From Bdellovibrionales bacterium (GTDB lineage: Bacteria > Bdellovibrionota > Bdellovibrionia > Bdellovibrionales > DASUEL01), in NCBI GenBank assembly GCA_050250255.1, contig JBFWOZ010000036.1, forward strand, positions 1 through 29,413: a stretch of DNA of 29,413 nt. Direction: 5' to 3'. Every line of letters starts with the position of its first letter. Position 1 is the stretch's first letter. The translations under genes and the position numbers were made by a program. The notes below the pieces were generated by a model. The model saw only the letters and a list, made by a program, of their open reading frames with translations, was not told the origin of the DNA and did not search any database. Positions 1 to 29,413 of the stretch are shown here, piece by piece.

Positions 1-1122
1 ATTCTCAGAGTGAACAACGCTAGATATATTTTTTAGTCCCACCGAAACTGCCGATAGCAAGGCCAAAAATACCAAACCTTTTGAATCAGCAAATAATTTC
101 CAAATATCTCTTTCCGATTTTCTCGCGTAGCCTTCAATGAGAGGCAAGCTTAAAAAAATGGATCTACTTGCGAGATCACCTCTAGCGACGAACTCATCAA
201 TGCCATTTGCAATTATTGGTCTCTTTGCGTCCAAAACAATCTCTTCATCGTTGCTATGATGCTTTCGTTTTGAAAGACCCCCTCCCGTTGAAAGAACACA
301 AAGATCGTCGGACAGCCAATCTGGTAAACTCGACATATTGTCTATAGCAACAATATGATTCCATTTTGCCATAACCATTAGATCGTCAGTGTTCTTTGGA
401 GGTCTTCTTAGTGGGGATGCATTGGGATCAGCGAGACTTCGAAGTACCTTAACAGTTGTGCTCTTTGCCGTCCCCTGTTCTCCGTAAAGTACCAAAACTA
501 AATACGGTCCTGCGGTTCCCAATATACTTAAGAGCCAACCAACCAACAGCTTAAAGTCACAGTCACTTTCTACATTCACGAAAGGTCTTAACAAATTGAT
601 CGCCTTTTCCGGTGATCTGACATCAATTGGATGCGGAAGTGGCTCCATTCCTTTTGCGCGTCGAAATTTCACTGGAGATTTATTTATTATTTTCCAGCCC
701 GACGAAGTTACTTCAACAACTTGCCAACTATCATTTGTAAGATCCAAATATATTTTATCTTGGTGGTGAGCTACCCGTATGTATACTCGATGTTGCTTAC
801 CTTCGAACATTGCCCTGGCCTCTAAGGTTTGCAATACATCTTGAAATACTTTATCTGAAGGAACCGAACCGCTTTTGCTATAGTACTGTTGCCGAAGCCA
901 GCTCTTAAACTCACTGCTTTTCAATGCCCAGGTTTCTTCGTGATTATTCAGTTTTATAGTAGCGTATTGTTCATTGTCAGTGGAATGGAACAACTCAACC
1001 GTTTCACAAAGATCCATGAGTCTTTCTGTTTGGCTTTTTTTAGGTGAAGATGAGCCATCTAATCCATTGGCAAAAGGTTTTTCATTCTCTGATGCCTGAT
1101 ATGATTCTGTTCGTGTATTCAT
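1..1122 (-). CDS. P-loop ATPase / putative replicative helicase of the integrative element (3' end runs off the window)
   Basis: Not in the ORF track; translated by hand. ATG at 1122 overlaps the alpA TGA (ATGA) and the frame is open for 374 codons to position 1 (MNTRTESYQ...). Walker A GEQGTAKS, Walker B-like IVAIDN, then LSTGGGLSKR, RPIIANGI and RGDLASRSI, as in primase-associated AAA+/SF3-like helicases of mobile elements. Confidence 0.85.
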   Translation of the reverse strand, partial: MNTRTESYQASENEKPFANGLDGSSSPKKSQTERLMDLCETVELFHSTDNEQYATIKLNNHEETWALKSSEFKSWLRQQYYSKSGSVPSDKVFQDVLQTLEARAMFEGKQHRVYIRVAHHQDKIYLDLTNDSWQVVEVTSSGWKIINKSPVKFRRAKGMEPLPHPIDVRSPEKAINLLRPFVNVESDCDFKLLVGWLLSILGTAGPYLVLVLYGEQGTAKSTTVKVLRSLADPNASPLRRPPKNTDDLMVMAKWNHIVAIDNMSSLPDWLSDDLCVLSTGGGLSKRKHHSNDEEIVLDAKRPIIANGIDEFVARGDLASRSIFLSLPLIEGYARKSERDIWKLFADSKGLVFLALLSAVSVGLKNISSVVHSEN

Positions 1123-1313
1123 TTTCCTGCCCTCCGAGCTTTGGGCATCTTGGCCAAAAATTCTTCGACTTCACTCGCAAGCCAACCCACTCGACCTGGT
1201 GACACCTGCCTTCTCTTGGGAAATAACCCACTTCTTTCCCATCTCCATATTGTTGAACGACTAAATGGGCAGATTTTCGTCAGTTCAGATTGCACTATAA
1301 TACGTTCGTTCAT
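1119..1313 (-). CDS. alpA: AlpA-family HTH regulator / recombination directionality factor
   Basis: 64 aa with SRSTIWRWERSGLFPKRRQVSPGRVGWLASEV, the canonical AlpA signature. G-rich SD-like sequence upstream. Confidence 0.93.
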   Translation of the reverse strand: MNERIIVQSELTKICPFSRSTIWRWERSGLFPKRRQVSPGRVGWLASEVEEFLAKMPKARRAGK

Positions 1314-1387
1314 ATAACCCCCTTCACTTATTGTGTTTTATTTTGTTCCCTGTAGTTCCAAGACGTAGTACCTGAGTTAAACAAAAC

Positions 1388-1436
1388 TTGGCCGACAACA
1401 ATTGAAGGGTTAACGCTTCGCTTTTCAGTCGGGCAA
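1388..1436. promoter_or_regulatory. Nested imperfect inverted repeat between the divergent alpA and 1454 genes (candidate operator)
   Basis: TTGGCCGAC (1388-1396) and GTCGGGCAA (1428-1436) flank the near-palindrome GAAGGGTTAACGCTTC (1404-1419). Confidence 0.4.
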
Positions 1437-1453
1437 AAAATGAGGGTGGATAG

Positions 1454-2149
1454 ATGGAACCTAGGCAGGTTTTCAATAAATTCGTGGAAAATGTAAAGCT
1501 GGATGCTATTAAAACAGCTTCGTTACGAGGTGAACCGACAGTTCAATTAAAAGAGTCGATACTTTTAAAAGCATTTTTAGACATAGACTCGATATTAAAT
1601 TTCACATCAATGGCAGAAAATGATCTAGCCGTACTCCTCAATTATATGCGTGGTATTCCCAACCGAATTCATAAATATCCTACAAGGAAATCACGGATCC
1701 AGTTTTTTGGAACTATAAATCAAATTACAAAATTGCTAGTAAAATTAAAATCATTGGAATCCAAGCGATGGGGTCTTGACCCATCCCTGACAAAGTCAAT
1801 CGACGATATGCTAATCAGACTTAAAGATATTTCTGAAAGCGAAAAAGAATGGAAGAGTGGTCGAAATCCTGAGCGAAATAGGCCACAAGTAATAGCAATC
1901 AAAAAAATATATGAATTGTTAAAAAAATCGCAAAGTGAGCAAGTCTCATCGAAGCGTTGGAAAAATTTAAAAATTGAGAAAATAGGTACATTTGAAAATA
2001 GGAAAAGCTTTGCTAATCAGAAAAATTTTGAAGCAACACCTGCAAGACTGATTTCCAACTTTGCAAAGGGTTTGGGTTTAGATTTATCTGAGTTGGCTGT
2101 TGAAGATATCGCTAGAAGTTCTAAGGTTACGTTAAAAACCACCTCATAA
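1454..2149 (+). CDS. Hypothetical basic helical protein, divergent from alpA
   Basis: 231-aa ORF with SD GAGG upstream. Lys/Arg-rich, no family recognised. Confidence 0.7.
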   Translation: MEPRQVFNKFVENVKLDAIKTASLRGEPTVQLKESILLKAFLDIDSILNFTSMAENDLAVLLNYMRGIPNRIHKYPTRKSRIQFFGTINQITKLLVKLKSLESKRWGLDPSLTKSIDDMLIRLKDISESEKEWKSGRNPERNRPQVIAIKKIYELLKKSQSEQVSSKRWKNLKIEKIGTFENRKSFANQKNFEATPARLISNFAKGLGLDLSELAVEDIARSSKVTLKTTS

Positions 2150-2238
2150 GCCTAGCGCTCCGCACCAGATCGATACATTAAACTACTTAGAAGCAATATA
2201 AGCTTCTCTTGTTTACCACAATGTGCAAAAAATTAACA

Positions 2239-3333
2239 ATGCAACTCAATGAACTCTTAACAGTGATAAAACATATTAAATTAGCCCAGTCCGTTGATAA
2301 GTTGCCAGACTTGTACAATCAGCTAGCTACCAAGTTAAATGAAGTCAGACAGAACCCGTCGACGGCGGCGTCAGAAAGCATTTCTACACTAAAAAGTAAT
2401 ATCACAAAATATCACAATACAGTTGAGCCAGTAGGTTGGGGTTTTGTGAGGCGCCAATTGCTTGAAAAAATTGGTGCGAAACAACACATCGGACTTCATG
2501 CCTTAAAAAAATTCAATCAGATATTTGTTAAGCATCAAGCTGACCCCGGGGGTGCCGCAAGTGAAGTCTCGAAACTTGCGCAAGAAGTGAAAGCACTATT
2601 TAACCGCATTAATCAGTTAGAGACGGGGCTTGGTGAATTAGTGAGGGATGTTGAAGAACCACAAGTGCCGAGCGGCTACAGTGTTGTGCAAGTGACATTT
2701 AAAGAAGAGGCTTCAGTCGATACATTAGTTGATTTACGGAAAGTATCCGAAGAATGGAATAAAGCTGCTACCGCATTTATTCGTATAACTGGTGAAACTG
2801 TCGAAGAGCCAAAAATCTTGTCGGTAGAACAAGGATCGCTTTTAATTGAATTTTTGCTCCCAAGCGGCACCGCTGCCTGTATGGCATTAGCAATCCGCCA
2901 ACTACTGGCAGTCTACGAAAAGGTATTGGACCTTAAAAAGAAAGCTCTCGAAATAGAGAATCTGAAACTAAAGAACAAAAAATTAGCACAAGATATTCAA
3001 ACAGAGGCGGAAGCTCAAATTACATCTGCGGCTGAACATATTTCCGACGAAATATTAGAAAACTGTAATAGTAAGAATAGTAACCAACCAAATAATGAAG
3101 ACCGGAATGCCGTCCAAAAAGCACTGGAGCAAATTTTTAAATTTATCGAAAAAGGCGGCGAGGTAGATTTTTGGAAGCCCAGAGAAGAGACTGACGGGAG
3201 CCCGGAGAAAGAAGCTGATCTTCTTGAAGCCTTTTCGCAGGTCCGTCAGATCGAAGATCGTGTGATTCGATTGCGACTTTTGGAGGGTGGAAAAAGTAAG
3301 TCATCAGAAGACGATGAGAGAAAAGATCAATAG
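2239..3333 (+). CDS. Hypothetical coiled-coil cargo protein
   Basis: Long ORF (track start is TTG 2209; ATG 2239, MQLNELL..., 364 aa preferred). Helical N-terminus, central alpha/beta segment (VTFKEEASV...SVEQGSLLIEF), one weakly hydrophobic helix, then a coiled coil. Converges on the integrase. Confidence 0.8.
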   Translation: MQLNELLTVIKHIKLAQSVDKLPDLYNQLATKLNEVRQNPSTAASESISTLKSNITKYHNTVEPVGWGFVRRQLLEKIGAKQHIGLHALKKFNQIFVKHQADPGGAASEVSKLAQEVKALFNRINQLETGLGELVRDVEEPQVPSGYSVVQVTFKEEASVDTLVDLRKVSEEWNKAATAFIRITGETVEEPKILSVEQGSLLIEFLLPSGTAACMALAIRQLLAVYEKVLDLKKKALEIENLKLKNKKLAQDIQTEAEAQITSAAEHISDEILENCNSKNSNQPNNEDRNAVQKALEQIFKFIEKGGEVDFWKPREETDGSPEKEADLLEAFSQVRQIEDRVIRLRLLEGGKSKSSEDDERKDQ

Positions 3334-3352
3334 ACTGATCCAGTATTGCAAT

Positions 3353-4576
3353 TTACTTAACTCTGTTAAGAATCTCTGTAACCCTGCCTGAAACCAAAGA
3401 AATAGTTGCACAGAATTTGGCCCAATCACTCATCAGAATTTGTCTTTTCATTAATAAATCACCTCGACGATAAGCCGCTTCAGTTGCATCCTTAATTGAA
3501 TGAGCCAACGCCATCTCAATAACCTCTCTTGTGTGCCCCGTTTTTTCTGAAGCCCAGTCTCTAAATGTGCTTCTAAAGCCATGCGCAGTCACATTTACTT
3601 CCAATCTTTTTTTAAGTAGTGCGAGAAAGGCATTGCTGGAAAGTTGACTGTTGTGTCTACCCGGAAAGACAAATTCACTTTCGGAATATTCCTTAATCGA
3701 TCTAAGAATTTCGAGTGCTCTTTTTGATAGAGGCACTCGATGCTCTCGCCTCGCTTTCATTCGAGATGCGGGAATAACCCACAATGACTCTTCAAAATTC
3801 ACTTCTGACCATTTGGCACCCATGACTTCATTGGTCCTACACGCAGTTAATATCTGAAATTCTAGTCCCAATGGAACGACGCCCTCTAATTCACGGAGCC
3901 TTTTCATGAATGAACCCATTTCATTAATTGGAAGCGCTGTAAAATGTTGAACCTGCTGTACGCTACTCCGCTTTGGTAGAAGATTGTCCAAATGTCCGCG
4001 CCATCGAGCTGGATTTTCGCCTTTGCGATATTGATGAACTGTTGCCCACGATAAAACTAATTCTAAGCGCCCTCTCAGACGGCTCGCAGTTTCAGTTTTT
4101 ATGCGCCAAATGGGTTCAAGAATTTTCATTATTAGGCCCGTATCTACATCTTGAATCGAAAGATGACCAATGATGGGATTCGCATATGTTTCAATCGTAT
4201 TAGTCCACTGGTCTTCATGCTTGGCGTTTTTCCAGCCTGCCCGATGAGAGTCTATATAGGCCGATGCACATTGTGCGAAGGTCATAGCCTTGGCATCTAA
4301 TAGTGCTCTGGCTTGCTTTTCCGCTCGTCTTGCTTCGATTGGGTCAATGCCATCAAGGAGCATTTTGCGACACCCTATGGCTTTCATGCGAGCTTCTGCA
4401 AGTGAAACTAAATCTGTGGGGCCCAAACCCATAGAGCGGGATTTTTTATTGAGCATAAACCGAAAAACCCATGACTTTGTGCTGCTTGGCAAAACCTGAA
4501 GATAAAGCCCGTTACCATCTCCATAAAGCCCTGCCTCCTGAATCCTTTGAACGGATAATGAATTTAATTTGCCCAT
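3353..4576 (-). CDS. P4-like tyrosine integrase with N-terminal arm-binding domain
   Basis: N-terminal YGDGNGLYL...KSWVFRF. Catalytic residues intact: R (TACRTNE), K (RMKARREH), HxxR (HGFR), H (LAHS), Y (AAYRR). SD GGAGAGGA upstream. Confidence 0.97.
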   Translation of the reverse strand: MGKLNSLSVQRIQEAGLYGDGNGLYLQVLPSSTKSWVFRFMLNKKSRSMGLGPTDLVSLAEARMKAIGCRKMLLDGIDPIEARRAEKQARALLDAKAMTFAQCASAYIDSHRAGWKNAKHEDQWTNTIETYANPIIGHLSIQDVDTGLIMKILEPIWRIKTETASRLRGRLELVLSWATVHQYRKGENPARWRGHLDNLLPKRSSVQQVQHFTALPINEMGSFMKRLRELEGVVPLGLEFQILTACRTNEVMGAKWSEVNFEESLWVIPASRMKARREHRVPLSKRALEILRSIKEYSESEFVFPGRHNSQLSSNAFLALLKKRLEVNVTAHGFRSTFRDWASEKTGHTREVIEMALAHSIKDATEAAYRRGDLLMKRQILMSDWAKFCATISLVSGRVTEILNRVK

Positions 4577-4596
4577 CTTCCTCTCCTCCTATGTGC

Positions 4597-4619
4597 CATC
4601 TACAAATACATCCCCAAGT
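4597..4619. repeat. Tandem arm-type-like integrase binding repeats
   Basis: CATCTACAAAT (4597-4607) and CATCCCCAAGT (4609-4619), a 12-bp period, lying between the integrase start and att. Confidence 0.45.
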
Positions 4620-4738
4620 AAGGGTGAAATACTGTGGGACGGACTGTTACCAGCTAAAACGCCTTATTGACAGAAATTCAATGCAGGCGCAGGTTTGGAG
4701 AGATATTTGAAACAAGATGAAACAGATTGGAACATGAT

Positions 4739-4761
4739 GCGGAAGGACACCCTTTCCGCCA
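4739..4761 (+). other. att site: duplicated tRNA 3' end (tRNA-Ser-like CACCCTTTCCGCCA)
   Basis: CACCCTTTCCGCCA (4748-4761) ends in CCA like a tRNA acceptor end and forms an imperfect dyad with GCGGAAGG (4739-4746). No T-arm or full tRNA is present, so this is the displaced fragment, about 170 bp upstream of the integrase. Confidence 0.7.
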
Positions 4762-4804
4762 ATCAACTACCGGAATCCCCGTATACGGTTAACTGGTATA
4801 CATG

Positions 4805-4856
4805 GGTTCTACGGTTCTACTCGTTCGATGGTGGAAGTGTGGTTCTACGGTTCTAC
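4805..4856 (+). repeat. Two exact copies of the 16-mer GGTTCTACGGTTCTAC (4 x GGTTCTAC)
   Basis: Read directly at 4805-4820 and 4841-4856. Confidence 0.9.
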
Positions 4857-4948
4857 ATTTCACTTTATAAAACAAATTCTAAATCTCAAAAAAACGTTGG
4901 GCAAATCAGGATTGCAAACAATGCAAGACCCCACTAGTGTGACTTTAT

Positions 4949-5329
4949 ATGTCTAGCTTCAACAGAATAATTCCAGTAATTGAAACTAGTAATGGGCAAC
5001 TTATTTTAGCAGAAACATTTCTATGTGATGAATCTTTGCCTTTAGCTATTCGTATTCCTACAACTAGCGGTGAAGACTATCGCTTCCTATTTGAATTTTT
5101 ACCTGGTGAAACTTTTTTTAACCCAGAGCATGAGACCCATGCATCAGTAAATCAATTGCTGATTAAAGTAAAACTTGGCTCCAAAAATGGTAACTTTTTG
5201 AGTTTAAATCAATCTGTCGACACGAATATTTCTGGCAAGAAATATTCTGTATTGTTTTCGATCACAAGAGTAATCGGAAAAACCATACGTATTGAACTAT
5301 CGTTATTTGAAAAGCGAGGCCTGCTGTGA
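4949..5329 (+). CDS. Small beta-rich soluble protein, DUF6864-like
   Basis: 126 aa with alternating beta-strand patterns (YRFLFEF, LLIKVKL, YSVLFSI, IRIELSLF). The DUF6864 resemblance is from memory only. Overlaps the next gene (GTGA). Confidence 0.65.
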   Translation: MSSFNRIIPVIETSNGQLILAETFLCDESLPLAIRIPTTSGEDYRFLFEFLPGETFFNPEHETHASVNQLLIKVKLGSKNGNFLSLNQSVDTNISGKKYSVLFSITRVIGKTIRIELSLFEKRGLL

Positions 5330-5709
5330 TTGAAAGCCTTGTTAAAATCATAACGTCTCAATTTCAAAATGTAATGAGCCCATTACTTACAGCCTTAGCT
5401 ATGCTCATAATTTTTTCTGCCATATGTTTCGTTACTGATGATCAGTACATAAAATATGCAGGTGTAGCCTTAGTATTTATTTGGTCAGTATTTATGATGG
5501 GGATCTACGTATATAATAATATTAGGAATCCCGAACGTCTTCATAACGAACCACACATTTTTAAAATGGCACAATTGGGTAGTCGCTATGTAAAGCAAAC
5601 AGTTGTTGACGTTCCTGAACGAGAATTGCAGGACGTCATTCAGGCTGGCACTTCATCATCCTACAACGTATTACCTCAATCACCAGAGAAGTCCGACCAA
5701 AAAAAATAA
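5326..5709 (+). CDS. Two-TM membrane protein with soluble C-terminal tail
   Basis: Two hydrophobic helices (LLTALAMLIIFSAICFV; AGVALVFIWSVFMMGIYVY) followed by NPERLHNE. GTG start coupled to the upstream stop. Confidence 0.75.
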   Translation: MIESLVKIITSQFQNVMSPLLTALAMLIIFSAICFVTDDQYIKYAGVALVFIWSVFMMGIYVYNNIRNPERLHNEPHIFKMAQLGSRYVKQTVVDVPERELQDVIQAGTSSSYNVLPQSPEKSDQKK

Positions 5710-5822
5710 TTATCTTCTTAAATTAAGATAAACAAATGAAAACGAATCCCCTACCTTTTTTAGATATTTTCAAATAAAAGTTCATTGTTACTTACTCAAA
5801 ACCGCATTATCCTGAGTCAGGT

Positions 5823-6263
5823 ATGAAAAATACAAAAAACAAATGGTGGAGCGAGGGCGTTCGGTTTGAGTGCCAAGGCTCAGGAAAGTGCTGCACTTCG
5901 CACGGCGAATACGGTTTCGTTTATCTAACTCTCAAGGACCGTCAGCGTTTTGCAAAACATTTCAAGATGACCACAGCTGCCTTCACTAAAAAATACTGTG
6001 ACGAACAAGAGGGCATGTACAACCTCAAAGAGAATCCACAAAACCCTGATTGTATGTTTCTTAAAAACAAACGCTGTTCCGTTTATGAAGCTCGACCCAC
6101 TCAGTGTCGAACTTGGCCTTTCTGGCCCGAGGTCATGTCGCCTAAAGCTTGGAGTGAAGATGTTGCTTCTTTTTGTCCAGGCGTTGGTAAAGGCAGCCTC
6201 ATTCCAGCTGAGAAAATTGCCGCGGCTCTTAAAGAGCAAAAAGAGTCTGAAGATCTTTGGTGA
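5823..6263 (+). CDS. YkgJ-family cysteine-cluster protein
   Basis: FECQGSGKCC, DCMFL...RCSVYEARPTQCRTWPFWPE, CPGVG. Confidence 0.92.
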   Translation: MKNTKNKWWSEGVRFECQGSGKCCTSHGEYGFVYLTLKDRQRFAKHFKMTTAAFTKKYCDEQEGMYNLKENPQNPDCMFLKNKRCSVYEARPTQCRTWPFWPEVMSPKAWSEDVASFCPGVGKGSLIPAEKIAAALKEQKESEDLW

Positions 6264-6692
6264 TTATTTGTAGCCTCTGATCATCGCAAGCCAGGTACGA
6301 CGACGGTACCGAACACTGTCGATAATAATTCCTAAGAAATGAAGACCTATCAAAATTTGTAGGCCTATAGAAAAATTCGCATGGAGCTCTTCTATCCAAT
6401 CTTCGCCCCAGTAGGCATCAAGTCCCATCATCCAACCGGTGATACCAAGACCTAGAATCAAACTCCAAATCCCGATGTAAACCAGTGAAGCAATACGATT
6501 TCGGATTGGCACTTGTCCTAAAAATCCCCACGCAAAACGAAGCACTACGATTACCACGGCCGCATAACCAGTCCACGCGTGGAGATCTTCACCCTCTTCA
6601 AGAATAAAGAGATTGAGCACAACGCAAGTTGCGAGCGCCCAATGAATGAATCGTGTGGGCAGATCCCACACGATTCGGTCAGTAGAAATCAT
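6264..6692 (-). CDS. Cytochrome b/b6-domain (Ni/Fe-hydrogenase cyt b-like) membrane protein
   Basis: VWDLPTRFIHW start, four TM helices, four putative haem histidines (FIHW, DLHAW, ELHAN, GLHF). ATGA overlap with the PepSY gene. Confidence 0.88.
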   Translation of the reverse strand: MISTDRIVWDLPTRFIHWALATCVVLNLFILEEGEDLHAWTGYAAVVIVVLRFAWGFLGQVPIRNRIASLVYIGIWSLILGLGITGWMMGLDAYWGEDWIEELHANFSIGLQILIGLHFLGIIIDSVRYRRRTWLAMIRGYK

Positions 6693-6955
6693 TTTTTGAT
6701 TTCTTTAACTGTATCACCCGTCACAGGGTTGTAATAGATTTCGACTTTCTTACCGTCTTTATCCCAACCGTAAATTTCATAACAGCTGGTGTTTGTGACT
6801 TTAAATTTTTTAATTCTATAGCCTTTATCTTTTAAGCTTTGTTCAAAAGCTTTTTCGTCCTGCCATTTTTCTTTTGGCTCTGTCGTACATTTTGGATCTG
6901 CGAATGCTGGTAACGTCATAAAGGCAACAAGAACGGATGTAAAAATCATTTTCAT
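6689..6955 (-). CDS. Secreted PepSY-domain protein
   Basis: Signal peptide ending AFA, then CTTEPKEKW...GYRIKKFK...CYEIYG...KVEIYYNPVTG. ATG 6955 lies 5 nt after SD AAGGAG; the track's GTG start at 6961 overlaps the SD. Confidence 0.9.
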   Translation of the reverse strand: MKMIFTSVLVAFMTLPAFADPKCTTEPKEKWQDEKAFEQSLKDKGYRIKKFKVTNTSCYEIYGWDKDGKKVEIYYNPVTGDTVKEIKK

Positions 6956-6977
6956 ATTCACTCCTTAGTGAACAAGG

Positions 6978-7003
6978 AGTGTAGATGAGAATTTGATGAA
7001 AAT
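6978..7003 (-). promoter_or_regulatory. Direct-repeat box plus -10 element upstream of the PepSY-cyt b operon
   Basis: On the minus strand ATTTTCATC-aa-ATTCTCATC (11-bp period) is followed directly by TACACT, a layout typical of OmpR/PhoB-family activator sites. Confidence 0.5.
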
Positions 7004-7072
7004 CACGGTTTCAGAGAAAAGTGAGCCCTTGAGAGCAGGTGCAGCTTGGAGACGAAAGGAATTTGAGAAACG

Positions 7073-7103
7073 GAGTCAGTCCGCACCTAGGTGCGACTGA
7101 CTC
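7073..7103 (-). terminator. Strong hairpin downstream of the 7113-7787 gene
   Basis: GAGTCAGT-c-CGCACC-ta-GGTGCG-ACTGACTC near-perfect palindrome about 10 nt after the stop codon. The U-tract is weak. Confidence 0.55.
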
Positions 7104-7112
7104 AAAGTTCGC

Positions 7113-7787
7113 TTAAGGGCAAACAGTTAGCGCGTTCTTTGTGTACTTTGCGATTTCAGCCTTCAGCTGGTCTGCATTACGTCCATTTAAGGTACGCGCA
7201 GAAGCACTTGTTAAAGTGTTTTGGCCGTACATATCGTCCACAGTTGCAGTTCTGATTAAAGATTTCAATCCAGGGGTCATGAACGCGATGAATGCTCTCG
7301 CATCTGCTTGGTCTCTAAATTTGAAGATGATTTCTCTTGAGTGTTGGGTGTATTTCTGAACTTTTTTATCTTTTGGTAAGCGAGCTTCTATAAATGTGAA
7401 TTCGTAGGGGTTGGCAGCCAATGCATCAAAAAGAGGATCAAGTTGTTTCATTACATGAACAGCGAAGTAAGCCACGATGAGTTTTTGTTGCTGAACTGGA
7501 TCTAACGTCAAAACGTCTGAGTTTGGATTTTCGTGCTTGAGCCAAATAAGATATTCACTGTGGATATAGGTCATATCGAAAAAATTAAAAACTAAAGGAC
7601 AAATCGCCGCAACTTGTTCTGCTTTAGGTCGCTTTGCTTTTTGCATTTCAGAAATTTCGCTGAGACCATCAGAAAACTTCTTCACTGTATCAAGCATCAC
7701 CTCTTCTTCGGTCTGAGCATGACTCGCGACAGAAATATGTAAAATCGCAAAGAGAACTACAAATAAACGTGTCATTTTAAACCTCAT
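7113..7787 (-). CDS. Secreted hypothetical protein
   Basis: 224-aa ORF with a Sec-type signal peptide (…LFVVLFAILHISVASHA|QTE). No family recognised. Confidence 0.75.
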   Translation of the reverse strand: MRFKMTRLFVVLFAILHISVASHAQTEEEVMLDTVKKFSDGLSEISEMQKAKRPKAEQVAAICPLVFNFFDMTYIHSEYLIWLKHENPNSDVLTLDPVQQQKLIVAYFAVHVMKQLDPLFDALAANPYEFTFIEARLPKDKKVQKYTQHSREIIFKFRDQADARAFIAFMTPGLKSLIRTATVDDMYGQNTLTSASARTLNGRNADQLKAEIAKYTKNALTVCP

Positions 7788-7944
7788 TTGTTTTGAAAAC
7801 TTATAGCGGAAGCCTCTATACGGACCAAGGAGAACTCACCTGACGTGTATTGAATACAGGAAGGCTCAAAAAAATAGAATTAGACCGCAACATGTTCTAT
7901 GAGAAATAAATCGTTTAAGGCTTAACATATTCAAGGACTTAATC

Positions 7945-8460
7945 ATGATGACTCGTACTCAACAAAACAGTGTCTTTTTTACTATTTGCTGCACGCTTTT
8001 AGCATCTTGCGGAGATGGTCCAAAAAAAACCTCTGATCAGATCATCTACCAAAAACAAACCTACACTCACGCTGCTGATCAATGTCCAAACGTCGAAGGA
8101 GAGTACGTCAGATATGACGGCTCTGATCTCGAATATTTTGAAATAACGAAAACCGAAAAAGGTCTTAAGGTCATTTTTAATTCAGGACCAGACAGTTATG
8201 AAACAGAAATTGATGGCACTTCAAGAATTTTTACGGAGCCAGCTTTTTACACAGGCTACTGTATGAAAAACGAAGTGTTTATCCAGTACTACGACATCAA
8301 CAATAAAATCTATGCTCAATCACTCTATTTTCTGAATGAACAAAAATCCCTCATCACGCGACAAGAGAACTTTGATGAAGTGGTTGCTGAAAATGGATTT
8401 GACGAAGGCTCAAAAACTTGGATTAAAAGAGAAGTCGCCCCTCCGCAAACACAGAACTAA
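7945..8460 (+). CDS. Putative lipoprotein
   Basis: Lipobox LLAS|C, SD AAGGA upstream, beta-rich body. The 3' end overlaps the convergent barrel gene by 38 bp. Confidence 0.75.
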   Translation: MMTRTQQNSVFFTICCTLLASCGDGPKKTSDQIIYQKQTYTHAADQCPNVEGEYVRYDGSDLEYFEITKTEKGLKVIFNSGPDSYETEIDGTSRIFTEPAFYTGYCMKNEVFIQYYDINNKIYAQSLYFLNEQKSLITRQENFDEVVAENGFDEGSKTWIKREVAPPQTQN

Positions 8461-9733
8461 AACGTTCATAAAGACCAAAAGCCGTATCTCTAGGACCAAA
8501 ATAACGGTCATGTCCAACATCAAACTGGAGATGAGCGTTAAATCTATGCATTAATTTTGCGCGGAGAAGTGTTTCGTTCGTTGAAGGATAAGTGAGTACA
8601 AAAATCTCAGGCGTCCACGTGCTATCTTGGTCACCATATGACAGTCGTAAAGTAGATCCTATTCTTGTTTTTTCCTGAGAGCCCTGCAGATAGTTGTTAG
8701 CCGTTGCTATGGATTCGTTCGCATCTTGTTCCGTCGTACTTCTTCCGAGGACTTCTTGTTTGGTCACATATATTGGAAAATAACGACCCAGTACCTGGAG
8801 TTGCAGGCGAAGCTTTTCGAAAAAGGGTCTTTCGTAGCCAAGAACAGCGTCGTAGTAGGAGTTTGTGGTAATGGCCTTATCAAGCTTTGTAGATCGGTGT
8901 ATGTAAGCCGCCTCAAATCTTAAAACAGATTCATCCAATGTTACGGAGTAGTTTAGTCCTAAGGCCTTTATCCTGTCGTAACGTGGCGTGAGTACTAATA
9001 CTCCATTTTGAAATCCATCGCTTTCCAAGAGAGGGAGTCGCGCCCAACCGTCAAAAAGGATAAAGGAAAAGTCTTGATCTGCCTTCAAATAGCTCATCTT
9101 TAAAGCCATCTCAGAATTTTTTGTCTGAGTTCTAATGGTTTCTTCATCATGAACGCTTGTCGTGGATGGAATAGAATCAGGAGGTAATAAAAACGTCGAT
9201 GGCACAAATCCAAAGTTATAAACCATCGTAATGTTCCAAGGAGAGGCACCCTCTTCAAATCCGTAAGAAAGCAATAAACCATCGGCACCCGTTCTTAAGT
9301 TTTCTTCATCTGTTGAGAAGCGTGCACGACGTTTACCCGTCAAAAAATCCGTAGGATTAAAACCATCAGAGACTCCCCATGGAGTGATCAAACGGCCTGC
9401 GCGAAACTCAAGACCAGTCTTATAATACTGATAGTAACCTTCACGTACCTCTACGGTCGTATGCTCATTGTTTCTATCTGCTGTACGTCGACGATTTAAA
9501 AACTCACCCTCGACACGAAAGCTGTTCGCTTCACTCAACTTCGGATTTGCGTGGATTAAAAGCCCATTTTCTTGCTGCAATGCACGTGTCTCTGATGTCC
9601 ACTTTTCCTGAGTGGGTCCATATATATTAGAAAACAGTCGCCCACCCACACCTAAAGAAGAACCTTCGTCATCCGCGAGCGCTCCAGCTGGTAATACTAA
9701 AAAAAATATTAGAAATAGTCTCTGGATTTTCAA
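8423..9733 (-). CDS. Outer-membrane beta-barrel protein (DUF1302-like / LolA-like-associated porin)
   Basis: Probable TTG start at 9733 just after the upstream stop (MKIQRLFLIFFLVLPAGALA signal peptide). Motif VREGYYQY...EFRAGRLITPWGVSDGFNPTDFL and C-terminal beta-signal VFAEGRLLF. Confidence 0.8.
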   Translation of the reverse strand: MKIQRLFLIFFLVLPAGALADDEGSSLGVGGRLFSNIYGPTQEKWTSETRALQQENGLLIHANPKLSEANSFRVEGEFLNRRRTADRNNEHTTVEVREGYYQYYKTGLEFRAGRLITPWGVSDGFNPTDFLTGKRRARFSTDEENLRTGADGLLLSYGFEEGASPWNITMVYNFGFVPSTFLLPPDSIPSTTSVHDEETIRTQTKNSEMALKMSYLKADQDFSFILFDGWARLPLLESDGFQNGVLVLTPRYDRIKALGLNYSVTLDESVLRFEAAYIHRSTKLDKAITTNSYYDAVLGYERPFFEKLRLQLQVLGRYFPIYVTKQEVLGRSTTEQDANESIATANNYLQGSQEKTRIGSTLRLSYGDQDSTWTPEIFVLTYPSTNETLLRAKLMHRFNAHLQFDVGHDRYFGPRDTAFGLYERFSSVFAEGRLLF

Positions 9734-9734
9734 T

Positions 9735-10526
9735 TTACTTCCTGGAAATATTTTGTGGAGCGAAGAGTGCATCTGAGATACCTTGGTTCACTTTCACATT
9801 AGAAAATTCTATTTTGGTTTTTTTAGAATTTAAAAAGTTCTCAACCTCTAACCGATGTGCCATCCATTTTGAATTTTGACTATCCACTTCTTTGTTTTCG
9901 TAAGCCATGAGCTTCTTTAACTTTTGTCCCTCGAGATTAAAATATTCAACTTGGGAAACCATAAAGTTATCAGATCGAATCTGTTGGATTTGTTTGGAGT
10001 AGCCGAAGCGCTCTTTCACTTCAACGGTTTTGGGTGTGGATTCTACAACATAGCAAACGCCACCATCATGGCAGGTAGATTCCGGCAGGAGCTTATAGTC
10101 AAAACTGTTAAGATCTGGTGTGGATATGTCTGAATAGCTAAATTGGGAGCCCATGAAGCTTTGACTCTGTGCTTGGTTTTCAACTCGTCTTGTTTTTTTA
10201 AAAGCTGGTAAATAAAGTAGCACTTCTGATTTGCCATTTTCTTTTTCTAAAAATAATACGGCCTCATCGCGAATTTCTGCTGGTGATTGAAACCTTGTCA
10301 GAGTGTTAAAGTTTACTTTATTGGGCGCAAGCTTTCTCCACCATGTGAATTTTTTTACGTTTTCGCTTCCACCTTTATCAATATTCGTAAGCTTTGTATC
10401 CGCTTTCACGTCAGACAATTGCCTCGCCTGTTCATTTTTGGCCATCACACCTTTAGCTTCGAGAATAGGCAAAGCCGCTTCAGCTATTTGAGATGAAAAT
10501 ATGAGAATACAAATCAATTTATTCAT
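9735..10526 (-). CDS. Outer-membrane lipoprotein-sorting (LolA-like) periplasmic protein
   Basis: Signal peptide, then RFQSPAEIRD..L, LYLPAFKKTRR, SFMGSQFSYSD, EYFNLEGQKLK, all hallmark LolA-like motifs. Alternative start at 10538. Confidence 0.9.
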   Translation of the reverse strand: MNKLICILIFSSQIAEAALPILEAKGVMAKNEQARQLSDVKADTKLTNIDKGGSENVKKFTWWRKLAPNKVNFNTLTRFQSPAEIRDEAVLFLEKENGKSEVLLYLPAFKKTRRVENQAQSQSFMGSQFSYSDISTPDLNSFDYKLLPESTCHDGGVCYVVESTPKTVEVKERFGYSKQIQQIRSDNFMVSQVEYFNLEGQKLKKLMAYENKEVDSQNSKWMAHRLEVENFLNSKKTKIEFSNVKVNQGISDALFAPQNISRK

Positions 10527-12966
10527 AAGAAAGCCCATCCCTTACAGAAAGTTGAGTCGCCTGAAATGCAGGTACGAGTGTCGATATCACCGAAATTAAA
10601 ATTCCAATGGCGAATGTAATGGGTATGATTTCAATGGGAAAGTAGAAATCAATATTCCATCCTAAAATTTCAGACATAAGATAATTAACCCATAAGAAAC
10701 TACACAAAAACCCGGTCACAATTGCAAAAAAGACACCCAGAAAACCCTGGATTGCCGCTTCGTAAATGAAAACAGAAAATGTCTGCATCTTCGTTTGGCC
10801 TATAGCTCGCATCAATCCAATCTCTCGTGTCCTTTCCAAGATCGAAATAAACATCATGTTCATCATCGATAAGGCAGCACAAATGAGAGCGGCCAGTTCA
10901 ATGGCCTTTGTGTATTTAAAACTATTATTTATACCTTCTTTAAAGCCTTTTTTGACTTCAGAGTTCAAAACAACTTGTAGGTGAAATGCCTCACCTAGCT
11001 TTTGATCAATCAGTTGTCTTGTGGCAATCGCCTGACTGGAATCTTTCAGCTTAAGATAAAAGGCACTGACAAGATGGTCGTTCCAATATTTTTTGTAGAG
11101 ATCTCTAGGGAGATATAAAACACCTTCATTAGAAGCGAAATCCTTTACGCTTGCGAGAATGGATAGCTCAAGTGGTCCACCTGGAGTTTCGAGGGTGATG
11201 GATTCCCCTATTTTCTTTTGAAACCGAGATAAGAAGTTATTCGAGACTACCACTTGTCGCTCTGTCGATTGAAAGAGTCGCTCACCAATTCTGACAGCTT
11301 CCGACTCTGGTAAATCGAACATTTTATATTTTGACTCCACACCCGGATCATCAAAAGCTTTGATGGCCACCGTGCGATCAGAGTATTTAAAGTGCAAAAA
11401 TCGCATTGCAGTAGGTGCCGATGCTAGATTCTCTTTCACTTCGGGAATAGCAGCGAGATCCAGCTTTAATTCTTCATGAATCGGTCGAGCTTGGACCGAG
11501 AAGAGCGCTCCTGCCGAGGAAACAACAATATCGGCGCGTAATATTTTATCTAACCAGTTAAAGATAGAATTTTGAAAGCTCACGTTGATAATCGCAATGG
11601 TAATGACCAAACTTAAACTCAACTGCAAAGCAAAAATATTAGCTATGCTGCGACCAAAATTTCTTTGAATATTATCTATAGCGAGCCTGCCAACAATCGA
11701 ACGCCGCAGAAAAGAAAAACACGAAAGAATGGATCGCATGAGAGCACTCATATGCTGAGCCATCTTTGAAGAGCGCATGTTGACCTGGTTTTTAACGGCT
11801 TCAATAGGTTGAAGGCGACTTGCAGAGTAGGAGGGCCATAGCGCGGCCGCCGAGGAGACAATTGTTCCAACAAAAACCGCTAAAAGAAAGTCAGACGGCC
11901 GATATGTAATAACCGCGACAGGAACATTCATGAGCGACTGTGCCGACAATGCCTCGGTCACTTGTCCTACGAGCGATTTCGCCAAAATGAAGCCCAAAAA
12001 CGAACCTAGAGTTGAACCCACCAGTCCGATCAAGAATGATTCCGAAAGAAAAATGAATAGAATATTTTTTTCCGTCGCTCCGATGCTTCTCAAAATCCCA
12101 ATTTCTTTTCGCCTCTCAACGGTTGCGATATGTGTCGTGTTTGCGACTAATAAAAGTCCAATAATAAAAGCGAGAGACCCAAACAAGAGCAAAATGGTTT
12201 GATATACCGAAATCAATCTATCCGTATTTATGGATTGTGGCGCCTGTACTTGATAAGCCGGGCCCAATACCCCGATAAGTTTTTGCTGGATTTCTTCAAG
12301 CGAGTTTTTTTCTCTTAAAACGATATCAGCCCGATCAATATTGTCTTCGCGGGCAAACAACATGCGAGCCCCGTCTATGTCCATAATCGCGATAGATCCA
12401 TTGTAGGCTTTTGCCGCGCCCTCTGGTTCAATCAGACCACGAACCACAAGCTCCTTTACTCCTCTCGCCGTTTGGATTTTAACACGTGAGTCGAGCGAGA
12501 GTCCTAAACGCTGAGCGAGAATCGTGGAGAAAATAATACTGTTCGGCTGGTTTAAAAAAACCAGAGGGTCTTCCATAATCTCTTGATTTGAAACTTTATA
12601 GGTACGAACCGCAGACTCTCTTAGAAGATCTACTCCTAAGATCACAAGTGATTCGGATTTATTTCCAATAAGAAGCCGCGTATTTTCCTCAACTAGCGGA
12701 ACAATGTTTTTAATACCGCTTATCTCTTCGATAATACGTATTTTCTCTTCACTAAATCCCGTTTTACCCGCGCTGATCATCAGGTCTGCCTGTCCTGAAA
12801 TATTCATTACGTTTTCTTTGAAGGCCGAAAGAGTCGCTTTATTAATTAACAAGATCGAAGAGAATAGCCCCACCCCTATCGTGATACCCGCTATGAGCAA
12901 GAAGGAACGCAGAGGCTTGCTCAATATCTGTCTTAAATTAATGTAACGAATTAAGTTCAGCAACAT
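10519..12966 (-). CDS. ABC transporter permease, duplicated MacB/FtsX (LolC/E-like)
   Basis: 815 aa with two periplasmic domains and two FtsX motifs (ERRKEIGILRSIGAT; ERTREIGLMRAIGQT). Confidence 0.95.
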   Translation of the reverse strand: MLLNLIRYINLRQILSKPLRSFLLIAGITIGVGLFSSILLINKATLSAFKENVMNISGQADLMISAGKTGFSEEKIRIIEEISGIKNIVPLVEENTRLLIGNKSESLVILGVDLLRESAVRTYKVSNQEIMEDPLVFLNQPNSIIFSTILAQRLGLSLDSRVKIQTARGVKELVVRGLIEPEGAAKAYNGSIAIMDIDGARMLFAREDNIDRADIVLREKNSLEEIQQKLIGVLGPAYQVQAPQSINTDRLISVYQTILLLFGSLAFIIGLLLVANTTHIATVERRKEIGILRSIGATEKNILFIFLSESFLIGLVGSTLGSFLGFILAKSLVGQVTEALSAQSLMNVPVAVITYRPSDFLLAVFVGTIVSSAAALWPSYSASRLQPIEAVKNQVNMRSSKMAQHMSALMRSILSCFSFLRRSIVGRLAIDNIQRNFGRSIANIFALQLSLSLVITIAIINVSFQNSIFNWLDKILRADIVVSSAGALFSVQARPIHEELKLDLAAIPEVKENLASAPTAMRFLHFKYSDRTVAIKAFDDPGVESKYKMFDLPESEAVRIGERLFQSTERQVVVSNNFLSRFQKKIGESITLETPGGPLELSILASVKDFASNEGVLYLPRDLYKKYWNDHLVSAFYLKLKDSSQAIATRQLIDQKLGEAFHLQVVLNSEVKKGFKEGINNSFKYTKAIELAALICAALSMMNMMFISILERTREIGLMRAIGQTKMQTFSVFIYEAAIQGFLGVFFAIVTGFLCSFLWVNYLMSEILGWNIDFYFPIEIIPITFAIGILISVISTLVPAFQATQLSVRDGLSYE

Positions 12967-12973
12967 GCACCCA

Positions 12974-13657
12974 TCAATTTACTTTTTCGTCTGTTTCAAC
13001 AACACCATCTCTCAAATGTACAATTCGAGAACCAAAATTGGCGGCGTTTCTATCGTGAGTGACCATCAAAATGGCTTGATTCTGAGATTGAGATATTTCC
13101 TTTAATAAATTGAGAACTATGACCCCAGACTTCGAGTCCAAATTACCCGTTGGTTCATCAGCGAGAATCAGAAGTGGTTTGGTAATAAGAGCCCTTGCGA
13201 TCGCAACGCGCTGGAGCTCTCCCCCCGACATTTCGTGCGGCTTGTGGTAGGCACGTTTTTTAAGATCCATCATTTCTAAAAGTTTAAGCGCACGCCCTTC
13301 TACCTGGCTCAACGAGCGTCCGTCTAAAAGCAGCGGGAGACATATGTTTTCAACCGCATTCATGAGCGGCAAAAGATTAAAAAACTGGAATACAAAGCCC
13401 AGTTGACGTCGACGAAAAAGAGATAATTCTAAATCAGAAAGTTTGTGAATTTGTACATTATTAAATGTGACTTCTCCCGATGTTGGACGATCTAAACCGC
13501 CACAAATTTGCAAGAGAGAGCTTTTTCCAGAACCACTTGGTCCCATGATCGAGACGAATTCACCAGCACGGATATTTAAAGAAATGCCTTTAAGAGCAAT
13601 CACACCCTGCTCTTTTCCGTGGTTGTAGGATTTATGCAAACTCTGAATGTTTAGCAT
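12974..13657 (-). CDS. ABC transporter ATP-binding protein (LolD/MacB-type)
   Basis: Walker [18 protein letters not shown], signature MSGGELQR, Walker [20 protein letters not shown] 13657 follows SD AGGAG (track start GTG 13666). Confidence 0.96.
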
Positions 13658-13839
13658 TTTTTTCACTCCTAAACGAAGACTTCAAAATACGAATCGAGAT
13701 CATCGCTATATCAGAAATCGAGTAACGCTACTAACTAGTAGTCGTCGCTGTATTAATTTCACAAGCATTGACTTTAAATCTCAGTCCGTAGCATCTGTTG
13801 TCATTGCATAAACGCTAATTTCAACAAGGTGGGTTGTTC

Positions 13840-15033
13840 GTGAAACGTGTTGTGATCACAGGGCTAGGGATTACTTGCGGTATTGGAAACGATATCCACA
13901 CTTTCTCTGAAAACTTAGCGTGCATGAAATCTGGCATTCTGCCATTTAGTATTTTTGATTCCGGTAAATACACAGTTAAAATTGGCTCGACCGTTCACGG
14001 TTTAGAAAAAAAGCTTTCTCCTCGAATTTTAAATTTACCTCGTCCACTACAATTTTTATGGAACGCCACCCAGGATGCTCTGACTCAAAGTGGAATCATG
14101 GATTCCATCAACCCACAGAGAATCGGAACTTATGTTGCAGGTCCTGCGTGTTCTCTCTTAGAGGTTGAAAATTATTATCGTACTTACGTGAATCAAGGTT
14201 TAGCCGCAACACAACGACATGACTTAACTTATGCCAACTGGGATTCCGCGGTGAATGAAATCAGCCGTCAGTTTTCTATCATGGGTCCTCGTAATACAAT
14301 TTTAACCGCATGTTCTTCTTCTGGAGTTGCAATTGGTCTTGCTACAGATCTTATTCGCCTTGGTGAGGTAGATGCCATGATTGCCGCCGGCACTGACGGC
14401 TTTAGTGAATTCACATTTTCTGGTTTTCAATCTCTCAATAGCATCAGTCCCGTGCCTTGCCGACCATTTGACCAAGACCGCGCCGGTCTGTCTTTTGGGG
14501 AAGGCGCTGGAGTTCTTGTTTTAGAAGATTACGATCGTGCCGTAAAAAGAGGTGCGGTGATTTTAGCGGAGATTGCAGGTTACGGAGCCGTTGGAGAAGG
14601 TTACAACTTGACAGCTCCACATCCCGAGGCGATTGGCTTCATCAAAACCATGAATCGCGCAATGAAAATGGCTCAAGTGTGTCCCGATGAAATCAGCTAT
14701 ATCAACGCCCATGGCACAGCCACCCCTATTAACGATGCGGTAGAGGGCTATGCAATTCGAAAACTTTTTGGAGATCGAGATTTGCCCGTGAACTCTATTA
14801 AAAGTCTAGTGGGACATTGTATGGGAGCAGCTGGAGCCGTTGAAGCCGTCAACACGGTACTCACACTTATGCACAACATGATTCCTGGCACTCTCAACTG
14901 CACCACCCCAGATCAAAACATTCCGATCACCGTTGTGCAAAATACGATTGAAAGACAACTCAACTATGCTTTATGCAATAGCGCAGGCTTTGGTGGAAAT
15001 AACTCGAGCGTTTTGTTTAAGAGGTTTGCATGA
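13840..15033 (+). CDS. fabF: Beta-ketoacyl-ACP synthase (FabF-like KS of a type II PKS/FAS), catalytically intact
   Basis: RVVITGLG start. Cys-His-His triad: TACSS, INAHGTAT, KSLVGH. Also PFDQDRAGLSFGEGAG and GFGGNN. GTG 13840 follows SD AAGGTGG. Confidence 0.93.
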   Translation: MKRVVITGLGITCGIGNDIHTFSENLACMKSGILPFSIFDSGKYTVKIGSTVHGLEKKLSPRILNLPRPLQFLWNATQDALTQSGIMDSINPQRIGTYVAGPACSLLEVENYYRTYVNQGLAATQRHDLTYANWDSAVNEISRQFSIMGPRNTILTACSSSGVAIGLATDLIRLGEVDAMIAAGTDGFSEFTFSGFQSLNSISPVPCRPFDQDRAGLSFGEGAGVLVLEDYDRAVKRGAVILAEIAGYGAVGEGYNLTAPHPEAIGFIKTMNRAMKMAQVCPDEISYINAHGTATPINDAVEGYAIRKLFGDRDLPVNSIKSLVGHCMGAAGAVEAVNTVLTLMHNMIPGTLNCTTPDQNIPITVVQNTIERQLNYALCNSAGFGGNNSSVLFKRFA

Positions 15034-16121
15034 AAATAGGAATCGATGGCCTTGGATTTGTCAGTCCTTGGGGTGAAACATTTGAAAGTTTCTACACGAA
15101 CTATCACGCAAGACAGAGCGCCATCCGCCCCATCGACAGATTTGATACAACTCAGATCACGGCTAAATCTGCCGCTCTCGTGAGTGAGTTTGATGCAAAA
15201 AAATATATCGATCCTAAAAAAGTAAGAAAGTACGACACCTTTTCTCGCTTCGGAATTTCCACGGCAAAATTAGCTTTACAATCTTCTCAGGTTCAATTGA
15301 GCGCCGAACAGCGTGAAAACATGGGAATTGTACTGAGCTGTGAATCTCAAAATATGGTGACCGCTGAGTACTTAGATGTCCTCTATCGAGAAGGCGCAGA
15401 TCACGTTAGTCCAAAATTATTTTCCATTGCCTCTGCGAACTCCGCTAATTGCAGTATCGCTATGGAAATCGATGTTCATGGTCCAAGCGTGAATGTGTCC
15501 TCTCATTTTGCCTCTGGCTTTCTCTCCGTTTACACTGGATCTCAATTAATTCGCGCTGGCCAAACAGATCACTGCTTAGTGGGATCTATTGATTATCTTT
15601 CGCAGCCGGTTATGGAATGTTACACCCGAATGAACGCTTATAAGACGCAAGATTCTGAAAGAGGCTTCGTACCCGGAGAAGGTTCGGCAAGTCTTGTTCT
15701 TTCCAATCAAGAAGGGCAGTACGGTACAATACTGGGTCTCTCTTATATATGCTCTTCGCAAAAAAATTATTTATGGCCAACAGATTCCAAACTTCATGCT
15801 GAAGTCTTAAAGAAAGCCATTGGAGAACATAAAATTGATAAATTCCAGTCGACTTCAAATGGCGACAAGATCGTAAACCAATTAGATTCTGAAGCTTACG
15901 AACTCATTTTTAAAGACGAGGCTCAAAAGCCAGAAAAAGTTTTTATTAAAAGCTATCTTGGCGAATTTTCGTCCATCCCAATTTTTCAAGTGATCAGTGC
16001 TTGCTGCGAACCTCAAGGCACAAAAACACTTATTTCTGTCACAAGTGTTGGTGGAGTTCACGGAGCTCTCTTGGTGATTTCAAGCGGTTACAAAGGACTA
16101 CAGAATGCCGTTGGCTTCTGA
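15030..16121 (+). CDS. Inactive ketosynthase homologue (chain-length factor)
   Basis: KS fold (IRPIDRFD, VSPKLF...ANSA, GFVPGEGSA) but the catalytic Cys position reads SHFASG and both His are absent (STSNG; KSYLGE). ATGA-coupled to the KS. Confidence 0.85.
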   Translation: MKIGIDGLGFVSPWGETFESFYTNYHARQSAIRPIDRFDTTQITAKSAALVSEFDAKKYIDPKKVRKYDTFSRFGISTAKLALQSSQVQLSAEQRENMGIVLSCESQNMVTAEYLDVLYREGADHVSPKLFSIASANSANCSIAMEIDVHGPSVNVSSHFASGFLSVYTGSQLIRAGQTDHCLVGSIDYLSQPVMECYTRMNAYKTQDSERGFVPGEGSASLVLSNQEGQYGTILGLSYICSSQKNYLWPTDSKLHAEVLKKAIGEHKIDKFQSTSNGDKIVNQLDSEAYELIFKDEAQKPEKVFIKSYLGEFSSIPIFQVISACCEPQGTKTLISVTSVGGVHGALLVISSGYKGLQNAVGF

Positions 16122-16584
16122 GGATCTTTTTCAGAGCATTTCCTTTAAAGGTGGTACAAAAAAGTACTTTGTCGCCGATATTGGACGGCCTCGCTTTAAT
16201 GAAATCGATCACTACGGTGTCGTTTGGAATGGCCACTTCATTACTTATTTCGAAACCGCACGACACCAGCTTTGCCGATTTTGTGACTTCGACATGCAAA
16301 GGCTTTCCGACGCTGGTGTCTACTTACCCGTATCAAATATTGAAATAAAAATTAAAAAGCCCATTCTCCCTCGCGACGAAATTAAAGTCGCCGTGCGCGC
16401 TTCGCTCATCGAAGAGAACCGTTTTGAGTTTTTTCACTTACTCCTCGTCAATAACGAGGTTCGTGCAAGTGGGAGTGTTCAACACATTCCTATGGATAAG
16501 TCTACCGGTACCGTTGCCTATCAGTTGCCTGAGAATGTTGTAAAAATCATGAAACCTCTTTCCGAGTTATTCGCCAATGATTGA
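16105..16584 (+). CDS. Hotdog-fold acyl-CoA/acyl-ACP thioesterase (4HBT/YbgC family)
   Basis: PRFNEIDHYGVVWNGHFITYFETAR motif with the catalytic Asp. Confidence 0.9.
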   Translation: MPLASEDLFQSISFKGGTKKYFVADIGRPRFNEIDHYGVVWNGHFITYFETARHQLCRFCDFDMQRLSDAGVYLPVSNIEIKIKKPILPRDEIKVAVRASLIEENRFEFFHLLLVNNEVRASGSVQHIPMDKSTGTVAYQLPENVVKIMKPLSELFAND

Positions 16585-17299
16585 CGAAAAAAGACAAAAC
16601 CATTTCACGCCTATGCGTCAGACACTATACGACCAATTCAATCTTTGTCGTTATATGGTCCCGGCAACAGTTTCTGGCGAAATGGACGTGGCGAAGTTTG
16701 AAGCCATGAAAAGACATGGCAGCAGAACCGCCCACTATATTCAAGCGGTTTCCAAATGTTTAAAAAAACACCCTCGAGTGAATGCGGGATTTGTTCGCAA
16801 TTTTTGGACAAACTCATCACGAATCGTTCATTGGAATACGGTAGATGCAGCCGTGAGCGTAGACAAGAAGTTCGGTGATGATCGCTACCCTTTCGTTCAC
16901 GTCATTCGTAACTCAGACAAATTAACAGTTAAAGAAATCGATGATGAAATTCGTTACGTCACTGAGACAGCGGTAGAAAATATCCCCGCTTTTGCTAACT
17001 ACCTTCGTTTCATGAAGTTGCCTCATCTCGTTCGACGAATGATGATGCACAAAATGATCTGTGACTCTGATTTGATGAAAAGTCGTATTGGCACTTTTAG
17101 TTTTACGAACATTTCATTCTGGGGTTTTAAAACGGCTTCTCTTAACACTCCGAGGTTGCTTGTGGGAGTTGGAGCTCCTTCAGATGAAGGAAAACTTCCC
17201 ATCGGTTATTCTTTTAATCATGTCATCTGTGATGGAGCACAAATTGGAGAGTTTCACCGAGATGTGGTTCGGTTTTTTAGAAAATGTGAGTTCGAATAA
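16577..17299 (+). CDS. Stand-alone 2-oxoacid dehydrogenase E2-type (CAT-like) acyltransferase catalytic domain
   Basis: LKKHPRVNA, VIRNSDK, GTFSFTN and HxxxDG (FNHVICDGAQ). 240 aa with no lipoyl or subunit-binding domain. Confidence 0.85.
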   Translation: MIDEKRQNHFTPMRQTLYDQFNLCRYMVPATVSGEMDVAKFEAMKRHGSRTAHYIQAVSKCLKKHPRVNAGFVRNFWTNSSRIVHWNTVDAAVSVDKKFGDDRYPFVHVIRNSDKLTVKEIDDEIRYVTETAVENIPAFANYLRFMKLPHLVRRMMMHKMICDSDLMKSRIGTFSFTNISFWGFKTASLNTPRLLVGVGAPSDEGKLPIGYSFNHVICDGAQIGEFHRDVVRFFRKCEFE

Positions 17300-17551
17300 T
17301 TAACGAGGATAGTTGTTAATAAACGAAGTGAGTTCTGCAATGGAGGTAAAAGCTTTTGGGTTAATATCTTGATTTTTAATCTTGATTTTAAACTGCTTGT
17401 AAATTTGTGAAACGATTTCAAGCACATCAACGCTATCTAGCTCTAAACCCGCACCGACAATTTGCATATCATCTGGGATTTCTTCCACTGAGTATTCAAG
17501 GTCAAAAGCGTCGATCAAAAGTTGTTTTATTTGTGTCGTAGTAATGCTCAT
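17300..17551 (-). CDS. Acyl carrier protein
   Basis: 83 aa, acidic, GLELDSVDVLEI phosphopantetheine attachment motif (LDSxD type typical of type II PKS / aryl-polyene-like ACPs). Confidence 0.95.
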   Translation of the reverse strand: MSITTTQIKQLLIDAFDLEYSVEEIPDDMQIVGAGLELDSVDVLEIVSQIYKQFKIKIKNQDINPKAFTSIAELTSFINNYPR

Positions 17552-17586
17552 TTTTAAAGACTAAAAATATAAGTGATTTTGGTCAA
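17552..17586 (-). promoter_or_regulatory. Sigma70-type promoter predicting a leaderless ACP mRNA
   Basis: Minus strand reads TTGACC (17586-17581), 17 nt, TAGTCT (17563-17558), 6 nt, ATG (17551). No SD present. Confidence 0.6.
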
Positions 17587-17595
17587 GGATGTTTT

Positions 17596-18123
17596 GTGAT
17601 ACCAGCGCTTCTGCCAGCTAAAGAGTTAAGTACGATCCTCGAAGAGGCTCGACTACAGTCATGGATCTCTGGCCATGCAACTCAACGCACTGGCTCGCTT
17701 GAAGAGCTACGCACACAACTTGATCGACAGAAAACACAAACCAGTTCTCGTACACACAAAAAAGTGGAATCCACTTACTGGGGCATTCAGGTCGACGCTT
17801 CAAAAGACCAATGTATTGGTGTCGATTTGGAATACCTCTCTCAAACCTTTATCAAACGTGACTTACAGACGATGCAAGAGCTCCTTGAACTTCCTGAAGA
17901 GTCCAGTCATCAAGACATCCTCGTTGAATGGACAAGTCGTGAAGCGGCTTACAAAGCCCTTAGACAGAGTTCAGACGCGCCACTTGCGGAACTTGCACAG
18001 CTCAAAAGAGTTGATAAGGAGCCCACCTCTTTTGTTCTTGGACCACAAAATGTGTCCTGCCACGTGAAAACGGCCATTGAAAATAATTGGATTCTCTCGA
18101 TCGCAAAACTGGAGACATTATGA
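17596..18123 (+). CDS. Divergent 4'-phosphopantetheinyl transferase
   Basis: IGVDLE and EWTSREAAYKAL match the PPTase G(V/I)D(x)E and WxxKEAxxK motifs. SD AAGGA, GTG start. Confidence 0.8.
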   Translation: MIPALLPAKELSTILEEARLQSWISGHATQRTGSLEELRTQLDRQKTQTSSRTHKKVESTYWGIQVDASKDQCIGVDLEYLSQTFIKRDLQTMQELLELPEESSHQDILVEWTSREAAYKALRQSSDAPLAELAQLKRVDKEPTSFVLGPQNVSCHVKTAIENNWILSIAKLETL

Positions 18124-18857
18124 CCTTTTGGCAAAATCAAGTTGTTCTGGTAACAGGAGCTAGTCGAGGTATTGGTCGTGAATTAGCGATTCGTTTTTCT
18201 GCTTTAGGTGCAAAAGTCGCAATCAATTACGTGTCCAACCAGGCCCGCGCTGAAGAAGTGTTAGCACTTTGTAATGCAGAGAATACTCGTCTCTACCAAG
18301 CAGATGTGGGAAATGAAGACGATGTCACCAAAATGGTGGAGCAGATTGAAACAGATCTTGGTGAAGTCACCATTCTTGTTAATAATGCCGGGCAAACTCG
18401 CGATGGACTCCTCATGATGATGAGTGCAGAAAATTGGAAATCTGTTTTATCCACTCATCTTGATGGAGCTTTTTACTGTAGTCGCGCGGTGATGCGCGGA
18501 ATGGTTTCAAATAAGTTTGGCCGCGTGATCAACATCACTTCGGTCTCTGGAATTAAAGGTACAGCCGGGCAATGTAACTACTCTGCCGCAAAAGCAGGAC
18601 TCATTGGATTTACTAGAGCTCTTTCGAGAGAAATGGGACGAAAAAAAATCACCTGTAATGCCGTAGCTCTTGGTGTAATTGATACTGAGATGACTCAGGA
18701 TTTGAGTGCTGATGTTTTACAAGCCTACAAAGACTCGACTTCTCTTAAACGCTTTGGCCAAACGAGTGAGGTTGCAGATCTTGTTGAGTTTTTAGCAAGC
18801 GATAAATCGAACTACCTCACCGGACAAGTGATCACTCTCGATGGAGGGCTCGTATGA
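18120..18857 (+). CDS. fabG: 3-oxoacyl-ACP reductase
   Basis: VTGASRGIG, NNAGQTRD, catalytic Ser (TSVSG), YSAAK, GQVITLDGG. ATG 18120 overlaps the PPTase TGA. Confidence 0.95.
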   Translation: MTFWQNQVVLVTGASRGIGRELAIRFSALGAKVAINYVSNQARAEEVLALCNAENTRLYQADVGNEDDVTKMVEQIETDLGEVTILVNNAGQTRDGLLMMMSAENWKSVLSTHLDGAFYCSRAVMRGMVSNKFGRVINITSVSGIKGTAGQCNYSAAKAGLIGFTRALSREMGRKKITCNAVALGVIDTEMTQDLSADVLQAYKDSTSLKRFGQTSEVADLVEFLASDKSNYLTGQVITLDGGLV

Positions 18858-19321
18858 GTAACGCCGAAGACGCAACACTCATCCTTGCGGCCGTCCCTCA
18901 GAGATATCCCTTCTTAATGGTGGACCGAATTGTTTCTCACGAGTTTGGTAAAAAAGCTGTTTGTCGAAAGAACGTTACAAATGGTGAAGAAATTCTCGCC
19001 GGTCACTTCCCTGGAAATCCCATTTTTCCAGGTGTACTTATGGTGGAGCTTTCGCTTCAAACAACTCAAGTGATGTTGACAGATCTTCAATCTCTTAAGA
19101 ACAAAATAAAAGACACCCAGGCTCCTCAAGGTTATTTAGTTTCCATCGATAAATTTAAATTCCTAAAAGTGATTCGACCAGGAGACATTCTCGAAGCGAC
19201 ATCCGAATTTGATATGGACGCCATGGGAATGACACGTGCTAAAGTAAAAATCACTACCGATGCAGGAGAAGATGTGGCTCACGGTATTGTTACCGTCTCT
19301 AGCCCCACCACACCTGCATGA
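18854..19321 (+). CDS. fabZ: 3-hydroxyacyl-ACP dehydratase (FabZ family), copy 1
   Basis: PQRYPFLMVD and GHFPGNPIFPGVLMVE, with catalytic His and Glu. Confidence 0.92.
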   Translation: MSNAEDATLILAAVPQRYPFLMVDRIVSHEFGKKAVCRKNVTNGEEILAGHFPGNPIFPGVLMVELSLQTTQVMLTDLQSLKNKIKDTQAPQGYLVSIDKFKFLKVIRPGDILEATSEFDMDAMGMTRAKVKITTDAGEDVAHGIVTVSSPTTPA

Positions 19322-19710
19322 TTCCACAAATAGCTCACAGATACCCTTTGCTTCTTGTCGACCGCGTTCTTGAAAGCCGAACTGGCGAATATGTGAAGGC
19401 CACTAAAAATGTGAGCTTTAACGAAAAAGTTTTTTTAGGTCACTTTCCGAATCATCCGATCTATCCTGCGATTTATATTATTGAAGGGCTCTGTCAGTGC
19501 GCTCAAGTGATGCTCGGAGCCGAAAAAGCCGTCACCGCAAAACTTGAAAGTTTTAAGTTCACACGCCCCGTCTACCCAGGCGATCAAATCACTTATGAAG
19601 TGGAACTGGAATCTATGATGGGCGCATTTCAAATTGCAAAAGCTGTGGCCTCCGTGAACGGAAAAGCCGTTTCTAAAGGCACCATCGTTGGCTGCAAACT
19701 TTCGGAATAG
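19318..19710 (+). CDS. fabZ: 3-hydroxyacyl-ACP dehydratase (FabZ family), copy 2
   Basis: HRYPLLLVD and GHFPNHPIYPAIYIIE, with catalytic His and Glu. ATGA overlap with copy 1. Confidence 0.92.
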   Translation: MIPQIAHRYPLLLVDRVLESRTGEYVKATKNVSFNEKVFLGHFPNHPIYPAIYIIEGLCQCAQVMLGAEKAVTAKLESFKFTRPVYPGDQITYEVELESMMGAFQIAKAVASVNGKAVSKGTIVGCKLSE

Positions 19711-19715
19711 ACTAT

Positions 19716-19930
19716 TTATTGATTCTTTGCGAATTCACATATTCCAAATCGAGTACTATGAAGACGACTTTTGTTTTGAAAGAGCTCATCGTAACGAGTC
19801 GTGGATTCGCAAGCTCCCTTAACATCTCTCATTTCAATGCGAGCCTTACCTTGCAACCAAAGGGCTGAGTCGTGCTCTGGTGAAGAGTAGCGTTGATACC
19901 AACTTAATGCGCTTTGCCAAACAAGAACAC
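19716..19930 (-). pseudogene. Possible TPR-like gene remnant
   Basis: WQSALSWYQRY...SALWLQGKARIEMRDVKGACE resembles a TPR helix pair. No convincing start or SD, and the 5' part runs into the hsp20 promoter region. Confidence 0.35.
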
Positions 19931-19939
19931 ATTGCACCT

Positions 19940-19967
19940 CTTGACAGCCTTTAAAGGAAACACATGT
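19940..19967 (+). promoter_or_regulatory. Candidate heat-shock (sigma32-like) promoter of hsp20
   Basis: CTTGAC-N14-ACACATGT resembles CTTGAA-N13-15-CCCCATNT and lies about 45 nt upstream of the start codon. Confidence 0.4.
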
Positions 19968-20012
19968 TTTCTTTGTGTGGAATAACACAACTAAAACCTA
20001 AAGGAGGTTACA

Positions 20013-20528
20013 ATGAAAACATTAGTTCCATTTTGGGTGCCGAGTTTTTCTTCTGATCTCTGGCGTGATGTTGATCGCTTGTTTGATGGTTTTGCGACTC
20101 CATCCTTAGCCGACTATCCGCGAGCTTTTACGCCCGCAACAGAAGTAGAAGATAATGATAACCATTTTATGGTGAGTCTTGATCTTCCTGGTATGAAAAA
20201 AGAAGATATTAAAATCGATGTTGAAAACAACACTCTGATTGTTTCAGGTGAACGTAAGCGTGAGGAAAAAACGGATACCAAACGGTATCATCGTATAGAA
20301 AGATCTTTTGGGTCTTTTAAACGTAGCTTCACACTTGCTGATAATATCGATGTCGAGAAGATTGCTGCTCACCATGAGGACGGAGTGCTAAGAGTCTATA
20401 TCCCAAAAGCCGCGGCCTCACAGGCCCGCAAGGTTGAGATCCAATCTGGCAAAGACGGTTTTTTCGATAGACTGTTAGGCTCCAAAAAGAGTACGGATTT
20501 AAAAGACGTGAACGAAAAGGTCTCTTAA
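20013..20528 (+). CDS. Small heat-shock protein (Hsp20/alpha-crystallin)
   Basis: DLPGMKKEDI, VSGERK, ERSFGSFKRSFTL, AHHEDGVLRVYIPK, V-E-I motif. SD AGGAGG. Confidence 0.97.
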   Translation: MKTLVPFWVPSFSSDLWRDVDRLFDGFATPSLADYPRAFTPATEVEDNDNHFMVSLDLPGMKKEDIKIDVENNTLIVSGERKREEKTDTKRYHRIERSFGSFKRSFTLADNIDVEKIAAHHEDGVLRVYIPKAAASQARKVEIQSGKDGFFDRLLGSKKSTDLKDVNEKVS

Positions 20529-20534
20529 TCCCCT

Positions 20535-20560
20535 AAGGGCGGTTTCACACCGCCCTTTTT
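20535..20560 (+). terminator. Intrinsic terminator after hsp20
   Basis: AAGGGCGGT-ttcac-ACCGCCCTT followed by a T-run, between convergent genes. Confidence 0.85.
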
Positions 20561-21116
20561 ATTTTAATATTTCTTGAATAGCTTGGCGAAATTTTTCGCT
20601 ATCAGGCTTAGTCAATGAGCGAAATCGATTTACGAGTTGACCTTTTTTATTCACTAAGAATTTCTCAAAGTTCCAAGCCACTTCTCCACGGAACTCAGGT
20701 TTTGCCTGTTCAGTCAGATATTTGAACACAGGTTGTTTTTCTAAACCTACTACGGGGGACTTTTCAAACAGCGGAAATTTCACTCCAAAATTGATTTCAC
20801 AGAACTCAGAAATATCATTCTCAGATCCTGGCTCTTGAGAGCCAAAGTCATTGCACGGAAATCCTAAAATTTCTAAACCCTGTCCCTTATATTCCTCATA
20901 GATTTTTTGAAGATCTTTGTACTGAGGAGTGAAACCACATTTCGATGCTGTGTTTACGATGACAAGAGGTTTTCCTCGATATTGTTCCATCGTGGCCGGT
21001 TTCCCATGAAGTGTCTTTAATGGAATTTTATAAAGTTCCTCGGGACTCATGACTTCGCCCTTACTTTTAGGTTTTAAAAGTCCTGCAGCAATTTTAACGA
21101 GGTTGAATACACCCAT
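20559..21116 (-). CDS. Glutathione peroxidase family protein (Cys-type)
   Basis: VNTASKCGFTPQY, GFPCNDFGSQEPG, WNFEKFL. Confidence 0.96.
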   Translation of the reverse strand: MGVFNLVKIAAGLLKPKSKGEVMSPEELYKIPLKTLHGKPATMEQYRGKPLVIVNTASKCGFTPQYKDLQKIYEEYKGQGLEILGFPCNDFGSQEPGSENDISEFCEINFGVKFPLFEKSPVVGLEKQPVFKYLTEQAKPEFRGEVAWNFEKFLVNKKGQLVNRFRSLTKPDSEKFRQAIQEILK

Positions 21117-21829
21117 TACGCCACCTTAGATTTCTTTTGCGCTCGAAGATTCAGCATTTCAACCGCTAATGAGAAGAACATCGCAAAATAAATGTAACCC
21201 TTTTCGATATGTTTACCCAAGCCCTCCATAACCAACATCACGCCGATGAGAATAAGGAAAGACATCGCAAGCATTTTTACCGTTGGATGAGCCGCTACAA
21301 AATCACTGATTCTTTTTGCGAAGAGAAGCATCACGCACATAGAAAGAACTACCGCCGTGATCATGATACTGATTTTATCCACCATTCCGATGGCGGTAAT
21401 GACGGAATCGAGAGAGAAAATCAAATCAAGAAGTACGATCTGAATAAGCGCATTTTTCAAAGAATAAACTTTTACTACCTTTTCTGCATGAGAGTGACCT
21501 TCCACTTTTTCATGAATTTCGAGAGTCGACTTAGCGATCAAAAAGAGTCCCCCAAGAAGCAAGATCAAACTCCTCGCAGAGATGTCCTGATCCATGACGG
21601 TAAAGAGTGGAGTTGTAAGCTTCATCACCCAGCCTAAACTCATCAAAAGAAGGATACGCATCAACATTGCTAAAACAAGACCCAGACGTCTTGCGAAATC
21701 CCGATCTTTAGCGGGAAGTTTTTCAACGACAATCGCGAGAAAAACGATGTTATCGATCCCTAAAACAATTTCGAGACTCGTTAAGGTCAATAAAGCAATC
21801 AGGACTTGGGCGGTGAGATATTCTTCCAT
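21116..21829 (-). CDS. terC: TerC-family membrane protein
   Basis: LEIVLGIDN, IVLLDLIFSLDSVITA, KGYIYFAM. Stop overlaps the peroxidase start (TAATG). Confidence 0.95.
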   Translation of the reverse strand: MEEYLTAQVLIALLTLTSLEIVLGIDNIVFLAIVVEKLPAKDRDFARRLGLVLAMLMRILLLMSLGWVMKLTTPLFTVMDQDISARSLILLLGGLFLIAKSTLEIHEKVEGHSHAEKVVKVYSLKNALIQIVLLDLIFSLDSVITAIGMVDKISIMITAVVLSMCVMLLFAKRISDFVAAHPTVKMLAMSFLILIGVMLVMEGLGKHIEKGYIYFAMFFSLAVEMLNLRAQKKSKVA

Positions 21830-21976
21830 GGGAAAAATATCTAGTTCTGACCTGCGAATGTCCAGTCAATATCGTATGTGTGCGAAGCGTTAAGCCCCCC
21901 AGATCAGGAATCAATTTGCATTCACGCACTGTGAGTCTTCATAATAGATCTTTCAATATCCATAGGAGGATACATC

Positions 21977-22570
21977 ATGAAAAACTTCATCCCCGTTTTC
22001 TTATTTCTTTTAGCACTTCCCGCTTTCTCAATGACAAATTACAAAATCGATCCAAGCCATAGCGAAGTCGGCTTCAAAGTAAAACATCTTGTCGTGTCGA
22101 CCGTTCCAGGAAAATTCAAAGAGTTTGAAGGAAATTTTAAATTTGATGAAAAAACCGGAAAGGTAGAAGACGTTCAATTTAAAATCAAAGCCGCTTCTAT
22201 CGATACCAACGAGCCAAAGCGTGACGAACATTTAAGAAGCAAAGACTTCTTCGAAGTCGACAAGTACCCAACAATCGAATTCAAAAGCACAAAAGTGGAA
22301 ACAAGCGGAAAAAAACCAACCCGCGTTCACGGCGATCTCACCATGCATGGTGTGACAAAAAATGTGGCTTTAAAGCTCAAGTATAACGGCACAATCAAAG
22401 ATCCATGGGGTAATCAAAAACTTGGCTTCGAAGCGAACACAAAATTAAATCGTGAAGACTTCAACCTGAAATGGAATAAAGCTTTAGAAACTGGCGGCGT
22501 TGTTGTGGGTAAAGAAGTGGAAATCATTATCTTAGGTGAAGCCACTGCCGAAGCTGAAAAAGCAAAGTAA
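21977..22570 (+). CDS. yceI: YceI-family lipid/polyisoprenoid-binding periplasmic protein
   Basis: Signal peptide, YKIDPSHSEVGFKVKH, RDEHLRSKDFF, GDLTMHGVTK, DPWG. SD AGGAGG. Confidence 0.96.
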   Translation: MKNFIPVFLFLLALPAFSMTNYKIDPSHSEVGFKVKHLVVSTVPGKFKEFEGNFKFDEKTGKVEDVQFKIKAASIDTNEPKRDEHLRSKDFFEVDKYPTIEFKSTKVETSGKKPTRVHGDLTMHGVTKNVALKLKYNGTIKDPWGNQKLGFEANTKLNREDFNLKWNKALETGGVVVGKEVEIIILGEATAEAEKAK

Positions 22571-22602
22571 GCTCACAACTTAAACCGAGTAAGGATTAAA
22601 AA

Positions 22603-23799
22603 ATGTCCAACACCCAATTTGATTTATTTAATTTTTCTGAAGAACACAAAATGCTCCGTCAAACGGTTCGTGACTGGGTCAAAAACGAAGTCGAGCCTCA
22701 AGCGCATGAGCATGACAAAAAAGAAAAATTTAACATCGATCTCCTTCGGAAATTGGGTGAGTTGGGCCTACTTGGTCTTACAGTAAGTCCTGATTATGGC
22801 GGCTCAGGCATGGATGCTCTTGCCGCAACCATTGTTCACGAAGAACTCTCGGCCTCTGATCCAGGTTTTACTCTCGCCTACCTTGCACACTCTATGCTTT
22901 GTGTGAACAACATCCACATCAATGCGAATGAAGAACAGAAGAAGCGTTTTCTTCCAAAACTATGCACGGGTGAATGGGTGGGGGCTATGGCGATGTCGGA
23001 ACCCGATTATGGAACCGATGTTTTAGGAATGAAAACCACCGCGACAAAAAAAGGAAGCAACTACATTCTCAACGGTCGCAAGATGTGGATCACAAATGGC
23101 GCTCTAGACGATAAAAAAACTCCAGCAGATGTCGTTCTTGTTTACGCCCGCACCGGTGGGACCGATGAGAAACCACAGATTTCCACATTTGTTGTCGAGA
23201 AATCTCACAAAGGTTATTCCGTAGGTCAAAAAATCATGGATAAGCTCGGGATGCGAGCGTCCAACACGGCAGAACTTGTTTTTGAAAATTGTGAAATCCC
23301 CGAGACAAATCGCCTTGGTGACGAAGGACAATCGGTTCACCACATGATGAGAAATTTAGAGCTCGAGCGACTCACACTTGCGGCTATGAGCCTCGGCATT
23401 GCTCGGCGCTGTATTGATATTATGATTAAATATGCGAACGACAGAAAAGCTTTTGGCCACTCTTTAAATCGTTTCGGCCAAATCCAAGCTTACATTTCAA
23501 ACAGTTATTCTGACTATATGGCCGCACGTACTTATGTTTACGATGTCGCTAGAAAACTCAACCTCACAGCTGGTGGTCAACGGGTCGATTCCGATGGAAT
23601 CAAACTTGTTGCCGCTCCAATGGCAAAGCAAGTCGCTGATCGCGCCATTCAAGTTTTAGGTGGTTACGGTTATGTTGGCGAGTATGTTGTCGAAAGACTT
23701 TGGAGAGATGCGAAGCTGATTGAAATCGGCGGCGGGACGATCGAGGCACACCAGAAAAACATGTGCCGCGACCTCACACAGAATCCACCGAAGTGGTAA
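22603..23799 (+). CDS. ivd: Acyl-CoA dehydrogenase, probably isovaleryl-CoA dehydrogenase
   Basis: AMSEPDYGTD, LNGRKMWITNG, DKLGMRASNT, LELERL (IVD-type catalytic Glu position), LGGYGY, RDAKLIEIGGGT. Confidence 0.88.
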   Translation: MSNTQFDLFNFSEEHKMLRQTVRDWVKNEVEPQAHEHDKKEKFNIDLLRKLGELGLLGLTVSPDYGGSGMDALAATIVHEELSASDPGFTLAYLAHSMLCVNNIHINANEEQKKRFLPKLCTGEWVGAMAMSEPDYGTDVLGMKTTATKKGSNYILNGRKMWITNGALDDKKTPADVVLVYARTGGTDEKPQISTFVVEKSHKGYSVGQKIMDKLGMRASNTAELVFENCEIPETNRLGDEGQSVHHMMRNLELERLTLAAMSLGIARRCIDIMIKYANDRKAFGHSLNRFGQIQAYISNSYSDYMAARTYVYDVARKLNLTAGGQRVDSDGIKLVAAPMAKQVADRAIQVLGGYGYVGEYVVERLWRDAKLIEIGGGTIEAHQKNMCRDLTQNPPKW

Positions 23800-23804
23800 T
23801 TAGC

Positions 23805-24239
23805 TTATCTTGTTAATGGAGCTACTAAGTTCTTGCAGATAGATTTTGTGCTCATTGAAGGATTACGGTTGTCTTGCTTAACAATCGTCATTTCTGTTGG
23901 ACCATCGTTTTGTTCATCATGAACCATCTTTAAAAGAAATGCCCATGTGTAGTCCGAGTAACCTTTTACTCCAGACAACATATCTTTTTCGAAAGTTACA
24001 GCTACAGAGCGAGTCACATCAACAGAAGGCGCGTGTCTTAAAACAAATCCAATTTGATTAAACATCACGGCGACACGTTCGTTGAGTGGATGTCTGGCAC
24101 CGTCTTCAAAAGTCACCGCTGTTACGTCAAAGCTACAAGCTTGTCCGTTAGCATCGACACCTTTGTAAGTACCAATGGCGATGTGAGCAAATGCAGGTGA
24201 AGCAAGAATCATCGAAAGACCAAGAATAAGAGACTTCAT
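23805..24239 (-). CDS. Secreted hypothetical protein
   Basis: Signal peptide MKSLILGLSMILASPAFA, two Cys, HPLNER motif. No family recognised. Confidence 0.78.
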   Translation of the reverse strand: MKSLILGLSMILASPAFAHIAIGTYKGVDANGQACSFDVTAVTFEDGARHPLNERVAVMFNQIGFVLRHAPSVDVTRSVAVTFEKDMLSGVKGYSDYTWAFLLKMVHDEQNDGPTEMTIVKQDNRNPSMSTKSICKNLVAPLTR

Positions 24240-24423
24240 TTAAACCCCCGAATAGGAGAAGCATTAGGCTTCTCTCGTTAATTGAGAGTTTATTAAACTG
24301 AAGAGTGGAGAAAAAACAAGTTTTGACAAGCACAGACGTGTTGCCAATTGTTTTCAAAATCATTTCATTTTCAACTACATGAGCCGGCACCACATACGGC
24401 ACCGGTGATATAGATATTATTGA

Positions 24424-26619
24424 TTACTTTGGACGCGGATTTCTTGAAATGCTCTCTGCATCGTTCACACCAGCGGCGTGTGGAAATCCTGAGCGAAAAA
24501 ATCCTTCTCGAATACCTTTTGTTTCGCTCGGTCGTGTGTACAAACGCCCGTTGACGTTTTGTAAGATTTGTTTTCCCCCGTTCGCCGTTGTAGCGGTTAC
24601 AGATTGATCAAGCATGCTTGGCCCACGGCGAGAGTAATCCTGTTTGGCAGGAGTCGCCGTTCCGTTCTGTGCATGATCGTTGATTTGCAACGTATAGTGA
24701 TGATGTCCTTTGTTTTGTGAAGCAGCTGATTTAAGGTATGCTTTTGGACCACCCTTAGAACCATTCACACCTACATCACCATGATCTCCTGTATCTGTTT
24801 TCATAAAATCAGGACCAATCACATAGTTTTGACCGTAATCTAAAAAGACTATTCTTTTTCTTTGAGCTGGCGAAAGCTTTTCCATAACAGCAAACTCAAA
24901 TGGGTTCGCCCACCCTGTTCCATCTGGCTTTATCCCCAACGGATCTTTCCAAAATGGGTCTTTGCTCATGTTCATTGCATTCAAAAGTTTTACAGAATAT
25001 CCAAGATTCGCAGGGTCTTTCATGTAAGCACCAGATTTTAAATATCTGATAACCCATTCAACGTGATTCGCAGGTTTAATAATATGTACAGACCCTGGAA
25101 ATTGCTCCATCTGTGCTTGCCCATTCGAAACGGTCATTTCAACTTCTTTTTCTAACGTCAAACTCCCACGTTTTGCTAAAGAAAGTGTTTCTTCCTTAAT
25201 ATGCGGATTAATAGAATTTCCATCAATCCAATCTTCATGCAGAAGTTCACGAACATTAAAACCCTTCAGATCACGTGCAACCATCATTTGGAATTTTCTA
25301 TCACCAGCCACGACATGATCTTCAATGTTAAGACCTAAAATCTCTGCTGTTTCTACTCGCCCATTTGCATAAAAAATCTGATTTAAATCAGCTACACTTT
25401 GGTTTTCAGGCGTGTATCTAATTTGACGAATGTTGTAGTCACCTACTCCTCGAACATTTGGAATATCTGGTCGAAACCCAGGATTTGGCTCCAACAACAT
25501 CGCACTATTAAAGTGTCGACCAACAGCTTGGCCTTCTGCCGTGGTTTGAGCGAATCGATCAGCCGAATAATTTCCTTCAGAAATCGATCCTGGAGTCCCT
25601 AAAAATCGACGAGTTGTCTCTGTGCGAAATGTCGGAACTGGTTGATAGATGTACGTACTGCTAGCAAAAATAATACTCGAGTCTAAAGTATGTACTTTGT
25701 GTTCAAAGGTCGCAATCGCATTTGCCTTTGTTGGTATAACACCCGTCTCTGCAAGCAAAATGTCATGGGTTATTTGTAAACCTTGACCTGCTAAAATAAA
25801 GATAGGTACGCCGGATTCTTTTCTCATTTGTTCAATAAATGGATCCATTCGGAAGGTGCGCCCTTGGACAGCCATGAGAATGATCGCCGCATTTTTTTCT
25901 TTTGCAAGTGTGATCATAGAAAGTAGTTGTTCTTTGATCACAGGTACGCCAGCAATAAAGCTTGAAACAAGAAGAGGTCTTACTTTTGCCACTTCTTTTA
26001 CAGCAGCTTGCACGTGATCCGCACCGTAGAGGTCCGTATCGATGATTTTCACGAATTGAGTTTCTTTATCTTTCTTAGATTTTTCTTTAAGCGCCTGAAG
26101 ATCTTTAAACAAGCCGTTTTCCCCAAGCAGTTCGTTCAGTTGTTTTTCTTTAATTCCTAAAGAATCGGCAATCTCTTTTGAAGTAGGAATTCGGCGATAT
26201 TTCGCTGCCAAAGCTGTGTATTTGTTAACAAGAAATGTTTGGAGTCGGAAAAATCCGTCTGGAGAACTATCCTTTATTTCTCTTAATGCTGTAGCTCGAT
26301 CAAAACCAAATTTTTCAAGTAGGTCTGCATCTTTTTCTTTTAAGCGAGACACCACATCTGCAAGATCTGGCAAATATTTGTATTTAACGATGAAGTTGAC
26401 GACGATGCCGTTCACGGCTTTTTGTACACTCATCGGAAGTTCATTTACCTCTGGTCGACTCCCCTTCATGTCGAAAGGTGCGTCTACGCCAGTGGCAACA
26501 GCTTCTTTTCCGGCCTTTTTCTTTTTTATGGAGAGAACATCGCAGCTTTTCTTAGTGGCTGCAAAAGCGGAGTTTGTAAGTAGCAAGAGAGACAATGAGA
26601 GAACTAGAGTGCTTTTCAT
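24424..26619 (-). CDS. Secreted calcineurin-like metallophosphoesterase resembling phage T5 A1-type proteins
   Basis: Signal peptide (…TNSAFA), HTH-like RIPTSKEIADSLGI, and ordered C-terminal metal motifs IEDH, HEDWIDG..IN.H, ANH, DHGDVGVNGSKG, GHHH, followed by DY..GPS and NGGKQIL. SD GGAGG. Family assignment is from memory of motif order. Confidence 0.7.
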   Translation of the reverse strand: MKSTLVLSLSLLLLTNSAFAATKKSCDVLSIKKKKAGKEAVATGVDAPFDMKGSRPEVNELPMSVQKAVNGIVVNFIVKYKYLPDLADVVSRLKEKDADLLEKFGFDRATALREIKDSSPDGFFRLQTFLVNKYTALAAKYRRIPTSKEIADSLGIKEKQLNELLGENGLFKDLQALKEKSKKDKETQFVKIIDTDLYGADHVQAAVKEVAKVRPLLVSSFIAGVPVIKEQLLSMITLAKEKNAAIILMAVQGRTFRMDPFIEQMRKESGVPIFILAGQGLQITHDILLAETGVIPTKANAIATFEHKVHTLDSSIIFASSTYIYQPVPTFRTETTRRFLGTPGSISEGNYSADRFAQTTAEGQAVGRHFNSAMLLEPNPGFRPDIPNVRGVGDYNIRQIRYTPENQSVADLNQIFYANGRVETAEILGLNIEDHVVAGDRKFQMMVARDLKGFNVRELLHEDWIDGNSINPHIKEETLSLAKRGSLTLEKEVEMTVSNGQAQMEQFPGSVHIIKPANHVEWVIRYLKSGAYMKDPANLGYSVKLLNAMNMSKDPFWKDPLGIKPDGTGWANPFEFAVMEKLSPAQRKRIVFLDYGQNYVIGPDFMKTDTGDHGDVGVNGSKGGPKAYLKSAASQNKGHHHYTLQINDHAQNGTATPAKQDYSRRGPSMLDQSVTATTANGGKQILQNVNGRLYTRPSETKGIREGFFRSGFPHAAGVNDAESISRNPRPK

Positions 26620-27851
26620 TGGCCACCTCCCGACAACGACTTGCGACAGCTAAGGCCTGTTGGTCTTTCACTTACAGTTTCAACTTTTACTTCTTTTTTC
26701 AATTTAGGCTTGAAAGCTTTTTCCATTTTCGCAAACACTTTCTTTGCAGCCTCAATCACTTTCACATCTCCCGCAAGAGTTTCACCAACACGTTCTTCTT
26801 CCGTTGCTGGTCGCACAAGGCCACTATTCATATAGATGCTAAAACGTGGACGACCTGTTCTTGCGACTTCTGCGTTGCTTAGGGCATTATAGATACCAAA
26901 TTTAACATAACGACCATAAGTATCCGTTGCGTATTTTTTGAAAAGGCTATGAACTCTTTCAATCGTATTGGGATTATCATCTGCGAAAATGATAAAGTAC
27001 GACTTCTTCATGACATCGCCGTTAGGACTGAGCCTCATCGGAGCATTTTCAGGATCCATCTTAATGATAATTCGGATGAACTCTTCTTGCCATCCAGGTT
27101 TTGACTCTGTTGCGGAGCGAGGGTTATTAGAAAAATGCTCAGTCTCCGGACCACTGGTGCTGACATAAGCTCCTGGTCGATGACGGATTGGCAGTTCATC
27201 ATTTGCTGTATGCTTTGCGAAAGCATCAAACAACTGATCCCACTGAGTCTCTGGATAGTAGCGAGCGGATTCTATCGTTAAAGCAGAAGCTGCTTCAGGA
27301 GTACTTAAAGCCGCTGCAAAAAGAGGATACATCGTTCCTTGCCACTTTCCAGATTTTGCTGCTTCGAACTGTTCTAATAAATAGTTTCTTTGACCGGTGG
27401 GATCAGCACGATAAAAACGAAACCAGTCAGGGGCGAGCATATATTCAGAAGGTCTAATGGTTCTTCGTTTGCCCGTCTGCATATCCATGACTGTATATTT
27501 TTGGCCAACGGCGATTCCAGGATCCATTTCTCCGCGAGCTAAACGATCATGATAAACAAATAATTCGTAATAATCTTTTTGTGAAACGATGAGTTCTTCT
27601 GGGCCGGTTGCTACTGGTTGATAAATCTGACCTCTAAAAAAAACTCTTCTAAGAACAACGGGGCCATTCCAAGATCCGCGAGTCATTGAAGACCGACCTT
27701 CTTGCCCTGCGACCATTGTGCTATCAAAATCACCGATGATAAAAACACCATTGTTATTCGCTATGGGTTGGGCATTTAATTCCTGAGATATAAAAACGAG
27801 GAATATAAGGACTACAAAGATCCACTGATATTTAACGCCCGCTTTTAACAT
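26616..27851 (-). CDS. Secreted HAD-superfamily phosphatase-like protein
   Basis: Signal peptide (…IFLVFISQELNA|QP). HAD motif I FIIGDFDST, motif II-like TIESAR, Lys in ESKP, motif IV IIFADD. ATG 27851 follows GAGG (track start 27872). TGA overlaps the ATG of the next gene. Confidence 0.7.
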   Translation of the reverse strand: MLKAGVKYQWIFVVLIFLVFISQELNAQPIANNNGVFIIGDFDSTMVAGQEGRSSMTRGSWNGPVVLRRVFFRGQIYQPVATGPEELIVSQKDYYELFVYHDRLARGEMDPGIAVGQKYTVMDMQTGKRRTIRPSEYMLAPDWFRFYRADPTGQRNYLLEQFEAAKSGKWQGTMYPLFAAALSTPEAASALTIESARYYPETQWDQLFDAFAKHTANDELPIRHRPGAYVSTSGPETEHFSNNPRSATESKPGWQEEFIRIIIKMDPENAPMRLSPNGDVMKKSYFIIFADDNPNTIERVHSLFKKYATDTYGRYVKFGIYNALSNAEVARTGRPRFSIYMNSGLVRPATEEERVGETLAGDVKVIEAAKKVFAKMEKAFKPKLKKEVKVETVSERPTGLSCRKSLSGGGQ

Positions 27852-28154
27852 TCCAACCTCACCTGCTCCCATATAGATGGGAAGCTATTATTTCGTTCTC
27901 AGGTTCACTGCCCAAAAAGTAGTCAGGAAGCACTTTAGGGCATCGGCGAGTCTATAAAAACTCCCTCAATGCCTATTATTTGGCCTACAAACTACCGCTC
28001 AACAGCGAATAACTAGGGTTCGAGAGTGTTATTGCAAAATGAGAGCCTCATTTTTAATGATTTTTAGCTCGCATTAGTTCTTGTTTTGAATTCCATAAAA
28101 CTTCGTTGTATGGTCGCAAACCCTTGAATTATTAGGGATTTGTTAGGAGACGTT

Positions 28155-29413
28155 ATGAAGCCACATGTGAAGCTAATATTGGGTCTTTCACTCGGGATTA
28201 TCTTGGGGACTTTCGCTCATAGTTTTTCGCAAACTCCAGGCTTTGAGTGGATTGCGGGCATCAACACCTACCTTTTTATGCCCGTAGGACAAGCGTTCTT
28301 AAAACTCATTTTCATGGTTGTTGTACCGATGGTGTTCTCGGCACTCGTGATGGGAGTTCATGAATTAGGATCTCATCGTGGCCTTGGAAAAGTTGTACGC
28401 AACACTCTCTTTTTCACGATCCTTTCCAGCGCTGCTTCGGTTCTCATCGGCGTGGGACTCGTCAATGCTTTACAACCGGGCCAAGGTTTTCAACTTAGCA
28501 GTGACGTTGTTCAAGCACAGGCAGGCAGCGTTGATAAAATTAAAGCCAATGCAGCCGCGGCAAAACCGTTTCAAGAAGCATTGCTTGATATCATTCCTAA
28601 AAACCCAATTGAAGCCGCGGTAAAGGCGCTCGATGGGGAAATGATCGCGCTCATGTTTTTTGCTCTCGTGTTTGGACTCGCTTTAAGTTTTTCTCTTCCA
28701 CAAAATCATCAGGCACATCAAAAAAGTGCGATCATTCAAGTCCTTGAACAGATTTTTGAAGCCTGCATGGTCATCATGGCATTTGTGATGAGATTTGCCC
28801 CTTTCGCGGTTTTCGCTCTGGTGTTCAATACCTCTTTCAAGTTTGGGTACTCGCTTCTCTCGGCACTTCTCTACTATGTGCTCATCGTCGTTGCGGGACT
28901 GCTTTTACAACAGTTTGGTGTCTACACTTTATTATTAAAGCTCTTTACAAATTATTCGCCGCTTAAGTTTTTTCAAAACTGCCGAGAAGTTTATTTGTAT
29001 GCGTTTGCAACCGCCTCATCGAATGCCACCCTTCCTCGTTCTCTCGAAACAGCAGAGACAAAATTAAAATTACCTAAAGAGATCTCGCGCTTTGTTTTGA
29101 CCGTTGGATCAACCGCTAACCAAAACGGCACGGCCCTCTTTGAAGGTGTGACGGTTTTATTCTTAGCTCAGGTGTACGGGATTGATCTGACTTTGGCTCA
29201 ACAAGTACAAGTGGTGCTCATGTCCATCTTGGCGGGAATTGGAACCGCGGGTGTGCCAGGTGGTTCGCTCCCACTTATTATGATCTTGCTTCAACAGATG
29301 GGAATTCCCCCAGAAGCACTCGGTATCGTTCTCGGAGTCGATCGCTTTTTAGATATGTGTCGCACGACCGTGAATGTCAGTGGAGATTTAGTTATTGCTG
29401 CTCTTGTAAGTAG
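28155..29413 (+). CDS. gltP: Dicarboxylate/amino acid:cation symporter (DAACS, GltP-like), truncated by the window end
   Basis: Not in the ORF track; read by hand. ATG 28155 after SD AGGAG (MKPHVKLILG...). Motifs FLKLIFMVVVP, AFATASSNATLP, GSTANQNGTALFE, GTAGVPGGS, DRFLDMCRTTVNVSGD. Confidence 0.95.
   Translation, partial: MKPHVKLILGLSLGIILGTFAHSFSQTPGFEWIAGINTYLFMPVGQAFLKLIFMVVVPMVFSALVMGVHELGSHRGLGKVVRNTLFFTILSSAASVLIGVGLVNALQPGQGFQLSSDVVQAQAGSVDKIKANAAAAKPFQEALLDIIPKNPIEAAVKALDGEMIALMFFALVFGLALSFSLPQNHQAHQKSAIIQVLEQIFEACMVIMAFVMRFAPFAVFALVFNTSFKFGYSLLSALLYYVLIVVAGLLLQQFGVYTLLLKLFTNYSPLKFFQNCREVYLYAFATASSNATLPRSLETAETKLKLPKEISRFVLTVGSTANQNGTALFEGVTVLFLAQVYGIDLTLAQQVQVVLMSILAGIGTAGVPGGSLPLIMILLQQMGIPPEALGIVLGVDRFLDMCRTTVNVSGDLVIAALVS

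Follow-up and report, generated by a model that had tools for sequence, protein, structure and literature searches.

Highly reducing (HR) type II PKS systems, such as that for ishigamide (Iga), combine a ketosynthase (KS) and a chain-length factor (CLF) with an ACP, a ketoreductase (KR), and a dehydratase (DH), and the same logic is found in the cluster described here. In quinocarcin biosynthesis, an E2 domain, QncL, reportedly loads an ACP. The acyltransferase CylE and the aminomethyltransferase CylF are core genes of granadaene (cyl) biosynthesis (PMC6985545), and a Lol-like export route has been proposed for aryl polyene (APE) lipids (PMC8253772). E2 catalytic domains are transthioacylases (PMC5986005), and the characterized tetronate E2 enzymes are O-acetyltransferases (PMC5819245). 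In cispentacin biosynthesis, FabI reduces an ACP-bound intermediate in trans (PMC10698177). A preprint on the anammox system (bioRxiv 10.64898/2026.05.19.726425) describes B. fulgida amxFabF2 as self-priming and structurally closest to Iga11; in vitro, the anammox heterodimer did not elongate acetoacetyl-ACP further and preferred a C8 probe.

In the window (the whole 29,413-nucleotide stretch of Bdellovibrionales DNA that was analyzed), an intact nine-gene fatty-acid-like assembly line was identified, which was found in only a handful of uncultured bacteria. All 13 genes of the locus were real and intact-looking, and each gene named in an earlier, sequence-only reading (KS, CLF, thioesterase [TE], acyltransferase [AT], ACP, PPTase, KR, two FabZ, and a divergent exporter) lies at the span given there. 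The minus-strand operon consists of an ABC ATPase, a duplicated FtsX/MacB permease, a LolA-like (PF17131) protein, and a 449-aa protein; after the 167 bp (13667..13833, no strand) that separate the divergent exporter and KS genes, the plus strand carries, in order, KS, CLF, hotdog TE, E2-type AT, PPTase, KR, and the two FabZ genes. No sigma-70-like site was listed within 13667..13833, promoter-like sites were fewer than expected by chance (17 versus 22.7), and no RNA holder was listed. Codon use of the PKS genes was host-like, with KS, KR, and DH2 at the 95th to 100th percentile, and hence gave no sign of recent arrival. Mobile-element borders were sought and rejected (no tRNA, no convincing repeats). 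Profile searches confirmed the absences listed in the earlier reading, among them enoyl reductase (ER), FabH, FabD, adenylating ligase, and methyltransferase, for the cluster itself; FabH, FabD (contig C40), and FabI (contig C7, above the NF005717 cut-off) are encoded elsewhere in the host genome, as are a separate housekeeping FAS and a full-length lipoyl E2 (contig C3). No GNAT or GCV_T match was found among the 36 window proteins, and, in the genomes beyond the cluster, the FkbH model matched none of 3 carriers, nor any of 14 controls.

The smaller enzymes of the cluster are a hotdog TE of the 4HBT/YbgC family (16105..16584, plus strand; PF13279), which is ApeK-like (25% identity to E. coli ApeK, E = 8e-11); an ACP (17300..17551, minus strand; PF00550; 34% to ApeE); a divergent PPTase (17596..18123, plus strand), which scored below the PF01648 cut-off (20 versus 25 bits) yet has motif-like GVDLE and W..REA stretches and a 33% identical ortholog in genome G076; a FabG-like KR (18087..18857, plus strand) with TGxxxGIG and YxxxK kept; and two FabZ-like DHs (18854..19321 and 19318..19710, both plus strand), whose catalytic His and Glu are kept in 4 of 4 genomes. 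The ACP gene was called correctly before, with no mention of its strand; it runs against the operon, convergent with the AT gene and divergent from that of the PPTase. An assembly artifact was ruled out, since a Logan contig (possibly from the source sample) covers 8684-20200 with zero differences, 17445-18024 is spanned by a contig that the same study obtained from a second sample, and the ACP of G076 is likewise opposite to KR-DH-DH.

The eight-gene core (KS, CLF, TE, AT, ACP, KR, and two FabZ) was present in all four carriers, a count that includes inferred joins of split contigs, in four different arrangements; in G076, the KS is on the minus strand. Because it recurs in three other genomes and three other arrangements, the core constitutes a conserved but rare unit. 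The expectation of conserved synteny in relatives, with no close characterized cluster, thus held: PDB, plasmid, and literature searches returned no near-identical characterized cluster, and no match to this enzyme set was found in literature records that, for some searches, comprised titles and the starts of abstracts. None of the pattern matches from metagenome scans (0/96 and 0/125) or a viral scan (0/62) was related. A DUF3419 (BtaA-like) gene beside the G076 cluster was rejected as a shared tailoring gene, since it was not found in the window's own genome (G000) or in G062.

We consider it about an even call that this rare KS-CLF system builds a polyene-like chain, which the AT esterifies and the adjacent exporter ships as a lipid to the outer membrane. 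In such a pathway, the cluster ACP would be activated by the PPTase and loaded with malonyl by the host FabD, whose gene is present, and the KS-CLF pair, for which binding was modeled, would self-prime by malonyl-ACP decarboxylation like the anammox FabF heterodimer. In each round, the KR would reduce and the DH1/DH2 pair would dehydrate, and conjugated double bonds would remain because the dedicated ACP would mostly escape FabI. The E2-type AT would then place the chain from the ACP on a hydroxyl acceptor, the hotdog TE might help to release or edit the chain, a role also proposed for ApeK, and a swappable MacB-type module would export the lipid. No acceptor-making gene is present in the cluster.

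The exporter consists of a predicted DUF1302-like outer-membrane beta-barrel of 449 aa (8423..9772, minus strand), which had no Pfam or NCBIfam match and resembled DUF1302 clusters in the ESM Atlas (feature score 0.98, TM 0.87); a LolA-like periplasmic carrier (9735..10538, minus strand; PF17131 at 150 bits against a cut-off of 30, with a weak DUF1329 match); a duplicated MacB/FtsX-type ABC permease of 815 aa (10519..12966, minus strand; FtsX and MacB_PCD twice each); and a LolD/MacB-type ABC ATPase (12974..13666, minus strand; PF00005, with TIGR02211 at 243 bits and so short of the cut-off, 308). To call this the cluster's "own" export route, as had been done, was an overstatement. Among 384 genomes of the order, permease orthologs occurred in 8 and the CLF in 2, together only in G000, which leaves 7 with exporter orthologs and no CLF, and the PKS-bearing genomes G076 and G062 had no exporter on the flanks read. 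G053, G620, and G001 (in the last, on two contigs) have the four-gene module with no KS on the flanks read; in G001 and G620, the exporter orthologs adjoin NDP-sugar epimerases. A LolA-like match is common, occurring in 91 of 201 genomes. G001 belongs to the same family as G000. These distributions favor the strongest rival reading, which we nonetheless regard as unlikely, that the PKS product is an unsaturated lipid or a small diffusible acid and that the divergent transporter is an unrelated neighbor with other cargo, such as a glycolipid or lipoprotein. Against it, G667 carries a non-orthologous ABC ATPase and permease of a different subfamily at the same position, divergent from the KS and 217 bp apart, in an operon whose probable continuation on a second contig (C223; the C207-C223 join has no sequence overlap) comprises a LolA-like gene and a barrel gene. 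In addition, the orthologous module of G053 has an Sfp-type PPTase about 0.9 kb away, and several of the genomes that have the exporter alone are incomplete or in short contigs. The G667 cluster also encloses a gene for a secreted START-like protein (a weak Pfam match, E = 6e-4, below cut-off), and in G053, the genes directly after another, different KS-CLF cluster encode an ABC ATPase and then a permease whose C-terminal part is similar to LolA-like proteins. Because a non-orthologous operon occupies the same position in G667, the data support a link between exporter and PKS that is loose and repeatedly recruited rather than absent.

The KS (13834..15033, plus strand) has an intact triad, C160/H293/H328, which is invariant and that of a stand-alone Cys-His-His KS, and the CLF-like partner (15030..16121, plus strand) has Phe at the position of the catalytic Cys, as in 6 of 7 aligned CLFs (the exception, P0015, has Cys), with both His residues lost. 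The modeled KS-CLF heterodimer reached an ipSAE of 0.95, versus 0.00 for the best control; the pass mark is attained by 116 of 157 solved pairs and 2 of 215 mismatched pairs. The model runs shared at least 97% of contacts, and the pLDDT of the partner was at least 90, although the pass may stem from likeness to solved thiolase-fold dimers. The KS phylogeny proposed earlier placed the KS beside CylI-like and ApeO proteins, in a polyene-type clade (starred; support, 100/98) apart from five FabFs (98/96), in a tree of 28 rows that leaves out Iga11, amxFabF2, and other characterized HR-PKS KSs. In the PDB, the KS matched best to 9s5h_B, one chain of a KS heterodimer, at 273 bits, a small lead over true FabFs (260 bits). 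The residue numbering of 9s5h_B fits that of B. fulgida amxFabF2 in the preprint, which suggests that 9s5h is this protein, and a literature search on 9S5H found nothing relevant.

The view that the cluster is an HR type II PKS-like KS-CLF system was sustained by a dedicated ACP, a KR, a DH, and no ER within the cluster; the corollary that a missing ER establishes a polyene was not, since the host FabI is present and able to act in trans, so that partial saturation of the chains may occur. A polyene is the likely, though not established, product. Nor is a close KS a guarantee of a long polyene, because the anammox heterodimer stalled at acetoacetyl-ACP in vitro and preferred C8. The same observations, the cispentacin precedent for FabI on a type II PKS-like ACP, the true FabZ proteins that are nearest to both DHs, and the FabF models that were the top-scoring profiles for the KS, yet below their cut-offs, would fit an accessory FAS whose reduction step host FabI would complete in trans, with a defined medium-chain saturated, mono-unsaturated, or 3-hydroxy/3-acyloxy unit as product and no polyene. 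We judge this distinctly unlikely, as the KS clusters with polyene-type KSs and not with FabF, the dedicated CLF, ACP, PPTase, and KR suggest insulation from the primary FAS, and the same core yields polyenes in cyl and APE clusters.

The AT (16577..17299, plus strand) is a stand-alone E2-type (CAT-fold) enzyme, identified by PF00198 and a fold search, with an HxxxDG motif and a helical insertion of about 27 residues, and serves as marker gene of the cluster. A search against the PDB by sequence gave only a chance match, and a match in genome G293 (E = 2e-20) has no PKS gene within 16 kb. Catalytic residues H215/D219/T177 are kept, and Asn stands where E2 has Asp before the His, a loss that costs about 90% of E2o activity (PMC5986005). 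The AT lacks the form of a true E2 in the alignment and shares its insertion with the E2 of an uncharacterized tetronate-type cassette on a Pseudalkalibacillus plasmid, to which it is 21% identical overall. Transfer of the chain by the AT was put too strongly before; the passing of the chain from ACP to a hydroxyl acceptor, in place of ApeD or CylE, is still our first choice, at somewhat under an even chance, with O-acetylation of the product a more tentative option and starter loading a doubtful one. A full starter-loading scheme, in which the AT would take an acyl starter from CoA, or from a host 2-oxoacid dehydrogenase by way of its lipoyl arm, and pass it to the ACP, replacing ligase and FabH, with the TE alone freeing a polyenoic acid, fits transthioacylase chemistry, the cluster's lack of ligase, FabH, and FabD, and the host lipoyl E2, and is very improbable given the tetronate-like insertion, the form and Asn of the AT, the O-acetyltransferase activity of tetronate E2 enzymes, and KS-CLF self-priming, which would remove the need for it.

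If chain building, esterification, and export proceed as proposed, nine small genes would yield a new lipid class, E2-fold acyltransferases would gain a new job outside tetronates, and the MacB/LolA-like/DUF1302 modules common in the order would gain a testable cargo; a literature search found one paper that names DUF1302 and LolA together. It is a long shot that the locus represents an undescribed type II PKS branch, in which a tetronate-type E2 AT offloads a non-aryl polyene outer-membrane lipid and MacB/LolA-like/DUF1302 modules are repeatedly recruited by predatory-type bacteria; if this is true, the pathway would be the smallest self-priming one for a polyene lipid, and the DUF1302 route would gain a defined lipid cargo.

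Compared with known systems, the cluster is, as the earlier reading held, neither an aryl polyene, a flexirubin, nor a tetronate cluster, and the APE and tetronate marker genes are absent from it. Among 17 comparison proteins outside the family, a KS protein on a B. cereus plasmid (L034) gave the best match to both window proteins, with its KS half matching the KS at 36% (256 bits) and the C-terminal half matching the CLF. L034, labeled cyl from its gene list read against PMC4315905 and PMC6985545, also has KR, FabZ, ACP, hotdog TE, and an ABC transporter, with no enoyl reductase listed; in contrast, the window cluster has no CylE (GNAT), CylF, glycosyltransferase, or FabD and has separate KS and CLF genes, two DHs, an E2-type AT, and a Gram-negative export route. 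The APE cluster of E. coli CFT073 likewise has KS-CLF, KR, a DH pair, an ApeK-like TE, and an ApeE-like ACP, whereas the window cluster lacks its aryl-ACP ligase, second KS (ApeR), methyltransferase, ApeD, ApeJ, and MMPL and has FabZ-like rather than ApeI/ApeP-like DHs; BLAST of the window against ApeH, D, J, M, L, N, and C gave no match, which includes the CLF against ApeC. Tetronate cassettes (Agg4, AbmA4, and QmnD3 E2-type O-acetyltransferases, of which Agg4 and AbmA4 were not aligned) share the stand-alone E2 domain, whereas the window cluster lacks their FabH-like condensing enzyme, FkbH, glyceryl-ACP, and alpha/beta-hydrolase eliminase. Unlike ishigamide, whose Iga11 (6kxd) was a weaker KS match (177 bits), it has no NRPS-type offloading genes, and scores for the cispentacin/coronafacate type fell below cut-off (AmcF, 198.5 versus 325 bits; AmcB, 44.3 versus 80; AmcE, 67.1 versus 140), with no ligase (AmcH). 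Anammox ladderane cluster I (amxFabF2/amxFabFmut) likewise pairs a KS with a triad-less partner and has a dedicated ACP and FabZ, whereas the window cluster has no cobalamin radical SAM or phytoene-dehydrogenase homolog and has an extra KR, TE, AT, and second DH; the window KS is a close, simpler relative of the ladderane heterodimer and offers a useful comparison on how chains are started and their length is set. Among highly reducing type II PKS systems, the cluster represents a variant that brings parts of known pigment-lipid pathways together in a new mix.

The PKS genes and the exporter (8423 to 19710) lie on contig C36 of a 3.09-Mb genome (G000) that is 99% complete, and all 13 genes claimed by the sequence-only reading were found where it had placed them. 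The labels of related sequences, a Bdellovibrionales LolA-like protein and a Silvanigrellaceae locus, suggest that the genome belongs to Bdellovibrionota. On the minus strand, the exporter operon comprises genes for an ABC ATPase, a duplicated MacB/FtsX permease, a PF17131 LolA-like protein and a DUF1302-like barrel, the last predicted by modelling; 167 bp separate it from divergent genes for a ketosynthase (KS), its triad-less partner (CLF), a hotdog thioesterase (TE), an E2-type acyltransferase (AT), an ACP, a phosphopantetheinyl transferase (PPTase), a FabG-like ketoreductase (KR) and two FabZ-like dehydratases (DH1 and DH2). The ACP gene itself is on the minus strand and abuts the AT stop codon. 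Public contigs matched the PKS/exporter region without differences, one coming from a possible source sample and another, from a second sample, crossing the ACP-PPTase junction. Each cluster gene is present in single copy, and housekeeping FAS genes lie apart from the cluster (FabH, FabD, FabG, ACP and FabF on C40, FabZ on C53 and FabI on C7). Elsewhere in the window are an intact P4-like tyrosine integrase (3353-4576, minus strand) amid small ORFs of no assigned function, in a window free of tRNA genes and without a visible tie to the PKS; lipid- or stress-related genes after the cluster (20013-23799; Hsp20, glutathione peroxidase, TerC, YceI and acyl-CoA dehydrogenase), not seen by the cluster in other carriers; and two long ORFs (24424-27872, minus strand; 731 and 418 aa) for which no family scored above its cut-off. 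Contig C20 of the genome encodes, in an unrelated setting, a second stand-alone E2-type acyltransferase (L089:1323-2165; 280 aa, HxxxDG) and tandem paralogues of 759 and 797 aa (L089:2329-6976) with N-termini that look pilin-like by eye and Cys/Gly-rich repeat tails.

Judged by their residues, the cluster enzymes look intact. The KS keeps C160, H293 and H328 and scores below every NCBIfam cut-off; in the CLF, the place of the Cys is taken by Phe (6 of 7 family members) and the His pair is gone. The modelled KS-CLF complex scored 0.95, versus 0.00 for the best control, with at least 97% of contacts shared between runs and partner pLDDT of at least 90. Of solved complexes, 116 of 157 reach the mark set for this score; of mismatched pairs, 2 of 215 do. 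The pass may stem from resemblance to solved thiolase-fold dimers. The His and Glu are retained by both DHs in each of the four carrier genomes read. The AT model (pLDDT 83) matches E2 catalytic domains (E = 2e-12), H215, D219 and T177 being counterparts of E2o His375, Asp379 and Thr323, with Asn replacing E2o Asp374, as numbered in PMC5986005. In a 28-row tree without the G667 KS and without characterized highly reducing (HR) PKS references, three family KSs formed a clade (100/100) inside a group of 10 (100/98) that also holds ApeO and the KS halves of fusions like those of the granadaene (cyl) cluster; five FabFs fell apart from it. The top PDB match of the KS was 9s5h_B (273 bits; a FabF, 260; Iga11, 177), whose residues are offset by 5 from B. 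fulgida amxFabF2 numbering at the positions checked, except Ile112 and His333, and which we infer from this fit to be amxFabF2. That protein is described as one partner of a KS/CLF-like heterodimer; the pair decarboxylates malonyl-ACP and yields acetoacetyl-ACP, with no further elongation seen in the work reported (bioRxiv 10.64898/2026.05.19.726425). All 620 plasmid records matching the KS were below 60%; among the 40 listed, the lowest E-values (1e-73 to 2e-73) belong to KSs on plasmids of B. cereus. One of these records, its gene list read against PMC4315905 and PMC6985545, is a cyl-like operon.

The AT family is tight and rare, with 10 proteins out of 159 candidates; among 1.84 billion representatives, 5 clusters were found at E < 1e-76 and the next at 2e-22. 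The AT occurred in 1 of 61 relatives, in 3 of 401 genomes from the phylum (the match in one of them is weak, and no PKS lies close to it) and in 1 of 131 genomes of the class of G062 (Silvanigrellaceae), and the CLF in 2 of 384 genomes of the order. Four carriers were readable, with DH2 or other parts split over contigs whose joins are presumed. G062 (L003) has KS-CLF-TE-AT-ACP-KR-DH1, with DH2 at the end of another contig and no match to a PPTase; in G076 (L002 and L021), KS and PPTase lie on the strand opposite to CLF-TE-AT, and a second contig bears an inverted ACP followed by KR-DH1-DH2. G667 has KS-CLF-TE-AT, a START-like protein and KR-DH1-DH2-ACP over two contigs, on which no PPTase was seen. 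Four carriers with four gene orders thus indicate that, if these joins hold, an eight-gene core was kept through rearrangement. The START-like protein (L118:317-994, contig C197) has a signal-peptide-like N-terminus and a weak START/polyketide-cyclase match. In G076, a DUF3419 (BtaA-like) gene (L002:2019-3269) is divergent from CLF, and about 21 nt common by eye to L002:7427-7447 and L021:5516-5536, flanking the presumed ACP position, are perhaps a rearrangement scar.

The sequence-only reading gave the PKS its own export route. Adjacency was confirmed, but the distribution speaks against a dedicated link: permease orthologues (E <= 1e-60) occurred in 8 of 384 genomes, only G000 having both permease and CLF, and no exporter adjoined the cluster in G076 (78% complete) or G062. 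The four-gene exporter order is the same in G053 and G620, and G001 has it split over two contigs; in these three genomes the flanks that were read hold no KS, and NDP-sugar epimerases lie upstream in G001 and G620. G670, G722, G730 and G781, whose exporters sit on short contigs, tell us little. In favour of a link, G667 carries, divergent from its KS across 217 bp, an ABC ATPase and a MacB/FtsX permease that belong to a different subfamily (36% and 25% identity). The permease reaches the contig end, and contig C223 begins with a 47-residue stretch weakly like a permease C-terminus (E = 0.003), followed by a LolA-like gene scoring 114 bits and by a protein of 400 aa that, among 7 tested, best matches the window-barrel profile (E = 5e-8); this join is presumed, as the sequences do not overlap. 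A link is also favoured by G053, where an Sfp-type PPTase is found close to the orthologous module and an unrelated KS-CLF cluster carries a similar transporter. Since two of four carriers have exporters of different origin at the same place, we read the export route as swappable and recruited again and again. In G000, the exporter probably serves the PKS. G053, a Gram-negative genome of the order, also has a cyl-like cluster unrelated to the window KS-CLF (L084:4923-16583, contig C6; FabD, aminomethyltransferase, fused KS-CLF, TE, ACP, ABC ATPase, permease and a 411-aa protein of no assigned family); its permease has a LolA-like-looking C-terminal part. A domain survey found, in many genomes of the order, a LolA-like domain ending open frames of about 1,020 aa, which are probably MMPL-LolA-like fusions.

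Given the gene set, intact active-site residues and conserved unit observed here, and the FabD, FabH and FabI of the host, we propose that KS-CLF would prime itself, rounds of reduction and dehydration would build a conjugated chain, the AT would esterify it with the TE assisting release, and the resulting lipid would be exported. The degree of unsaturation is one weak point, because FabI is described as reducing, in trans, an ACP-bound intermediate in cispentacin biosynthesis (PMC10698177). The role of the AT is the other: anchoring of the chain is our tentative assignment, O-acetylation is somewhat less likely and starter loading less likely still. On plasmids, where the AT has 9 matches, the best of them sits in a tetronate-type cassette, that cassette's E2 enzyme and the AT share a helical insertion of about 27 residues lacking from the host's true E2, and characterized tetronate E2 enzymes are described as O-acetyltransferases (PMC5819245). 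Distant AT relatives (P0095 and P0094) include an AurF-like diiron-E2 fusion and a protein of 852 aa in which several stretches resemble E2.

The cluster is real, rare and made of familiar parts, its exporter link is looser than the sequence-only reading had it, and no description of its gene set was found in the open-access literature searched. Compared with the aryl polyene (APE) proteins of E. coli (system described in PMC8253772), the TE resembles ApeK (25%) and the ACP resembles ApeE (34%). The CLF had no match to ApeC. DH1 and DH2 may form a heterodimer, as in ApeI:ApeP. The G062 genome holds, besides the present cluster, an aryl-polyene-like one (L085:7670-17503, contig C76). Membership in the APE, cyl, tetronate, ladderane and cispentacin families was rejected, a defining feature of each being absent from the cluster; its proposed way of working is that of the HR type II PKSs that make polyenes (APE and granadaene), yet it stands outside all five families.

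Follow-up and report, generated by a model that had tools for sequence, protein, structure and literature searches.

The window, the whole 29,413-nt stretch of DNA analyzed here, carries two adjacent genes on its minus strand. Gene 1 (26616..27851, minus strand) encodes a predicted exported HAD-superfamily phosphatase of the Pnkp/Dmp type with 411 residues. Gene 2 (24424..26619, minus strand) encodes a predicted exported metallophosphoesterase of 731 residues that resembles A1 of phage T5 and is likely a DNase. The listed open reading frame of gene 1 spans 26616-27872, and an in-frame ATG at 27872 would extend the protein to 418 residues. The start at 27851, with GAGG 5 nt ahead of its ATG, is most likely and is also the one implied by the sequence-only reading that preceded this analysis. 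The coupling described in that reading was confirmed, as the two minus-strand frames overlap by ATGA at 26619-26616 and the ribosome-binding site GGAGGT lies 5 nt upstream of the ATG of gene 2, forming a coupling junction at 26616..26630 (minus strand). Among 43 such HAD/A1-like pairs, 14 have a 4-nt overlap and 40 are separated by no more than 25 nt.

The genes around the pair in the window are housekeeping genes, encoding an acyl-CoA dehydrogenase, a YceI protein and a dicarboxylate symporter, and the GC content of the locus (0.40-0.44) is close to that of the genome (0.437). A tyrosine integrase is encoded at 3353-4576, 20 kb from the pair. Thus, the proposed housekeeping context holds, whereas the accompanying statement that no prophage is nearby has to be qualified by this integrase. 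A scan of the locus for promoters and terminators gave chance-level matches only.

The predicted HAD phosphatase

In an alignment of 99 relatives, the four HAD motifs of gene 1 are nearly invariant (numbering of the 411-residue protein; all coordinates on the minus strand). Motif I, DFDST (D41-F-D43-S-T, 27717..27731), retains its two aspartates in 98/99 and 96/99 sequences; by analogy, D41 would be the nucleophile and D43 the acid/base. Motif II (S195-A-R197, 27261..27269) has threonine or serine in all 99 and arginine in 91. In T4 Pnkp, an arginine presumably also lies two residues past Ser211. Motif III is K251 (27099..27101), a lysine in 99/99, and motif IV is D291-D292 (26976..26981), with E/D in 99/99 and D/N in 98/99.

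The structure model of the protein (pLDDT 88.6) returned a fold list dominated by HAD structures. Pnkp-type folds took ranks 1-3 (Z 7.3-7.8), led by Pnkp1 (Z 7.8, rmsd 3.4, 134 aligned residues) and the T4 Pnkp phosphatase (Z 7.8, rmsd 3.3, 133 aligned); a Z of 7.8 is in the middling range of the tool, and other HADs followed within 1 Z, including Nir2 (7.2) and trehalose-phosphate phosphatase (6.9), with AphA and lipin-type HADs slightly lower. Foldseek gave no match in the PDB at E<=0.001 and one uncharacterised phage protein among viral structures (E=3.3e-4). In the ESM Atlas, the nearest clusters were unnamed (score 0.92-0.93) and viral in two of the top three, which we regard as a lead only. 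Sequence searches of the PDB with the HAD family found nothing significant, and no Pfam family scored above its cut-off for the protein. The HAD identity given to this gene before is therefore supported by motifs I-IV in 99 relatives and by the Rossmann-like core folds matched by the model. As far as sequence can tell, it is a new HAD family without a Pfam entry.

The catalytic residues correspond to Asp165, Asp167, Ser211, Lys258 and Asp278 of T4 Pnkp, as given in the available part of that report (PMC3592404). The HAD protein differs from Pnkp in lacking a kinase domain, in about 250 extra insertion residues and in its predicted signal peptide, and shares only 9-12% identity with it, with no match at the sequence level. 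No end-repair P-loop kinase or ligase was found, either within the HAD protein or among its neighbours in the window.

T5 Dmp is likewise a HAD of the DxDxT/TAR/K/DD type encoded near A1. However, in a T5-like phage it lies three genes downstream of A1, whereas the HAD gene here is directly upstream and coupled. In most A1 genes of non-T5 phages, a motif scan detected no adjacent HAD. Significant homology between the two was sought and not found: hhalign gave 6.8% and 10.4%, covering motif I alone, and tblastn of phages with the HAD protein returned no match. PHROG 415 'polynucleotide kinase', into which a T5-like Dmp itself falls, matched 1/99 HAD members (E=0.011). When the HAD profile was run against 1,275 phage-locus ORFs, Dmp-like ORFs held 35 of the top 40 ranks, none of them significant (best E=0.083). 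The suggested counterpart of Dmp is thus an enzyme of the same type that shares the HAD motifs, and orthology could not be demonstrated.

The A1-like protein

Gene 2 was borne out as a homologue of T5 A1. Residues 142-693 match profile positions 13-539 of 542 of PHROG 1745 ('DNA transfer protein', a hallmark of Demerecviridae) with E=9.4e-35, and hhalign aligned the profile of the family with a T5-like A1 at 99.8% probability over 437 columns (A1 residues 91-553); the homology takes in both the middle and the catalytic domain. A1 homologues were found in 386 phage records. No Pfam family scored above its cut-off for the protein of the window, PDB sequence searches with the family found nothing significant, and its ESM Atlas neighbours are phage A1-type clusters.

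The calcineurin/Mre11-like motifs noticed earlier are E433-D434-H435, D463, N518-H519, H613 and H639-x-H641 in the 731-residue numbering. D434, H435, D463, N518, H519, H613 and H641 are invariant in 46/46 A1-like proteins, and H639 is found in 41/46. Motif I of the copy in the window, E-D-H, is one residue shorter than the usual G-D-x-H. These residues fall into a calcineurin-like catalytic domain with a predicted binuclear metal site (about residues 424-694; 24538..25350, minus strand), and the metal site, to judge from these motifs, is intact and the same as in T5 A1.

In the structure model (pLDDT 86.5), residues 364-694 resemble the PolD DP1 exonuclease (Z 10.7, rmsd 4.2, 211 aligned residues), SbcD (Z 9.4, rmsd 3.9, 183 aligned) and Mre11 (Z 8.9, rmsd 4.1, 184 aligned). 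Together with the HAD folds matched by gene 1, this is the structural similarity anticipated for the pair. Non-nuclease folds were also matched, namely inactive polymerase B subunits (Z 9-10.2) and Vps29, YfcE and LpxH (8.4-8.9), with glycerophosphodiesterase slightly lower; the top Foldseek match is Vps29. PolD DP1, SbcD and Mre11 share the D-x-H, D, N-H, H, H-x-H site with gene 2, which differs from them in having no adjoining Rad50/SbcC or polymerase partner, in its predicted export, and in an extra middle domain and a helix-turn-helix-like region. The latter, a helical region at about residues 60-190 (26050..26442, minus strand), is predicted to bind DNA: Sigma70_r3 was matched in 11/46 A1-like members (best E=5.9e-10), and TetR-family helix-turn-helix folds matched residues 118-188 (Z 6.6-7.2). 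Compared with T5 A1, gene 2 is a cellular gene with about 21-25% identity, a longer helical N-terminus, a predicted signal peptide and a post-signal cysteine.

Predicted export and the cysteine tag

Signal peptides were judged by a hydrophobic-stretch heuristic rather than SignalP. By this measure, the HAD protein has a predicted Sec signal peptide at about residues 1-27 (27771..27851, minus strand), and the A1-like protein one at residues 1-20, ending in AFA and followed by C26 (26542..26619, minus strand). The same heuristic found a hydrophobic N-terminal stretch in 37/37 locus-derived HADs, and such a stretch with a following cysteine in 41/41 export-type A1-like copies, supporting the export-type N-termini proposed for both proteins. 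A twin-arginine pattern occurred in 1/41 A1-like copies and 2/99 HADs, and a lipobox in 1/41. Both proteins are thus predicted to be exported via Sec. We also considered gene 2 as a signal-less, cytoplasmic A1 of the phage type and rejected this, as the gene is chromosomal among housekeeping genes and the hydrophobic N-terminus seen in 41/41 copies was detected in 0/26 phage, prophage-like or plasmid A1 copies.

The HAD protein ends in a C-terminal cysteine tag, Cxxx[LF], whose cysteine (C402; 26646..26648, minus strand) is present in 98/99 relatives. Similar tags, picked by eye, occur on unrelated exported proteins of the genome, including an amylase and peptidases. Because a crude count of Cxxx[LFVI] showed no enrichment among proteins that bear a signal (57 and 49 of 735 versus 142 and 114 of 1,756), the tag as a class rests on conservation in the family and on these examples. 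A pair-specific disulfide from the last cysteine of the HAD protein to the first cysteine of the nuclease may exist but is not needed to explain the tag, which the genome places on many other, unrelated exported proteins as well.

Distribution and ancestry

The host, an uncultured relative of the predatory Bdellovibrio, is a member of the Bdellovibrionales, in line with the affiliation assumed before. A strong A1-like gene was found in 48 of 401 Bdellovibrionota genomes, and in 41 of the 48 the HAD gene lies directly upstream, so that the co-occurrence called for in a neighbourhood survey is strong. The seven exceptions comprise four signal-less copies in a phage context and three export-type copies without the partner. 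The same gene order recurs in 41 genomes from many families and in varied surroundings, and on this comparison of sequences the two genes are a conserved operon of Bdellovibrionota. Its spread is patchy (41/401 genomes). In the best-sampled family of the order (56 genomes), the operon is absent and the only two A1 matches are both signal-less; therefore, the pair is not core predation machinery.

In an unrooted tree, a single deep branch separates the exported from the phage A1 copies, and the nearest outside relatives of the exported copies are phage and prophage-like copies. The copy in the window sits on a long branch and joined a prophage-like long branch in a free tree search. The idea of domestication from phage gains no direction of transfer from such a tree. 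Viral contigs gave no match when scanned with a housekeeping protein or with a prophage-like A1, and word-indexed protein searches, whose sensitivity is limited, returned only the protein of the window.

Discussion

We favor, as the probable reading, that the two genes encode an exported DNA-digesting pair acting outside the cytoplasm of its own cell, in which the A1-like protein would serve as the DNA-cutting enzyme and its HAD partner would take phosphate off the products. The helix-turn-helix region might grip double-stranded DNA while hydrolysis would take place at the binuclear metal centre, as in PolD DP1, SbcD and Mre11. Such hydrolysis would parallel the effect of T5 A1 expression on the E. 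coli chromosome: degradation of the host chromosome in vivo reportedly requires A1, which also suffices for it, and the same study leaves open that A1 activates a host nuclease (bioRxiv 10.64898/2026.04.02.716235). The A1 homology, the invariant catalytic residues, the nuclease folds and the helix-turn-helix-like region behind a signal peptide support a DNase, while the calcineurin fold, which also covers non-nucleases, weakens this assignment. The view of the HAD protein as a polynucleotide or nucleotide enzyme is weakened in turn by other HADs within 1 Z and by the empty Foldseek search of the PDB. The pairing in 41/48 genomes, in varied surroundings, and the export-type N-termini further support the exported pair; its patchy spread and the three export-type A1 copies without a HAD speak against it, as do the shortened motif I and the long branch of the copy in the window. 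Each protein would bear a single terminal cysteine tag, also seen on other exported hydrolases of the organism.

Two roles may be envisaged for the HAD protein. Conversion of 5'-dNMPs to nucleosides and phosphate, as by T5 Dmp, is slightly preferred. Removal of blocking 3'-phosphates, as by T4 Pnkp, which would let the nuclease continue, is nearly as plausible because the top-ranked solved folds of the HAD model, ahead of other HADs by less than 1 Z, are polynucleotide 3'-phosphatases. The suggestion that prey nucleic acid is broken down to importable nucleosides sits uneasily with B. bacteriovorus, which, in the available part of the source, reportedly uses prey nucleoside monophosphates as such (PMC7529429); for a similar predator, dephosphorylation would be wasteful. 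On the other hand, the host genome encodes a CNT-type nucleoside transporter; a search of it with PF03502 found no Tsx channel. The weakest step is the source of the DNA, which may be prey cells or, alternatively, extracellular or biofilm DNA.

Other explanations have to be weighed against an exported DNA-digesting pair. That the genes are a prophage remnant or adjacent by chance is largely refuted by the pairing, motif and N-terminus data and is very improbable. Most homologues of A1 are encoded by phages, four signal-less copies of the phylum lie among phage-looking genes and an integrase is 20 kb off, but the motifs are intact, the GC content is host-like, the gene order is kept across many families, and none of the 26 phage-type copies has an export-type N-terminus. 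It also seems unlikely that the pair forms an envelope barrier, destroying incoming phage or foreign DNA in the periplasm or on the surface of its own cell. The patchy spread, the predicted export with a DNA-binding-type region and the phage and prophage-like nearest relatives would fit. However, six family members and two other proteins of the window had no PADLOC match (2023 library), the neighbours are by eye mostly housekeeping genes rather than defence clusters, and the cysteine tag is common to an amylase and peptidases that are apparently nutritional.

Both superfamilies are broad in substrate, and LpxH, glycerophosphodiesterase, AphA and lipin-type HADs appear in the fold lists at slightly lower Z, as might be expected of a general exported phosphodiesterase and phosphomonoesterase scavenging phosphate from phospholipid head groups, wall polymers and sugar phosphates. 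We consider this improbable, since it leaves the whole A1 architecture with its helix-turn-helix-like region unexplained and the best named folds of both partners act on nucleic acids. Little probability likewise attaches to a nucleotide sink, in which the two enzymes would process free (d)NTPs and (d)NDPs, released from prey or inside it, one after the other. Its precedent is the anti-phage system PUA-Cal-HAD, which pairs the same two enzyme classes on nucleotides in a cascade from dATP to dADP to dAMP, and which the available part of its report describes as intracellular, triggered by a PUA sensor and acting on free dNTPs (bioRxiv 10.64898/2026.01.15.699771). Furthermore, Dmp by itself is toxic because it unbalances the nucleotide pools (bioRxiv 10.64898/2026.04.02.716235). 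By contrast, the pair here has export-type N-termini, and gene 2 is a full-length A1 relative with a helix-turn-helix-like region and nuclease-type nearest folds. Membership in PUA-Cal-HAD was also rejected, as no PUA family occurred among the Pfam matches of 46 A1-like members and PADLOC gave no match, although its 2023 library may lack the system.

Our literature search found no description of an exported A1-like/HAD operon. B. bacteriovorus releases the signal-peptide nucleases Bd0934, Bd3507, Bd1244 and Bd1934 during predation; compared by description only, these have signal peptides, as predicted for gene 2, and, in the available part of the source, are not described as A1-like or phosphatase-coupled (PMC7925074). 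The same part states that the enzymes digesting prey DNA in B. bacteriovorus are not precisely known (PMC7925074), and gene 2 would offer bacterial predators a candidate chromosome-digesting enzyme. The more than 40 naturally exported T5 A1 relatives predicted here are probably easier to clone and purify, making a long-standing phage question, the nuclease activity of A1 in vitro, directly assayable, and the pair adds a HAD family without a Pfam entry. A bolder extension, which we hold only tentatively and think may well be wrong, is that uncultured Bdellovibrionota of dozens of lineages kill their prey and strip it by T5-style chromosome demolition, exporting an A1-type DNase and a Dmp-type phosphatase into it, with the cysteine tag marking a prey-directed cohort. 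The takeover function would then be shared with phages, linking phage host-takeover chemistry to cellular predators.

Operon structure and genomic surroundings

The two genes lie on the minus strand and form, as the sequence-only reading had described, an ATGA-coupled pair at 24424..27851. The first ORF (26616-27872, minus strand) encodes the HAD phosphatase, for which the likeliest start at 27851 gives 411 aa, and the second (24424-26619, minus strand) encodes the A1-like metallophosphoesterase of 731 aa. The genes overlap at ATGA, and GGAGGT stands 5 bases ahead of the A1-like start. Pfam returned no family above cut-off for either protein. GC is host-like. The flanking genes are housekeeping genes, as had been claimed, but the accompanying claim that no prophage is nearby has to be qualified, as a tyrosine integrase lies 20 kb from the pair (3353-4576). 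That the pair itself is a prophage remnant seems to us extremely improbable. The integrase has an arm-binding domain and adjoins two unannotated ORFs (1454-2149 and 2209-3333), for which PADLOC gave no match; a tRNA search of the window found none.

The window also contains, at 13834-19710 and 8423-13666, two ketosynthase-like genes, a thioesterase, an acyltransferase-like gene, a PPTase, FabG and two FabA-like genes, with an ACP on the opposite strand, divergent from ABC/FtsX/LolA-like export genes. The cluster is presumably a specialised lipid or aryl-polyene-type pathway.

Searched with the single proteins, the genome of the window showed each gene once; the family profile added two distant HAD paralogues (L169, G000:C31:15091-15753; L170, G000:C81:793-1284), both with the motif I FDxDDN and no linked A1 gene. 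The former resembles proteins of two uncultured phages of 630-640 kb.

The A1-like protein

The proposed likeness to phage T5 A1 was borne out. The protein matched PHROG 1745, the T5 A1 family, with E=9.4e-35, and 386 phage records matched it with identities of about 21-25%. A seven-sequence profile aligned with T5-like A1 at a probability of 99.8%, covering A1 residues 91-553. The calcineurin-like motifs were likewise recovered: D434, H435, D463, N518, H519, H613 and H641 are invariant in all 46 aligned A1-like proteins, and H639 is kept in 41. Because the window copy has E-D-H where most have G-D-x-H, E433 may be its first ligand.

The structure model (pLDDT 86.5) matched the PolD DP1 proofreading exonuclease (Z 10.7), SbcD (9.4) and Mre11 (8.9), together with polymerase B subunits (9-10.2), though Vps29, YfcE and LpxH matched as well (8.4-8.9). 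Residues 118-188 of the model matched TetR-family helix-turn-helix structures, and 11 of the 46 members matched Sigma70_r3. There is reason to think that DNA is the substrate, mainly because a DNA-binding-type region appears to sit behind a signal peptide. For T5 A1, the available text of a preprint reports that it is both required for breakdown of the host DNA in vivo and sufficient for it, points out that it structurally resembles repair and proofreading nucleases, and describes its in vitro activity as untested (bioRxiv 10.64898/2026.04.02.716235).

The HAD phosphatase

A profile-free search yielded 91 clusters of HAD relatives, and 62 of these together with 37 locus-derived proteins made up an alignment of 99. 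The catalytic motifs are nearly invariant, in agreement with the HAD assignment: Thr/Ser, Lys and Glu/Asp are kept in all 99, the first Asp and the Asp/Asn position in 98 each, the second Asp in 96 and the Arg that follows Thr/Ser in 91. The same catalytic set is described, in the available text, for the T4 Pnkp phosphatase (PMC3592404). The structure model (pLDDT 88.6) ranked Pnkp1 and T4 Pnkp phosphatase first (Z 7.8), with other HADs barely lower.

The suggested parallel with T5 Dmp held in part. T5-like Dmp, which falls in PHROG 415 ('polynucleotide kinase'), has the same motif type, but direct comparison reached only 7-10%, and when 1,275 phage-locus ORFs were ranked, the Dmp-like ORFs on top, near-copies of each other, were not significant. 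A tblastn search of phage sequences with HAD gave no match. HAD probably works like Dmp or Pnkp, with orthology to either not demonstrable.

Distribution and gene pairing

Among 61 related genomes, the A1-like gene occurred in seven and HAD in five; a HAD-type gene lay directly upstream in all five relatives with upstream DNA, the locus in G051 ending at a contig edge. Across the phylum, the A1 profile matched 56 of 401 genomes, reduced to 48 by dropping eight weak matches confined to the helical region, and the HAD profile matched 97 of 401, many via a more distant paralogue family. The predicted co-occurrence was found: 41 of the 48 A1-positive genomes have a same-strand HAD no more than 2 kb upstream of A1, a count (not a statistical test, and from non-independent related genomes) based on 44 of the listed HAD matches, those from A1-positive genomes. 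In the match table, HAD matches beginning by profile position 70 came from 40 genomes, all A1-positive. The genes overlapped by four bases in 14 of 43 pairs and were spaced by ≤25 nt in 40, while the surrounding genes varied between lineages. The pair in G232 is directly followed by a gene (L096:5905-7470) for a calcineurin-type 5'-nucleotidase-like protein with predicted export (HTNDHHG motif, by eye).

Seven A1-positive genomes had no upstream HAD. Three of one family (G115, G069 and G141) carry export-type A1 and gave no HAD profile match anywhere in the genome; by eye, A1 is preceded there (L081-L083) by a conserved, exported protein of ~180 aa and a Mur-ligase-like gene. In the other four (G362, G250, G389 and G273; L084-L087), the A1 copies lack a signal-like start and lie among genes that look phage-like by eye. 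The best-sampled family of the order (f11; 56 genomes, many closed), which we infer to be that of cultured Bdellovibrio, had two A1 matches, both of the signal-less type.

Predicted export and origin

The heuristic for export was an uncharged hydrophobic stretch within the first 60 residues. The Sec-type starts attributed to both proteins were predicted throughout, in 41/41 cellular export-type A1 copies and 37/37 locus-derived HADs, as opposed to 0/21 phage, 0/4 prophage-like and 0/1 plasmid A1 copies. Since absence of the stretch partly defined the four prophage-like labels, the independent control consists of the 21 phage copies. A Cys follows within 32 residues of the stretch in 41/41 export-type A1 copies and stands among the last 30 residues in 97 of 99 HADs. 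Because the genome encodes further proteins with predicted export and a comparable single Cys tag, the tag seems to mark a cohort of exported enzymes and not the pair alone. Genome-wide, many predicted exported proteins, most of them unnamed, carry a Cxxx[LF] tag right after the signal peptide or C-terminally (e.g., L172, L177, L184, L188 and L189). Pfam applied to 20 tagged proteins chosen by eye named amylase, S41/M48/M28 peptidases, amidoligase and a weak CHAD domain, leaving 14 unnamed.

A quick, unrooted maximum-likelihood tree was built from 67 catalytic-plus-middle regions. In it, 25 of the 26 copies without the stretch (phage, prophage-like and plasmid) make up one side of a branch with SH-aLRT 96, and the window copy grouped with the remaining long branch. 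When all 41 exported copies were constrained to group, the likelihood rose (+27.75; p-AU 0.8). Given this split and the constrained-tree likelihood, the exported family is an old and diverse one, distinct from T5-like A1. Since the tree has no root, it would fit domestication from phage and a shared ancestor alike. The strongest-scoring phage record for the A1-like protein of a relative was an Ochrobactrum jumbo phage (E=1e-57). In Bdellovibrionota hosts, signal-less homologues sit in DNA that is phage-like (L084-L087) or belongs to a plasmid (L165, Bdellovibrio sp. HM001).

Discussion

Both proteins belong to known superfamilies. Their predicted export, coupling and spread across a predator phylum are, as far as we searched, undescribed: our literature search, which covered mainly the main texts of openly accessible papers, found no description of an exported A1 relative or of the operon, and the sequence-only reading likewise knew of none for such an operon. 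Homologues of A1 from cells, or calcineurin-HAD pairs of a related kind, may appear in the supplements of bioRxiv 10.64898/2026.04.02.716235 and 10.64898/2026.01.15.699771.

What the pair does can be read in several ways. It could form an envelope barrier against incoming DNA, which we regard as unlikely; equally doubtful, or marginally more so, are a nucleotide sink resembling the PUA-Cal-HAD defence system, as presented in the available text of bioRxiv 10.64898/2026.01.15.699771, and general phosphate scavenging. Breakdown of prey DNA to importable nucleosides, as originally proposed, fits the CNT nucleoside transporter encoded in the genome, but a pure nucleoside-feeding model sits poorly with B. 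bacteriovorus 109J, which, as far as the available text goes, reportedly takes nucleoside monophosphates from its prey for its own use (PMC7529429).

The source of the window is an uncultured member of Bdellovibrionales, and predation is described as typical of its phylum in the available text of PMC8067016; the available text of PMC7925074 calls the prey-DNA nucleases of B. bacteriovorus 'not precisely known'. The likeliest reading of the pair, which we consider fairly probable, is export of the two enzymes: the A1-like protein would bind and degrade DNA, and HAD would remove phosphate from the released dNMPs or from blocked 3' ends.
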